The notes beneath the pieces were generated by a model. That model did no database searches, was not told the DNA's origin, and saw only the letters and a list, made by a program, of their open reading frames with translations. The position numbers and the translations under genes were made by a program. Of a stretch of 64,000 nt of DNA, positions 1-64,000 are shown one piece after another (the stretch's first letter is position 1; each line of letters starts with the position of its first letter). The DNA comes from an uncultured Gemmatimonadales bacterium. Lineage in GTDB: Bacteria; Gemmatimonadota; Gemmatimonadetes; Gemmatimonadales; Gemmatimonadaceae. Location of the stretch: the NCBI GenBank assembly GCA_963701965.1, contig OY969695.1, forward strand, positions 5,024,001-5,088,000, read 5' to 3'.

Positions 1-276
1 GCGATCGTAATGATCGGGGAGATCGGCGGCTCCGATGAGCAGGACGCGGCGGCCTACGTCGGCCGCAATGTCATGAAGCCGGTCGTCGGATTCATCGCCG
101 GGCGCACGGCGCCGCCGGGACGCCGGATGGGGCACGCCGGCGCGATCGTCGGCGGAGCCGGGCAGACGGCCGCGGATAAAGTCATGGCGTTGCGGCAGGC
201 TGGTATCCCCGTGGCCGACCGGCCCGTGGATGTCGTCGGTCTCCTGCGCGAGCGCCTCGCGGTCGCGGCGCGGTGA
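1..276 (+). CDS. sucD: Succinyl-CoA ligase alpha subunit, C-terminal part (runs off window start)
   Basis: [10 protein letters not shown]...[24 protein letters not shown] signature containing the phospho-His. Confidence 0.95.
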
Positions 277-1154
277 CACTGGCGGACTTGCTGCGAGCGG
301 ACTGCGTCGTCGTTCCGCTCGCGGCAACCACGGTGGAGGGCGCGGCCCGCGAGCTCCTGGCGCGGTTGGAGGCGGCCGGCCGGATTACCGACGCCGCGAA
401 GATGCGCGACCGCATCGAAGAGGATCGACCCGAGGACATTGTCGCAATGGGCGACCGGGCGTTCCTGCTCCACTATCGGACAAATGCCTCGACGACGCTC
501 ACCGTCGCGTTCGGGACGGCGGAACGCCCGATTTGTCGGGAGCTGTCCGACGGGGACCGGCAATGCGCGCGCGTCATGCTCCTCGTGGCGGCCCCTCCGC
601 GCTTGGCGGCGCGGTATCTCCAGGTCGTGGGCGCGTTCGCCCGGTTTCTGTCGAGCGCCGAGCGCGTCGATGCCGTGTTGGCGCAGCCGACCGCCGAGGC
701 GCTCGTGGCGCTCGACGAGCTGCGCGAGTATGCGCTCCCCGCCCAGCTCACCGTTCGCGAGATGATGACCGATCGGCCCTACACGACGCACCCCGACACG
801 CCAATGCGCGAGGCGGCCCGGGAGATGGTGCGGTGGCGCGTCGGCGCCCTCCCGGTCGTGGAAACGGACGGTCGTCTGGTGGGGATGTTGAGCTCGCGGG
901 ATCTCGTCCGCGACCTTCTCGGCAGCTACCTGCAGGGCGGCGGGGAGCGGCCGACGCCCACGCGGACCGGGCGGCGCACCGTCCGCGACGTCATGACCCG
1001 TCAGGTCCTGTGTGTCTCGCCGGACGAGCCGCTGGCCGAGGTGGCGTCCCTCATGACCAACAAGGACGTCGAGCGGGTGCCGGTAGTACACGACGGACGG
1101 CTCGTCGGTTTTCTTACGCGCGGCGACATTGTGCGCCGATTGATCGGCTCTTAA
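273..1154 (+). CDS. PTS EIIA(Fru/Ntr)-like domain fused to a CBS-domain pair
   Basis: N-terminal 'MTLADLL...ARELLARL...AFLLHYRT...VAFG...[12 protein letters not shown]' EIIA-like pattern; C-terminal tandem CBS motifs ([24 protein letters not shown]); GTGA overlap with sucD. Confidence 0.75.
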
Positions 1155-1164
1155 GAGGGGAATG

Positions 1165-1198
1165 CACGCTATGAGCACCACGCTATGAGCACCACGCT
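1165..1198 (+). repeat. 14-bp tandem duplication (CACGCTATGAGCAC x2.4) spanning the ndk start
   Basis: Read directly: copies at 1165-1178, 1179-1192 and partial 1193-1198. Confidence 0.9.
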
Positions 1199-1607
1199 GG
1201 CCATCATCAAGCCGGACGCCTTTGGCGCGTCCAAGACCGGACTCATTCTGGCCCTGCTGGAGAAGGCCGGATTTCGCATCCGGGCGACGCGCGTTCTGCA
1301 TCTCACGGCCGCGCAGGCGGGCGCGTTTTACGCGGTGCACCGCGAGCGGCCGTTCTATCAGTCGTTGGTGAAGTTCATGACGTCGGGGCCCTCCATGCCC
1401 GTCCTGCTGGAGCGGGCCGACGCGGTGACGACCCTGCGGAGCACGATCGGGGCGACCGATCCCGCGCAGGCCGAGCCGGGCACGGTGCGTAAGCTTTACG
1501 CGGAGTCCAAGGAACGGAACGCGATCCATGCGTCCGACTCCGACGCCAACGCCGCGGCGGAGATCGCATTTTTCTTCGCGGCGGGGGATGTGGTCGGCCT
1601 ACCGTAA
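1185..1607 (+). CDS. ndk: Nucleoside diphosphate kinase
   Basis: TLAIIKPDA, FYAVHRERPF, IGATDPAQAEPGTVR, NAIHASDS. Confidence 0.97.
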   Translation: MSTTLAIIKPDAFGASKTGLILALLEKAGFRIRATRVLHLTAAQAGAFYAVHRERPFYQSLVKFMTSGPSMPVLLERADAVTTLRSTIGATDPAQAEPGTVRKLYAESKERNAIHASDSDANAAAEIAFFFAAGDVVGLP

Positions 1608-1636
1608 GTCCGTCGGAGGCCGTATCTTAGTTGGTT

Positions 1637-2152
1637 ATGTTGGTGCTCGATCTTCGTTCGCTTGCGACGGCCGCCGTCACGGTGGACGACGTGCTGCCGT
1701 CTGCCGATCCCGTGTGGCAGGAGCAGGACGCCGTGCCTAAAGATGGCGTCCGCGTGACCGGGCGGGTCTCCGCCGCCGGCGCCGCGCGGTACTACTTTAG
1801 CGGGCGCTTGTCGGGCGTGCTGCACGGGGAGTGCCGGCGGTGTTTGACGGACGTGGACGTTACGGTCGAGGAGCCCGCGCATTTTCTCTTCGGGGAAGCG
1901 GGCGCCGATGACCTCGATGACCCGGACGTGTTCGTGTTCGACCCGCGCGACTCGGGTCTCGATCTGCGACCCGCCGTCCGCGAGCAGTGGCTCCTGGCGG
2001 CGCCGGCATTCGTGGAATGTCGCGCGGATTGCCGGGGCCTCTGTCCCACGTGCGGGGCCGATCTCAACGCCGGCGCCTGCTCGTGCGAGCCGGCGGGCGA
2101 CAACCGGTGGACGGCGCTGCGCGCTGTCCGCTCTCACTTCGACAATCACTGA
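1637..2152 (+). CDS. yceD: YceD/DUF177 family protein
   Basis: ECRRCL and CRADCRGLCPTCGADLN motifs; directly upstream of rpmF; ATG at 1637 (ORF track uses TTG 1631). Confidence 0.9.
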   Translation: MLVLDLRSLATAAVTVDDVLPSADPVWQEQDAVPKDGVRVTGRVSAAGAARYYFSGRLSGVLHGECRRCLTDVDVTVEEPAHFLFGEAGADDLDDPDVFVFDPRDSGLDLRPAVREQWLLAAPAFVECRADCRGLCPTCGADLNAGACSCEPAGDNRWTALRAVRSHFDNH

Positions 2153-2164
2153 GTACTACCGATC

Positions 2165-2347
2165 ATGGCCGTTCCCAAGCGACGTACCTCCAAGCGGAAG
2201 AAGCGCGCGCGCAACACGCACAAAGCCGCGCCCGCGATCGTGCTGCAGGCGTGTCCGCGCTGCAACAGCATGAAGCGCCCGCATCATGTGTGTGAAGAGT
2301 GCGGGTATTACGCAGGTGAGCAGCGGGTCGTCGCCAAGGAAGCCTGA
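2165..2347 (+). CDS. rpmF: 50S ribosomal protein L32 (Zn-ribbon type)
   Basis: MAVPKRRTSKRKKRARNTH...CPRC...HHVCEECGYY. Confidence 0.98.
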   Translation: MAVPKRRTSKRKKRARNTHKAAPAIVLQACPRCNSMKRPHHVCEECGYYAGEQRVVAKEA

Positions 2348-2349
2348 GC

Positions 2350-3354
2350 TTGGCGCGCATCGCGTTGGATGCGATGGGCGGCGATCACGCGCCCCGGGCG
2401 ACGGTCGCCGGCGCGTTGATGGCGCTCGCCGAATTGCCGGAACCGCACGTCATCCAGCTCGTGGGGCGGTCGGCCGACATTGAGGCGGAGCTAGCGGCCC
2501 TCGAGGCCGATCGCGCGCGGCTGGAGATCGTCGAGGCGCCCGACGTCATCGCGATGACGGACAAGCCGGGTGTGGCGCTACGCAGCAAACGGAGCTCGAT
2601 GGTCGTGGGACTCGAGCTCCAGGCCCGTGGCGCGTCCGACGGGTTCGTGTCGGCCGGCAATACCGGCGCCCAGATGGCAGCGTCGATGCGCATCCTCAAG
2701 CTCATGCCCGGCCTCGAGCGGCCGGCGATCGGGACCGTGTTTCCGACGGCCCGGAGGCCCGTGCTCGTGCTCGACAGCGGCGCCAACGTCGACTGCTCCG
2801 CCGAAGAGCTGGTCCAGTTCGCGCGCCTTGGCGCCGTGTACGCCGAGGATCTGCTGGGGCGGTCCAATCCGGTGATCGGACTGTTGAGCATCGGCGAAGA
2901 GGACGAAAAAGGCAACACCGTTGTGAAGGAGGCCAACGCGCTGCTCCGGGCGTCGGGGCTCAACTTTCAGGGCAACATCGAAGGGCGCGATGTTCCGGAA
3001 GGCGCGAGCGAGCGTGGCCCGTTCGATGTCGCGGTGTGCGACGGGTTCGTCGGCAACGTCCTGCTCAAGTTCTACGAGTCACTCGCGCCCGTGGTGATGC
3101 GCATGGTCGCCGAGGGCCTCAAGCTCGATCTCGCGCAAGTGCGCAAAGGGTTCACGCAGCTCGATTACTCGGAGCACGGCGGCGCGCCGCTCCTCGGTGT
3201 CGAGGGTGTGAGTATCATCTCCCACGGCAAGTCGAATGACCGTGCGATCAAGAACGCCATTCGCGTCGCCGTGCGCGCGGTCGAGAGCCGCATGGCGGAG
3301 CATGCCAGTCGCCGGCTGACGGAGTCGATGGCGCGGAGCGGGACCCCCAGTTGA
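2350..3354 (+). CDS. plsX: Phosphate acyltransferase PlsX
   Basis: IALDAMGGDHAP, SAGNTGA, LDSGANVD, CDGFVGN, SHGKS. Confidence 0.97.
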   Translation: MARIALDAMGGDHAPRATVAGALMALAELPEPHVIQLVGRSADIEAELAALEADRARLEIVEAPDVIAMTDKPGVALRSKRSSMVVGLELQARGASDGFVSAGNTGAQMAASMRILKLMPGLERPAIGTVFPTARRPVLVLDSGANVDCSAEELVQFARLGAVYAEDLLGRSNPVIGLLSIGEEDEKGNTVVKEANALLRASGLNFQGNIEGRDVPEGASERGPFDVAVCDGFVGNVLLKFYESLAPVVMRMVAEGLKLDLAQVRKGFTQLDYSEHGGAPLLGVEGVSIISHGKSNDRAIKNAIRVAVRAVESRMAEHASRRLTESMARSGTPS

Positions 3355-4340
3355 AGCGTCCGATCGCGTATCTCGCCGGCACCGGCCGCGGCCTCCCGGC
3401 GCACGTGATGACCAACCACGAGTTTGCCGCGCTGGGCATCGACACGTCGCACGAGTGGATTGTCGAACGGTCGGGGATTGTGCAGCGGCACATCGCGCGC
3501 GACGGCGAGTCGACGTGCTCGATGGCTGTCGCCGCGGCCCAGTCGGCCATGCAGCGCGCCGGAGTCATGCCCGGCGAGTTGGACGCGATCATCCTGAGCA
3601 CGGCGACACCCGACCGCCTCCTGCCGTCCACGGCGGTCGAGGTGCAGGCGGCCCTTGGCGCCTCGCGGGCCGCGGCGTTCGACGTGTCCGCGGCGTGCTC
3701 CGGATGGCTCTATGGTCTCACGGTCGCCGAGGGACTCATCGCCGCCGGATCGGCCGAGACGATCCTCGTCATCGGATCGGAGAAGATGAGCGCCATTCTG
3801 GACTGGACCGATCGCAGCACGTGCGTCCTGTTCGGCGATGGCGCGGGCGCGGCGATCGTCAAGCGGTCCAAAGCCCACAAAGGCATCCTGTCGTCGTTCG
3901 TACGGAGCGATGGGACGCTGGCCGACCTGTTGCACCGGCCCAATGGCGGCGCCAACCGCCCGTTGTCCGAAGACGTGCTCCGCGACCGCACCCATTTCGT
4001 GAAGATGCAGGGACGCGAGGTCTTCAAGTACGCCGTCCGCTCGATGGCCGAGGCGGCCGACCGGGCGCTCGATGGCGCGCGGCTCACGGGACACGACATC
4101 GACCTGTTCGTGCCGCACCAGGCCAACGTCCGGATCATCGAGGCGACGGCCAAGCACGCGAATATTCCGCTGCAAAAGGTCTTCATCAACGTCGACCGGT
4201 ACGGCAACACGTCATCGGCGACGATTCCGATCGCGCTCGATGAGGCCATCGAGTGCGGGCGCATCCACGAGGGGTCGACCGTGCTGTTCGTGGCGTTTGG
4301 CGCGGGGCTCACTTGGGGCTCCATGGTCGTCCGCTTCTAA
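3351..4340 (+). CDS. fabH: 3-oxoacyl-ACP synthase III
   Basis: AACSG, PHQANVRII, YGNTSSATIP, GAGLTWG. Confidence 0.97.
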   Translation: MKRPIAYLAGTGRGLPAHVMTNHEFAALGIDTSHEWIVERSGIVQRHIARDGESTCSMAVAAAQSAMQRAGVMPGELDAIILSTATPDRLLPSTAVEVQAALGASRAAAFDVSAACSGWLYGLTVAEGLIAAGSAETILVIGSEKMSAILDWTDRSTCVLFGDGAGAAIVKRSKAHKGILSSFVRSDGTLADLLHRPNGGANRPLSEDVLRDRTHFVKMQGREVFKYAVRSMAEAADRALDGARLTGHDIDLFVPHQANVRIIEATAKHANIPLQKVFINVDRYGNTSSATIPIALDEAIECGRIHEGSTVLFVAFGAGLTWGSMVVRF

Positions 4341-4343
4341 CCG

Positions 4344-5285
4344 ATGGACCTGGTCCTCCTCTTTCCCGGCCAGGGATCGCAGAAGCCGGGCATGGGCCGC
4401 GATCTCGCCGAGGCGTTCCCCGCGGCCCGCGACGTCTTCTCCAGCGTCGACTCGGCGCTGGGCGTCGCCTTGAGCCGACTCGCCTTCGACGGCCCGGCCG
4501 ACGAGCTGACCATGACGCACAACGCCCAGCCGGCGCTCCTGGCCCACAGCGCCGCGGCGTGGGCGGTGATTGGCCCTGCGCTGGCAGCCAATGTCCGCGC
4601 GGCCGCCGGCCACTCGCTGGGCGAGTTCACGGCCTACCACGCGGCGGGCGCGCTCTCCCTCGACCGCGCCGTCCGGCTCGTGCGGCGTCGTGGCGAGCTG
4701 ATGCGTGACGCCGGCGACACCCGGCCCGGAGCAATGGCGGCGATCCTCGGCGATCTTACGGAGCCGTTGGAGACCCTCTGTCTTCAGGCCAGTGCCGAAG
4801 CGGGTGCAGTCGTTCCTGCCAACTACAACGCCCCGGAGCAGACCGTGATCTCGGGAGAAGTCGCGGGCGTCGAACGCGCGATGGTGCTGGCGAAAGAGCG
4901 CGGTGCGAAGCGCGCGCTGCGCCTGCCGGTGAGCGGCGCATTTCACTCGCCCCTGATGGCGCCGTCGGCGCCGGGGCTCTCGTCGGCATTGGCTGCCGCG
5001 GGGTTCGCGGACGCCCGCTTGCCAATCTACGCGAACGTAGACGCCCAACCGTCGACCAGTGCGGCAGTTGCCCAGGAGAAACTCCTCCGCCAGCTCACGT
5101 CTCCCGTGCGCTGGGTCGATGTCGTGCGGGCGCTCGCGTCGGCGTTTCCGTCGGCACTCTTTCTCGAGGTCGGCACCGGCGCCGTCCTCACGGGACTCGT
5201 GAAGCGCATCGCGCCGGCCGTCGCCACGGCGACGTGCGGCACGGCCGCCGAAGTCGACGCGGTCCTCGGCCGGGCCGCGGCATGA
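4344..5285 (+). CDS. fabD: Malonyl-CoA:ACP transacylase
   Basis: FPGQGSQ, GHSLGE, SGAFHSPLM. Confidence 0.97.
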   Translation: MDLVLLFPGQGSQKPGMGRDLAEAFPAARDVFSSVDSALGVALSRLAFDGPADELTMTHNAQPALLAHSAAAWAVIGPALAANVRAAAGHSLGEFTAYHAAGALSLDRAVRLVRRRGELMRDAGDTRPGAMAAILGDLTEPLETLCLQASAEAGAVVPANYNAPEQTVISGEVAGVERAMVLAKERGAKRALRLPVSGAFHSPLMAPSAPGLSSALAAAGFADARLPIYANVDAQPSTSAAVAQEKLLRQLTSPVRWVDVVRALASAFPSALFLEVGTGAVLTGLVKRIAPAVATATCGTAAEVDAVLGRAAA

Positions 5286-6019
5286 AGATCGATCTCACCG
5301 GGAAGAGCGCCGTCGTCACTGGCGGCACGCGCGGGATCGGCCGGGCCATCGCCGCATCGCTCGTCGAGGCGGGGGCGCGCGTCGCGGTCGTCGGACGGAC
5401 GGCATCTACCGCCGAGGAGACCGCCGCCGCGCTCGGGCCGCTGGCCCGGGGATTCGCCGGCGACGTCGCCGATCCGGCCTCGGTGACGGCGATGGTCACC
5501 GCGGTTGAAGCGGCGTTCGGCGCCATCGACATCCTGGTCAACAATGCGGGCGTGACCCGCGACAACATTCTCCCGCGCCTCAAGGATGCCGACTGGGATG
5601 AGGTGATCGACACCAATCTCCGCTCGGCGTTCCTCACCACGCGGGCCGCGGCGCGCGGCATGATGAAGCGGCGGTGGGGCCGCGTGATCAACATCGCGAG
5701 CGTCGTCGGTCTCGTCGGCAACAAAGGCCAGTCGAACTACGCCGCGAGCAAGGCCGGCCTGATCGGCCTCACCAAGTCGATCGCCAAAGAGCTGGCCTCG
5801 CGGAACATTCTGGCCAACGTCGTCGCCCCGGGTTTCATCGAAACCGACATGACGAACGCCATGACGCCCGATGCGCGCGAGGCGCTCGTCCGACAGATTC
5901 CACTGGAGCGTTTGGGAACGCCGGCCGACATTGCGGCGCTCGTCACCTTTCTCTCGTCCGATCGCGCCGCCTATGTGACCGGACAGGTGTTTGTTGTAGA
6001 CGGCGGTATGGTGATGTAA
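5282..6019 (+). CDS. fabG: 3-oxoacyl-ACP reductase
   Basis: [24 protein letters not shown] 5282 overlaps the fabD stop. Confidence 0.97.
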
Positions 6020-6080
6020 TGCGGGGAAAACGTTAGATTTAGGGCTTGGTCAACAACCTTCCGACCTCACCGAGGGGCGC

Positions 6081-6320
6081 ATGTCAGGAAATGAGGAGAA
6101 AGTCAAAGAGATCATCGAAAAGGAGCTCGGCGTCGAGCGCGACAAGCTCACTGACGATGCAAACTTCATTGAGGACCTTGGCGCGGACAGCCTCGACATC
6201 GTCGAGCTGGTCATGGAGTTCGAGAAGGAGTTCAACATCGACATCCCGGATGAGGACGCCGAGAAGCTCAAGACCGTCGGCGACGCAATGAAGTATCTGA
6301 ACTCCAAAGTCGCGGCATGA
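6081..6320 (+). CDS. acpP: Acyl carrier protein
   Basis: [14 protein letters not shown] phosphopantetheine motif. Confidence 0.98.
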
Positions 6321-7579
6321 GTCGCCGCCGGGTCGCTGTCACTGGCCTGGGCTTGCTCTCGCCCGTCGGCAATGACGTGGCGGCGACTTGGCGTGCGCTA
6401 TTGAGCGGCGTGAGCGGCGCCGCGCCGATCACCAAGTTCAATGCATCGGCGTTTCCGGTCCGGTTCGCTGCCGAAGTGAAGGGGTTCGACCCGTTGCTCT
6501 ACATGGATCGCAAGGAAGCGAAGCGATCCGATCTCTATACGCAGTACGCACTGGCCGCGTCGGTGCAGGCGATGCGCGACGCGGGGCTGACGAACGGCGA
6601 CGGCAGGCCGGCGAAGGTCGTGCCGGAACGCATTGGCGTGATCGTCGGCAGTGGTATTGGAGGGCTCAAGAGCTTCGAGGAGCAGCACGACGTCTACCAT
6701 GAGAATGGGCCGTCGCGCATCTCACCGTTCTTCATCCCGATGTTCATCGCGGATATCGCGGCGGGCATCGTCTCCATGCGGTTCAACGCCAAGGGCCCGA
6801 ATTACGCGACGGTGTCGGCGTGCGCCACCGGCGCCCACGCGATCGGCGCCGCCTTTCGCGCGATCCAGTACGGGGACGCGGATGTCATGATCTGCGGAGG
6901 CGCCGAGGCGACCGTGACGCCAATGGCGATCGGCGGCTTCGCCAATATGAAGGCGCTGTCGGAGCGCAACGCGACGCCGGCCACGGCGTCCCGTCCGTTC
7001 GACGCCACCCGCGACGGCTTCGTGATGGGCGAGGGCGCGGGGGTCGTGGTCCTCGAGGAGTGGGAGCACGCGATGGCGCGCGGCGCCACCATTCACGCCG
7101 AGGTGGTCGGGTTCGGCGCGACGGGCGACGCCTACCACCTGACCGCGCCGGCGCCCGGCGGGGAAGGCGCTCAACGGGCCATGCGCACGGCGATGGCCGA
7201 CGCCCGGCTCGAACCGGGCGAGGTGCAGTACATCAATGCCCACGGCACGTCGACGCCCACCGGCGATATCAGCGAGACGACGGCCATCAAATCGGTCTTC
7301 GGGGAAGGCGCCGGCAAGCTCAATGTCAGCTCGACGAAATCGGCCACCGGGCACATGCTGGGAGCCGCGGGCGGCGCCGAATTCATCATCACGGTGCTGG
7401 CTCTGCGCGAGCGCATCGTGCCGCCGACGATCAATTACGAGACGCCGGACGCCGCGTGCGACCTCAACTACACGCCCAATAAACCGGTCGAGCGGGATCT
7501 GACGGCGGCGCTCACGAACAGCTTCGGCTTCGGCGGGCACAACGTCACGCTGGCCGTACGCCGCATCGACGGCCGATGA
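6317..7579 (+). CDS. fabF: 3-oxoacyl-ACP synthase II
   Basis: [32 protein letters not shown]. Confidence 0.97.
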
Positions 7580-8706
7580 GCGGCGGGGATGTATCGGCGA
7601 TCGCCGAGAAGATCACGGCGGGCGAGCGGCTGAGCGACGCCGACGCGATCACCCTGTTTCGGACACCGGATATCCTGGCCGTCGGTCGCCTCGCCGATAC
7701 CGTCAATCGCGCCAAGCACGGCGACCGCGTGTTGTTCGCCGCCAATCAGCACATCAATCCGACCAACGTCTGCGTCCTTCGGAAGACCTGCGTCTTTTGC
7801 TCCTTCGCGCGGCTGCCGAAAGAAGAAGGGTCGTACCACTACACGCTGGATGAGGTCTACGCCGAAGCGTCGGCTGCCGCGAACGGTCTGACCCGCGAGT
7901 TTCACATCGTCGGTGGCCTCGACATGAAAGCGGGCCTCGCCTACTACGCGGACATGTTCCGCGGCCTCAAGGCGCGCCACCCGCACGTCCACATCAAGGC
8001 CCTGACCGCGGTCGAGATCGCCCACATCGCCCGCATCGAGAAGATGTCGGTCGAAGCCGTCTTGATCGCGCTGCGCGAGGCGGGCTTGGATACGCTGCCC
8101 GGCGGTGGGGCCGAAGTCTTCAGCCGCGCGGTGCGGGCGACGATCGCCGACCGGAAGCTCGGCGCCGACGAGTGGATCGACGTCCACCGGATCGCGCACC
8201 GGCTCGGCATTCGATCCAACTGCACCATGCTCTACGGCCATGTCGAGACGATCGAGGATCGCGTCGAGCACTTGAGCATGCTGCGGGCACTGCAGGATGA
8301 GACGGGCGGATTCCTGGCGTACATCCCGCTGGCCTACCACCCGGATCACAACGAGTTGGGGGTCACCCTGGGCCGCACGGGGACCGCGACGACGGGGATG
8401 GACGACCTGCGCAATCTGGCGGTCGGCCGGCTGTATCTGGATAACTTCGATCACATCAAGACGCACTGGATCATGGTCACGCCGTTTCTTTCGCAGGCCG
8501 CCCTGGCCTTTGGCGTGAACGACATGGAAGGGACCGTCGTGCGCGAGAAGATCTATCACGAGGCGGGCGCCCACACGGCGCAGGGTCTCTCGCTCGATGA
8601 GATCTTGGCGCTGATCCGCGGTGCGGGGAAGATCCCGGTCGAGCGCGACTCGTTCTATCACATCGTGCGGACGTTCGACACGCCCGCCGCTGTCGCGGCG
8701 GCGTGA
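7576..8706 (+). CDS. mqnE: Aminofutalosine synthase (CofH-like radical SAM)
   Basis: INPTNVC, HIVGG, PGGGAE, FIPLAYHPDHN-type and VREKIYHEAGA motifs; next to mqnA and mqnC. Confidence 0.88.
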   Translation: MSGGDVSAIAEKITAGERLSDADAITLFRTPDILAVGRLADTVNRAKHGDRVLFAANQHINPTNVCVLRKTCVFCSFARLPKEEGSYHYTLDEVYAEASAAANGLTREFHIVGGLDMKAGLAYYADMFRGLKARHPHVHIKALTAVEIAHIARIEKMSVEAVLIALREAGLDTLPGGGAEVFSRAVRATIADRKLGADEWIDVHRIAHRLGIRSNCTMLYGHVETIEDRVEHLSMLRALQDETGGFLAYIPLAYHPDHNELGVTLGRTGTATTGMDDLRNLAVGRLYLDNFDHIKTHWIMVTPFLSQAALAFGVNDMEGTVVREKIYHEAGAHTAQGLSLDEILALIRGAGKIPVERDSFYHIVRTFDTPAAVAAA

Positions 8707-9530
8707 TGCGCATCGGCCGCATCCCCTATGTGAACTGCTACCCCGTGTATGGGGCCGTCGACCGTGGTCTGGTGACGCTCGGCGCCCAGCTCGTCGACGG
8801 CGTGCCGACCGCGTTGAATGCGCTGATGGCGGGCGGGCAGCTCGACATTAGCGTCGTCTCCGCCGTCGAATACGCCCGCGACAGCGCGCGCTACCTGTTG
8901 TTGCCGGATCTCGCCATTTCCTGCGATGGGCCGGTCCGGAGCGTGATGCTGTTCGGCAAGCGACCCGCGCAGGAGTTGGACGGGCGCCGCGTCCTGGTGA
9001 GCCGGTCGTCCATGACCAGCGTGGCCCTCCTGGAGATGCTCTTCCGGCACGTGTGGCACGCCGAGCCGGACTTCGTGCCGGGCGACGCCGAGATAGGCGA
9101 TCTGGCGCGGTTCGACGATGAATCGCACGACGCGCGCCTCGTGATCGGCGACGCGGCGCTGCTCCTCTCGGGGCGCGAGACCGACTATCCGTACTGCTAC
9201 GATCTGGGCGCCGAGTGGAAGCGGTGGACGGGCCTGCCGTTCGTGTTCGCGGTGTGGGTGGCACAGCGGACGACGCCCGTGGAGGACGCCCTGCGCGTGC
9301 ACGCGGGCCTGATCGCGTCCCGGGACTGGGGACTCGCCCACCTCGACACGCTGGCCCACCAGGCGGCCGCGACGACGGGGGTTTCGCTGCCGGTGTGTCA
9401 GGCCTATCTCTCGGGCTTGGACTATCGGCTCTCCTACCCGCATCTCGCCGGACTCACGGACTTCTTCCGGCGTCTGGTGCTGGCGGGGCAGGTGCCGGAC
9501 GGCGGGCTCGCCTTTTTGCCGGCGGATTGA
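8706..9530 (+). CDS. mqnA: Chorismate dehydratase (futalosine pathway)
   Basis: RIGRIPYVNCYP, GPVRSV, LVIGDAAL, DLGAEWKRWTGLPFVFAVW. Confidence 0.92.
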   Translation: MRIGRIPYVNCYPVYGAVDRGLVTLGAQLVDGVPTALNALMAGGQLDISVVSAVEYARDSARYLLLPDLAISCDGPVRSVMLFGKRPAQELDGRRVLVSRSSMTSVALLEMLFRHVWHAEPDFVPGDAEIGDLARFDDESHDARLVIGDAALLLSGRETDYPYCYDLGAEWKRWTGLPFVFAVWVAQRTTPVEDALRVHAGLIASRDWGLAHLDTLAHQAAATTGVSLPVCQAYLSGLDYRLSYPHLAGLTDFFRRLVLAGQVPDGGLAFLPAD

Positions 9531-10564
9531 TGCGCGACCTTTTGGAGTTCTACGAGCGGGCGCCGCTCATCGAGCTGGGCGCCGAGGCGGACCGCGTCCG
9601 GCGCGAGAAGCACCCCGAGGATGTGGTGACGTTCATCGTCGACCGGAACATCAACTACACCAACGTCTGTGTGGCCGACTGCGGGTTCTGCGCGTTCTAT
9701 CGCCGCCCGCGACATCAGCAGGGCTACACGTTGTCCTTCGAGCAGATCGGCGCCAAGATCAATGAGACGAAAGCGCTGGGCGGCGTCCAGATCCTGATTC
9801 AGGGCGGGCACAACCCGTACATCCCGTTCCAGTGGTATCTGGACCTGCTCCGCTACATCAAGACGTACCACCCGATCCACATTCACGGGTTCAGCCCGAG
9901 CGAGATCGACTTCTTCTCGACGGTGTTCCGCATGGACGCCCGGGATGTCATCCGCGAGCTGCAGAAGGCCGGCCTCGACTCGATCCCGGGCGGCGGCGGC
10001 GAGATTCTCGTGCAGCGCGTGCGGGACATCGTGGCCCGCAAGAAGGCGGGCGCCGACCGGTGGCTCGAGATCATGGAGCTCGCGCATCAGGAAGGGATGA
10101 AGACGACGGTGACCATGATGTACGGTCTGGGCGAGACGAACGCCGAGCGGCTCGAGCATCTCACGCGGGTGCGCGATGTGCAGGCGCGGACCGGCGGGTT
10201 CACGGCGTTCATCTGCTGGCCGCTCCAGCCGGAGAACACGCCGACAATGTCGGCGCAGCCCAAGACGGACGCGGTCACGTACCTCCGCACGGTAGCGCTC
10301 GCGCGCCTGACGCTCGACAACGTGCCCAACCTGCAGGCGAGCTGGGTGACGATGGGCCTCAAGATCGGGCAGCTCTCGCTCCGGTTCGGCTGCAACGACT
10401 TCGGGTCGCTCATGATCGAGGAGAACGTCGTCTCGGCGGCCAACACGACGTATCGCACGACCATCGAGGAGCTGGATCGGTTGATCCGTGACGCCGGGTT
10501 CACGCCTGCGCGGCGGCGGCAGGATTACTCGATCGTGAGCGCGTCGGCGGCACACGCGGCGTGA
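9530..10564 (+). CDS. mqnC: Cyclic dehypoxanthine futalosine synthase (radical SAM)
   Basis: DRNINYTNVCVADCGFCAFYR, QGGHNP, NDFGSLMIEENVVSAA; ATG overlaps the mqnA stop. Confidence 0.92.
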   Translation: MRDLLEFYERAPLIELGAEADRVRREKHPEDVVTFIVDRNINYTNVCVADCGFCAFYRRPRHQQGYTLSFEQIGAKINETKALGGVQILIQGGHNPYIPFQWYLDLLRYIKTYHPIHIHGFSPSEIDFFSTVFRMDARDVIRELQKAGLDSIPGGGGEILVQRVRDIVARKKAGADRWLEIMELAHQEGMKTTVTMMYGLGETNAERLEHLTRVRDVQARTGGFTAFICWPLQPENTPTMSAQPKTDAVTYLRTVALARLTLDNVPNLQASWVTMGLKIGQLSLRFGCNDFGSLMIEENVVSAANTTYRTTIEELDRLIRDAGFTPARRRQDYSIVSASAAHAA

Positions 10565-11046
10565 AGACGGTGCGAGTCGGCATCGGCTACGACTCGCACC
10601 GGTTCGCCGTTGGCGGCCCGCTGGTGCTGGGCGGCATCCACATCCCCGGGGCCGAGCATCTGCACGGTCACTCTGACGGCGACGCCATCGCCCACGCCGT
10701 CACCAATGCCATCCTCGGCGCCGCGGCCCTCGGGGACATCGGGGAGATGTTCTCCGATCAGGACCCGGCGCATCGGGGCGCCGACTCCATCGCGCTGTTG
10801 CGGGGCGCGGTCGCCCGCCTCGCCGCGTCCGGCTGGATCCCTATGCAGGTCGACGTCACCGTGATCGCCGAGCGCCCCAAGATCGCGCCCCACCGGGATG
10901 CGATGCGCGCCGCGCTGGCCACGGGGCTCGGCGTGTCCGTCGAGGCCGTCAGCATCAAAGGCAAGACCAACGAAGGGATGGGATGGATCGGGCGCGGCGA
11001 AGGGATCGCGTGCATCGCCGTGGCCACAGTGGGACGGGCGTCGTAA
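10561..11046 (+). CDS. ispF: 2-C-methyl-D-erythritol 2,4-cyclodiphosphate synthase
   Basis: GIGYDSHRF, GHSDGD, GDIGEMF, KGKTNEGMG. Confidence 0.96.
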   Translation: MKTVRVGIGYDSHRFAVGGPLVLGGIHIPGAEHLHGHSDGDAIAHAVTNAILGAAALGDIGEMFSDQDPAHRGADSIALLRGAVARLAASGWIPMQVDVTVIAERPKIAPHRDAMRAALATGLGVSVEAVSIKGKTNEGMGWIGRGEGIACIAVATVGRAS

Positions 11047-11048
11047 AC

Positions 11049-11969
11049 ATGTCTCCGCATGATGTCCCAACGGCCGAGCTCGGCGACTTTGCGATCGACC
11101 GGTTCGTCGAGTTCCTCATGATCGAGCAAGGCGCGTCGCCGCTCACCCACGAGGCCTACGCGCGCGACTTGTCGCGGTTCGCCACGTTCGCCGTCGTACG
11201 CGGGGCCCGCTCCCCGGACGCCGTGACCGCGCGACTGCTCCGCGAGTACGTGTACCACATGAAGGACCTGGGGCTCGCGCCCACGTCCATTCGGCGCAAC
11301 GTGTCGGCGATCCGGACGTACTACAAGTTCTCGATCGCCGACGGCCGCACGACTAAAGACCCGAGCGAGCGGCTGGAGACCCCGCGCGGATGGCGGACGC
11401 TGCCCGGCGTGCTGACCGCTCCCGAGATCGACGCGCTGATCACCGCCGTGGGCCTCGACGAACCCCTCGCCTTTCGCGATCGGGCTCTCCTGGAGCTGGC
11501 CTACGGCGCCGGACTCCGCGTGTCGGAGTGGATCACGATCCAGACCAAGGACGTGATGCTCCCGGACGCGCTGGTCCGGGTGTTCGGCAAGGGTGCCAAA
11601 GAGCGGCTCGTGCCCATCGGCCGGCAGGCCGTGGGCGCCATCGCCACGTACCTGCGCGAGCTGCGCCCGCGCCTGGAGCGGGGGCAGGGCGGCGGCACGC
11701 TCTTCCTGAACGTCCGCGGCGTCCCGCTCACGCGGATGGGCGCCTGGAAGATCCTCCGCAAGTACGTGCGGATGGCGGGCCTCACCAAGCACGTGTCGCC
11801 GCACACGCTGCGGCACTCCTTCGCGACCCACCTTCTGGAGGGCGGGGCCGACCTCCGTGCCGTGCAAGAGATGCTCGGGCACGCTGATATTTCGACGACG
11901 CAGATCTACACGCACGTCGACCGCGAGTACCTGCGGCGTGTCCATCGCGCGTTTCACCCGCGTCCATGA
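11049..11969 (+). CDS. xerD: Tyrosine recombinase XerD
   Basis: GLRVSE, GKGAKERLVP, SPHTLRHSFATHLLEGGADLRAVQEMLGHADISTTQIYTHV. Confidence 0.93.
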   Translation: MSPHDVPTAELGDFAIDRFVEFLMIEQGASPLTHEAYARDLSRFATFAVVRGARSPDAVTARLLREYVYHMKDLGLAPTSIRRNVSAIRTYYKFSIADGRTTKDPSERLETPRGWRTLPGVLTAPEIDALITAVGLDEPLAFRDRALLELAYGAGLRVSEWITIQTKDVMLPDALVRVFGKGAKERLVPIGRQAVGAIATYLRELRPRLERGQGGGTLFLNVRGVPLTRMGAWKILRKYVRMAGLTKHVSPHTLRHSFATHLLEGGADLRAVQEMLGHADISTTQIYTHVDREYLRRVHRAFHPRP

Positions 11970-12550
11970 TCCGTCCCGTCCTCGTCATCGATAACTACGA
12001 TTCGTTCACGTACAACCTCGTCCAATACCTGGGCGAGTTGGGCGAGCGCCCGGTCGTGCACCGGAACGACGCCATCGCCGTGGCCGACGTGGAGCACATC
12101 GGCCCGCGAGCGATCGTGATCTCTCCCGGCCCCAAGACGCCGGCCGAGGCGGGGATCACCATCCCGTTGATCCAACAATGGGGCGCGCATATCCCGCTGC
12201 TCGGCGTCTGCCTGGGCCATCAGGCGATCGGCGAGGCCTACGGCGGCCGGGTCGTCCGCGCGCGCCACGTGATGCACGGGAAGCGCTCGGCGATCCATCA
12301 CGACGGCACCGGATTGTTCGCCGGCATCGCCAGCCCGCTGGACGTAATGCGGTATCACTCCTTGGTCATCGATCCGGCGTCGCTGCCGTCGACTCTCGAG
12401 GTGATTGCCCGCGCGGTCGACGAGCCGGATGAGATCCACGCCGTCCGACATCGCACCTATCCGGTGTGGGGCGTGCAGTTTCATCCCGAGTCCATCTTGA
12501 CGTCGAGCGGGAAGAGCATTCTCGCCAATTTCCTCAGTCTGGCCGCGTGA
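11966..12550 (+). CDS. Anthranilate/aminodeoxychorismate synthase component II (TrpG/PabA glutamine amidotransferase)
   Basis: IDNYDSFTYNLVQY, GVCLGHQ, MRYHSL, QFHPES. Confidence 0.93.
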   Translation: MIRPVLVIDNYDSFTYNLVQYLGELGERPVVHRNDAIAVADVEHIGPRAIVISPGPKTPAEAGITIPLIQQWGAHIPLLGVCLGHQAIGEAYGGRVVRARHVMHGKRSAIHHDGTGLFAGIASPLDVMRYHSLVIDPASLPSTLEVIARAVDEPDEIHAVRHRTYPVWGVQFHPESILTSSGKSILANFLSLAA

Positions 12551-14076
12551 AGGCGCCGCTCGCCTTCGCGGCGCTCATCTTGGCGGCGCCCCTCTGGGCA
12601 CAGGCGCCGGCGCATTGTACGAACGTGCGGCTGACCGACGCCCACGGCGCGATCAGCGGGCCCTTGGTCCGCGCGGTGTTGGCGGCGCCCCACGCGGTCA
12701 AGTGCGATGCCGATACGGGCACCGTGACCTTGCCGAGCCACGCGGTGGTTCCGTCTTCGATTGTCATCGTGGGCCACTCGGCCGCGGTCGAAGACACGGT
12801 GCACGGCGACGTGCTGGTGATCGGCGGCGACCTCTTTCTGCATCCCGGCGCCCACATCGACGGCCACGCCATTGCGATCTGCGGCGGCGTGTACGCCTCG
12901 GCGCTGGCGTCGATCGGCGGGGGGACCGTCCAGGAGACGTGTCAACGATTTCGGCTGACACCCGACGGCACCACGGCGGTCGCCGAGTATTGGCCCGTGC
13001 CGCGCCCCGCTCCCGTGGCGCTGCGGTTTCCGGTGTTCTACGGGTTCCGCATCCCGTCGTATGACCGGAGCGACGGGTTGTCCGTGCACTGGGCACCAGC
13101 CATCGTCGGCGACAGCGCCCACGTTCGCGTCGAACCCGGTGTCACGTATCGCTCCAATCTCGGCGCCTGGGATCCGTCCCTGGTGGCGACGTGGTCGCCG
13201 GCGCCACGGTTGTCGCTCAACGCCACGTGGGAGCGTAGCACGTTCACCAACGACAACTGGAGCCGCCCGCCACTGTTCAACTCAACGGCGACGATCGTCT
13301 CCGGGTCCGACGGCAACAACTATTACCGGTCGGACCGTTTCAGCGTCACCGCCGGTCGCAGTTGGGGAAGCCAGGAGACGAACATCGCGCCCTACCTCTC
13401 GTTTCGCGACGAGTTCGACCGGTCGGTCGGCCCGGATCCGACGACGTCACCGCATTTCGCGTGGAGCCTGATCGATCCACTGGACACGACGGGGATCCGG
13501 CGCCGTAATCCACCGATCGCGCGCGGCCGCATCGTCTCCGGCGTCGGCGGCTTCCGCGCGGGGTGGCAAGGGTCGGGTGGAGTGTCCCTCACCGGGGGTC
13601 TCGCGGTCGAGGTGCCGTTCTCTTCCTCCACGGCTGGGTTCGCCAGCACGAACTGGGTCCAGTCAACGATCGATGCGGACCTTCGAATCCCGACGATCGC
13701 CAACCAGACGTTCGAGCTCATCACGCACGACGTGGCCAGCGCCGGAGGCGCGGCGCCGCCGCAGCGCTACGCCTACGTCGGCGGCGCCGCGACGATCCCG
13801 ACGCTCTTCATGCTGCAGGAGGGCGGGGACGATCTCGTCTGGGCGTCAGGCAACTATCTCATCCCCATCCATTGGTTCACCGTGCCCTTCATCGGCCCGC
13901 CACAGGTCGGCGCCTATTACACGATCGGAAGCGCGGGCATCCGGCACCTGCCGCGGTTCTCTCAGAACTTCGGTCCGCAAGCGATCATCGGCGTATTCCA
14001 GCTCCTGTTCTTGGTCGACCCCGCCACGGGCAAGCACGAGCTGACACTCGGCGCGGTACTTCCCCTGTCGCCGTGA
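12547..14076 (+). CDS. Exported protein: N-terminal beta-helix/bactofilin-like region plus probable outer-membrane beta-barrel
   Basis: Signal peptide MKAPLAFAALILAAPLWA|Q; 'VHGDVLVIGGDLFLHPGAHIDGHAIAICG' repeats; YDRSDGL followed by beta-strand-rich C-terminus. Confidence 0.6.
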   Translation: MKAPLAFAALILAAPLWAQAPAHCTNVRLTDAHGAISGPLVRAVLAAPHAVKCDADTGTVTLPSHAVVPSSIVIVGHSAAVEDTVHGDVLVIGGDLFLHPGAHIDGHAIAICGGVYASALASIGGGTVQETCQRFRLTPDGTTAVAEYWPVPRPAPVALRFPVFYGFRIPSYDRSDGLSVHWAPAIVGDSAHVRVEPGVTYRSNLGAWDPSLVATWSPAPRLSLNATWERSTFTNDNWSRPPLFNSTATIVSGSDGNNYYRSDRFSVTAGRSWGSQETNIAPYLSFRDEFDRSVGPDPTTSPHFAWSLIDPLDTTGIRRRNPPIARGRIVSGVGGFRAGWQGSGGVSLTGGLAVEVPFSSSTAGFASTNWVQSTIDADLRIPTIANQTFELITHDVASAGGAAPPQRYAYVGGAATIPTLFMLQEGGDDLVWASGNYLIPIHWFTVPFIGPPQVGAYYTIGSAGIRHLPRFSQNFGPQAIIGVFQLLFLVDPATGKHELTLGAVLPLSP

Positions 14077-14127
14077 GCCGGATAACTTGCGTGGCGTGAA
14101 TTTTGCAGCCGCGCGCGCCGGCCGCGC

Positions 14128-14913
14128 ATGAGAACTCTGGCAGTCATACCCGCCCGACTCGCGGCGGTGCGGCTTCCGCGCAAGCCCCTTCGTCTCCTCG
14201 CTGGTTCGCCGCTCATCGTGCGGGTGTGGGCCCGGGTCGCGGAGATGGGCATCGCCGACCGGTGTCTGGTGGCGACCGAGAGCGAGGAAGTGGCCAACGT
14301 CGTCCGCGCGGCCGGGGCCGAGTGCGCGCTCACCAGCCCGTTCCACCTGTCCGGTACGGACCGGGTGGCCGAGGTCGCGACGCGGCCGGAGTTCGCCGGG
14401 TATGACGTCGTCGTGAATGTGCAGGGGGACGAGCCCTTCATGGGAGCCGATGCGATTCGCGGCGCCATCGCCCAGGTGGCGGGCGGCGCCTTCGCCATTG
14501 GGACGGCCGCCGTGCCGGCGCCGCCTGCCATTCTGGAGCGGCCGGAGATCGTGAAAGTGGTGATCGACGACGCCGGCCGGGCCCTGTATTTCTCTCGCGC
14601 GCCCATTCCGTGGCTGCGGGATCGAGACGACGCACCCACGCGCGACAGCCTCGTGCGGCAGCACCTTGGCGTCTACACGTATACGCGCGCGGCGCTGGCC
14701 GCGTGGGTCGGGTTGGCGCCGCATCCGCTGGAGATCAGCGAGCGCCTCGAGCAATTGCGCCCGCTGGCCGCGGGCATGGCGATCGGTGTCGCGGTCGTCC
14801 CGGACGCCCCGCCCGCCGGCGGGATCGACACCGAGGATGATCTGGCGCGCGCGAACGCGTTGTGGCCGGGATTCGAACGAGTGCTCACCCTGCACGACGG
14901 AGGACGGCGATAA
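14128..14913 (+). CDS. kdsB: 3-deoxy-manno-octulosonate cytidylyltransferase
   Basis: VIPARL...LPRKPL, SGTDRVAEV, NVQGDEP, ALYFSRAPIP, LEQLR. Confidence 0.95.
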   Translation: MRTLAVIPARLAAVRLPRKPLRLLAGSPLIVRVWARVAEMGIADRCLVATESEEVANVVRAAGAECALTSPFHLSGTDRVAEVATRPEFAGYDVVVNVQGDEPFMGADAIRGAIAQVAGGAFAIGTAAVPAPPAILERPEIVKVVIDDAGRALYFSRAPIPWLRDRDDAPTRDSLVRQHLGVYTYTRAALAAWVGLAPHPLEISERLEQLRPLAAGMAIGVAVVPDAPPAGGIDTEDDLARANALWPGFERVLTLHDGGRR

Positions 14914-17394
<2,481 letters not shown>

Positions 17395-17398
<4 letters not shown>

Positions 17399-17970
17399 CG
17401 CTCGATCGCGCTACGGCGCGTCGGATCAAGGTCGTCGGTCTCGATGTCGATGGGGTCCTGACCGATGGCGGCATTTATCTGGGCGCCGTCGGCGGCTCGG
17501 CGCACGAGTTCAAGCGCTATGACATCCAGGACGGATTCGGCATCTATTGTCTGCGCGAAGCGGGCCTCAAGGTCGTGATCGTGACTGGGCGCGTCTCCGA
17601 AAGCGTCCGGCTGCGCGCCGCCGAGCTCAGGGCCGACGGCGTGGCGCAGGACGACCAGGCCCGCAAGCTCCCGGCGCTGCGCCGCCTGCTGGCGCGCGAC
17701 GGCATCAGTCTCGAGGAGACGGCCTACATCGGGGATGATTTCCCCGACCTCGGCATTCTGCGCGCCGTGGGACTCCCCGTAGCCGTCGGTAACGCCGTGC
17801 CCGAGATCCGGCGCGCCGCCAAGATCAAGCTCACGCGAGCCGGCGGCGCCGGCGCGGTGCGCGAGTTCGCCGAGCTCCTGCTCAAGGCGCGCGGCGTGTG
17901 GACCGAGGTGGTGGAGCGGTACGTCACCGAGAAGTCGGAGGCCGACGTGCCCGAGGCGCTGTTCGGATGA
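17395..17970 (+). CDS. kdsC: KDO 8-phosphate phosphatase (HAD)
   Basis: LDVDGVLTDG, GDDFPD, GGAGAVRE. Confidence 0.93.
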
Positions 17971-18956
17971 CTGACGTTCGCGACACCTCCGCTGACGCCG
18001 ATCGCGTCATCGAGCGGGGCCGCCGCGTCCTGCGGGTCGAACGCGAAGCGCTCGGCCGCGTCGAGTCGCGACTGGACGCCGCGTTCAGCCGTGCCGTCAC
18101 GCTCATCGCCAAGTCGCGCGGCCGCCTGCTCATCGCCGGCGTCGGCAAGTCGGGGCTGATCGGCGCCAAGATCGCGTCCACGATGACTTCGACCGGGACG
18201 GCGGCGGCGTTTCTGCACCCGGTCGATGGCCTGCACGGGGATCTGGGCCTCGTCGGGAGCGACGACGTCGTCGTGCTCCTCTCCAACAGTGGCGAGTCGG
18301 CCGAGCTCCTGGTGTTGCTCGATCATCTCAAACGGTTCGGGGTGTCCACGATCGCCATCACCGGCGTGCTCGACTCCACGTTGGCGCGGCACGCCGACAT
18401 CGTGCTCGACGCGTCGGTGGACGAGGAGGCGTGCCCGCACGGGCTGGCGCCCACGGCCAGCACGACGGCCGCGCTGGCGCTGGGTGACGCGCTGGCGGTC
18501 GCGCTGCTCGAGGAGAAGGGGTTTGGCGCCGCGGACTTCGCGCGCCTGCACCCTGGCGGTGCGCTGGGCCGGCGGTTGCTCACGCGGGTCGCGGACGTCA
18601 TGGAACAGAGCGGCCTGCCCCTGTTGCCGCCCACGGCGTTGATCCGGCAGGCGGTGGTACTACTCGCCGAGCGGCGGGGTATCGTAGTGGTGACCGACGA
18701 GACGTGCCGGTTGGCGGGAGTCGTGACGGTCGGCGACTTCACGCGACTCATGGAGCGCGAGAGCGACCCGTTCGGCATCGCGGTGGGCGACGTCATGACC
18801 GCGACGCCGCGCGCGGCCCATTCCGAGGAGCTGGGCAGCGGGGTCGTGCACCGCATGCAGGAGCACGGGATCATGGCCATGCCCGTGCTGGACGACGATC
18901 AACGCGTGGTCGGCGTCGTCCATCTCCACGATCTCCTGCGGGCGGGATGCGGCTGA
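17967..18956 (+). CDS. kdsD: Arabinose 5-phosphate isomerase (KpsF/GutQ)
   Basis: GVGKSG, HGDLG, EACPHGLAPTAST, HPGGALG, C-terminal CBS pair. Confidence 0.95.
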   Translation: MTDVRDTSADADRVIERGRRVLRVEREALGRVESRLDAAFSRAVTLIAKSRGRLLIAGVGKSGLIGAKIASTMTSTGTAAAFLHPVDGLHGDLGLVGSDDVVVLLSNSGESAELLVLLDHLKRFGVSTIAITGVLDSTLARHADIVLDASVDEEACPHGLAPTASTTAALALGDALAVALLEEKGFGAADFARLHPGGALGRRLLTRVADVMEQSGLPLLPPTALIRQAVVLLAERRGIVVVTDETCRLAGVVTVGDFTRLMERESDPFGIAVGDVMTATPRAAHSEELGSGVVHRMQEHGIMAMPVLDDDQRVVGVVHLHDLLRAGCG

Positions 18957-19786
18957 TCCCGGCCCGGTGGTTCCCACTCGGGGTCCTGCTGGTGCTGGCC
19001 GCGTGTACCGGTGGCCGCAACACCGCCATCGGTCCCCACAATCCGCTGGCTGACTCCGCGGATCAGATCGTGTTCGGCGCGCGATCCAAGATGACGGACG
19101 GCGGCGTCAGCAAGTCCGACCTCTACGCCGATACCGCGTACTTCTTCGACGACAATACGCGCATCGAGATGCGTGGGCACGTGACGGTCACGTTCTATAC
19201 CGAGGTCGGCGCCAAGAACGCGGTGCTCACGGCCCTGGCCGGGACGTACAACAACCGCACCGGGAACATGGAGGCGCGGGGCAACGTCGTCGTGAACACG
19301 GTCGACGGGCGGCATCTCCTGACGCCGATCCTGCGCTATACGCAGTCCAAGAACGAGATCGCCAGCGACACGACATTCACCACGACCGACTCGACGCGGC
19401 GGTTGACGGGGATCGGCTTCACGTCCGACCCCAACATGGACAACGTGCATTGCTTCCGGGCCTGCAGTGGTCTCGGGGGCCAAGTGATCCTGCCGTCGTC
19501 GAGTCAGCCGGGAGGGGCAGCCGCACCGGGCAGCGCTCCGGTGGCCTCCCCGCCGGCGAACGCGGTCGTGCTGCCGCCCTCATCGGCCGCGGCTGCCGCC
19601 GCGGCCCATGCGCCGCCTCCCGAGCCGCCCCTGCCCGCGGGTGGGGCCGCGCCGGTACCCGCGCCGGCGATCGTGCCGACTCCGGTCGTGCCTCCCAAGC
19701 GCGACTCCACTCGGCACGACAGCACCCGGCGCGACAGCACCCGGCGCGACAGCGCGCGACACGATACCGCTTCCAAGACGCCGTGA
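18947..19786 (+). CDS. lptC: LPS export protein LptC (lipoprotein-type) with Pro/Ala-rich tail
   Basis: Lipobox LAAC; beta-jellyroll-like core (MEARGNVVV, LTGIGFTSD); position between kdsD and lptA/lptB. Confidence 0.8.
   Translation: MRLIPARWFPLGVLLVLAACTGGRNTAIGPHNPLADSADQIVFGARSKMTDGGVSKSDLYADTAYFFDDNTRIEMRGHVTVTFYTEVGAKNAVLTALAGTYNNRTGNMEARGNVVVNTVDGRHLLTPILRYTQSKNEIASDTTFTTTDSTRRLTGIGFTSDPNMDNVHCFRACSGLGGQVILPSSSQPGGAAAPGSAPVASPPANAVVLPPSSAAAAAAAHAPPPEPPLPAGGAAPVPAPAIVPTPVVPPKRDSTRHDSTRRDSTRRDSARHDTASKTP
19700..19771 (+). repeat. 15-bp coding tandem repeat (R-R/H-D-S/T-T/A x5) in the LptC tail
   Basis: KRDSTRHDSTRRDSTRRDSARHDTA; CGCGACAGCACCCGG-type units. Confidence 0.9.
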
Positions 19787-21180
19787 TTCGCCGTTTCATG
19801 CTACTCGCCACCAGTCTCCTCACCTGTCCCCTCGGCGCCCAGGCGCCGTCGGGCCCGTGCCAGCTGGTGTTCGAGAATCGGCCCACGACCCGCGTGGTGG
19901 CGGTCAAGCTGCCGAGCGGGAAGTACAACTCGTTCTTTGGCGGCGGCGTCATCGCGCATTGCCCGGTGCAGAGCCTGACCTTGATCTCCGACAGCGCGGA
20001 GTCGTACGACGAGCAGGGGATCATGTACGCCATCGGCCACGTGCACTACACGGAACCCCGCGCCAAGATCGACGCCGAGCGGGCCACATACTATCAGGGC
20101 AGTGCCCGCTTGATCGCCGATGGCAACGTGGTGGCCCACACGCCGAGCGGCTCCGTGATGCACGGACCCCACGCGGATTACTTGCGCGCGGTGCCGGGGA
20201 TTCGCGCGCAGGCGTGGATGACGGCGACCGGCCGTCCGCATCTCGACCTCGTGCAGCAGGACTCCGCCGGCCGGCCCGAGCCACCGGTCGGCGTCGACGC
20301 CAACACGATCGTCACGCAGAACGACAGTCTCATCTTCGCGTCAGGTAAAGTCGACATCAACCGCACCGATCTCGACGCCCACGGCGACTCGGCGACGCTC
20401 GACCAAGGCACGGAGTTCATGCGCCTCATGCGACAGCCGATCATCAATGGCAAGCAAGGCCGGCCGTTCACGCTGCGCGGCGTCGTGATCGATCTCTACT
20501 CGCACAACCGGCAGTTGGAACGCGTCAAGTCCTACACGCAAGGCGACGCGGTGAGTCAGGAGTTGCACCTGGTCTCCGACACGATCGACCTGCGCGTGGT
20601 CGACAAGCAGCTGGTGCGGGCCTACGCCTGGGGACCGTCGCGGGCCCACGCCACGACGCCGGACCGCGACATCCTGGCGGACTCGATCGACAGCCACTTG
20701 CCCGGCCAGGTGCTGCGCGAAGTCATCGCCGTGCGGAAGGCGTTTGCCCAGAGCATTCCCGACACGGTGAAGATCAAGTCGCCGGACAAGGACTGGATTC
20801 GCGGTGACACGGTGATCGCGTACTTCGACAGCACAGCCAAACCCACGCCGCCACCGCCCCCGGCGGGACCGTCGGACAGCGCCAACCGCGCGCAGCCGCA
20901 GCCGGAGGTGAAGACGGTGGTGTCGCTCGGCCACGCCAAGGCGTTCTACCAACTGCCCGCCAAGGACAAGCGGGCCAAGGTGCCGGCGATCAACTACGTC
21001 GTGGGTCACGACATCACGATCCAGCTGGCGAACAAAGCCGTGCAAACGGTCACGGTCCGCGACAGCGCGACGGGCGTGTACCTGGAGCCGGTCGTCGAAG
21101 ACTCGGCCAAGGCCAAGCGCGACTCCACCAAGGCCGCCGGGCGCCGCCAACGGGCGCCGGGATTGGGGGGACGGCCATGA
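19783..21180 (+). CDS. Extended LptA/OstA-like periplasmic protein
   Basis: Signal peptide; repeated OstA-like strands (AIGHVH, ADGNVV, ASGKVD); between lptC and lptB; GTG start overlapping the lptC stop. Confidence 0.75.
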
Positions 21181-22355
21181 CCGCCAGCGCCCGCATCATC
21201 GAGCTGACGAAGGGAGACCGGACGACGGCCGGCGTACTGGCATCGCTCATCGAGGGCGCCGACGAAGCAGGCCGACTCCGCCTCAACGCGCTGGCGATCC
21301 GCGTCCGCGAGCAATATCTGGACACCCTGCGCCAGGAAGGCCGGGACGCCGAGCAGGAAGCCGGCCGCCTGGGCCTGGACGAGGTCCGCGCGTTCCTCCT
21401 GTCGTCGGTGCTGCCGCGCCTCGGGGATGAGGGGCTCATCGTCCCGCTCCGGCGCACGGCGTCCGACCCGGAGACATTCGTGACCGTCGCGCCGGCGGTG
21501 TGGGCGGAGTTGGGCGACCGGACCGGTCGCACCGGCGTCGCGCGCGCGCTGCGGGAAAGCGGCGAGCGAACGCCCGCGGCGGGGGCGGAGGCTGAGGCCC
21601 GCCCGGGCAGCCTGTTGGAAGCCGATGGCCTGGTCAAAGTCTATCGCCGCCGCAAAGTGGTGAACGACGTCGACGTGTATCTCCGCCAGGGCGAGATTGT
21701 GGGTCTCCTCGGACCCAATGGCGCGGGCAAGACGACGACGTTCTACATGATCGTCGGCCTGATTCAACCGCTGGCGGGGAGCATCCGCCTCGATGGACAG
21801 GACATCACGCAGATGCCCATGTACCGCCGGGCGCGCCAGGGGATCGGCTACCTGTCCCAAGAGCCGTCGATCTTCCGCAAACTGTCGGTGGAAGAGAACA
21901 TCCTCGCCATCCTGGAGATGTTGCCGCTCACGGCGGCCGACCGGCGGGCGCGGCTCGAGAAACTGCTGGACGAGTTGAGCATCAAGCATCTGCGGCACAA
22001 CAAGGCGTACTCCCTGTCCGGCGGCGAGCGCCGCCGCCTGGAGATCACGCGCGCCCTGGTCACGAGCCCCAAGTTCATGATGCTGGACGAGCCCTTCGCC
22101 GGGGTCGATCCGATCGCGGTCCACGACATCCAAACCATTGTCGCGGGACTCCGGCATCGGGGCATCGGCGTGCTGATCAGCGATCACAACGTCGAACAGA
22201 CTCTCGACATTGTCGACCGGGCGTATATCATGTTCGATGGTCAGGTGAAGGTGTCGGGCACTGTCCGCCAGTTAGTCTTCGACGAGACGGTGGCGGAGAT
22301 CTATCTGGGACCAACCCTCACCGCGCGCCTCCGGGCACGCTACTCGGCCGCGTAA
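21177..22355 (+). CDS. lptB: LPS export ABC ATPase LptB with ~145-aa N-terminal extension
   Basis: [39 protein letters not shown]. Confidence 0.93.
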
Positions 22356-22370
22356 GCCGGGGCGGGTCGC

Positions 22371-23841
22371 ATGAAAACGGGACTGAACCAGAGCACGCAG
22401 CTCAAACAAGAGCTCAAGATCAATCCCCGCCTGTATCAGGCGATGGATCTCTTGTACATGCCGCTGCTCGACCTCCAGCAGCACCTCAAACAGGAACTGC
22501 TGAACAACCCCTTCCTGGAGTTGGTCGAGCCCGAAGAGGACGAGGAAGAGGAGGAGACGCCGGAGGCGGAGGCGCAGACCGAGACGCCGGCCGAGGAGCA
22601 GCGCAACGACGAGATCGACTGGGAAGAGATCCTGCTGGAGGGGTTCGACGCCGGCGGCCGGCGGGAAGAGCACGAGGAGAAGGAGTACTACGAGCCGGTT
22701 ACCGCCCAGACCCGGGACCTGAGCGACCACCTGATGGAGCAGATCGCGCTGCTCGATTTGACGCCGCGCGAGGCGGCGCTGGCCGAGGAGTTCGTCGGGA
22801 ACGTGAACGACGAGGGGTATCTCGACTGCGCGGTCCAGGAGATCATCGACGGCATCAACTCGGAGATCACCAAGGTCGCGGAGGCGAGCGAGACCGACAC
22901 GGGCACGGAGCTACCGCTGTACACCATCGCCGAGGGCGAGGCGATGCTGAGCCGGATCCAGGATCTCGAGCCGCCGGGCGTGGGCGCCCGCGATCTCCGC
23001 GAGTGCCTCTTGCTGCAGCTCAAGCAGGCCGGGCTGGAACAATCGGTTCCGTACCGCCTCGTACGCGATTGCTACGACGAGCTGATCAATCACCGTTGGA
23101 GCGAGATCTCGAAGCGGTTCGGGATCAGCCAGAACGACGTGCAGCGCGCGGCCGACGAGATCGCGAAGCTCGATCCGAAGCCAGGACTCGATCTACTCGG
23201 CGGCCAGCGACAACTACATCACGCCGGATCTCGTGGTCGACAAGATCGACGGGCAGTATCACGTGTTCTTGAACGACGCGAACTTGCCGCGCCTCAAGTT
23301 GAGCCGCGCCTACCAGGAGATCGCGCGCGACAAGAAGAAGTTCGACGGGGAGAACAAGGAGTTCATCTCCAACAAGCTCAACTCGGCCAACTGGATGATC
23401 CAGGCGATCGAGCAGCGGCGCCAGACGATGCTCAAGGTGATGAACTACATCATCGAGCGGCAGCGGGAGTTCTTCGAGAAAGGCGTCCAGTATCTCAAGC
23501 CGCTGACGCTGCGCGAGGTCGCCGAAGTGATCAACATGCACGAGTCGACCGTCAGCCGCGTGACGAACGAGAAGTTCGTCCAGACGCCGCGCGGGGTGTT
23601 GCCGCTCAAGTTCTTCTTCTCGTCGGGGCTCTCGACCTCGGGGGGTGAAGACGTCTCGGCCCGCGGGATCAAGGCGCAGATCCAGAAGCTGGTCGAGGAC
23701 GAGGATGCCAAGCGTCCGCTGACCGACCAGGCGATCGTCAACATCCTCAAGGACAGCGGCGTGCAGATCGCCCGCCGGACGGTCGCGAAGTATCGCGATC
23801 AGCTCGGGGTGCTCTCGGCCCGCATGCGCAAGCGCGTCTAA
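22371..23841 (+). CDS. rpoN: RNA polymerase sigma-54, split by a 1-base insertion near 23190
   Basis: N-terminal Q/L-rich region and PPGVGARDLRECL in 22371-; KPLTLREVAEVINMHESTVSR and RpoN box ARRTVAKYR in 23233-23841; removing one base restores KPGL-IYSAASDNYITPDLVV. Confidence 0.93.
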
Positions 23842-23842
23842 C

Positions 23843-24829
23843 GTGTCGATCGCCGTCCTCGAACCGAGTCCGACGCCACCCGTGCCTGGCACGGGGATCG
23901 ACGTCAGCGTGCTGGTGCCGGCCAAGGATGAGGCGGAGAACCTGCCGGCGTTCATGGAACAGGCCGAGGCGGCATTTCGGGGCAGTGCGGCCACGTTCGA
24001 GGTCATCGTCGTGGACGATGGCTCGGTCGACAGCACGTGGACGGTGCTCGGGGCGCTCGCCGAGCGCTACCCGTTCCTCCGCCGCGTGCAGCACCGGCGA
24101 CGGCGGGGCATCGCCGACGCGCTCCGCACCGGGTACTTGCACGCGCGCGGCGACGTGTTGGTGTTCTACCCGGCGGATCTCCAATACAAGCCCGAGGATA
24201 TTCCGCGCCTCGTCGCGCCGATTCTCGCGGGCGAGTCGGACATGGTCACGGGGTTCAAGCAAGGCAAGTATGAGAAGGCGTTCGTCTCTAGCGTCTACAA
24301 CTGGCTGAGCCGCTCGCTGTTCGAGGTGCCGGTGCGGGACCTGAATTCCGTGAAGGCGTACCGGCGCGCGATCATGGAACAGCTGCCGGTGCGTCCGGAC
24401 TGGCATCGCTACATGATCGTGATCGCGGCGGCGCAGGGGTTCACGGTCACGGAGATCCCGATCCCGCTCTATCCGCGGAACGCGGGCCACTCCAAGTTCG
24501 GCCGCTCGCGCATCCTCGTGGGCGTGCTCGACATGCTCTCGGTCTGGTTCGAGCTCCGGTTCGGCCGCAAGCCGCTGCTGCTCTTCGGCCTCCTCGGCGC
24601 GCTCCTGTTCTCTCTCGGCGTGCTCACGGGCATCGTCGCGCTCCTGATGCGGTTCGTGATTCCACCGTATCAGGGATTCCGCCCGCTGCTCAACCTGATT
24701 GAAGTCTGTCTCATTCTCGGATTCCTGTCGTTCGCCACCGGGCTCCTCGGCGAGCAGATCGCCGGGCAACGCGCCGAGTTGCGCGAGCTCCGGCGCGAGC
24801 TGGAATTTCGGGACCGCAACGACGGCTGA
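23843..24829 (+). CDS. GT2 polyprenol-phosphate glycosyltransferase (ArnC/GtrB-like) with C-terminal TM helices
   Basis: SVLVPAKDE, VVDDGSVD, ADLQY.PEDIP, two C-terminal hydrophobic helices. Confidence 0.88.
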   Translation: MSIAVLEPSPTPPVPGTGIDVSVLVPAKDEAENLPAFMEQAEAAFRGSAATFEVIVVDDGSVDSTWTVLGALAERYPFLRRVQHRRRRGIADALRTGYLHARGDVLVFYPADLQYKPEDIPRLVAPILAGESDMVTGFKQGKYEKAFVSSVYNWLSRSLFEVPVRDLNSVKAYRRAIMEQLPVRPDWHRYMIVIAAAQGFTVTEIPIPLYPRNAGHSKFGRSRILVGVLDMLSVWFELRFGRKPLLLFGLLGALLFSLGVLTGIVALLMRFVIPPYQGFRPLLNLIEVCLILGFLSFATGLLGEQIAGQRAELRELRRELEFRDRNDG

Positions 24830-24831
24830 CG

Positions 24832-24856
24832 CAGCGCGGCGACTGACGCCGCGCTG
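24832..24856. terminator. GC-rich hairpin immediately after the GT2 stop (possible terminator)
   Basis: CAGCGCGGCG-ACTGA-CGCCGCGCTG, perfect 10-bp stem; no U-tract. Confidence 0.4.
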
Positions 24857-24938
24857 ACGCTCCACATACACGGTGGTCCTTTCCGCGTTGCGGCGCGTTT
24901 TTCGGCGCGCCTATCATTGTAGAGACGGAGGATGACCC

Positions 24939-25183
24939 ATGGAAGACTATTCGCACCTGAGCGAAGAAGAGGCCGCCCGTATGGACGCCGAGGATCGCGC
25001 CAACGATCCGGACGATGGCGTTCGACTACGACGAAATCTTCGCAGAAATTCGAGGCCGAGAAACGCGGCGAAGGCCCGCCGTCGATTCGCATCCAGTCCC
25101 CGGAACAGCTCACTGCACTCTTGACGCAATGGACGGACGAAGCGGTGGCAAGAGTGCGGGGACGCAATGGCCGCAAGGATTGA
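24939..25183 (+). CDS. Small acidic putative antitoxin, broken by two 1-base insertions
   Basis: GGAGG RBS; frames join to MEDYSHLSEEEAARMDAEDRANDP-TMAFDYDEIFAE-FEAEKRGEGPPSIRIQSPEQLTALLTQWTDEAVARVRG; overlaps the downstream toxin start. Confidence 0.55.
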
Positions 25184-25601
25184 TGTCAAATCGAGAGTGT
25201 ATCGGGACATCGATGCACTCATGTGGTCCGTGGCGAGACACCCGCGAGGGCAACCCGATGCGCGGCGACACGATATCGATGCGGCTATCGACGTGATCGC
25301 GGACACTCCGATGCTCTCGCCCATTGGCGCAAGGCGCCGTCGTACGCGCATCGACCTTCGTCGACGCAACGTTCGTCAGTTCGCGATACTGTACCACTAC
25401 GAACCGCCATCGCCCACCGACCCCGACGGGGTCGTGTCGATCCGGGCGGTGCGACATGCACGGGTCGCCAACGTCTTTCGCGGCGTCTACGAGATTCCCG
25501 TCCTGCGCTACGGCATCACACGAAATCCGATGGCCGCGCCAGGCCACGGGTTACCACCGCGCGTGGATCGGAGCACTTGGGACAGAGCCTCCGGCGTTTA
25601 A
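25167..25601 (+). CDS. RelE/ParE-superfamily toxin-like protein
   Basis: Basic; 'IDAAIDVIADTPMLSP...LRRRNVRQFAILYHY...VVSIRAVRHAR' ParE/RelE-like layout. Confidence 0.6.
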   Translation: MAARIDVKSRVYRDIDALMWSVARHPRGQPDARRHDIDAAIDVIADTPMLSPIGARRRRTRIDLRRRNVRQFAILYHYEPPSPTDPDGVVSIRAVRHARVANVFRGVYEIPVLRYGITRNPMAAPGHGLPPRVDRSTWDRASGV

Positions 25602-25827
25602 TGCGGTGCAGGCGCCGCTCAAACCGGCGCGTGACGCCGAGCCACGTGCGCGCGAGCTGGAAGGAGATGCCCGCGCGTTTGATCGCGCGGCGTGAGCGGG
25701 GAGGCGCGGCCCGCGCGGTGATGCGCGATGCGGCTGCTCGAGATCGGTGGAGAAGCCGAGGTAGTGGCGGGCGTGGTAGTATGGTCTGTCGAAGTGCAGC
25801 AGGTACACCGTGCCGTACTTCGACCAT
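25516..25827 (-). CDS. Small GIY-YIG-like nuclease with three 1-base insertions (sequencing error or pseudogene)
   Basis: Joined frames: MSKYGTVYLLHFDRPYYHARHYLGFSTDLEQ-RIAHHRAGRASPLT-RAIKRAGISFQLARTWLGVTRRFERRLHRIKRRRLCPKC. Confidence 0.65.
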   Translation of the reverse strand: MVEVRHGVPAALRQTILPRPPLPRLLHRSRAAASRITARAAPPRSRRAIKRAGISFQLARTWLGVTRRFERRLHRIKRRRLCPKCSDPRAVVTRGLARPSDFV

Positions 25828-25900
25828 CGTTGCGGTGTCGTCGTCGTATCCTCCGTGTCAGGCCCCTCATCTATCCTGACACGTCAGACGCCCCCGAGGA

Positions 25901-26956
25901 TCAATTTCTCGGCAAACGAATTCCGTAACGACCGAGGAAGAGCGCCAACTCTTCGGTGAGTGGCGAGCCCGCCTCGCTCCGGGAGCGCCCGGCCAGATCC
26001 AGCCAGTACGCCCCGCGGCGCCGCAGCTCCTGCCGGGCCCCGTCATCGAGCGCCACCTCGCTCAAGACCGTATCGCCCGCCGCCGCCAGGGACGTGACGG
26101 CCATGGCGTCGTCGGCCCGCACCCACAGGAGCCGCCACGTCTTGGCGAGCGTATAGGTCCGGAACGGCGGCGTCTCCGCGATGCGGACTTCTTTGTACGC
26201 CGCGAACCGGTCGAACTCCGACACGATCGTGCGCACCAACTCCACCTTTTCCTCGGCGCTCACCGCGCGGGGAAACGCCGGTGCCGAGCGGATGACCTTG
26301 GCGGGCGTTCCCACGGCCAGGCTGCACGGCGGAATGCTGCCCGCCACCAGCGAGTTCGCGCCGATCACCGAGCCATCGCCGATCGTCGATCCCGGCATGA
26401 CGAACACGCGCCAGGGGAGCCAGACACTCTTGCCGAGCGTGACCCCCTCGTACGTCGCCTGATACCCGTCCAGCACGTTGAGCCAGGCCCCGTGCGTGAA
26501 GATCAGGCAGTGGCCGCCGATCCCGGTATCGTCGCCAATGATGACCGGCTTGGTCGCGTTGATGTTCGCCAGCTGCAGCACGATCGTCCGCGAGCCCAGG
26601 GAGAAACGGGATTCCGGCAGCGTCGGCCCGCCGACGTAGACCTGTTCCCGAATCCGCGCGTCCTCGCCCAACTCGATCCGCTCGCACGACACATAGCTCA
26701 TCGTGCCGACGCTCGAATGTCTCCCGATCGTGATGGACCGTCCCTGGACGATCGCCAGGAGACCAATCTCGACGTGATCGCCGAGCTCCACGTCGCGGCC
26801 CACGACTACGCCGCCGAACGCGATCTTGACCCCGCGTCCGATCCGATAGTGTAAAAAAGTGCGATAGGCCCAGACCTTGATCGGGCTGGGCATCCAGCCG
26901 AACAGCGCCAGATGCCGGAGCGGGAGCCGGGACGACGGGATGAGCGTCTTCGCCAT
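25901..26956 (-). CDS. Hexapeptide-repeat (LbH) acyltransferase
   Basis: IGRGVKI, IGDDTGIG, IFTHG, TIGDGSVIGANSLV, GTPAKVIR; start MAKTLIP at 26956. Confidence 0.85.
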   Translation of the reverse strand: MAKTLIPSSRLPLRHLALFGWMPSPIKVWAYRTFLHYRIGRGVKIAFGGVVVGRDVELGDHVEIGLLAIVQGRSITIGRHSSVGTMSYVSCERIELGEDARIREQVYVGGPTLPESRFSLGSRTIVLQLANINATKPVIIGDDTGIGGHCLIFTHGAWLNVLDGYQATYEGVTLGKSVWLPWRVFVMPGSTIGDGSVIGANSLVAGSIPPCSLAVGTPAKVIRSAPAFPRAVSAEEKVELVRTIVSEFDRFAAYKEVRIAETPPFRTYTLAKTWRLLWVRADDAMAVTSLAAAGDTVLSEVALDDGARQELRRRGAYWLDLAGRSRSEAGSPLTEELALFLGRYGIRLPRN

Positions 26957-27014
26957 GTTCAGGCGGATAGTACTTGGTTCGTAGCACGTCCGCCTAGGTG
27001 TGTATATTCCCCAC

Positions 27015-28407
27015 GTGCTGCGACTCTCGCCGGCCGCGGCGGGCCTAGCCCCGGGCCTCTCGCCCGAAGAGCGCTTCGCGCTCGACATCCTTGTCGACCA
27101 GTCCCGTCTCCTCCGGGTCGAGGATGCCACCGCCGACGTCGTGACCCTCGACGTGGCCGAGTCGGCACACGCCCCGAACCTCGCGGGCTGGGCCGCCGGC
27201 GCCTGGGGCTACACCGTCACCAGCGGCGTCGTGACCATCGCGCACATGGGCGTTGCGCCACGTCGCGACCATCGCCGGAGGCGCCGAGCAGGCCGCGACC
27301 GCACGCGACCGCCACGGCCGGGTGCCGTCGTCCGCCAATCCCTTGGTCGCCGCCGGCCTCGAACGGCGCCCGGTGGTGACCGAGGCGGCCACGGCCCTAC
27401 GGATTGCCGTCACGCACGCCGCCGAGCGGCGCGCCGTCGGCATCATCGCCCCGTGGCCCAACGGCTCCCGATGGGCCGCGGCCGTCACCCACGATGTCGA
27501 CGTCGTCGCCGGCTGGCCCCTCTTCACGGCCCTCCGCGTCGCCGAGCTCCTCACCAAGGGTCAGGGAAAGCGCGCCGCGCGCGCGACCCTAGCCGCCGCC
27601 ACCGCCGCATTCGGCGATCCGGCGTGGGAGGGATCCGCCGATGTGTTGGCCCGCGAAGGCCGCCGGAGCGTCGTGTCGACCTGGTTCTTCCTCTGCGGCA
27701 CCCCGACGCTGGCCACGTGGCGCGCCGGCGATCTCACCTACCGGCCCGAGTCACCGGCCGTCCGGCGTCTCCTCGATGCCGTCCTCGCCGCCGGCGGCGA
27801 GATCGGGTTGCACGGCAGCTTCGCCACCTATGACGACGACACCGGTGATCGATTCGCCGGCCAACGAGAGCGCTTGGCCACACTGGCGGCGCGTCCGGTG
27901 ACCGGCGTGCGCCAGCACTATCTCCGTCTCCGCCCCGAAGCCACGCCGCGCGCGATGCACGCGGGGGGATTCCGCTACGACGCCACCTATGGCTTCGCCG
28001 ACCGCAACGGCTTTCGTCTGGGCAGCGCCAATGTCGTGCCGGCGTTGGGCGCCGCGATCGACGAAGTCCCGCTGGTCTGGATGGACCGCGCCTTGAGCAA
28101 GTACCGCGGCATCGAAGATCCCAACGCGTGGATCGACGACGCCGCATCGCTCGCCGCCGCCGCCCGTGCCGTCGACGGCCTGTGGGTCGGCCTCTGGCAT
28201 TGCAACCTGACACCGGCCCTCGGCTACCCCGGCGCGCCCGACGCCTATGAGCGGCTGCTCGCCCTCATTACGGCCGAACGCCCGTGGATCGCGACCATGG
28301 ATCGCATCGTCAGCTGGCGCCGCGCCCGGCGCGCCGTGCGAGCGACCACCGTCGCCCCAGACGGCCGCTGCGTCCTGACCGACCACACGATCGTCCTCGA
28401 ACGCTAG
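27015..28407 (+). CDS. Polysaccharide deacetylase (CE4/DUF7033-like), frameshift near 27250
   Basis: VTHDVD, EIGLHGS, GVRQHYLR, YDATYGF, LWHC; N-terminal part in another frame, joined by removing one G in ATGGG. Confidence 0.75.
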
Positions 28408-29600
28408 GGCTGCGCGAGGCTCTGGTACACCGCCGCGAACTGCTCGACAATGTGCGGCCAACTAAAGCGCTCGACGATCAGCTGCCGCCCCGCTTCACCG
28501 AGCCGCGCCGTGAGCGCGCGGTCGTCGATCAGTCGGGCCAGCGCGCCCGCCAACGACGCCGCGTCGTTCGGCGGGACCAGCAGTCCCGTGACCTCGTGCT
28601 CCACGATGTCCGTAATGCCCCCGAGCGCTGTGGTGACTACCGGCACGTGGTAGCTCATGGCCTCGAGGAGCACCATGCCCAGCCCCTCGGTATCCCCGCG
28701 CTCATCGACCACCGCCGGTAACGCGAACGCCGTCGCCGATGCATAAGCATCGTGCAGCTCCCCGGGCGTGACCCAGCCCCGGAAGGCGATGGCCGGCGCC
28801 CGCGCGCTGGCGCGGGCGCGCGCCTCGAGCGCCGGCCGGTCCGGCCCATCGCCGATGATGACCAGCCGCGCGTTGATCGTCTCCGGCAGGAGCCCCATGG
28901 CATCGATGAGATATCCCACGCCTTTGCGCTCGACGAGGCGCCCGACGAAGAGAATCGTTGCTGCCGCCGGCAAAGCCGGCGTATCCGCGGCCGGCGTCTC
29001 CGCCGGCATCTCCACGGCGTACGGGATGATCTCCACCGGGACACCGGGCGCCAGACGCTCCACCTCGCGCGCCGTGCTCGTCGAGATCGCGATCACGCGG
29101 TCCGCCGTCATGATCGCCCGGCGCAGAAATCCCCGCAGCGCCGGCAACCGCCGGTTGACCCATCGGAGCTCGATCGAGTAGAACTGCATGATGAGCCGAG
29201 TGCGGCGCCGGGCCAGTCGCGCCACCCAGCCGAAGAGCGCGTGGGGCAGGGGCCAGTGCACGTGCACGATGTCGTATCGCTCACGCCGCTGCAGGCGCCA
29301 CATCGCGATCGAACCGAACAGCAGGTAGAACGCCGGCAACATCGTATAGAAGAGGGACCGCCGCATACGGTCCGGCGCCGACTCCTCGTGCGTCAGGTTC
29401 TCCCACCGCGCGAAGAAGTAGCGGAAGCGATGGATCGGGATGCCATCGAGCGTCGCGTTGCCGCCGCCGCGGTAGGCCGACGTGAAGACGTCGATATCGT
29501 ATCCCACCGCGCGGAGCCGGCGTATAGTCTCGGCCAGCCATTTGACGGTCGGGTCGTCGGCGTCCCGGGGAAAGGCCGTCGAAACCACGAGGATGCGCAC
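28404..29600 (-). CDS. GT4 glycosyltransferase
   Basis: DIVHVHW, LFVGRLVERKG, EGLGMVLLEAM; likely GTG start at 29600. Confidence 0.92.
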   Translation of the reverse strand: MRILVVSTAFPRDADDPTVKWLAETIRRLRAVGYDIDVFTSAYRGGGNATLDGIPIHRFRYFFARWENLTHEESAPDRMRRSLFYTMLPAFYLLFGSIAMWRLQRRERYDIVHVHWPLPHALFGWVARLARRRTRLIMQFYSIELRWVNRRLPALRGFLRRAIMTADRVIAISTSTAREVERLAPGVPVEIIPYAVEMPAETPAADTPALPAAATILFVGRLVERKGVGYLIDAMGLLPETINARLVIIGDGPDRPALEARARASARAPAIAFRGWVTPGELHDAYASATAFALPAVVDERGDTEGLGMVLLEAMSYHVPVVTTALGGITDIVEHEVTGLLVPPNDAASLAGALARLIDDRALTARLGEAGRQLIVERFSWPHIVEQFAAVYQSLAQP

Positions 29601-29682
29601 GCGGCAAAGTTGGGGGACCGGCTCACACGCCGCAACGCGATTGGACGATAGCGCGTTACGGGAATTATACTTCCCGACCATC

Positions 29683-30666
29683 ATGGACAGTGCCGTGCGC
29701 CCGGGAGGGCGAGCAGGTCGGTCGCGGATGCTCCTGCCCGTGCTCCAGGCGGTCGCGCTGGCGGCAGCCGTGGTGTTTCTTGCACGGATGACGCGCTCCT
29801 ATTGGGGCACCGTCACCAGCGTCCCCATCACGCTGGCGTGGGGACCGCTGGCGCTGGCCTCCCTTGTGTGGTACGTGAGCTTCGTCCAGCTCGTGCAGTC
29901 CTGGTCGTCGAGCCTCACGTGGTGGGGATGGCACGTGCAATGGTATGAAGGGCTCCGGATGTTCTTCTTCTCCAACCTCGCGCGCTACATCCCCGGCGGT
30001 ATCTGGCAGTTCGCCGGTCTCGCCGCGCTGGCCGCCAATGTCGGCGCGTCGCCCGTTGCGGCGTCGGCTGCGGTGTTGCTGCTCCAGCTCGTGTTGCTGA
30101 TTACCGGGTTCCTGCTCACCCTCGGCGCGACGCCCGATGCCCTCGGGCCCTGGGCCTCGGCTCTCGGCACCCATGCCCGGGCCATCGTCGGCGGTGTCGC
30201 CGCGATCGTGCTCGTCTTCGGTTTCCCGCGCGCACTCCCGTGGGTCCGCACGCGCGCCGAGCGGTTGCTCAAGCGCGCGGTACCACTGCCGATCCCGCCG
30301 CTCGGGCCGTGGATCGTCTACTGCGCCCGCTGCGCGGTCGCGTGGGCAGGGTACGGGATCTCATTCTGGATGTTTTGCCACAGTATCCTCGGGCCCTCCG
30401 TCCCCGGCGTCTGGTTCACCTCCAGCGCCTATGTCGCGAGCTACCTGATCGGACTCTTGGCGGTGTTCGCGCCCGGCGGGATCATCGTGCGGGAAGCCGC
30501 CCTCGTCATCGCGTTGCGCGGCGAGCTCGGGCCGGAGCGCGCCCTCCTCGTCGCCGTCGGATCGCGCCTCTGGTTGATCGCCCTGGAGGTGCTCGGCGCG
30601 TTGGTGCTGATGGGCATCGACCGCGTCGCCGCGAGTCGGCGGCGGACACTCTCACCGCGTACATGA
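29683..30666 (+). CDS. Lysylphosphatidylglycerol-synthase-TM/flippase-like membrane protein
   Basis: Multi-TM; SNLARYIPGGIWQ and FAPGGIIVREAAL motifs. Confidence 0.75.
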   Translation: MDSAVRPGGRAGRSRMLLPVLQAVALAAAVVFLARMTRSYWGTVTSVPITLAWGPLALASLVWYVSFVQLVQSWSSSLTWWGWHVQWYEGLRMFFFSNLARYIPGGIWQFAGLAALAANVGASPVAASAAVLLLQLVLLITGFLLTLGATPDALGPWASALGTHARAIVGGVAAIVLVFGFPRALPWVRTRAERLLKRAVPLPIPPLGPWIVYCARCAVAWAGYGISFWMFCHSILGPSVPGVWFTSSAYVASYLIGLLAVFAPGGIIVREAALVIALRGELGPERALLVAVGSRLWLIALEVLGALVLMGIDRVAASRRRTLSPRT

Positions 30667-33110
30667 CCACTTCCAAGACCGCGAACGCGACCGTACGGGC
30701 GCCCGTCGCCACGCCTCCGTATCCCGCGGCCGTGGCCGCCGCGGTGTACGCGTTGGCGACACTGGCCCTCATGTATCCCGCCCTCACCGGGCGCTTTCTG
30801 GTCAATCCGATGAGCGACATGCTCGTCGGTGCCACCTATCGCACCTTCGGTGGGGAGTGGCTGCGGCAGACCGGACATTTCGCGCAGTGGGACACCTATC
30901 TCCTGGGCGGCATCCCGTTCATGAACGGGCAGCACGGCGACATGTTCTATCCCGTCCTGCTCTTCCGCACGCTCTTTCCGATCAATGTCGCGATCAACCT
31001 GTCGTTCGCGTCGCACATCTTTCTGGCCGGGCTCTTCGCGTATTGCTTCCTGAGGGCCTATGGCCTCTCGTTCTACCCGGCCCTGACCGGCGGCGCCGGC
31101 TACATGTTGTGCGGACAGATCGCGTCCCTGGTATCGCCGGGACACGACGGCAAGCTGTACGTGAGCGCGCTCGCCCCGTTGCTCCTCTGGATGCTCGTGC
31201 GCGGCATGCGCGATGGACGAAACTGGGCGTGGGGCGTCATCGCCATCACCACCGCACTCTGCATCCTGTCGCCGCACGTGCAAATGACGTACTACCTCGG
31301 CGTGCTGGCGATCGGGTTCACGTTCTATCTGGCATTTCAGAAAGGGGAGGGGGCCCTCGAGCCCGCGACCCGCTGGCGCCGGCTGATCGCGGCCGGTCTC
31401 GCGGCCGGGCTGGGGCTGGCGTTGGCCGCGGTCGCACTCTTTCCGCTGTTCGGCTATCTCCCCGTGTCGCCGCGCGGCGGCCAGGGGCGGGGATACGAGT
31501 ACGCCACATCGTGGGCCATGGCGCCGGAGGAGCTCCTCAACGGGTACCTCCCGCAGTTCTCCGGCGTGCTGGAGAAGTATTGGGGGCAGAACCCCTTCAA
31601 GCTGCACAGCGACTATCTCGGCGCCGCGCTCCTCATGCTGAGCGGGGCCGCCGTGGGGACGAAGCGGCGGTCGTTCGCGTGGTTCTGGGTCGCCTCCATC
31701 GTCCTGGCGCTCTTGGTCAGCTTCGGCGGTCACACGCCGTTCTACCATCTCTGGTATCTCCTCCCGATGATGAAGCAGGTGCGCGCTCCCGCGCAGATGT
31801 TCTTCATCGTGTGCCTGGCCGTGTCGGTCCTCGCGGCCTTGGGCGTGGAGCGTCTGCTCGACCAGGCCGTGCCCCGCCGCTACTGGATCTGGTGGGGCGC
31901 GGCGGCCGGGCTCGTGGCCCTCATTGCCACGGCAGGCGGATTCGAGGCCCTGGGGCAAGCCCTGGCCATGCCGGGGCGCAGCGAGGCCGTCGCCGAGAAT
32001 GCGTCGGCCGTGTTGTTGGGCGCATGGCGGTCGTTCGCCGTCATCGCCCTGGCCGTGCTCTTGGTGCTCGCCTGGTACGCCGGCCGTGTTCCGGCCGCCG
32101 CGATGGCGTGGGGCCTCGTGGCCATCGTCCTCGTCGACGAGTGGAGCGCGGCGCGTCCCTTCTTCAAGTTCTCGGCGCCGGCGTCGGAGCTGTACCGGGT
32201 CGACCCCGCGACCGACTACTTGATGCATCTCAAGGAGCCCGGGCGCACGGTCGCATTGCCGCTCAGCGACTCCACGATCGCGGGCGATCCGCTGTTCGAC
32301 GGCGATGCCCTGATGTTGCACCGCGTGCGGACAGTGACCGGGCACGAAGCCGACGAGCCCCAATCGTGGGTCGACCTGGCCGGTGGCAAATCTCCGGCGC
32401 CGCCGCGGCGGATCACCGATCCCAACTTCCGGCGCCTGGCCAACGTGAAGTACTGGCTCACGAACGTCGACTTGCCCGCCGTCGTGCCCCAACTCGGCGA
32501 CCTCAAAGTCACCAAGCTGGTCGGCCCGGTGCCGGACGCGGTGGGGAATGCCCTGCGCCTGTACGCGATCGATGAGAGCAACCCGCCCGCCTGGCTCGCG
32601 CCGGTCGTCGTGAAGGCCGAGCCGCCGCAGATCCTGGCGACGGTGCTCGACGGGCGGTTCGATCCCCGGACTGCGGCGCTGTTCGACACGACGTTGCATG
32701 CCAATGGCGTGGCACTCACGACGCCTCCGGCGCCGCTCGACATCCCGGTGACCGTGCCGCGCTACGACAACGGTCACATCACCGTGCAGCTCGGCGCGCC
32801 GGCGCCGGCCGGATCCGCGCTCGTGGTCTCCGAGAACTACTATCACGGGTGGGAGGCGACCGTCGACGGGAAACCCGCCGCAACTGCCCGCGCCGACTAC
32901 ACGTTCATCGGCGTGCCGCTGCCCGCGGGCGCCCGGACCGTGGATCTCACGTTCCACGACCTCGATTTCGCCAAGGGCGTGAAGGTGACGTTGCTGGCCA
33001 TCCTCGTAACGGCGGGGTGGATGGTCGGCGGGATAGTGGTCGATCGGCGACGGGCGCGGACGGCCGGATCGAACGCGGCGGGACCAAGCCCGGCGAGTCC
33101 GCGTGGCTGA
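30663..33110 (+). CDS. YfhO-family multi-TM protein (GT-C-type glycosyltransferase)
   Basis: QWDTYLLGGIPF, FYP, HVQMTYY, and C-terminal LVVSENYYHGWEATVDGK...ADYTFIGVPLPAGARTVDLTF typical of YfhO. Confidence 0.85.
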   Translation: MTTSKTANATVRAPVATPPYPAAVAAAVYALATLALMYPALTGRFLVNPMSDMLVGATYRTFGGEWLRQTGHFAQWDTYLLGGIPFMNGQHGDMFYPVLLFRTLFPINVAINLSFASHIFLAGLFAYCFLRAYGLSFYPALTGGAGYMLCGQIASLVSPGHDGKLYVSALAPLLLWMLVRGMRDGRNWAWGVIAITTALCILSPHVQMTYYLGVLAIGFTFYLAFQKGEGALEPATRWRRLIAAGLAAGLGLALAAVALFPLFGYLPVSPRGGQGRGYEYATSWAMAPEELLNGYLPQFSGVLEKYWGQNPFKLHSDYLGAALLMLSGAAVGTKRRSFAWFWVASIVLALLVSFGGHTPFYHLWYLLPMMKQVRAPAQMFFIVCLAVSVLAALGVERLLDQAVPRRYWIWWGAAAGLVALIATAGGFEALGQALAMPGRSEAVAENASAVLLGAWRSFAVIALAVLLVLAWYAGRVPAAAMAWGLVAIVLVDEWSAARPFFKFSAPASELYRVDPATDYLMHLKEPGRTVALPLSDSTIAGDPLFDGDALMLHRVRTVTGHEADEPQSWVDLAGGKSPAPPRRITDPNFRRLANVKYWLTNVDLPAVVPQLGDLKVTKLVGPVPDAVGNALRLYAIDESNPPAWLAPVVVKAEPPQILATVLDGRFDPRTAALFDTTLHANGVALTTPPAPLDIPVTVPRYDNGHITVQLGAPAPAGSALVVSENYYHGWEATVDGKPAATARADYTFIGVPLPAGARTVDLTFHDLDFAKGVKVTLLAILVTAGWMVGGIVVDRRRARTAGSNAAGPSPASPRG

Positions 33111-33825
33111 ACGGTCACTCATCATCCTTCCGACCTACAACGAGCGCGAGAACCTGCAGCGTCTCGTGCCCTGTGTTCTGGGGCAGGACCCCACGTTCGA
33201 CATTCTGGTGGTCGACGACGGGTCGCCCGACGGGACGGGCGAAGTCGCCGACGCCATCGCGGCGGAAGAGCCCCGGGTGCACGTGCTGCATCGGGCCGGG
33301 AAGATGGGACTGGGGACCGCCTACATCGCCGGGTTTCGGTGGGCGTTGGCGCGGGACTACGCCTACGTGTTCGAGATGGACGCTGATTTCTCGCACGATC
33401 CGGCGCACCTGGCTGACTTTCGCCGGCGGATCACCGAGGCGGACATCGTCCTCGGCTCGCGCTACAACCGGGGGCGGGTCACCGTCGTCAACTGGCCGAT
33501 GTCGCGGCTCCTCTTGAGCTATGCGGCCAATCTGTACGTGCGCTGGGTGACGCGACTGCCGTTGGACGATGCCACCGGCGGCTTCAAGTGCTTTCGGCGG
33601 GAGTTGCTGGAGCGGATGGACCTCGACGCCGTGCGGTCCAACGGCTACGCCTTCCAAATCGAGATGAGTTATCGGGCGTGGAAGCGCGGGTGTCGCATCG
33701 TGGAGATCCCTATCGTGTTCGTGGACCGGGCTGACGGCGTCAGCAAAATGTCGCCGCGGATCGTGCGGGAAGCGATCTGGATGGTCTGGCGGCTCCGCTG
33801 GTGGTCGCTGACGCGTCGGCTGTGA
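33103..33825 (+). CDS. Polyprenol monophosphomannose synthase (Ppm1/DPM1-like GT2)
   Basis: PTYNEREN, DDGSPDGTG, GLGTAYIAGF, EMDADFSH, DATGGFKCFR, SNGYAFQIE. Confidence 0.9.
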   Translation: MAERSLIILPTYNERENLQRLVPCVLGQDPTFDILVVDDGSPDGTGEVADAIAAEEPRVHVLHRAGKMGLGTAYIAGFRWALARDYAYVFEMDADFSHDPAHLADFRRRITEADIVLGSRYNRGRVTVVNWPMSRLLLSYAANLYVRWVTRLPLDDATGGFKCFRRELLERMDLDAVRSNGYAFQIEMSYRAWKRGCRIVEIPIVFVDRADGVSKMSPRIVREAIWMVWRLRWWSLTRRL

Positions 33826-34673
33826 TGAGCGGGACCAATGGCGCCGGGACCGTCGCGGTGGGTCAGCCGTTCTACAAACTGACGGGGTCGGGGAACGACT
33901 TCGTCTTTTTCGACGAGCGGACGGAGCCGGCGGGCGGGCGCTGGACTGCGAGCGCGGTCCGGGCGTTGTGCGCCCGGGGCACTGGGGTCGGCGCGGACGG
34001 CGTGGTGTGGCTGGAGCCGGGCGAGGGGGCGGCGGATCTCCGGATCCGGTACGTCAACGCCGACGGGTCGCCAGCGGCCCTCTGTGGCAACGCCACCTTG
34101 TGCACGGTACGGCTCTCGGCCCTGCTCGGCGGGCCGGCCGAGATCGCCATTGGGACCGACGCGGGTATCGTGGCCGGCCGCCTTCGGGAGGACGACCCCG
34201 AGATCGATCTCGATCGGGTGACCGGGCTGGTGCCCGACATCGCCGTGTCGCGGCCGCCGGTGGCCCACCGGATCGGCTATGCCGTCGTAGGGGTGCCGCA
34301 CCTCGTCGTGCTGGTGGATGACGTCGCGGCGGTAGACGTGATGCGGGTTGGCGGGGCGTTGCGGCGCGATCCGGCCGTGGGACCGGCGGGGGCCAATGTG
34401 AATTTTGTCGGGCCAGCGGACGGCGGCGGCCTCCGGATGCGGACGTTCGAGCGCGGGGTGGAGGGGGAGACTCTGGCCTGCGGGACCGGAGCGGTGGCGA
34501 CGGCCGCGCTTTTGGTGCAGTGGGGATTGGCGCTGAGTCCGGTGCCGTTGCTGACCCCATCGGGGTCAGTGCTAACGGTGCGGTTGGCGCAGCGTGGGGG
34601 GACCTTGGCGCCATCCCTGAGCGGCGAGGGGCGATTGGTGTACCGGGGGTTTTTGTCGGGTCAGCTCCCCTAA
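33825..34673 (+). CDS. dapF: Diaminopimelate epimerase
   Basis: GSGNDF, GVGADG, NADGS...LCGNA, GVPH, ERGVEGETLACGTG. Confidence 0.93.
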   Translation: MSGTNGAGTVAVGQPFYKLTGSGNDFVFFDERTEPAGGRWTASAVRALCARGTGVGADGVVWLEPGEGAADLRIRYVNADGSPAALCGNATLCTVRLSALLGGPAEIAIGTDAGIVAGRLREDDPEIDLDRVTGLVPDIAVSRPPVAHRIGYAVVGVPHLVVLVDDVAAVDVMRVGGALRRDPAVGPAGANVNFVGPADGGGLRMRTFERGVEGETLACGTGAVATAALLVQWGLALSPVPLLTPSGSVLTVRLAQRGGTLAPSLSGEGRLVYRGFLSGQLP

Positions 34674-34716
34674 GGAAAGCTACTTACGCAAAGGAAAGTT
34701 ACCACGCCCATGATTC

Positions 34717-34915
34717 TTTTCCACATCGAGGCACTGTGGCTAACATCTTATAGAACTGCCAGTTACGGCCTTGATCTCCCGCGACATCTGACTTAGTTTT
34801 CCACGCGTATCCACACGGGGCAGTGGAGCGTGGACCTCGCGGGTCAACCAGCGCAAACAGGGCATTCCACCCACCGGACGCTCGACGATCCCATCGTCAA
34901 AGCGGCTGTGGAAAA
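34717..34915. promoter_or_regulatory. Cluster of DnaA-box-like 9-mers in an AT-richer region
   Basis: TTTTCCACA 34717, rc TTAGCCACA 34735, TTTTCCACG 34797, GTATCCACA 34807, rc TTTTCCACA 34907 (consensus TTWTNCACA). Confidence 0.6.
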
Positions 34916-35543
34916 CGTCCGCCGACACGTGGCGTCCCTCTCGGCCAGCGAGATCGTCCAGCTGGTCCTTTATCCCGAGTCACTCGCCGCCTGGTCGGCC
35001 CGCGCCCGGGTCGACGAGTCCCAGGTCGCCAATCTCTTTCGGCGCCACCGCACGTACACGCGCCTCCGCCAGCTCCTGGCCGAGCGACTCGGCGTCCCGT
35101 TCCTCGTGCTCGCCCACCTGATCGACGCCGCTCCCACCGTCCCCGCGGCGCGGCGCCCGGCCGCCCACGCCGCGATCCTGGCCGCCGCCGGCCTGCCGTC
35201 GATCGAGGACCGTCCGCCCATCGACTGGCGCACGCCGCCCTATCCCTCCTATCGGGAAGGGCACAACCCCCTCGAGCTCCTGGCCGCGGCCCATTTCGCG
35301 GTCACGGCACCGACAATGCCGGCCTCCCGCATCGTCGGCCTCGCCCTCTGGCCCGAGTCCCTGGCCGGCTTCGCGACCCGCTCACGCCGGTTCTCCCTCG
35401 GCGCGCTCCTGACGGCCTTGAGCGGGCTCCGTGGGTCGGACGTGATCGAGGCCGCCTTGGCGCAGCGCTTGGGCGTGCGCCGATCCGCCTTGGACCAGTT
35501 CATCGGCGCCGAGAAAGCGCCGAACGCCGCGACGCCAGCATAA
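34830..35543 (+). CDS. Hypothetical protein with two internal ~65-aa HTH-like (Ner/SfsB-like) repeats
   Basis: ASEIVQLVLYPESLAAW...LLAERLGV versus ASRIVGLALWPESLAGF...ALAQRLGV; start uncertain. Confidence 0.6.
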   Translation: MDLAGQPAQTGHSTHRTLDDPIVKAAVENVRRHVASLSASEIVQLVLYPESLAAWSARARVDESQVANLFRRHRTYTRLRQLLAERLGVPFLVLAHLIDAAPTVPAARRPAAHAAILAAAGLPSIEDRPPIDWRTPPYPSYREGHNPLELLAAAHFAVTAPTMPASRIVGLALWPESLAGFATRSRRFSLGALLTALSGLRGSDVIEAALAQRLGVRRSALDQFIGAEKAPNAATPA

Positions 35544-35627
35544 GAGCAGTGGAGAGATGGTCATGCGGCAGTGCTCAGATCCGTCAGAGCAGCTCATGTG
35601 GTTTCTCCACAATCCACATCGCCCTGT

Positions 35628-35655
35628 AGTTTACATAATGCCTATTATACGGAGT
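35628..35655 (-). other. dif: Chromosomal dif site (XerC/XerD)
   Basis: Minus strand ACTCCGTATAA-TAGGCA-TTATGTAAACT: 11-6-11 layout, XerD arm matches the B. subtilis dif arm TTATGTAAACT; intergenic, at the gene-strand convergence. Confidence 0.9.
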
Positions 35656-35882
35656 TATACTTAGCCCTAGATGCCCCCGCACAACGAGACCCCAGAGCCT
35701 GGCGATCATTCGTCGCAGGCGGCCTGCTGTACCGAGACGCCGGAGACGAATGATCGCCAGGCGACGCCGGCCGCACCCCGCCGCCAATGCCCCGTACTCA
35801 CTAAGTCCCATTCGCCGCGCCATCGGCCGGTGGTAACTTGCCGGGTCCGCTACCGTCCTGTTGTCTCCCAGGAGCCGCCTAG

Positions 35883-36737
35883 ATGCGCCCGTCCCTCCGC
35901 GCCGTGCTCGCCGCACTCAGCCTCCTCGCGTGCCGCCCGCACGACGCCGAACGCGCGGCGGCCAACCCACCGGCCGGTGCCACCACCGTCCCGGTGTTCA
36001 CCGTCGTCGCCAAGGACTTCAGCTTCGACGCGCCCGCCGACGTACCCGCCGGGATCACCACGATCCGCCTGATCAACCAAGGCCTGGCCATGCACCACGT
36101 GGTGCTCATGCGCCTCGCCAACGGCAAGACCGTCGCCGACCTCGCCGCCAGCATGAAGCACCCGGGCCCCCTACCGACCTGGGCAGTCTCGGTCGGCGGT
36201 CCAAACGCCCCAGTCCCCGGCGGCACCTCGGAGGCCACACTCCTGCTGGAGCCGGGCAGCTACGTCCTGCTCTGCGTCATCCCCAGCGCCGACCAAATCC
36301 CGCACTTCGCCAAGGGCATGGTGAGCCCGCTGACGGTCACCGCCAGCGCGACCTCGGCGCCCGCCCCCGCCACGGAACCACCCGCCGACCTGACGCTCAC
36401 CCTGACCGACTACGCGTTCGCATTCTCGACGCCGGTCACGGGAGGCGCGCACACAGTCCGCGTCGAAAACCGCGCCACGCAGGACCACGAGGCATTCCTC
36501 GTCCGGCTGGCGCCGGGCAAGACGGCCGCCGACCTCGTCGCCTGGATCGACAAGCAGGCCGGCCCCCCGCCCGCCGAGCCGCTGGGCGGCCTCACCGCCC
36601 TCGCCGCCGGCTCCCACGTCTACTTCACGCAGAATTTCACCCCAGGCCACTACGCCCTGCTGTGCTTCGTCCCCAATGCCAAGGACGGGAAAGCCCACGT
36701 CGCCCACGGCATGACGTCGGAGTTCACGATCAGCTGA
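35883..36737 (+). CDS. Lipoprotein with two cupredoxin-like repeats
   Basis: Lipobox LLAC; two copies of N-x-G/A-x3-H...Y-x-L-L-C-x2-P...H-x3-GM. Confidence 0.75.
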   Translation: MRPSLRAVLAALSLLACRPHDAERAAANPPAGATTVPVFTVVAKDFSFDAPADVPAGITTIRLINQGLAMHHVVLMRLANGKTVADLAASMKHPGPLPTWAVSVGGPNAPVPGGTSEATLLLEPGSYVLLCVIPSADQIPHFAKGMVSPLTVTASATSAPAPATEPPADLTLTLTDYAFAFSTPVTGGAHTVRVENRATQDHEAFLVRLAPGKTAADLVAWIDKQAGPPPAEPLGGLTALAAGSHVYFTQNFTPGHYALLCFVPNAKDGKAHVAHGMTSEFTIS

Positions 36738-36759
36738 GCGCCCCGCTGAGGCCGCGGCG

Positions 36760-37161
36760 CTATTTGATCGTCTCCCAACTCCCGGTGATGTCCACCGGCC
36801 AGTCGTCGGGTCGCTCCTCTTCCGGCGTATGCGGCCGGTACATGATGACCTTGGCCCGCTCCAGCGTGATCAACCCGCCGTCGATCATCTGATCGAGCTC
36901 CGGGAGAATGGCCATGATCTTCTCCTCGGTCTCCACACACTCGACGATGATGGGAAGATCGAACGACAGGTATTCCATCCGATCCGTGTGCAGCACCGCG
37001 CTGGCCCCGAATCCCGTCACCCCACGAAACGCCGTCGCCCCCGCGTAGCGGCGCTCCCGGAGCAGCTCGACGATCGCCTGGTAGAGCGGCTTGCCCTGAT
37101 ACTTGTCGCGCTCCCCAATGTGCACGCGCAGCAGCACCCGCTCGCCTTTCAGCCCGTGCAT
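36760..37161 (-). CDS. DUF190 (PII-like) protein
   Basis: LLRVHIGERDKYQGKPLY, AGATAFRGVTGFGAS, DLPIIVE, GGLITLE. Confidence 0.88.
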   Translation of the reverse strand: MHGLKGERVLLRVHIGERDKYQGKPLYQAIVELLRERRYAGATAFRGVTGFGASAVLHTDRMEYLSFDLPIIVECVETEEKIMAILPELDQMIDGGLITLERAKVIMYRPHTPEEERPDDWPVDITGSWETIK

Positions 37162-37238
37162 GTCCCCCTCCGCGGTCAGACGGTCGTGCTCCTTGCACCT
37201 TAACCAGAAGGTTGCGGCGACACCAGCAGCGGCTATAC

Positions 37239-37254
37239 TAAACCGTATGGTTTA
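37239..37254. promoter_or_regulatory. ArsR-type operator palindrome over the start codon; probable leaderless promoter
   Basis: TAAACC-GTAT-GGTTTA; TTGCGG(37212)-N16-TATACT(37234) just upstream of ATG 37247. Confidence 0.65.
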
Positions 37255-37693
37255 CTCCCAGACGGCGCTCGACCGCACCTTCGCCGCCCTCGCCGACCCC
37301 ACCCGGCGCGCGATTCTGGCCCGCCTCGCCACCGGCAACATCACGATCAGTGACGTCGCCCGACCGTTCCGGATGTCGCTCCCCGCGGTCTCCAAGCACC
37401 TCCGCGTCCTGGAGCGCGCCGGCCTGGCGACGATCCATCGCGACGGGCGCGTCCGGCGATGCCGGTTCGTCGCCGACCCGCTCCGCAACGCCGCCGAGTG
37501 GGTGGAGCAATACCGCGCGTTTTGGGACCAGCACCTCGATCAGCTCGCCCACTTCCTGGCCGCACCCACCACACCGGAGGACGCCTCATGGCCACCACCA
37601 CCGACACCCCCACGATCCAGCTCGAAGTCCGGCGCGTCTTCGCCGCGCCGCCCGAGCAAGTCTTCGACGCGTGGACGACGCCGGAAGAGTTGA
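37247..37693 (+). CDS. ArsR/SmtB family transcriptional regulator
   Basis: FAALADPTRRAILARL...MSLPAVSKHLRVLERAGL...GRVRRC; 3' end overlaps the next gene. Confidence 0.9.
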   Translation: MVYSQTALDRTFAALADPTRRAILARLATGNITISDVARPFRMSLPAVSKHLRVLERAGLATIHRDGRVRRCRFVADPLRNAAEWVEQYRAFWDQHLDQLAHFLAAPTTPEDASWPPPPTPPRSSSKSGASSPRRPSKSSTRGRRRKS

Positions 37694-38025
37694 AGCGCTT
37701 TCACGCCCCGGGATCTCTGACCTGCACCGTCGCCGAGGTCGACGCGCGCGTCGGCGGACGGTTGCGCATCGTCATGCAAAAGGCGGACGGCACCGAGCAT
37801 CGCGCCACTGGGATCTACCGCACCGTCGACCGGCCGCGCACCCTGTCGCTCACGTGGCGGTGGGACCACGATCCGCTGGAGACCCTGATCACGATCGAGT
37901 TTCGGCCCAAGGGGACGGGCACGGAGCTCGTCTTCACGCACGTCGGATTCGACACGGTGGAGAGCCGGGACTCCCACCGGAGTGGCTGGACGGGGATCCT
38001 CGACAAGCTCTCCAGCGTGACGTGA
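37588..38025 (+). CDS. SRPBCC/AHSA1 (START-like) domain protein
   Basis: [47 protein letters not shown]. Confidence 0.9.
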
Positions 38026-38050
38026 CCCGGACGCTGGCGGGCACATGCCA

Positions 38051-38077
38051 GGTGGTATATACTGGGTATATACCACC
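38051..38077. promoter_or_regulatory. vapBC operator (perfect inverted repeat)
   Basis: GGTGGTATATAC-TGG-GTATATACCACC; each half contains the palindrome GTATATAC. Confidence 0.8.
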
Positions 38078-38089
38078 GACCAGCGCCCA

Positions 38090-38425
38090 ATGACTCGCCA
38101 CCGTCCGAAGACCACGATCCGCACGAGTTCCGCACCCGCTCGTCCGGCCGCGTCGCCGCCAATCGCCTCCGGACCGACCCGCGCGCGGTTGTTCACGAAC
38201 GGCCGCTCCCAAGCGGTGCGTCTCCCTAAGGCGTTCCGATTCCCTGGCTCGGAGGTCCTGATCCGGCGCGGTGACGGAGACACGGTCGTCCTCGAGCCGG
38301 TCCCTCAGAGCACCTGGCCGGACCACTATTGGGAGACGATCGACGAGCTCGCAGACGATCTCGCCCTCGGCCGTGTACCGCCGATCGGCGGGCGTCTGCT
38401 CGACGTCGACCTCGAAGAGGACTGA
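38090..38425 (+). CDS. vapB: VapB antitoxin (AbrB/MazE type)
   Basis: [37 protein letters not shown]. Confidence 0.9.
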
Positions 38426-38827
38426 GTGGGAGCGACTTGGCTGCTGGACACGAACGCCATCATTTACTCGGTCAGCGGGCGGCCGCCTCGCGTGCGGGCC
38501 GAGCTTCGGCGCCGGAGCCCAACCGACGTGGCCGTCTCCAGCATCACCGTGGCCGAGCTCTGGTACGGCGCTGCCAAACACGCCGACCCTGACCGAAAGC
38601 GCGGCGCGTGGATCCGCGTACTCGCGCCGTACGAGATCCTCCCGTTCGACCGGGCGGCGGCCGAGGAGCACGCCGACATCCGATTTGCGCTCCGCCATAA
38701 CCCGATCGGCGAACGGGATCTTTTCATCGCCGCGATCGCACGCGCCAACGGTCTCACGTTGGTGACGCACAACACGCGCGAATTCAAGCGCGTTCCCCAC
38801 CTCGCCGTCGCAGACTGGGCCGAGTAG
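38426..38827 (+). CDS. vapC: VapC PIN-domain toxin
   Basis: WLLDTNA, SSITVAELWYG, IGERDLFIAAIA, LVTHNTREF. Confidence 0.93.
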   Translation: MGATWLLDTNAIIYSVSGRPPRVRAELRRRSPTDVAVSSITVAELWYGAAKHADPDRKRGAWIRVLAPYEILPFDRAAAEEHADIRFALRHNPIGERDLFIAAIARANGLTLVTHNTREFKRVPHLAVADWAE

Positions 38828-39925
38828 CTAGCGCACGACGTCGAGCGTCCCGCGGCGAATGCGCGCCACCAGAAACGCGCGCCCCGCGGGATCGCCCGTC
38901 GGCAGGAAGTAGTGCGGCCCCGTGACACCGGCATAGGCGTGGGTCGCATCGAGCCCCGCGAGATAGCGCCGGACCCCGGCGCGGGTGGGCGCCGCCGCCA
39001 CCGCGGCCGCCAGGAGCCGCATCGCGTCGTAGGCCAACGCCGCGTCCTCCTCGGGCGCGATGTGATAGCGCGCGGTATACGCCTCGCTGAACCGCCGCAC
39101 CTCGGGCCGCGCATCGCTGTGCGTGAACGGCACGGCAATGTAGGCCCCGTCGCTCCCCGCCGTATCCGCGTTGATGCCCGACCACCCGTCGCCGCCGATG
39201 AACGCCGCCGCCATGCGCTGCCGCCGCGCCTCGCGGAGAATCGCCAATCCCGACGGCGAGAGACCGGCGACGAACACGACATTGGGCGAGAGCCCGCGGA
39301 GATACGTGACGTACGCTTCGTACGAGCGCGCCTCGGGATCGATGGGGAGACTGGCGATGATCGTGCCGCCCGACGTCCCGCCGAAATGCTGCCGGAACGT
39401 GCCGCTCACTCCGCGCCCGTAGGCATCGTTCTCGTACAACACCGCCGCGCGCTTGGCGCCCAGCACGGTGCGCGCGAACTGGGCGATGGTCACGCCATTC
39501 ACCGAATCGCTGCTGATGTTCCGAAACACCCAGGGCGACAGCCCCGTGAGATCGGCCGTGGTCGCCCACGGTGAGACCACCGGCAACCGGCCATCGTAGA
39601 TGCGCGCCGCGGCCACCATGGCGTTGGAGTTCATGTGCCCCACGACGCCCAGCACCGCAGGGTCGGCGATCAGCGATTCGGCCGCGGCGACCGCGCCGGC
39701 ACCGCTGGCACTGTCATCGAGCCATCGAATGGTGAGTGGCCGCCCGGCGATCCCGCCCGCCGCGTTGATCTCGGCCGCCGCCATCTCGATGCCGCGGCGA
39801 CCGTTGATCACATAGTCGAGATGCCAGGGCGCGGCGGCGGCGAGCACCACCGGCGTGGTGTCGCGCTGGCAACCAGCCGCGACACCGACGAGCGCGAGCG
39901 CCAATCCCGACGTCGCAATGCGCAC
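38828..39925 (-). CDS. LivJ/LivK-family ABC substrate-binding lipoprotein (no permease nearby)
   Basis: Lipobox AAGC; EINAAGGIAGR, VVGHMNS, YENDAYGRG, GGDGW, AYDA. Confidence 0.88.
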   Translation of the reverse strand: MRIATSGLALALVGVAAGCQRDTTPVVLAAAAPWHLDYVINGRRGIEMAAAEINAAGGIAGRPLTIRWLDDSASGAGAVAAAESLIADPAVLGVVGHMNSNAMVAAARIYDGRLPVVSPWATTADLTGLSPWVFRNISSDSVNGVTIAQFARTVLGAKRAAVLYENDAYGRGVSGTFRQHFGGTSGGTIIASLPIDPEARSYEAYVTYLRGLSPNVVFVAGLSPSGLAILREARRQRMAAAFIGGDGWSGINADTAGSDGAYIAVPFTHSDARPEVRRFSEAYTARYHIAPEEDAALAYDAMRLLAAAVAAAPTRAGVRRYLAGLDATHAYAGVTGPHYFLPTGDPAGRAFLVARIRRGTLDVVR

Positions 39926-39949
39926 GCCAGATGACGCACGAAACCTATG

Positions 39950-40417
39950 TCATGCAACGGCGCGACCGGTCTCCATCCGCTCAGTCAACACGCGGTCGAT
40001 CGAGAAGGCGCCGCCGCCATAGATCATGACGATGAGCGCCAGGCCCAGGGCCAACAGATGGAACTCGAAGCCCTCCCCTTTCTGGTTGCCGGCCCAGTTC
40101 ATGAAAAAGCCGTTGGCGAAGTTCAGCATGTACGCGGCCACGATCATGTTGCACGCGACGCCAAACGCGGCCACGCGGCCAAAGAGACCCAGGAGCAGGC
40201 CGAGAGAGCCCAAGCCCTCGGCGAGGATCGCCAGCACGGCGAACAACGTCGGGATATGCATCACGTCCGTGAAGAAATGCATCGTGCCGCCGAATCCGGG
40301 CCCGCCGAACCAGCCAAACAACTTTTGCATCCCGTGCGGAAAGATCATGATGCCGAGCGCCAACCGGGCGATCGTCGGGGAAAAGCTATCGTCCGTCGCG
40401 ATCAGGGATTGCAGCAT
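39950..40417 (-). CDS. DoxX family membrane protein
   Basis: FPHGMQKLFGWFGGPG, GFFMNWAGNQKGEGFEFHLL, GGGAFSID. Confidence 0.9.
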   Translation of the reverse strand: MLQSLIATDDSFSPTIARLALGIMIFPHGMQKLFGWFGGPGFGGTMHFFTDVMHIPTLFAVLAILAEGLGSLGLLLGLFGRVAAFGVACNMIVAAYMLNFANGFFMNWAGNQKGEGFEFHLLALGLALIVMIYGGGAFSIDRVLTERMETGRAVA

Positions 40418-40426
40418 GACACACTC

Positions 40427-41002
40427 CTAGCGGGAAGGCGTGAGATAGCGCGCGGGAATCTCCAGACCGGGACGCTCGGCCTCCCAATAGATCGTCACGA
40501 CGTACCAGCGCGTCCCATCGTTGAAGAGCTGAAAGCTGTTGATGCCGCGCGCGAATGGCGTGGCATCTCCCGGCGCATGACGCGACGCGTAGGCGCTGAA
40601 GACCTGCGTCACCGAGCCAAAGGTCTCCGCGGTCCGCCCGATCTCGGTCTCGTAGAATGGCATCTTGTCGAACGCGGGGCTGACGCGCGCCACGTACTGC
40701 TGCGGGGTCATGGCGTTGACGTGCGGCGCGCTTCCGTCCTTGGGGTGCGCCGTCGGGATGAGCCGCGCACCCGGCGCGAACAGCGAGTAGAACCGGGGCC
40801 AATCGCGCGGACCAGCCGGTCCCGAGATCGAGGCGTAGATGGCGTGCATGATGGCGTCCATAGACGCCACATCTTCGGGCTTGGCCGCGGGCGTGGTCGT
40901 GTCGGACGGCGCCGCGGTCTGGGCCCGGCCCGGCGCGGCAAGGGCGGCCAACGAGCCGGCCAACGCGCCGAGCGTCACGAACGATCTGAGAAGTCGAGTC
41001 AT
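40427..41002 (-). CDS. Exported conserved hypothetical protein (NTF2/SnoaL-like)
   Basis: Signal peptide; YASISGPAG-RDW, FYETEI, RGINSFQL, RWYVVTIYW. Confidence 0.7.
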   Translation of the reverse strand: MTRLLRSFVTLGALAGSLAALAAPGRAQTAAPSDTTTPAAKPEDVASMDAIMHAIYASISGPAGPRDWPRFYSLFAPGARLIPTAHPKDGSAPHVNAMTPQQYVARVSPAFDKMPFYETEIGRTAETFGSVTQVFSAYASRHAPGDATPFARGINSFQLFNDGTRWYVVTIYWEAERPGLEIPARYLTPSR

Positions 41003-41047
41003 GCGGCAACAATGGGCGCACCCATCGATCTCCGCAAGGCAACCGTG

Positions 41048-41413
41048 CTACTGCGGCGCGGGAACGTCTGCTTCGAACTCGGCGCCGCTCAGCGCGGGAT
41101 TGGTGGCGACGGCGCGATAGCCGTTGCCCTCGCCCGGCATGATCACGATGACGGTACCGCGCGACGGCTTGAACGGCGCGAGATCGGCGACCGCGTACGC
41201 GTACGCATGGTGGGCCGTGTAATACGTCGCCTCGGCCTTCTTGAGCTGCACGAGATCCTGCGCCATCGCCGCGGCGATCGCCTTCGACGTCGAATCGTTG
41301 AGCCCGAGATCCAGCGCACCGCGCGGGAGCGGCGTCCCCTGTTGCGCGGCGAGTGGGCGCGCGCCGCCCACGACGAGCACGACCGGCACGACCGCGACGA
41401 GCGCGGCGCGCAC
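41048..41413 (-). CDS. Small exported protein with pilin-like C-terminal segment
   Basis: Signal peptide from GTG 41413; DLVQLKKAEATYY...YA...DL...GYRAVAT resembles pilin alpha1-C/beta region; no prepilin cleavage motif. Confidence 0.5.
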   Translation of the reverse strand: MRAALVAVVPVVLVVGGARPLAAQQGTPLPRGALDLGLNDSTSKAIAAAMAQDLVQLKKAEATYYTAHHAYAYAVADLAPFKPSRGTVIVIMPGEGNGYRAVATNPALSGAEFEADVPAPQ

Positions 41414-41418
41414 GGCGG

Positions 41419-42087
41419 CTACTTCGCTGGGCGAGCCGTCAACTCGCCGATGCGCAAGTGGGCCTCCCCCGCTTCGGGGCGGGTATCGTCCTTCGCCAGA
41501 TCGCGCCACAACGTCAGCGCGTTCGCCGTATCGGCGCCCGTTGTGTAGGCACGCGCGGCCATCGCCTTATAGCGCGCCTTGTCTCCCGTGTACGGCGACA
41601 AGTCGGCCGCCTGCCGGTAGTGGGCAGCCGCATCGCGGTACTTGCCCTGTTCCGCGTAGCCGTCCCCCTGCAGCGCCTCGACGCCCGGCGCGAACGGCGC
41701 CGATCCTCCCGCACGCGGCGCCTTGACCAACACCGCGACGCCTTCAGCGAACTTCTGCTGCTGGTAATACGTCTCGGCCAGCAGCATCGCCGCCTGCGTC
41801 GCCGCCGGGGTCCCGGCGTAGCGGGTGAGCAGGCGCTTGAGATCGGTCTGGGCGAGCGGGATGTTGCCCGCCGCCAATGACCGCTGCGGTGCCAACAATT
41901 GTTCGTCGGCGTGCCGGAGCTGTTGCGCGGACGAGTAGCGATAGAGCCAGAGCAATCCGATAATGGCGACGAGCACGAGGCCGCCGATACTGACCTCGCG
42001 CGTATGAACGCGGGCCCACTCGGTGAGGGACTCGGTCCGATCTTCCAGGCTCGGCCGGCTAGCGGACATGGCCGCGGCGGGAGTCAT
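41419..42087 (-). CDS. YfgM-like membrane-anchored TPR protein
   Basis: EDRTESLTEWAR, TM helix, RYAGTPAATQAAMLLA, TPR-like helices. Confidence 0.75.
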   Translation of the reverse strand: MTPAAAMSASRPSLEDRTESLTEWARVHTREVSIGGLVLVAIIGLLWLYRYSSAQQLRHADEQLLAPQRSLAAGNIPLAQTDLKRLLTRYAGTPAATQAAMLLAETYYQQQKFAEGVAVLVKAPRAGGSAPFAPGVEALQGDGYAEQGKYRDAAAHYRQAADLSPYTGDKARYKAMAARAYTTGADTANALTLWRDLAKDDTRPEAGEAHLRIGELTARPAK

Positions 42088-42157
42088 TCGATGACGGGAA
42101 GCGTGGGGTGAACATCAGGGTGGAACTGTGCAAAATACGGGTCACCCGCCGGCGGGG

Positions 42158-42742
42158 CTAGTCGCGCGCGGGAGTCGTCTCCCGGACTTCATCCCAGGAG
42201 ACCTCATAGCGGCACACCGCGCCGCCGCGGGCCCGGCACTCTGTCTCCGCCATCTTGACCCCGGTCGCGCCGCACATCTCCAGCGCGCGCCGATGCCACC
42301 CGACGATCGTGAGACAGTCCGGGCGGCTGTACGCTTGGGCGTCGTACGTCGTCAACACGGCCGAGCGGGCCCCGGTACTCTCGTACTCGCGGCGACCGGT
42401 TTCGTAGTAGATGCGATAGATCGCGGGGGCGTTTCGGAGAAAAGCGTGCGGATCGCCGTAGCGTAGAAATCCCTTGTGCACCGTCATGAGATTCCGCTCC
42501 GCCGAGGCGGCGCCGAGCTTCTCGAAGAACTGCGTGTTGCCGCGGGCCAGGACCGCGACGATGGCCGCGTCGAGACGCTCGCCGAGGTCGAACGGGTACC
42601 ACGTGATCGGGAGGATGACGCGGAGCGCGGCCTGGTCCTCCACGCTCAAACTGGCGACCACCTTCGCGGCGGATCCGGCGCCGAAGTTCTCGTCGAGAAA
42701 CGCCATCCGCGACCTGAGAACGGTCCCCTTGACCTGCTGCAC
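42158..42742 (-). CDS. V4R/H-NOX-like hypothetical protein (myxobacterial paralogous family type)
   Basis: VKGTVL, WYPF, C-terminal ECRARGGAVCRYEVSW. Confidence 0.7.
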   Translation of the reverse strand: MQQVKGTVLRSRMAFLDENFGAGSAAKVVASLSVEDQAALRVILPITWYPFDLGERLDAAIVAVLARGNTQFFEKLGAASAERNLMTVHKGFLRYGDPHAFLRNAPAIYRIYYETGRREYESTGARSAVLTTYDAQAYSRPDCLTIVGWHRRALEMCGATGVKMAETECRARGGAVCRYEVSWDEVRETTPARD

Positions 42743-42752
42743 CGATCGTCTC

Positions 42753-43220
42753 CTATGCCTGCTCGTGGGCTCGCTGAAAGACCGCGTACAGGTGATGCGC
42801 CTCGTGCACGAGAAAGAACTCGAACCAGAGCGCGAGGGACAGTGACCCGAACGCCGTGTGTATCGCTGGACGAGCGAGCTGGCTTGGAGACAACCCCATG
42901 GCCACGATGATCAGTTCCTCCCGGCGCTCGCGCATCCGGCTCACGATCTTTAGCACCGGCAGTTGGCACCACCCGTCGAACTCGGGGTCGTCATCGGCCC
43001 GGTAGCGCTCGAGCACCGGCGCCTCTTCCCGCAAAATGCGCTCGAGCCGATACAGAAAGAGCTCGTGGTAGCGCCCCAGGTGGGCCAGGTTCTGCCGCGC
43101 CGACCATTTGCCGGACGGCCGGTGGTCGAGCTGCGCCGCGTTCACGCCGTCCAGTATCGCGTCCAGGCTGTCGAGCTGCGTCGCCAGCCGCCGAATCCAA
43201 GAGGGCTGTTCGTCGATCAT
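42753..43220 (-). CDS. DinB family protein
   Basis: KWSARQNLAHL and HEAHHL motifs; start MIDEQP at 43220. Confidence 0.85.
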   Translation of the reverse strand: MIDEQPSWIRRLATQLDSLDAILDGVNAAQLDHRPSGKWSARQNLAHLGRYHELFLYRLERILREEAPVLERYRADDDPEFDGWCQLPVLKIVSRMRERREELIIVAMGLSPSQLARPAIHTAFGSLSLALWFEFFLVHEAHHLYAVFQRAHEQA

Positions 43221-43353
43221 CGCTCCCAATCGCGTGAGGGGTGATCCCTGATCCCGCCCGTACGCCCGGGACCTAGGGTACACGAGCGCCTGACGGCCGA
43301 CAACTCCATTAGTTTATCAGCCAGCCGTTGGGCTCGCTATAGCCTGGGCGCGC

Positions 43354-43397
43354 AGTGCCCCCGGGGTGACTCGAACACCCGGCCAACGGTTTAGGAA
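43354..43397. repeat. att direct repeat: 44-bp copy of the tRNA-Arg 3' half
   Basis: Identical to 46883-46926. Confidence 0.95.
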
Positions 43398-43869
43398 CGA
43401 GATGCCCTAGGGTACAGGAGCGCCCAGGAGCGGACAATCTTCCGTCGGAATGTCCACTCTTGGGCGCCTATGTCTTCTCGTGTCCTTTCGCGTTCGACGC
43501 GACAGGAGACGCGACAAATCATCGTTCCTCGGCGCTGCCTTCCCAGATCCTCCACTTTCCCAATTCAGCCAGACGGTCTCTCAACTCGGCGTAGCCCGTA
43601 CGACCTAGGTAGCGCGAGTAAACGTCGCGGTCAGGGCCCATCCGTCGACGAGCAGGTCGACGTGCTGCAGCAGCGTCTCCAGCCACGCGGTGAGCGCCTG
43701 ATGCTCAGCCGTGTCGGCGGAGACGACCAATCGAAACGCTCCAGGCGTCGAGGCCTATCGACGCCTGGGGTTCGCACTGGGTGGCTTTGACCTCACGCTC
43801 TACGCGGGCACACCGGCGCGCGACGAGTTCGCGCTCAAACTGTCGCGCGCAGGCCGGACGTAACCGTGT

Positions 43870-44937
43870 CTAGTTGGCCGGGAGATACGAGTCGATGAAC
43901 TTCCCCAGCGAATCGGCCGCCGGCGGATCGAGGTTCGCCAGGACGACAACGACGTAGCCACTCGCTGGGTAGATGGAAAGACGGCCGTTCTGTCCCGGCG
44001 CGCCGCCGCTGTGACCGATCCGGTGCGCGCCGCTCGGCAGCGTCAGATCGCCCAGGCCAAAGGCCCACTTCACTCCCGGGAGCGTCGTCTCGACTTTGCC
44101 GGTCATGGCTATGGTGGTATAGTGCGCATTGAGCAGGCGATTGGCAGTGAGCGCGGTCGCAAATCGGAAGAAGTCGCCGACGGTCGAATAACCGCCGCCG
44201 GCCGACGTGCCGCGATCGGGGAGCATGCCGGCGGCCGAGCTCAGCGGGCCGGTGGGCTGGGTTCCGGGGCCGCCTCGCGTGTACGGGACCGAGAGGCCCG
44301 GGACGTTCACTTCGTAATCGCCGGTCGCGTGCATGCCGGCGGGCGCAAAGATGTGATCCTGGACGTAGGCGTCGTAGCTTTGGCCGCTCACGACTTCGAT
44401 GACGCGGCCGAGGAGCATGTAACCGTAATTGCTGTACGCCCATTTGCTGCCGGGCGGGAAGTCGAGTCCGCGAGAGCCCAAGAGTGCGATGTAGTCGCGG
44501 ATATAGTGCAGGTCTTGCTGGTGGGCATCGAACTCTGGGCCGAAGATGTCGCCGGTGCCGCCAGTGTGGGTGAGGAGTTGGTAGATTGTGACCTTGGCGA
44601 CGTCGTGGTTCGGGTAGTCGGTCAGGTATTTCCCGAGCGGGTCGTCGAGGTTGATCTTGCCGGCTTGGACGAGTTGGGTGATGGCGATACCGGTGAACAT
44701 TTTCGCCATCGAGCCGAAGCGGAATTTCGTGTCGAGCGTGTTGGGTATTTCCTTTTCGCGATCAGCATAGCCGCACGCGGCTTGGAAGAGGGGTTTGCCG
44801 TCTTTGGCGATGAGGACGGCGCCCGAAAAGCTGCTGTCGGCGGCTCGGCGCGCGAGCTCCGTCTTGATCGCGGCGATCGGCGGCTGCCCGTTGGCGATGG
44901 TCGTCGCACAGGCGAAGAACAGGAGGAGCTGTCTCAT
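43870..44937 (-). CDS. Serine hydrolase (class C beta-lactamase/PBP family)
   Basis: SMAK (SxxK), LLTHTGG, YSN, HSGG; signal peptide MRQLLLFFACATTIANG. Confidence 0.92.
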   Translation of the reverse strand: MRQLLLFFACATTIANGQPPIAAIKTELARRAADSSFSGAVLIAKDGKPLFQAACGYADREKEIPNTLDTKFRFGSMAKMFTGIAITQLVQAGKINLDDPLGKYLTDYPNHDVAKVTIYQLLTHTGGTGDIFGPEFDAHQQDLHYIRDYIALLGSRGLDFPPGSKWAYSNYGYMLLGRVIEVVSGQSYDAYVQDHIFAPAGMHATGDYEVNVPGLSVPYTRGGPGTQPTGPLSSAAGMLPDRGTSAGGGYSTVGDFFRFATALTANRLLNAHYTTIAMTGKVETTLPGVKWAFGLGDLTLPSGAHRIGHSGGAPGQNGRLSIYPASGYVVVVLANLDPPAADSLGKFIDSYLPAN

Positions 44938-45125
44938 GCTTGATTGGAGGCGCGTGTGGCGCAGAGGGTTGTCGTCCTGAATGATCGAGCGCAGGACGGA
45001 AGACCTCTGGCAAACCATGCGCCAGGGCTCGCGACTTGTACAAGTGCTTGTCGTGTCACGGGTTGCCACTGCACCGCACCGACGTATGAGTTCAGTTCCG
45101 AGACAGGGAGTGCGATAACGGACAG

Positions 45126-45485
45126 TTAGCGGACATTCGCATAGCACTGCGCAGCCTCCGCGCGGCGCCGGTGCTCGCAGCGACGATCGTGGCGACGCTG
45201 GCGATCGCCATCGGTGGCAATACGCGCATCTTCTCCGTCGTCGACGGCGTGCTGCTAAAGCAGCTCCCTTTCGGCAATGCCGATCGGCTGGTGACGATCA
45301 CCGCTCGCCAGCCGGGCGGCGACCGGAGTGTGTCAGCGATGGATTTCACGGATTACCGCCGGCACATCTCGCTGCTCGACGGGTGGGCGGTGTGGCGGCG
45401 CCGGGACGTCGCGCTCACCGGATCGGGCGAGCCCGAGCGGATCGTGGAGGCGGAGGCTGGCCGGCGCGATCGTGCGGGTTGGTGA
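45126..45485 (+). pseudogene. N-terminal fragment of an ADOP/MacB-like ABC permease
   Basis: LADIRIALRSLRAAP...TLAIAIGGNTRIFSVVDGVLLKQLPFGNADRLV...DFTDYR...LTGSGEPERI; no start codon, truncated after ~110 aa. Confidence 0.8.
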
Positions 45486-45891
45486 CTGAAACAATTCCGC
45501 TGTTCTCGGTCGCCACACTGAAGACCGATCCGACTCCGGTCTCGAACATTCTCATCGGCGAGCGTGGCCAAGAACCGCTCGGCCTCAGGATGCAAGCATA
45601 CTTGTCTTGCCGGCGCGAGCGTTCCGATGCTTGCCGCTTCGAGCGCTCCTTCATGTCCTGCGAGTTGATGCGTGGCATTATCGTACCCTCAGTGTTGAAT
45701 TGTGCTTCAGGTGTGATGACAACGTACGGGGTGCAAGGCCGACGTCGACGTATTGTTTTGAGTGGCGTTTGACGACTCAATGCCACGCGCGGCAGCACCG
45801 TGTCGTAGACCTGCAACAAAGGCCTGTGGTGGTGGTGCGCGACTAGCGAAAGCCTGGCAACGCGACGATCACGTCGTTCCTGCCCGAGTTC

Positions 45892-46853
45892 ATGAAGCGG
45901 TGGACCAACGAGGGCGGCCGCGACGGTCGGCCGCGCTCTGAGCGCGAGATCGCCGAGCTTCAGGACGTGAAGTTGTACCGCGCCGAGCAGTTCTTCGAAG
46001 ACACGCCGCTCTCTAAGATCACGCGGGCACTCGTGATCGACTGGTCACACCGCCTGCTGTCGGATCCGGGGCCAACGCGTCGCGCAGTCGAGGCAGAAGA
46101 GACGGACCGACCCAAGGGCTTGTCGAAGCGCTCGGCCAAGCACCACGTCGCCGCGCTGCACAACCTGTTCGAGCACGCGATCGAAGCCGGCCTACTGCCC
46201 GAGGGGCACAACCCTGTCACCGGATCACGAAGCGCTTGCGGGTCGAGAAGCAGAAGCCGAAGTGGCTCACTCCAGCGGACGCGATTCGCTTCGTCAAGGC
46301 AGCGAAGGCCGAGGGCGCGGACTTCTACGCCCAGGTCATGACGATGTTCTTCACCGGCGCTCGGCTCGGCGAGGTGCTTGGGCTGCGCGTCGAAGACGTT
46401 CGCCTCGAGGAGAACGAGGTCCACGTGTACGCGAACGAGCACCGTCGCGTGAAGAACGCGTCGAGCGACCGCGCGACGCCACTGTGGCCGAGGTTGAAGG
46501 ACGTACTCGTGGAGTGGATCGGTGACCGCGACGACGGCTTGCTGTTCGCAGACGCCGAAGGTCACAAGCGGAAGTACATCCACCGGCAAGCGTGGGCGCG
46601 GGTGTGCAAGAAGACCGGCTTGAAGTTGAATCCGCACGGTGCACGGCACACGTACATCTCGCAGCGGCGGCAGTGCCTCGACGGCGGAAAGCCTGTGAGC
46701 GACAGCACTGTCGCCGAAGAGGTCGGGCACACGACGACCGACCAGATCGAGAAGACCTACGGTCACGTCGCGAAGGTGCGTGTGCGCGTCGAGGGGTTCG
46801 ATTATGAGACTACTTTGCGACAAGTCAGCACCGCCGGCGAGGCTGCTGACTGA
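45892..46853 (+). CDS. Tyrosine integrase, frameshifted near 46225 and probably N-terminally truncated
   Basis: FTGARLGE, K (RRVKN), HGARH, GH, KTY catalytic set in 46236-46853; core-binding part (SKITRALV, LHNLFEHAI, NPV) in 45892-. Confidence 0.85.
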
Positions 46854-46884
46854 TCTAAGCCGTTACTTCTCATCTGCTTAGAAG

Positions 46885-46958
46885 TGCCCCCGGGGTGACT
46901 CGAACACCCGGCCAACGGTTTAGGAAACCGCTGCTCTATCCACCTGAGCTACGGGGGC
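46885..46958 (-). tRNA. tRNA-Arg (CCT), CCA not encoded
   Basis: GCCCCCG acceptor stem, TAGCTCAGGTGGATAGAGC D-arm, GCGGT-TTCCTAA-ACCGT anticodon arm, GTTCGAGTC T-loop. Confidence 0.97.
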
Positions 46959-47004
46959 AAGATTCCGTGCAGTCGCAATTTACAGCCGTCCAACTACGGT
47001 TGCA

Positions 47005-47730
47005 TCACTGGACGCAGTCGCGCATGCCGGTGGTGTTGTCGTCGTAGCAGAGGCGACGCAGGGCGAATTGGTTGTCCCCGACGCGCGGGAGTTGCGCGTC
47101 GAAGGTGATGGTGAGACGCGTGCCGCCACGGAAGAAGGAGAAGCGTCCGCGCGCTTCGCAGCCGCCGTCACCGCAGTTCATGGTGTCGATGTGCGCGCTG
47201 CCCGGGTGATATTGATCCATAGCCCAGCCTTCGGACCACTGGATGAATTTGTCGTTGATGCGGGCTTCCGTGTCCGTCTGATCCGGGCCTGATTGGGCCG
47301 ACGGGCCCTGCGGCGTCGAGGCGACGTCACCGTCGTATACGAGCCCCACCCCCCGACATTGGTCGATCGTCTCGCGGACGTACTGCGGATCGTGCACCAT
47401 CTTCTTCAGTTCCAGCGTATCGGTGGGGCCGTGAGTCGGCACGATCAATCCGAGCTGCTCGGCCGTGCGGCGAGCGAACAGATAGGATTTCTCGGAGCCC
47501 AGTACGCGAAAGTGCTCCCGGCGCTCGTCGCCGGCATTTTTCGCGAAAATCTCCTCCACCTCGTTCGCGGCAGTGCAGACCATTGCGAGGCGATAGCCTT
47601 CCAACGTTTGAGGGGGCAGCAGCGAGTCCCACCTGAAGAACTCGCGTTCGGATGCGTTGGCGGCATCTTGAGCCCGCGCGACGCCGGCGAGTACGCACAA
47701 CGAGAGCAATGCAATGGCGGGTATTCTCAC
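47005..47730 (-). CDS. Exported hypothetical protein with Cys-containing C-terminal domain
   Basis: Signal peptide ...VARA|Q; coherent 241-aa ORF. Confidence 0.65.
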   Translation of the reverse strand: MRIPAIALLSLCVLAGVARAQDAANASEREFFRWDSLLPPQTLEGYRLAMVCTAANEVEEIFAKNAGDERREHFRVLGSEKSYLFARRTAEQLGLIVPTHGPTDTLELKKMVHDPQYVRETIDQCRGVGLVYDGDVASTPQGPSAQSGPDQTDTEARINDKFIQWSEGWAMDQYHPGSAHIDTMNCGDGGCEARGRFSFFRGGTRLTITFDAQLPRVGDNQFALRRLCYDDNTTGMRDCVQ

Positions 47731-47891
47731 GTGCCAAGGCTAGCCGTTTGGGCTCAACTAGACCGGCAGAGCTACGCGCACAACGTTGTCCCGCCGCCAC
47801 TTACGTGACGCCGTTGAACCAGTACAGCGCCTCAGGCCTGGCCACCGTCCACCCCGATGTTACGCCTTCCCAACTGGCGCGTCTCCCGGCT

Positions 47892-47922
47892 TGTTGAAAG
47901 CCTGTTGATAACTTGTGGACTT
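47892..47922 (-). promoter_or_regulatory. Three DnaA-box-like 9-mers phased at 11 bp
   Basis: TGTTGAAAG 47892, TGTTGATAA 47903, TGTGGACTT 47914. Confidence 0.5.
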
Positions 47923-48170
47923 CGAGCGGGGTGGCCTATGTGGTACGCGCCAGTGGGACGGTTCACGATGATGCACGACGACGCGACGATGATCATCCGG
48001 ACGAGCGACGGGACGGAATATGCGTTCGGCCGCGAGCCCGGCGAAACGGCGCCCGAATGGGAACATTCGGGCGCTGGCCACCGTCGAACGGTCCGTGCGC
48101 CGGCCGGCGGCGATCCCGATGCCCTGCCTCTGCGTGTCCTGGGGATAGCTGGGAACGGCACCGCGAGCGG

Positions 48171-48560
48171 TCAGCGCCGCTCGAACGTCCTGTCCTGCGA
48201 CAGCCCAGGGATCGCTAGCGTACCGTCGATCCGGGCGGCCGTGACGAATCGGCCGCTGAAGCCCGAGTCGACGGTGATGGTGTTGAAGAGGAGGAGGACC
48301 GTGCCGCCGGAGACAGTGCCGCGCACGGGGAACGTCGTGACGGCGCCGGCCGCGGAGTCGACACCGCTGCCGGTGACCGACTGATCGGGATGCGAGACCA
48401 GCATCAGCGTCATCCGGTCGGCGCCCATCGTGCTCGTCCACATGCCCGACAATGGATGCGTCGGCTCCGTCGGATTGGCACAGGCACCGGCGGCCGCAAC
48501 CGCGCCCATTGCCAGCACCGCCAACCCCAACCGCGCCGATCGTCCGAGGCGTCTCCGCAT
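48171..48560 (-). CDS. Small lipoprotein, hypothetical
   Basis: Lipobox AGAC; LSGMWT...VTGSG beta-rich domain. Confidence 0.6.
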   Translation of the reverse strand: MRRRLGRSARLGLAVLAMGAVAAAGACANPTEPTHPLSGMWTSTMGADRMTLMLVSHPDQSVTGSGVDSAAGAVTTFPVRGTVSGGTVLLLFNTITVDSGFSGRFVTAARIDGTLAIPGLSQDRTFERR

Positions 48561-48596
48561 ACTAGTACGTACGCCGCGAAGCTCACCTCCGTTCCA

Positions 48597-50406
48597 TTAC
48601 CAGTCCGGTTCGTGCGACGGCCGGGGCGGATTGCGTGTTTGCGGACCTTGCAGTTCCTGCCCGCTGACTTGAGCCCGTTCGATGGCGTCCAGCAATTGTC
48701 GCGCGTGCGTTTCGGTAATCTCGGGAACGGCGTCGCCACCGCCGCGCGGACCGAGCCCGCCGCCGGGCGTGGCCCCCGCCCCGGTCTGGGGCGTGCCCGC
48801 ATACCCGGACTTGGTGAGATTCCCCCCGCCCCAGTCGGCCGCATTGCGGTGCCGCGACATTGACGAGTGGTCGGTCGCGTCGTCCAGCCGCCGCAGCGCG
48901 ACTTCGAGATTCCACTTGGCGTCGATGTCGCCCGGGTCGCGCACCAGCGCCTCCTCGTACGACTCCACCGCGGCGCGCAGCGCCATCCGCTTGCTCGTGT
49001 GATCGATCGAGGCCCGCGCCTGCCAGATATACGTATTCCCGAGATTGTAGTACGCGCGCGCGGCCAGCCGCGCATCGGCGCCCAGCGCGGCGTGCAACGA
49101 CTGCGCGGCGGCGTCGAACCGGCCCAGCCGATATTGTGTGGTCCCCAGATCGTAACTCAGGAGCGGCACCGCGTTGCCCGTATGACGCACCACCGGTTGG
49201 CGGAGCAGCCCTTGAAACGCGTCGGCCGCCTCATGCCATTGCCGCACCGCGTACAACCGGGCCGCGCGCTGGCGCCCGATGACGAGCCCGATGCGCCCGG
49301 CGCCCGCGCGCGCGGCGACACCGGCGGCGAGCACGATCGCCGCGACGAGCACGAAGAACGCATCGCATCGCGCGGCGCACCACCCGTGCCGAGTCCGCGG
49401 GCGCCCCACGCCCGGCAGCGACGGCAGCAACCACGCGAGGAGCGCGGCGCCGAGCGGCCACTGATAGCGATCCGGCGCGACCGCGCGGGCGTGGCCGGCG
49501 ATCGCACGCGGCGGGAGTTGCGCGATCGACGCCACCACCGGCGCGACGCTCGCCGAGCCCGACCACCGCACCGCGACCCCGCCGGTGCGCCGGGCGATGT
49601 CCGACAGATTCGTCTCCATGAGCCGCGTGATGACCACGCGCCCCGCCCAATCGGTATGCGGTCGCACCTGCCCTGACGCATCGCGCTCGTCGATCGTGGT
49701 GCCCGCCGCCGTGCCCACGCCCACCGCGAACGTGCGGAGCCCGGCCGCCTGCAGCGTTCGGATCGAACCCTCGAGCTTCCCTTCGTTGTCCTCGCCGTCG
49801 GACAGGATCACCAGCGCCGTCGACGCCGGCGTCCCATCCTCGCGCGCGACCCGCGCCGCGACGCCCACCGCCGCCTCGATGTCCGTCGCCAAATCCGGCA
49901 CATTGCTCGGCGACGCCGCGTCCAGGAACTGCTCCCACGTCGCGCGGTCGGCGGTGGCCGGCAGTTGGCGGAATCCGCTGCCCGCGAACACGAGCAGGCC
50001 CACGCGGTCGTTGGGCAACGCCCGGGCGATCGCGCGCGCGGCGTCCTTGGCCGCCGCCAGAGCGCGACGGCGCGACATTGCCGGCCAGCATCGAGCGCGA
50101 GAGGTCGAGCAGGAAGAGGACGTCCGCCCCCTCGCGCGCCACGGCCCGCGGCGTGGCGCCGCGCGCATCCTGCGGCCGCGCCAGCGCCACGACGCCGAAC
50201 ACGAGGCCCGCGATACCGAGCGCCGAGCGCGTGAGGCGCTGGCGCCGGGTCGGCAGCGCCGAGATCGGCGCCAAGAGCCGCGACTCGCCAAACGTCGCCA
50301 ACGTCGTCCGCCACTGCCGCTCGCGCCGCACCGCGGCGGCCAGCGCCAGTGGCACTAGCGGCACCAGCAGCGCGAGCACCCATGGCGCGCCGAAGGAAAG
50401 GGTCAC
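48597..50406 (-). CDS. BatB/BatC-like VWA-TPR fusion, frameshift near 50061
   Basis: MIDAS DLSRSM in the upstream frame; DRVGLLVFAG, LSDGED, TPR AYYNLGN, DAKWNLE downstream; one extra base in PSR-LAAAK. Confidence 0.8.
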
Positions 50407-51401
50407 GGCACCCCCTTGAGCAGCGTGGCCCGCAGCGCCCACGCGCCAATGAACAGCACGCAGGCCGTGACGACGGGCACCCAGAACCATTCGTGGTACG
50501 TCAGAACCTGGCGCAGATGCAGATCGGTACGCTCCAGCCGGTCGATGTCCTCGATGGCGCCGCGCAGGCCGGCGTCATCCGTGGCCCGGTAGTAGCGCCC
50601 GCCGCTCGTCGTCGCGATGCGCTTGAGCAGCAACTCTTCGACACTGGTCAGCGACGATGGCGCTTCGCCCATGCTGGCCGGCGCGCCCATGGAGTCGACC
50701 GCCGCTTCGGTACCGTGCAACGTGTTGGCGCTGACCCCTACGGCATACACGCGGATGCCGAGCGCGCGGGCGATAGCGGCGGCGGTCAACGGATCGGGCA
50801 TGCCCGCGTTGTTGCCGCCGTCCGTCACCAGCACGATCACCCCCGCCCCGCGCGGCAGATCCTTGAGGTGCCGCTCGGCCATCGCCAGCGCCGTCCCGAT
50901 CGCCGTCCCGTCCGGCAAAAGCCCAATGTCGGCGCGCTCCAGCAGGGCGAGGATGACCGCGTCGTCCGGCGTCAACGGCGCCTGTGTGAAGGCCCGCCCG
51001 GCGAACAGCACGAGCCCCTGAAAGTCGTCCGGCCGCCGGCGCACGAAGTCGGCGAGCACGCGCTTGGCCGCGTCGAGCCGGTTGCCGGCGCGGGAACCGA
51101 GATCGCGGGCCTTCATGCTGCTCGAGATGTCGAGCGCGAACATCACGTTCCGGCCGTGCAACGTCGTCGTGCGCACGTCGCCATTGGTGCGGGGGCGCGC
51201 CAATCCGAGGACGAGGAGCGCCAGCGCCACCGTGCGCAGCCAGGACGGGAGCTGCGCCCAACGCGCGCGCCCGGTGGCACCGCGGCGTGCATCCACGGCC
51301 AAGAGCGGGAGCGCGAGCCAACCCGAGGGATGGCGGGCGCCGATCGCGTCCCCGAGGACGAGGAGGAGCAGCAGCAGGGCGATCGGGTCAGCGAGATGCA
51401 T
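50403..51401 (-). CDS. BatA-like VWA domain protein
   Basis: LARP, LDISSSM, PLTPD, DGTAIG, TDGGNNAG, GGRYYRATD. Confidence 0.88.
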   Translation of the reverse strand: MHLADPIALLLLLLVLGDAIGARHPSGWLALPLLAVDARRGATGRARWAQLPSWLRTVALALLVLGLARPRTNGDVRTTTLHGRNVMFALDISSSMKARDLGSRAGNRLDAAKRVLADFVRRRPDDFQGLVLFAGRAFTQAPLTPDDAVILALLERADIGLLPDGTAIGTALAMAERHLKDLPRGAGVIVLVTDGGNNAGMPDPLTAAAIARALGIRVYAVGVSANTLHGTEAAVDSMGAPASMGEAPSSLTSVEELLLKRIATTSGGRYYRATDDAGLRGAIEDIDRLERTDLHLRQVLTYHEWFWVPVVTACVLFIGAWALRATLLKGVP

Positions 51402-52338
51402 GGAAGTCCCGCCAGGCCGCCAGGACGGCGCGCGCCTGCCCCGTGTAGGCGCCGGCCGCCTCGGCACTGGGACGTACTCCGGCAAATTTCACGCGATCGG
51501 CGTCGCCGAGGAACGACCGGAGGGCCGCGCCGCCGCCGTTGTTCGCTATGGCGTCGGGCATCGCCCGCAGAATCTCCGGCGTCGTGCGCTCGAGCGCCGG
51601 AATGGCATGGGCCGACTCCAGATACCCGCGGACCACGTCGGCCACCTGGGCGTAGAGGCGATCGATGGATCCTCGCGACCATCCCGCGCGCTCGATGTCG
51701 GCGAGCCGGTCCAGCGCCACGTCGTACGCCGAGAGCGGCCGGGTGGCGGCCTCCACGGCGGCGGCCGCTATCAACGCGCGCCGGCGCGCCGCCCGCCCCA
51801 GACGCCAGACGAGCGCGCTGCCCGCGAGCACGACGACCGCAACGGCGAACACGGCCACGGTGGCCGGCGTCAGCCACGGCCGGTCGACGTCGCGCACGTC
51901 GCGCAGCGTGGCGTTCCCGACCGGCAGCACCGGATGAATCAGGAGCGGGAGCGGCGCGCTGGTCGCGGTGTCGGCCCCGGCCGCCGTCCGATAGGCGATA
52001 GCGAACGCGGGCACGGTCTGCGAGTCCGGCCGAAAGAACGCGACCCGCACCCGTCCCACGACGACGCCACCGTCGATGCGCAGGCTGTCCACCGACAGGA
52101 CGCGGACGCCGTCCGGAAGGGTGTCCCGCATGCGGGGGACCCGATCGATCAGGACGGCGCCGCGCGGCAGCGCGCCGGTGATTCGCACGTCTATGGGATC
52201 GCCGACCGTGCGCGGCGCGGCGGTCACCTGCGCGCGGAGCGTGACCGGGCCGCCGCTCACGTCTATCGGATCGCCGACCGTGCGCGGCGCAGCGGTGACC
52301 TGGGCGCGGAGCGTGACCCCGCCGCCGGTCTGGATCAC
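51388..52338 (-). CDS. Bat-cluster membrane protein (DUF4381/BatD-like)
   Basis: VGDPI, TM helix, ALERTTPE, ADRVKFA; in a moxR-DUF58-batA operon. Confidence 0.7.
   Translation of the reverse strand: MIQTGGGVTLRAQVTAAPRTVGDPIDVSGGPVTLRAQVTAAPRTVGDPIDVRITGALPRGAVLIDRVPRMRDTLPDGVRVLSVDSLRIDGGVVVGRVRVAFFRPDSQTVPAFAIAYRTAAGADTATSAPLPLLIHPVLPVGNATLRDVRDVDRPWLTPATVAVFAVAVVVLAGSALVWRLGRAARRRALIAAAAVEAATRPLSAYDVALDRLADIERAGWSRGSIDRLYAQVADVVRGYLESAHAIPALERTTPEILRAMPDAIANNGGGAALRSFLGDADRVKFAGVRPSAEAAGAYTGQARAVLAAWRDFHASR
52186..52329 (-). repeat. 72-bp in-frame tandem duplication (GG-x-VTLRAQVTAAPRTVGDPIDV x2)
   Basis: Copies begin at 52186 and 52258; the shared 20 codons differ only at synonymous positions. 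Confidence 0.9.
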
Positions 52339-52339
52339 G

Positions 52340-53221
52340 TCAGTGCAACTGCCGCCGCTCGCGGCGCCGAAAGAACGCCACGAGCGGCCCGACGTAGCCG
52401 CGCCCGGTCTCCAGCCGGATGAGATCGACGCCGCGGCGTTGGAGTGTCTGCCGCACCTGGGCGTCGAACCGCGCGCCGCGGGCGGCGTACTCGGCGCGCA
52501 CGGCAGCGCTCCCCGTGTCCAGCGTCTGCCACCGCCCCGACTCCGGATCGCGCACGGTCACCAATCCCACCGCGGGCAACTCGCGCTCCCGCGGATCGAC
52601 GAGCTGCACGGCGATTGTGTCGTGGCGCCGCGCCGCGATGGCCAGCTCCCGGCGCACACCGTCCGCGGGCGCCATCCAGTCGGAGACGAGGAACAGCACG
52701 GCGCGGCGATGCAGCACGCGATTGACGTAGGCCAGCGCGGCGGCCAGATCGGTGCCGCGCCCCGTGGGCCGGAACGCGACCAGCTCGCGTAACACGCGGC
52801 GCACGTGGCGCCGCCCTTTGGCCGGCGCCACGTACTGTTCCACGCGGTCGGTGAAGAACGCCGCGCCCACGCGGTCGTTGTTCCGCGCCGCGGCCAGGGC
52901 CAGCACGGCGCACACCTCGGCGCCGAGCCGGTCCTTGGGGCGAAGACGACTGCCGAACGCCGCCGACGCGCTGCGGTCGATGAGCAGCAGCACCGTGAGC
53001 TCGCGCTCTTCGACGTACCGCCGCACGTAGGCCGACGATGAGCGCGCCGTCACCGTCCAGTCGATGGTGCGGACATCGTCCCCGAATTGGTATTCGCGGA
53101 CATCGGCGAACTCGACGCCCCGCCCTTTGAAGACACTGCCGTACTGACCGGCCAGGACATTGCGCACGAGCCGGCGACTGCCCAGCTCCAATCGGCGCAC
53201 GTCCTCGCCCACGTCGGTCAT
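52340..53221 (-). CDS. DUF58 domain protein
   Basis: GRGVEFADVREYQFGDDVRTIDW, EERELTV, DRSAS. Confidence 0.92.
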   Translation of the reverse strand: MTDVGEDVRRLELGSRRLVRNVLAGQYGSVFKGRGVEFADVREYQFGDDVRTIDWTVTARSSSAYVRRYVEERELTVLLLIDRSASAAFGSRLRPKDRLGAEVCAVLALAAARNNDRVGAAFFTDRVEQYVAPAKGRRHVRRVLRELVAFRPTGRGTDLAAALAYVNRVLHRRAVLFLVSDWMAPADGVRRELAIAARRHDTIAVQLVDPRERELPAVGLVTVRDPESGRWQTLDTGSAAVRAEYAARGARFDAQVRQTLQRRGVDLIRLETGRGYVGPLVAFFRRRERRQLH

Positions 53222-54237
53222 GGCACCGGCAGGATGTCGAGCACGCGTTGCACCACCTCGTCGGTCGTCACCCGCTCGGCGTCGGCCTCGTACGTCAACC
53301 CGATGCGATGCCGCAGGACGTCGGGCGCGACGAACTTGATGTCCGCGGGGGCCACCCACCCGCGTCCCTCCAGAAATGCGCGCGCCTTGGCCGCGCGCAC
53401 CAGCGCGATCGACGCGCGCGGACTCGCGCCGTACTCGACCAGGGGTTCGAGCGCCGCCAGTCCGGCGGGCGCCGGCGCGCGCGTGGTGCGGACAATGTCG
53501 AGGGCGTAATCGCGGGCCCGCGGGTCGAGATAGATGCGGTCGACGACGCGCCGCGCCCGCAGCACGCGGGCCGCATCGATCACCGGCCGGATGACGGGCG
53601 GCGCGCCGCTGGTCATGCGGTCCAGCATGGTGCTCTCGTCATCGCGCGCGGGATAGCGGACCACGAGCTTCATCATGAACCGGTCGACCTGCGCTTCGGG
53701 GAGCGGATAGGTCCCTTCGTGCTCGATGGGGTTCTGCGTGGCCAGCACCAGAAAGGGCTCATCGAGCGGGAACGTCTGCCCACCGATCGTCACCTGCTTT
53801 TCCTGCATCGCTTCCAGGAGCGCGCTCTGCACCTTGGCCGGCGCCCGATTGATCTCGTCGGCCAGCACGATGTGGGCGAAGATCGGGCCGCGTTGCACGG
53901 AGAACTCGCCCGTGCGCTGATTGTAGATCATCGTGCCGACGACGTCCGCCGGCAGCAGGTCCGGCGTGAACTGGACGCGGCGAAAGGTGCAGTCGACTGC
54001 CGCCGCCAGGGCGCGCACGGCCAACGTCTTGGCCAGGCCGGGCAACCCCTCGAGCAAGAGGTGCCCGTCCGCCAGGAGTCCGAGCAACAAACCATCGAGC
54101 AGGTGCTGTTGCCCTATGACCGCACGCCCGAGCTCGGCCTCCACCTCGGCGACGAACGCGTTCTCGGCGCGTACCACCGCATCGAGGGCATCGAGCTCAG
54201 CCGGATCGCGCGGATGAGTGACGATGACATTGGTCAT
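53218..54237 (-). CDS. moxR: MoxR-family AAA+ ATPase
   Basis: LLEGLPGLAKT, QFTPDLLPAD, DEINRAPAKVQSALLEAM, ATQNPIE, SPRA. Confidence 0.95.
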   Translation of the reverse strand: MTNVIVTHPRDPAELDALDAVVRAENAFVAEVEAELGRAVIGQQHLLDGLLLGLLADGHLLLEGLPGLAKTLAVRALAAAVDCTFRRVQFTPDLLPADVVGTMIYNQRTGEFSVQRGPIFAHIVLADEINRAPAKVQSALLEAMQEKQVTIGGQTFPLDEPFLVLATQNPIEHEGTYPLPEAQVDRFMMKLVVRYPARDDESTMLDRMTSGAPPVIRPVIDAARVLRARRVVDRIYLDPRARDYALDIVRTTRAPAPAGLAALEPLVEYGASPRASIALVRAAKARAFLEGRGWVAPADIKFVAPDVLRHRIGLTYEADAERVTTDEVVQRVLDILPVP

Positions 54238-54253
54238 CGTCGGAGTATAGCCG

Positions 54254-54781
54254 TCAGTACGTGAGGAGCGCGCTGGCCTTTCGTGCGCCCAAAGCCGCGC
54301 GCCCGTTGAGGAACGACAGGGCGATGAGGAAGCTCAGGCCGACGATGTGGACGCCGAGACGCTCCAGAAGCTGGCACGTGGCGGCGGCCGTGCCGCCGGT
54401 GGCCAACACGTCATCGACGATCAGGACGCGCGGGGGCGGCTCGTAGGTCTCGCGATGGATCTCCAGCACGCCGCTGCCGTACTCCAGGGCGTACTCGATC
54501 CGCTCCGTCGCGAAGGGGAGTTTCCCGGCCTTGCGCACGGGGATGAAGCCGGCGTTGAGGGCCTGGGCGACAGGCGCGCCAAAGATGAAACCGCGCGCTT
54601 CCACGGCGACCACGTGGGTGACGTGGGCCTCGGCGAACGGCGCCGCCAGCGCGTCGGTCGCCCGGCGAAACGCCGCGGCGTCGGCGAGGAGCGGCGTGAT
54701 GTCCTTGAACACGATCCCCGGTGTGGGGAAATCGGGGATGTCGCGCACGTACGCGCGCAGATCGGTGTCAATGGCGGTCAC
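54254..54781 (-). CDS. apt: Adenine phosphoribosyltransferase
   Basis: DFPTPGIVFKDITPL, EARGF, RKAGKLP, VDDVLATGGT. Confidence 0.97.
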   Translation of the reverse strand: MTAIDTDLRAYVRDIPDFPTPGIVFKDITPLLADAAAFRRATDALAAPFAEAHVTHVVAVEARGFIFGAPVAQALNAGFIPVRKAGKLPFATERIEYALEYGSGVLEIHRETYEPPPRVLIVDDVLATGGTAAATCQLLERLGVHIVGLSFLIALSFLNGRAALGARKASALLTY

Positions 54782-55080
54782 TCGTGCACCACGGCAAAGG
54801 GACGTGGAAGGGATGGACTGACGGATGCTATCGCCTCGGTGGCCTCTGTGCCCTCGACGGGCTCCACGGCATCAACGCGGGCGTGCTTTGGCCCGCGGCG
54901 CACCGCGGCGAGAAACTGGTCCGTGGCGGCGGCGTCGCCGGACACCAGGAGCTCGACGCTGCCGTCCGACCGGTTGCGAACCCAGCCGGCGAGACCTAGG
55001 GCGTCGGCGCGTTCCCGAACGAACCAGCGGAACCCGACGCCCTGCACGCGGCCGACGACGCGGACGTGGTGCACGGGCAC
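54778..55080 (-). CDS. acyP: Acylphosphatase
   Basis: GRVQGVGFR, GWVRNRSDGSVE. Confidence 0.95.
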   Translation of the reverse strand: MPVHHVRVVGRVQGVGFRWFVRERADALGLAGWVRNRSDGSVELLVSGDAAATDQFLAAVRRGPKHARVDAVEPVEGTEATEAIASVSPSLPRPFAVVHE

Positions 55081-55089
55081 ACCGGCAAT

Positions 55090-56097
55090 CTAGCCTCGGA
55101 CGCCGAGGAGTGCCGACAACGCGGCGGCGAGAGCGGCGGCGAGCGCCGGATCGTCATCGACGTGCGGGACCGCGCCCGGGACCACGAGCTCGCCGCGACG
55201 GATCCGCCCGGCCACCGTCTCGAGCGCCGCGGCGACCAGACGATTGCCCGCTTCGGGCTGCGTCGGGAGCAACACGGGCGTCGTCGTCGGCCGCACAGCC
55301 GCGACGCGGAGGGGAGGCTCGGCACTCACCCACGGCGGGGTGATGCGGCGATTGATGACCGGCGTCGGGTCGGACGGGCCAACCATCGCGGGCGGAGGCG
55401 GCGTGCGGCGCGGCGGGGCGTACACGGGGAGTGGCGTCTCAGCAACCGCGTCCCCAAACAACGCCTCCTCGGCACTCACCCCGGGGACGCTCGACCACGT
55501 GTTGTAGGTCGGCGTCTCGTGCACCGCGTAGGTCTCGAGCTCCGGCTCCGTCGCCAGCGGCTCGGCCGCCAACGGCTCGGCTGCCAACGGCTCGGCTGCC
55601 AACGGCTCGGCAACCAGCGGCCCGGGCTCGGGTTCAACTACGGGCTCGGGTTCGACCACGGGTTCGGGTGCGACAGCGACGGGTTCGGGCTCGAACGTCT
55701 CGGGAGCGGCCGACGCCGCGACCGACGCCCAACTCGGGGCTTCGTCATCCTCTGGGACCGCATAGGGCACGTCGGTCACCGCCTCGGCAACCGCCTCATA
55801 CGCCGCGATCGCGTCGTGCTGAGGGATCGTCTCCTGCTCCACTGGCGGCGGCGCCACCTCCTCCTCGTGGACATCGGCGACAGCCGTCGGCAGCGCCACG
55901 GGTGCGCCGTACGCCGCGCGCACGCTACCGGGCTTCGGTCCACCGTAGCGGATCGGCCCAAACGGCGGCAGCGTCACCCGCCCACTCATGAGGTCACCGC
56001 GGAGCGCGGGTCGCGCGCCAGCGACCACCGGCTTCACAAACGGCTTGAGAGCCGGCCGCGCAACCTGTTGAAAGGACGGACTTTCTGTTCCCGACAT
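55090..56097 (-). CDS. Hypothetical low-complexity Pro/Glu/Ala-rich protein
   Basis: Fills the gap within the operon; acidic disordered middle, conserved-looking C-terminus (AAALETVAGRIRRGEL...LAAALSALL). Confidence 0.65.
   Translation of the reverse strand: MSGTESPSFQQVARPALKPFVKPVVAGARPALRGDLMSGRVTLPPFGPIRYGGPKPGSVRAAYGAPVALPTAVADVHEEEVAPPPVEQETIPQHDAIAAYEAVAEAVTDVPYAVPEDDEAPSWASVAASAAPETFEPEPVAVAPEPVVEPEPVVEPEPGPLVAEPLAAEPLAAEPLAAEPLATEPELETYAVHETPTYNTWSSVPGVSAEEALFGDAVAETPLPVYAPPRRTPPPPAMVGPSDPTPVINRRITPPWVSAEPPLRVAAVRPTTTPVLLPTQPEAGNRLVAAALETVAGRIRRGELVVPGAVPHVDDDPALAAALAAALSALLGVRG
55545..55695 (-). repeat. Coding tandem repeats: (EPLAA)x5 at 15 bp and (PEPVVE)x2-3 at 18 bp
   Basis: AACGGCTCGGCTGCC-type units read directly. 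Confidence 0.85.
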
Positions 56098-56119
56098 CGC
56101 GCATTCCCCTTAGGTCTCG

Positions 56120-56788
56120 TCACCCGGGCCAACCGTACTTGCCTAGGAGCGGGACGAACCGCACGGGCGCAATGTCACGGCGGTCGAGGGCGTCACCCCG
56201 CCGCGTGCCTACAATGAGGGTCTGCTCTTCCCGGCCTCCGACCGGCGCCAGGATGCGCCCGCCCTCGGCCAGCTGCTCGAACAACGGCCGCGGCACGTCC
56301 GGCGCGGCCGCGCTCACGAGGATGGCGTCATACGGGGAGTACTCGCGCCACCCGAACGTGCCGTCGCCCAAGAGCAGCGAGATATTCCGCGCGCCGACCA
56401 GCCGGATGACCTCGCGCGCCCGATCGAGAAGCGCCGGCACGCGCTCGACGGAAAAGACCTGCGCGGCGAGATGCGAGAGGAGCACAGTCTGATAGCCCGA
56501 GCCCGTGCCGATCTCCAGGACCCGCTCGTGCCCCGTGAGCCGCAGCTCACTCAGATAGCGGGCATGCACGGACGGCTGCGACACGGTCTGCGCGTTCCCG
56601 ATCGGCAGCGCCGAGTCTTCGTAGGCCCGGTGCTGCACGCCGGTGGGGACGAACAAGTGCCGCGGCGTCAGATCGAACGCCCGCAGCACGGCCAGATCCG
56701 TGATCCCTTTTTCACGGAGCGCCTCGACCAGGCGCCGCCGCGGTCCCCGAAACGGCGCCTCGGCGCCGCTCACGGCTCCCGCCACCAC
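56120..56788 (-). CDS. pcm: Protein-L-isoaspartate O-methyltransferase
   Basis: PRHLFVP, AYEDSALPIG, VLEIGTGSGYQ, VRFVPL; alternative GTG start 56773. Confidence 0.95.
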   Translation of the reverse strand: MVAGAVSGAEAPFRGPRRRLVEALREKGITDLAVLRAFDLTPRHLFVPTGVQHRAYEDSALPIGNAQTVSQPSVHARYLSELRLTGHERVLEIGTGSGYQTVLLSHLAAQVFSVERVPALLDRAREVIRLVGARNISLLLGDGTFGWREYSPYDAILVSAAAPDVPRPLFEQLAEGGRILAPVGGREEQTLIVGTRRGDALDRRDIAPVRFVPLLGKYGWPG

Positions 56789-57528
56789 GTGGGCGCCGAC
56801 GCCAGCATGTCGAAATGCGTGAGGTCGAGATGCAGCGGCGTGACCGAGATAAACCCATCGCGCACCGCCTGGTAGTCGGAATCCGCCCCGCCCGTCCAGG
56901 CCATGGTGCCCCCGCCAATCCAGAAGACCTCTTTCCCCCAGGGGTCCTTCATGCGCCGGATCGAATCCCGGAACACCCGGCGCCCGAGGCGCGTGAGCCG
57001 CGCGCCTTTGATCTCGCCGCTGGGCAGCGGCGGCAAGTTGATGTTGAGCAGCGTGTCTTTCGGCAGGTCCAGCGACAGCACGTGCCCCAGGAGCCCGCGC
57101 ACGGCGTCGATCTGCGACGCGATCAGCGTGGCGTCAGTCCCGTGATCGCCGCCGGCGAACGACAGCGCGATCGACGGGAGGCCCAGCGCCAGCCCTTCCA
57201 TCGCCGCGGCCACCGTGCCGGAATACAGCACGTCCTCGCCCATGTTCTGCCCGTGATTCACACCGCTCAGCACGAAATCCGGCGGCTCCGGCATCAGCGC
57301 TTCCAGCGCCAGCATGACGCAGTCGGTCGGCGTCCCGTCGACCTGGTAGCGCCGCTCGCCGCGGGGTTTGACGCGCAGCGGGTGGTGCATGGTCAGCGCG
57401 TGGCTGGTCGCGCTCTGCTCCCGATCGGGCGCCACCACGGTGACTTCGCCCAACGGCTCGGCCGCCCGTACGAGGCAGTCGAGTCCCAGCGCCAGGAAGC
57501 CATCGTCGTTCGTGCATAGCAGTCGCAC
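56770..57528 (-). CDS. surE: 5'/3'-nucleotidase SurE
   Basis: LCTNDDG, VAPDREQSATSH, GTPTDCV, YSGTVAAA, ISVTPL. Confidence 0.97.
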   Translation of the reverse strand: MRLLCTNDDGFLALGLDCLVRAAEPLGEVTVVAPDREQSATSHALTMHHPLRVKPRGERRYQVDGTPTDCVMLALEALMPEPPDFVLSGVNHGQNMGEDVLYSGTVAAAMEGLALGLPSIALSFAGGDHGTDATLIASQIDAVRGLLGHVLSLDLPKDTLLNINLPPLPSGEIKGARLTRLGRRVFRDSIRRMKDPWGKEVFWIGGGTMAWTGGADSDYQAVRDGFISVTPLHLDLTHFDMLASAPTWWREP

Positions 57529-57893
57529 TAGGGGCCGTGGGCTGATTCGTCGGCCAGCAACCCGACAATGGCCTCGAGCTCGTGCTCCATCGTCTCCAGC
57601 GTCTCATGGTCGAGCGCGGCCCGCGCCGCGGTCCGGAGCTCGCCCGACTTCCGGTGCTCGTCGACTTTCCGGCGGGCGCCGTCGATCGTGTACTTCTCGG
57701 TATAGAGGAGATGCTTGACGAGCAGAATCAGCTCGACTTCGCGCCGCTGGTACACGCGGTTCCCCGACCGGTTCTTGGCCGGGCTCAGGAATCGAAACTG
57801 GCTTTCCCAGTACCGCAGCACGTGCGGCTTGAGGTCCGTCAGCGCGCACACGTCCCCAATCGAGAAGAACTGTCGGACCGGCTCGGACGGCAT
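57528..57893 (-). CDS. MerR-family HTH regulator
   Basis: FSIGDV...KPHVLRYWESQF...GNRVY...LLYTEKYTIDGA. Confidence 0.9.
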   Translation of the reverse strand: MPSEPVRQFFSIGDVCALTDLKPHVLRYWESQFRFLSPAKNRSGNRVYQRREVELILLVKHLLYTEKYTIDGARRKVDEHRKSGELRTAARAALDHETLETMEHELEAIVGLLADESAHGP

Positions 57894-58903
57894 CAATCCG
57901 CCTCGGCGCGCAACTCGCGCTCCATGAGAGTTGAGATGGCTTCCCGCGCCGGTCGCCCATCGAACAGGACGCCGTGCACGGCCCGCACGATTGGCATATC
58001 GACTCCGGCCCGCCGGGCCAACGCGTGGGCGCTCCGCGCCGTCACCACGCCCTCGGCCACCGTGTCACGGCCCGCCTGCGCTTCGGCCAAGGTCGCGCCC
58101 TGCCCGATGGCCACGCCCAGCGCGCGGTTGCGGCTCAACGCACCCGTGCACGTCAGCACCAGGTCCCCCAGCCCCGCGAGCCCCGCGAACGTGGCCGGCT
58201 GCGCGCCCAGCGCCACGCCGAGGCGCGTCATCTCGGCGAGTCCGCGCGTGATCAACGCCGCGCGGGAATTGAACCCGAGTCCCAGCCCCTCGCAGATCCC
58301 TGTCGCCACCGCCATCACGTTCTTGAGCGCGCCCCCCAGCTCGACGCCGGGCACGTCGTCGTGGGTGTACACCCGGAACTCCGCCGAGGAGAGCGCGCGC
58401 TGCACCGCGGCGGCGATGCCCGAATCCGTGGCCGCGGCGACGATAGCCGTCGGCTGCCGCGCCGCGACCTCGGCGGCGAAGCTGGGCCCCGAGAGCGCCA
58501 CGACCGGCCGGCCGCTCAACTCCGCCGACACCACGGACGTCATGAGCTCCAGAGTCTCCGCCTCGATCCCTTTGCTGGCCACCGCGATCGCGGCGTCCCG
58601 CCCGACGGCCGACGCCGACGCGCGCACGATCGTGCGGAGGTACTCCGAGGGGACCGCGTACAGCACCAGCTTGGCGCCGCGCACGGCTTCGGGCACGTCG
58701 CCCGTCGCCCGGACCGGCGTCGCCAGCCGCACGCCGGCGAGAAAGCGGCGGTTCTCCTGCGTTTCCCGGATGGAGGCCACGACATCGGGCTCACGGGCCC
58801 AAAGCTGCACACAGTGGCCGTTCCGCGCGAGCAGATCCGCCAGCGCCGTGCCCCAGGCGCCGGCGCCAATCACGGCGCAGGCCCCAGCCTGGGCGTCCGT
58901 CAC
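57893..58903 (-). CDS. gpsA: NAD(P)H-dependent glycerol-3-phosphate dehydrogenase
   Basis: GAGAWGTALA, SGPSFA, GALKNV, GLGDLVLTC, SRN. Confidence 0.97.
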   Translation of the reverse strand: MTDAQAGACAVIGAGAWGTALADLLARNGHCVQLWAREPDVVASIRETQENRRFLAGVRLATPVRATGDVPEAVRGAKLVLYAVPSEYLRTIVRASASAVGRDAAIAVASKGIEAETLELMTSVVSAELSGRPVVALSGPSFAAEVAARQPTAIVAAATDSGIAAAVQRALSSAEFRVYTHDDVPGVELGGALKNVMAVATGICEGLGLGFNSRAALITRGLAEMTRLGVALGAQPATFAGLAGLGDLVLTCTGALSRNRALGVAIGQGATLAEAQAGRDTVAEGVVTARSAHALARRAGVDMPIVRAVHGVLFDGRPAREAISTLMERELRAEAD

Positions 58904-59532
58904 ACCCCGCCCGCCCCCGCGTCCGGCGGGTCGTGGTCGACCTTGTCGGGTGGTTTGCGGTCAATGCGCGGCTCGTTCCCCCGTCGCAAGCGCCGGATGT
59001 TGCCCCGGTGCGTGAACAGGATGAACAACGCCACGGCCAGCGAAAACCAAAACACCGGGGTCGCGCCCCGCCCGATCAACACCATGATCGGCAGCAGGCC
59101 CGAGGCCATGAGCGACCCCAGGGACACGTACTTCGTGATCAAGACGACGAGGAGGAAAACGGCCAGCACGTCGGTCGTCTGGTGGGGCAACAGTCCGAGA
59201 AAGACGCCGGCCGCCGTGGCGACGCCTTTGCCGCCGCCCTGTCCCAACAGGAAGATCGGCCGCGTGTGCCCCACGATCGCCGCCAACCCGAACGCGATCT
59301 GCCAGATCTGGTGCTGGTTGGGATCTGCCGGCGTCGAGAACAGAATGACGGGGAGGGCGCCCTTTGCCGCGTCGAGCGCGAAGACCAAAAAGAAGAACGG
59401 CCATCCCATCACGCGCGCCAGATTCGTCGCGCCGAGGTTCCCCGACCCGTGCTGTCGGAGATCGATCCCGCCGAACACGCGTCCCACGAGATACGCGAAC
59501 GGCACCGAGCCAATGAGATAGGCGATCGCCAC
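58900..59532 (-). CDS. plsY: Glycerol-3-phosphate acyltransferase PlsY
   Basis: YLIGSVP, GSGNLGATN, GGKGVAT, HRGNIRRL; start uncertain. Confidence 0.95.
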   Translation of the reverse strand: MAIAYLIGSVPFAYLVGRVFGGIDLRQHGSGNLGATNLARVMGWPFFFLVFALDAAKGALPVILFSTPADPNQHQIWQIAFGLAAIVGHTRPIFLLGQGGGKGVATAAGVFLGLLPHQTTDVLAVFLLVVLITKYVSLGSLMASGLLPIMVLIGRGATPVFWFSLAVALFILFTHRGNIRRLRRGNEPRIDRKPPDKVDHDPPDAGAGGV

Positions 59533-59563
59533 ACCGACCGCCGGCGGAAATGGAACGGCAGGC

Positions 59564-60871
59564 TCACGCCGCCTTCCCCCGCATGATCACCCGCAACGGG
59601 CTACCCGTGAACCCCCACGCGGCGCGGAAACCGTTGTGGAGATACCGGACGTAATGCTCCTGCACGAGCTCGGGATGGTTGCCGAACACCGCGATGGTCG
59701 GAGGCGCGACCTCGACTTGCGTCGCGTAATTGAGGCGCACGTCCCGACCCGCCGCTTGCGGCGGCTGTCGCCGGGCGAGCAGCTCTTTCAGCGTCTCGTT
59801 CACTTGCAATGTGGGAATCCGCTTGTGCCACTGCTCATCGACTTGCAGCGCCGTGTCGAGAATCCGCGTCACGCGCTGGCCAGTAGTCGCCGACGTGAAG
59901 ATGAAGGGCACGAACCCCAGGTAGGGGGCCTTCTCGGCACACTCCTTCTCGAAATGCGCCGCGGTCTTGTCGCCCTTTTCCTTGAGATCCCATTTGTTCA
60001 CGACGATCATCAGGCCGCGCCCGGCTTCCCAGGCCAGCGCCGCGATCTTGAGATCCTGGACGTGCAGGCCTTCCGTCGCATCGAGGACCAGTACGCAGAC
60101 CTGGGCGCGCTCAATGGCGCGGCGCGTCCGCAGCGCCGAGTAGAACTCGATCCCATCGTCGACCCTCGATTGCCGGCGGAGACCCGCCGTATCGACGAAC
60201 ACCATCGGGTGACCATGATAGGTGAGCGGCGCATCGATCGCGTCGCGCGTCGTGCCAGCCTCTTCCGATACGACGAGACGATCTTCCCCCAGCAACCTAT
60301 TGACGATCGAAGACTTCCCGACGTTGGGCCGCCCGATCACCGCGACCCGCAGGGCCGTGGTCTCCTCGACGGCGCTCTCGGGAATGCGAGCCACCACGGC
60401 GTCCAACAGGTCGCCCGACCCCTTGCCGTTGTTCGCCGAAACGGGCAACGGGTCGCCGGCGCCGAGATCGTAGAGCTCGTAGAACTCGGTCGATGCCGGA
60501 TCGTCGACTTTGTTGGCGACGAGGAGCCAGGGCCGGCGCGATGACCGCAGGACATCGGCGATCCGGCGGTCGCTCGGCGTCGGGCCGGTCTTGGCGTCCA
60601 CGACAAAGAGCAGGAGGTCGGCCTCCTCGATCGCCTGCGATACCTGGCGCCGGATCTCGACATCCATCGGCAAATTCGGATCATCGACCAGCCCGCCCGT
60701 GTCGACGAGCCAAAACGCATGTCCCGCCCACTCGGCCCGCGCGAAATGGCGATCCCGCGTGGTACCCGGCTCGTCGCTCACGATCGCGGAGTGGCCGCCG
60801 ACGATGCGGTTGAACAACGCCGACTTGCCGACGTTCGGCCGCCCGATCAAGGCCACCGTGGGCGTGCTCAT
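59564..60871 (-). CDS. der: Ribosome biogenesis GTPase Der
   Basis: Two GRPNVGKS G-domains, DTGG/DTAG, NKVD/NKWD, KH-like C-terminus. Confidence 0.98.
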   Translation of the reverse strand: MSTPTVALIGRPNVGKSALFNRIVGGHSAIVSDEPGTTRDRHFARAEWAGHAFWLVDTGGLVDDPNLPMDVEIRRQVSQAIEEADLLLFVVDAKTGPTPSDRRIADVLRSSRRPWLLVANKVDDPASTEFYELYDLGAGDPLPVSANNGKGSGDLLDAVVARIPESAVEETTALRVAVIGRPNVGKSSIVNRLLGEDRLVVSEEAGTTRDAIDAPLTYHGHPMVFVDTAGLRRQSRVDDGIEFYSALRTRRAIERAQVCVLVLDATEGLHVQDLKIAALAWEAGRGLMIVVNKWDLKEKGDKTAAHFEKECAEKAPYLGFVPFIFTSATTGQRVTRILDTALQVDEQWHKRIPTLQVNETLKELLARRQPPQAAGRDVRLNYATQVEVAPPTIAVFGNHPELVQEHYVRYLHNGFRAAWGFTGSPLRVIMRGKAA

Positions 60872-62136
60872 GCGGCGGCTCCGAGGACATCAATGAAGTC
60901 GTACGAGGGCTCGACGGGCATCGGCAGCGACGCGCGCACATCCTCGAACACCGCGTCATCGAGAAAGACGCCCCGGTCGTTGATCGTCTCGGCCGGGATC
61001 AGGGCCAGGTCGAGGTCGACCCGCGCCGACAACGCGCGCGTGATATCCGCGCCGACCAGGAGCCCCGCCGTCGTCGTCGTAGGACCGAACAGGCTGTTCT
61101 CGACCGGAATGAGCTCGAACGTTGCCCCGGTGGCCGAGCGCAGGCGATCCAGAAGCTCGGGCATCAGCGGCGCCATCGACGTGCCGGTCACGACGCCAAT
61201 GCGCCGGCCATCGAGTCGGGGCAGCTCCGCCGCGCCCCGACGCACCCGTTGGCGCAACAGCGCCACGGAGCCGACGCCGTTCTCGACTTGTTCGAACTCC
61301 CCATAGTGGCTCGCGGCCGGCAAAGGGACGTCGGCCAGAAGATACAACTCATCGGAGCCGAAGACCCACGGAGTCTCGCGCTCGTGACGCCCCCGCTTCA
61401 CCCACGGCGCGATCTGCGCCAAGAGGTCGCGCGCCATGGTCCGGTCCATCGATCGCCCCGTGTAGAGATGCGAGAACTGCGTCAGGCCCACGGGCACAAT
61501 GGCGACCGACAGGACGGCCTCGCCGAGGGACCACAAGTCGGTGAGGGATGCCTCGAGCACCGCGCCGTCGTTGAGCCCCGGCACGATGACCATCTGGCTG
61601 TGAAACGCGATCCCGCCCGCGGCCAGCGTCCGCAGCTGGGCGACGATGTCGGGGACTTTCGGGTTGTTCAACAACACCTTGCGGGCCTCGTGCGGCGTCG
61701 CGTGCACCGAGACGTAGAGCGGCGACAGCCGGTACTCGAGGATGCGCCGCACATCCCGCTCGCGCACGTTCGACAACGTGGCGAAATTCCCGTACGCAAA
61801 CGACAGCCGATAGTCGTCATCGCGCAGGTACAGCGGCCGCCGCAGGCCTTCCGGCAATCCCTCGATGAAGCAGAACTCGCACCGGTTGGCGCACTGCCGC
61901 ACGGTCGGCGGTTCCAGCTCGACCCCCAGGGATTCCCCATCGGGCCGCTCGATTTCGTAGACGATGGTCTCGTCGCCGGAACGCGCCTCGATCTCCAACG
62001 CGTCCTCGGCCGTCAAGAACTCCCAGTCCAGAAAGTCCGCGAGCGCGCGCCCGTTGACCGACACCAACTCGGTCCCCGGCCCGAGTCCAACCGACTCGGC
62101 GATACTGCCCGGCGCGACGCGCGCCACGCGAACCAT
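60868..62136 (-). CDS. PDZ + radical SAM DUF512 protein
   Basis: VAPGSIAE PDZ-like start; CANRCEFCFI; RDDDYRLSF; QVENGVG. Confidence 0.9.
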   Translation of the reverse strand: MVRVARVAPGSIAESVGLGPGTELVSVNGRALADFLDWEFLTAEDALEIEARSGDETIVYEIERPDGESLGVELEPPTVRQCANRCEFCFIEGLPEGLRRPLYLRDDDYRLSFAYGNFATLSNVRERDVRRILEYRLSPLYVSVHATPHEARKVLLNNPKVPDIVAQLRTLAAGGIAFHSQMVIVPGLNDGAVLEASLTDLWSLGEAVLSVAIVPVGLTQFSHLYTGRSMDRTMARDLLAQIAPWVKRGRHERETPWVFGSDELYLLADVPLPAASHYGEFEQVENGVGSVALLRQRVRRGAAELPRLDGRRIGVVTGTSMAPLMPELLDRLRSATGATFELIPVENSLFGPTTTTAGLLVGADITRALSARVDLDLALIPAETINDRGVFLDDAVFEDVRASLPMPVEPSYDFIDVLGAAA

Positions 62137-62144
62137 GACCGCCC

Positions 62145-63674
62145 CTAGTCCAGGGGAGCGTACTTGTACGCCGCGATGCCGGGAGCCGACACCGTGAAGT
62201 CGAACGGCTGCGACGCGCCCGCCGGCACCTGGACGGGCACATCCTGACTCGCCACGACCTGCCCCGTCTTGTCGAGCATCTGGAATTTGATCGTTTCCGA
62301 CTTGGGCGCCGTCCCGTTGTTCTGCACCGTGCCGGAGACATTCACCTTGTCCCCATCCTTCGCAAACTTCGTGACCTTGAGGACGACCGGCAGGCTCTTG
62401 CCCTTGTTGAAGTAGAGCATCGTCGAGTCGGAATCGGCTTTCCGCGCCGGCAGCAATTTCTCGCCCTTCTCGCCATTGGCCCGCACTTGGTACGCGCCGG
62501 CCAGCAGCTTCCAGTTGTCGCCGTTGTTCGGATCGATGTCCACGAGCCGGCGCGCCAGCGGGAAGAGCTTGTCTGTCTGCTTGCTGTTGAAGTACCCCGC
62601 CGCGACATAGTAGAGCGCGTCGCGGTAGTACGGGTTCAGGGTCAATCCGGCATTGAACAACTTGGTCGCGTCCGAGTCCCGATTGGCACGCGAGGCCGCC
62701 ACGCCTGCCTGGAACAGCTGGAGATCGGTGTACTTGGACGGATTGGTGATCATGTCATTGAAGGCCGCCACGACCGCGGCGGTATCTCCCGACGCCTGCT
62801 GGGCCCGCGTCAGCGCGCCCTTGGCGTCGGTATCGTTCGGATTCATGGCCAGGTACTGCGTCCACGCGTCCGCGGCCTGCTTCCCAAAGTCCTTCTTCTG
62901 GTCACCCGTCGCCTGATCGGCCTGCAGCTGCAGCACGATGCCCAGGTTGTAGAGCGCGCTCTGTTTCGGCTTCGTATAGAGCGTGTCCGTACCGGCGACT
63001 TCGACCGCTTTGCGGAAGTTGGCGACGGTGGCGGCGTTGTCCTTCTGCTTGAGCGCGATCGAAGCCAGAAGATTGTAGGCTTCGGGGCGCACGGGGTCGA
63101 TCTGGGCCGCCCGCTCGGCGAATCCCTTGGCCGAATCCAGCGCATTCGCCTGAAGGGCCCGCGCGCTGCTGTTGTAGAGCGGGACGAATCCTTGCTCCCG
63201 AATGCTATTGGCCACCGCCACGCACGCCGGCTTTTGGGTCGCCAGCAACGTCAGCAGCGTATCCGCGGCCGCCAGCGGGTCGACGGCCACGGACGGGTTG
63301 TCCTTGAACCCGTACGTATCGCGCGGCGCCGACGTGGGCGCGCCCGGCCGCGTGCCCAGGTTGATCAGCCCCTGGGAGATGACGTAGGCCCGTCCGGTCG
63401 GATTGGGGTTCTTGAAGCCGGGGGCCGAGAGCGCGCCAATGGCCTGTTTCCAGTCCTTGCCCTGCTCCGCCGTGTCCGTCTTGGCGTCAGTGGCCTTCTT
63501 CATGTACAGCTGCGCCGAGAACATCTCGGCGGGGCTGTTCACATCGATCTCGCACCCCGGCTTGTCCCCACTTTTTTTGTCTTTGTCTTTCTGGGCGAGG
63601 GCAAGAGACGGGATCGCGATCAAGCACGCAACTCCGCACGCGATTACACAGCGCATCGAGTGGCTCCTGGGCAT
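62145..63674 (-). CDS. Exported TPR-repeat protein with C-terminal Ig-like (FxLYD-type) domain
   Basis: Signal peptide; ALYNLG, LNPYYRDALY, DPNN TPR motifs; SGTVQNNG...FQMLDKTG. Confidence 0.75.
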   Translation of the reverse strand: MPRSHSMRCVIACGVACLIAIPSLALAQKDKDKKSGDKPGCEIDVNSPAEMFSAQLYMKKATDAKTDTAEQGKDWKQAIGALSAPGFKNPNPTGRAYVISQGLINLGTRPGAPTSAPRDTYGFKDNPSVAVDPLAAADTLLTLLATQKPACVAVANSIREQGFVPLYNSSARALQANALDSAKGFAERAAQIDPVRPEAYNLLASIALKQKDNAATVANFRKAVEVAGTDTLYTKPKQSALYNLGIVLQLQADQATGDQKKDFGKQAADAWTQYLAMNPNDTDAKGALTRAQQASGDTAAVVAAFNDMITNPSKYTDLQLFQAGVAASRANRDSDATKLFNAGLTLNPYYRDALYYVAAGYFNSKQTDKLFPLARRLVDIDPNNGDNWKLLAGAYQVRANGEKGEKLLPARKADSDSTMLYFNKGKSLPVVLKVTKFAKDGDKVNVSGTVQNNGTAPKSETIKFQMLDKTGQVVASQDVPVQVPAGASQPFDFTVSAPGIAAYKYAPLD

Positions 63675-64000
63675 TAGGATGGGTCGGCGGCGGCGCGCCG
63701 AGCGGCCTCCGCCGCGAGGGAAAATATATCGCGCACCGGTCGGCCTGTCGCCTCCGCGACACGGTGCACGTCACTATGCTCCGGCTTGGCGCGGGTCGCG
63801 CCATCGGGCAATGTGGCGATCTTGACGGCGATCCGGTGTCCATCGACATCCACGGACACCGTGTGGCGCGGGAGGGCGCTCCGTTCCACGGCGGTACGGC
63901 GACAACCGAGTGTGGTACTCTCCGCGAGCAAGAGTGTTTCCAGCCGGTCGGCCACGGGGGGATGCGCGAGAATCTCGATACGCGTCCCGGGCCGGCCTTT
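63674..64000 (-). CDS. larC: Nickel-pincer cofactor biosynthesis protein LarC, C-terminal part (runs off window end)
   Basis: KGRPG...ESTTLGCR...KPEHSDV...ATGRP. Confidence 0.85.
   Translation of the reverse strand, partial: KGRPGTRIEILAHPPVADRLETLLLAESTTLGCRRTAVERSALPRHTVSVDVDGHRIAVKIATLPDGATRAKPEHSDVHRVAEATGRPVRDIFSLAAEAARRAAADPS

Follow-up and report, generated by a model that had tools for sequence, protein, structure and literature searches.

The window, the whole stretch of 64,000 nucleotides analysed here, comes from an uncultured Gemmatimonadales bacterium. Behind the genes kds-lptCAB-rpoN it carries a set of predicted glycosyltransferase and membrane protein genes, which are listed in Table 1 with four exported proteins predicted to be glycosylation substrates. 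The gene identities named in the preliminary description hold, with the flippase-like and deacetylase-like proteins matching their families only below the cut-off: the former scores 19.4 bits against PF03706 (cut-off 33.4), and the latter has no Pfam match. No GtrA match was obtained among the locus proteins scanned.

Table 1. Genes of the locus and predicted substrates in the window (loci, relative loci).
Position	Strand	Feature	Remarks
18947..19786	+	LptC lipoprotein, predicted substrate	PF06835, TIGR04409; 9 sequons
19798..21180	+	LptA/LptD-N-like exported protein, predicted substrate	PF03968; 13 sequons
23882..24829	+	GT2a, ArnC/GtrB/PgfS-like, C-terminal membrane segments; predicted second polyprenol-P-sugar synthase	core, 18/20 loci
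25901..26956	-	hexapeptide-repeat acyltransferase	accessory, 1/20 loci
27253..28407	+	polysaccharide-deacetylase-like protein, start uncertain	accessory, 1/20 loci; NF053580 below cut-off
28404..29600	-	GT4 glycosyltransferase, inverted copy	accessory type
29728..30666	+	LPG_synthase_TM-like (LPG-TM) membrane protein, predicted flippase	PF03706 below cut-off; core, 17/20 loci
30663..33110	+	YfhO-family GT-C membrane glycosyltransferase, 815 aa, candidate transferase or ligase	PF09586
33103..33825	+	Ppm1/DPMS-like GT2, predicted polyprenol-phosphate-mannose synthase	overlaps YfhO stop
38828..39925	-	ABC substrate-binding lipoprotein, predicted substrate	4 sequons
62145..63674	-	exported TPR protein, predicted substrate	6 sequons

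Some GT4 is present in 17 of the 20 relative loci; since most of these are encoded on the same strand and are about 30% identical to the GT4 of the window, the latter is considered an accessory type. The earlier proposal that the locus may build or transfer a glycan is plausible. GT2a, LPG-TM, YfhO and the Ppm1-like GT2 form its conserved core; the acyltransferase, the deacetylase and this GT4 are accessory. The operon lies behind kds-lptCAB in 15 of the 20 loci, and with its position after kds-lptCAB-rpoN in the window a role in LPS would fit. Homologs of the pathways for the precursors GDP-Man, dTDP-Rha and UDP-GlcA are encoded in the genome; for dTDP-Rha, rmlC and rmlD are present, an rmlB-like gene matches at only ~30%, and rmlA was not found with an E. 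coli query. No LFG locus (metG, then wzx and glycosyltransferases) was recognized: reading of their sequences gave no flippase or glycosyltransferase in the four genes on either side of metG, and the wzx query from B. finegoldii had no BLASTP match at E<1e-4 among the 4188 called proteins. An outer-glycan locus may lie elsewhere, unlinked to metG.

The occurrences of the sequon D-(S/T)-(A/I/L/M/T/V) counted by hand in the preliminary description were all reproduced. In the mature LptA-like chain, 13 of the 14 D-S/T sites are sequons, with 1.7 expected, and 13 LptA-like homologs from loci of the phylum hold 180 against 29 expected. All nine D-S/T sites of LptC are sequons (1.3 expected), five of them within a five-copy C-terminal repeat, as are all four sites of the ABC binding protein (1.0 expected) and six of the ten in the TPR protein (1.9 expected). 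The reported lack of sequons in PyrG and FabF is correct as a count (0 and 0) but uninformative as a contrast, because only 1.2 and 1.0 are expected; several cytoplasmic ORFs of the window have one or two sequons each. Sequons had also been noted in most other exported ORFs, and five of the six others predicted in the window do have at least one, mostly at near-chance numbers.

The preliminary description called for a composition-corrected comparison across the proteome, for which genes and signal peptides of this genome were assigned with our own heuristics. The 535 predicted exported proteins contain 1545 sequons against 734 expected, whereas cytoplasmic proteins are at chance (1.04x, n=1858). 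Signal-peptide proteins (n=378) are enriched 1.97x and lipoproteins (n=157) 2.52x, and 79% of the exported proteins have at least one site. Control motifs with E or N substituted, or with permuted positions, remained at 0.78-1.11x. When the 8000 tripeptides were ranked without bias, all of the top 12 contained D-S or D-T, and DSA, DSL, DST, DSV, DTT, DSI and DSM were returned. The signal persists when conditioned on D-x-hydrophobic (1.87 vs 0.95) and after shuffling within 10-residue windows (1.95 vs 1.04), and is still 1.23x (p=4.5e-7) when the 150 densest exported proteins are removed. The enrichment is restricted to extracytoplasmic sequence even within single proteins, as the periplasmic loops of 22 two-helix membrane proteins have 40 sequons against 14.1 expected (2.8x) and the cytoplasmic tails of the same proteins 12 against 19.8 (0.6x). 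A DNA-level motif was rejected as the source, since genes for cytoplasmic proteins show no excess and the Ser residues of sequons draw on the two codon families in the same way as other Ser residues. The motif of Bacteroidota is thus singled out in non-cytoplasmic proteins, as a statistical signature and not as a measure of occupancy.

In other genomes the signature varies. The pooled controls E. coli, Sinorhizobium and Granulicella have 47 sequons against 50 expected. The two Bacteroidales positive controls are also unenriched (B. finegoldii, 29/59, 0.49x over 217 kb; Prevotella, 37/37, 0.99x over 250 kb), so a glycosylating genome need not be enriched, and enrichment cannot serve as a presence/absence trait. 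Among YfhO-bearing genomes, G203 shows no enrichment (39/48) and G057 little (88/76; D-S form 61/38). Two genomes in which YfhO was not found, G151 and G153, still have 2.69x and 1.65x; they were rejected as counter-examples because each contig breaks off within the locus. G153 is unpublished, and the 1.65x value depends on it, as does one of the two contig breaks.

An independent view of the motif comes from the photosystem structure of Gemmatimonas phototrophica, a member of the same family, in which two O-glycans were modelled with a Pedobacter-like Man/Rha/GlcA core, the sugar identities being a map fit with the Pedobacter template without MS confirmation (PMC8849296). That paper does not mention the D-(S/T) motif (PMC8849296), and we found no earlier note linking these cryo-EM glycan sites to it. 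In our mapping, the glycosylated Thr108 lies in D-T-L and Ser331 in D-S-F, a form included in the extended Bacteroidota motif; both modelled sites are therefore on D-S/T, for which the rough chance is 4/45 x 4/14, or ~0.03. The PufM and PufC tails hold three and two further sequons. Photosystem maps are deposited as the 7O0U series and 9H19; PufC Thr19, in D-T-V, has no reported glycan. In this same-family organism, then, the modelled glycans sit on motif Ser/Thr residues as in Bacteroidota. The earlier remark that nothing of the kind had been described for Gemmatimonadota needs to be narrowed: glycans had been modelled in 2022, although they had not been linked with the motif or with a general system.

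The YfhO protein belongs to its family with 47.1 bits against PF09586 (cut-off 28.5), the Pfam model covering just 68 C-terminal residues; the PgfM1/M2 models match only 65 C-terminal residues, far below cut-off. Its predicted structure (pLDDT 92.8) has a GT-C fold matching AftD (Z 21.2, rmsd 5.3, 610 aligned), STT3 (Z 19.5), PglB (17.8) and Pmt2 (16.5), with ArnT also among the top matches; AftD, the closest, is a glycan-extending enzyme. Asp52, in the first periplasmic loop, is invariant in 118 sequences, and the Bacteroides YfhO has an Asp at the matching place. The latter, encoded next to sahH, is a full-length homolog (709 aligned columns; hhalign 99.9%, E 8e-33) and is predicted to be the OTase, and to be essential, in a 2026 preprint. 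The neighbouring Ppm1-like GT2 has P. furiosus DPMS as its best PDB match (E 3e-29) and is similar to Ppm1/DPMS GT2 proteins over its full length, with 45-53% identity over 87-95% of the query in 11 Bacteroidales and actinobacterial records; its identity is 51% to the polyprenol-P-Man synthases of Bacteroidales and ~50% to those of actinobacteria, names that come from annotation and not assays. By this homology, it is predicted to make polyprenol-phosphate-mannose.

Both genes are near-universal and mostly single-copy in the phylum. Each was found in 198 of 200 genomes, the two missing cases being due to contigs that end inside the locus, and in G132 the gene has left the operon, yet is retained. 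Among 50 loci whose record titles place them outside Gemmatimonadota, the two genes adjoin in 40, and the pair is kept in other phyla without lpt neighbours. Record titles reading "Ignavibacteria" are unreliable, since the phylum of G205 includes G201, titled Zixiibacteriota. The FastTree phylogeny covered top profile hits and phylum loci only.

Other candidate transferases were also considered. PglB/STT3 was not found, with no PF02516 match in this genome (95% complete). PMT_2 GT-C proteins have nine matches here and are weaker candidates for the attaching enzyme, as none exceeds the cut-off in the complete genome G057. TMEM260-like proteins (DUF2723, PF11028) are encoded in three places in this genome and in 100 of 100 genomes of the phylum, as well as in 151 of 151 of the phylum that includes G201 and G205; among 14 controls, only B. 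thetaiotaomicron has them, a pattern narrower than that of YfhO. The preliminary description did not include this family.

The corrected enrichment and the two glycosylated residues in the same family support the earlier claim of O-glycosylation of exported proteins in this lineage, at the sequon known from Bacteroidota. A Bacteroidota-type system is very probably present in this bacterium, and the operon quite likely takes part in the pathway. In our preferred reading, which we consider moderately likely, exported proteins are O-glycosylated at D-(S/T)-hydrophobic sites via mannose, with the Ppm1-like GT2 making the donor and YfhO transferring it. The Ppm1-like GT2 would form polyprenol-P-Man from GDP-Man and polyprenol-P, LPG-TM would flip the lipid-linked sugar, and YfhO would move Man, or a short core, onto Ser/Thr in the periplasm via Asp52, while GT2a, GT4 and lineage-variable acyltransferases may extend and decorate the glycan. 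That YfhO is the protein-attaching enzyme, taken by itself, we propose only tentatively.

For that step, TMEM260-like proteins are an almost equal rival. A TMEM260-like GT-C protein encoded elsewhere could attach mannose from the Ppm1-made donor, with YfhO acting second as an extender or "ligase" and GT2a as a possible donor source. This scheme, which we regard as possible but somewhat unlikely, draws on the distribution of PF11028 described above, on human TMEM260 being a proven protein O-mannosyltransferase (PMC10214176), and on the Bacteroidota model, which requires both an OTase and a ligase; it could also explain P. gingivalis, which has no YfhO yet glycosylates the D-(S/T) motif. Some Alistipes are likewise glycosylating Bacteroidota that lack YfhO. 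Against it, the gene is unlinked to the Ppm1-like gene (a match in 2 of 100 YfhO loci) and often multi-copy, and the human enzyme targets IPT domains in their folded state, not a short motif (PMC10214176).

It is unlikely that the sequon system is real and the operon unrelated, with GT2/YfhO acting in the periplasm, like ArnC/ArnT or CsbB/YfhO, to decorate LPS, glycolipids or some other polymer of the envelope. The position behind kds-lptCAB, ArnT and AftD among the top folds, the teichoic acid-modifying homologs of B. subtilis and Listeria, and the unenriched YfhO-bearing genomes would agree with such a role. LPS decorations are typically patchy in distribution, however, and the pair is near-universal, mostly single-copy and kept in other phyla without lpt neighbours, besides the retention of the gene outside the operon in G132 and the predicted essentiality of the Bacteroides homolog. 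It is very improbable that the enrichment stems from the composition of beta-turns or linkers, from repeats, or from some other modification of exported proteins directed by Asp. LptA beta-jellyrolls do have D-x-hydrophobic turns (E. coli LptA has three, all lacking S/T), the LptC repeat accounts for 5/9 of its sites, and the Bacteroidales controls are unenriched, but the signal outlasts conditioning, shuffling and dense-protein removal, is absent from the E. coli pool, and coincides with both modelled glycans.

A 2025 review describes motif-directed glycosylation as unique to Bacteroidota and counts its OTase, its ligase and the flippase for the core among the components yet to be discovered. 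Given the sequon enrichment and both glycan residues in the motif, the system likely works in a second phylum, and the same motif with a similar modelled core leaves YfhO, TMEM260-like, Ppm1-like and LPG-TM proteins as a short list of shared candidates. Several of these lie in one operon here, a predicted source of the system's enzymes, and apart in the Bacteroides records examined, so that a question that has stood for over 15 years becomes testable in non-pathogenic cultured strains. A large share of the envelope proteins in this abundant phylum is predicted to be glycosylated, the LPS-transport protein LptA most densely. More speculatively, and with some doubt, a D-(S/T) O-mannosyl system could be ancestral to the wider FCB group and no invention of Bacteroidota, its core built stepwise in the periplasm from lipid-linked monosaccharides, with the two GT2 donor synthases of this operon feeding YfhO and TMEM260-like proteins as the missing OTase and ligase, and horizontally acquired photosynthesis proteins later recruited as substrates; YfhO or TMEM260-like would then be a bacterial counterpart of a human O-mannosyltransferase.

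Compared with known systems, the Ppm1 and Pmt proteins of actinobacteria form a protein O-mannosylation system, whose Ppm1-type members are ~50% identical to the GT2 of the window; the GT-C neighbour here is YfhO, not Pmt. With this system and human TMEM260 the locus shares a predicted polyprenol-P-Man donor and a GT-C fold with a first-loop Asp (PMC10214176 for TMEM260), although neither uses the D-S/T-hydrophobic motif. In streptococci, the YfhO-family proteins PgtC2 and PgfM1, each with a GT2 polyprenol-P-sugar synthase (GtrB and PgfS), likewise glycosylate protein Ser/Thr outside the membrane, but with Glc or GalNAc on Ser/Thr-rich disordered regions without the D-S/T motif (PMC12041528). 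CsbB/YfhO of B. subtilis and Lmo1079 of Listeria follow the same GT2 plus YfhO logic with teichoic acid, a wall polymer, as acceptor (PMC5836110), so the family includes both protein and teichoic acid transferases (PMC12041528, PMC5836110). The general O-glycosylation of Bacteroidota differs in its phylum, in its metG-wzx LFG locus, in having sahH in Bacteroides where a Ppm1-like gene adjoins YfhO here, and in a proteome-wide enrichment of 0.5-1.0x in the Bacteroidales samples against ~2x. It is alike in the same tripeptide set with a preference for Ser, the extracytoplasmic restriction, the Man/Rha/GlcA core that was modelled in a member of the same family, and the homologous YfhO, Ppm1-like and TMEM260-like genes.

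The excess of the sequon D-(S/T)-(A/I/L/M/T/V) in exported proteins extends across the genome that contains the window, which consists of one contig of 5.12 Mb. A self-trained dicodon model yielded 4188 genes, whose products we assigned to classes by heuristic signal-peptide and hydropathy rules blind to the motif; sequons were counted in mature chains of at least 100 aa with a gene score above 20. Against within-protein shuffles, 1003 sequons were found versus 510 expected in signal-peptide proteins (n=378), 542 versus 215 in lipoproteins (n=157), 1021 versus 792 in membrane proteins (n=791) and 1899 versus 1835 in cytoplasmic proteins (n=1858). The composition-corrected, proteome-wide comparison proposed in the preliminary description therefore shows enriched exported classes and a cytoplasmic class near chance. 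Misclassification by the heuristic rules should blur this contrast, not create one, and several of the top "cytoplasmic" outliers in sequon count look exported by eye. The earlier hand counts were reproduced (13 of the 14 D-S/T sites of the LptA-like protein, with 9 sequons in LptC, 6 in the TPR protein and 4 in the ABC binding protein); the zeros in PyrG and FabF also held, although they mean little with about one sequon expected in each.

No comparable excess was seen in either exported class for E-, N- and permuted versions of the motif (0.78-1.11x). When all 8000 tripeptides were ranked by exported-versus-cytoplasmic excess, DSA, DSL and DST led, and the best 12 all contained D-S or D-T; the Ser forms of the sequon reached 2.1-3.3x, and the Thr forms were weaker (DTT 1.9, DTL 1.7, DTA 1.2, DTI 1.2). 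The excess was kept when conditioned on D-x-hydrophobic (1.87 exported versus 0.95 cytoplasmic) and under shuffles within 10-residue windows (1.95 versus 1.04), and 1.23x was left after the 150 densest of 535 exported proteins were removed. In two-helix membrane proteins (n=22), 40 sequons lay in the inter-helix loop, where 14.1 were expected; the corresponding numbers for the C-terminal tail were 12 and 19.8. LptA-like proteins (the window's and those of records L056-L075) are particularly dense, with 180 sequons versus 29 expected in 13 phylum homologs and up to 28 per protein, even where a family's overall enrichment is weak; there are none in LptA of E. coli.

Other genomes were examined in samples of 100-400 kb with genes from our own caller, a pipeline validated by three 200 kb samples of the host genome, which gave 1.8-2.4x. 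Observed/expected counts were 87/54 in G132, from the GTDB family of the window organism, 52/31 in G201 (titled Zixiibacteriota), 162/69 in G205 (phylum of G201) and 123/39 in G204 (Fibrobacterota by record title only); samples of G057 (same class, 88/76) and G203 (titled Latescibacteria, 39/48) were weak or flat. Records titled uncultured Ignavibacteria(les) (G205, G210) belong to the same GTDB phylum as the record titled Zixiibacteriota. Neither the pooled negative controls (47/50) nor the Bacteroidales controls (29/59 and 37/37) showed an excess. The B. finegoldii sample (L096, L177, L224-L226), rich in SusC/SusD-type and carbohydrate-active proteins, is depleted (0.49x), in contrast to the window's genome, where large outer-membrane-like proteins (n=13) are enriched (97/51); 11 of 23 large exported B. 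finegoldii proteins lack the motif versus 3.5 expected, which looks like avoidance. In the accessible text of a review, enrichment is described for nearly all families, not all species (PMC12871550). Enrichment thus shows selection on the motif, but a lack of it is no proof that the system is missing; nor can enrichment assign the enzyme. The evidence for a real glycosylation system is good; for the enzyme there are candidates.

In Gemmatimonas phototrophica, according to the available text of PMC8849296, O-linked glycans are reported on two residues, Thr108 in the cytochrome subunit and Ser331 in RC-M, with a Man, GlcA and Rha core as in Pedobacter heparinus and with acetylated GlcA and a GlcNAc; modelling took the Pedobacter glycan as its starting point, and MS covered neither residue. 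The terms "sequon", "motif" and "Bacteroid" do not occur in its main text. PufM and PufC of G132 show no difference from PDB chains 7o0u_M and 7o0u_C wherever they align, and the mapped sites fall within D-T-L (Thr108) and D-S-F (Ser331), the latter included in the extended Bacteroidota motif as given in the accessible part of PMC10897501. Mature PufC has 45 Ser/Thr, of which 4 are preceded by Asp, and the C-terminal part of PufM has 14, again with 4 preceded by Asp, so both sites would follow Asp by chance with a probability of roughly 0.03. PufC Thr19 also lies in a sequon, with no glycan reported there. The C-terminal tails of PufM and PufC from two phototrophic relatives (L040:209-2406, L041:149-2406) contain sequon clusters, with 3 and 4 PufM sequons beyond Ser331, suggesting that these horizontally acquired proteins may have adapted to host glycosylation.

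The locus reads kdsB-pyrG-kdsA-kdsC-kdsD-lptC-lptA-lptB-rpoN-GT2a-(insert, acyltransferase, deacetylase, GT4)-LPG-TM-YfhO-Ppm1-like-dapF. Of 20 phylum loci selected for their YfhO gene, 18 contain GT2a, 18 the Ppm1-like gene, 17 LPG-TM and 17 a GT4; lptA/lptB/rpoN are present in 15, and the acyltransferase and the deacetylase each occur in a single locus. YfhO and the Ppm1-like gene, the latter always single copy, were each found in 198 of 200 phylum genomes at least 90% complete, which are kin and not independent; in both genomes without a match (G151 and the unpublished G153), contigs stop inside the locus. The nearest named homologs of the window YfhO are from Gemmatimonadaceae. In G132 (L090, L059), YfhO is absent from the operon and LPG-TM adjoins the Ppm1-like gene; its one full-length YfhO copy, elsewhere in the genome, clusters with another family's sequences in a quick tree. 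G063 has both YfhO types. In an 80-locus set, counting only loci with enough downstream DNA, YfhO is followed by the Ppm1-like gene at a distance of at most 2 kb in 40 of 50 loci with titles from outside Gemmatimonadota and in 9 of 11 with Gemmatimonadota titles; some homologs carry the names WOR-3 and TA06.

Features of the window and their positions
Feature	Position	Remark
LptA-like protein	19798-21180	
rpoN	22371-23841	split by frameshift near 23190 versus intact homolog
Insert between GT2a and acyltransferase	24830-25900	absent from relatives' loci
144-aa ORF in insert	25167-25601	without Pfam match
MoxR AAA, DUF58/vWA and vWA-TPR genes	48597-54237	

Long-read assembly errors probably explain the rpoN frameshift and also one in a TMEM260-like copy elsewhere (genome position 836.5-838.7 kb). 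Within the insert, a short ORF lies upstream of the 144-aa ORF, which by eye looks RelE/ParE-like, and a short minus-strand reading presumably resembles a GIY-YIG nuclease start; the MoxR-to-TPR genes presumably resemble the Bacteroides Bat operon.

The predicted YfhO model (pLDDT 92.8) has a GT-C fold, with concordant Foldseek results, and matches AftD (Z 21.2, rmsd 5.3, 610 aligned), yeast STT3 (Z 19.5), PglB (17.8), Pmt2 (16.5) and ArnT (15.8); a fold in common with such enzymes does not reveal the acceptor. Asp52, just after the first helix and invariant in 118 homologs, may correspond, by topology, to the catalytic Asp after the first helix described for Pmt1 and TMEM260 in the accessible text of PMC10214176. 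The family aligns over its full length with the sahH-adjacent YfhO of B. finegoldii; a preprint, as far as its available text goes, predicts sahH-adjacent yfhO without a test as the Bacteroidota OTase and gives yfhO as absent from P. gingivalis (bioRxiv 10.64898/2026.07.27.740950). The Ppm1-like protein, the last GT2 of the locus, matches archaeal Dol-P-Man synthase and, at about 50%, Bacteroidales and actinobacterial proteins annotated as polyprenol monophosphomannose synthase.

The first glycosylation step might instead belong to TMEM260-like GT-C proteins (PF11028) encoded elsewhere. All 100 Gemmatimonadota genomes searched have this family, as do all 151 from the phylum of G201 and G205 and also G132, G203, G204 and G207; among 14 controls it occurs in B. 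thetaiotaomicron only, whereas the YfhO model PF09586 exceeds its cut-off in 3 of the 14. A TMEM260-like gene lies near YfhO at only 2 of 100 loci, and we consider this assignment somewhat less likely than YfhO. Because YfhO is persistently paired with the predicted mannose-donor gene and has a streptococcal precedent, we tentatively favour it for this step, at somewhat under an even chance. Both families may take part, since the OTase and the ligase of the Bacteroidota system are both missing according to the accessible text of PMC12871550. YfhO-type and TMEM260-like genes stand close together on the same strand at G204:C19:30258-35182 and G207:C28:360035-379689.

Full-text literature searches, with most subscription papers outside their scope, returned no description of a general O-glycosylation system in Gemmatimonadota, and for DUF2723 matched only the human TMEM260 paper. 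The available text of PMC12871550 never names the phylum; the Gemmatimonadota signal may be visible in its Fig. 2A, where enrichment is drawn for every GTDB genus. The pairing of YfhO with a GT2 is known, in the accessible parts of the respective papers, from the streptococcal system, in which YfhO-family enzymes and a paired GT2 glycosylate proteins (PMC12041528), and from Bacillus and Listeria, in which they glycosylate teichoic acids (PMC5836110).
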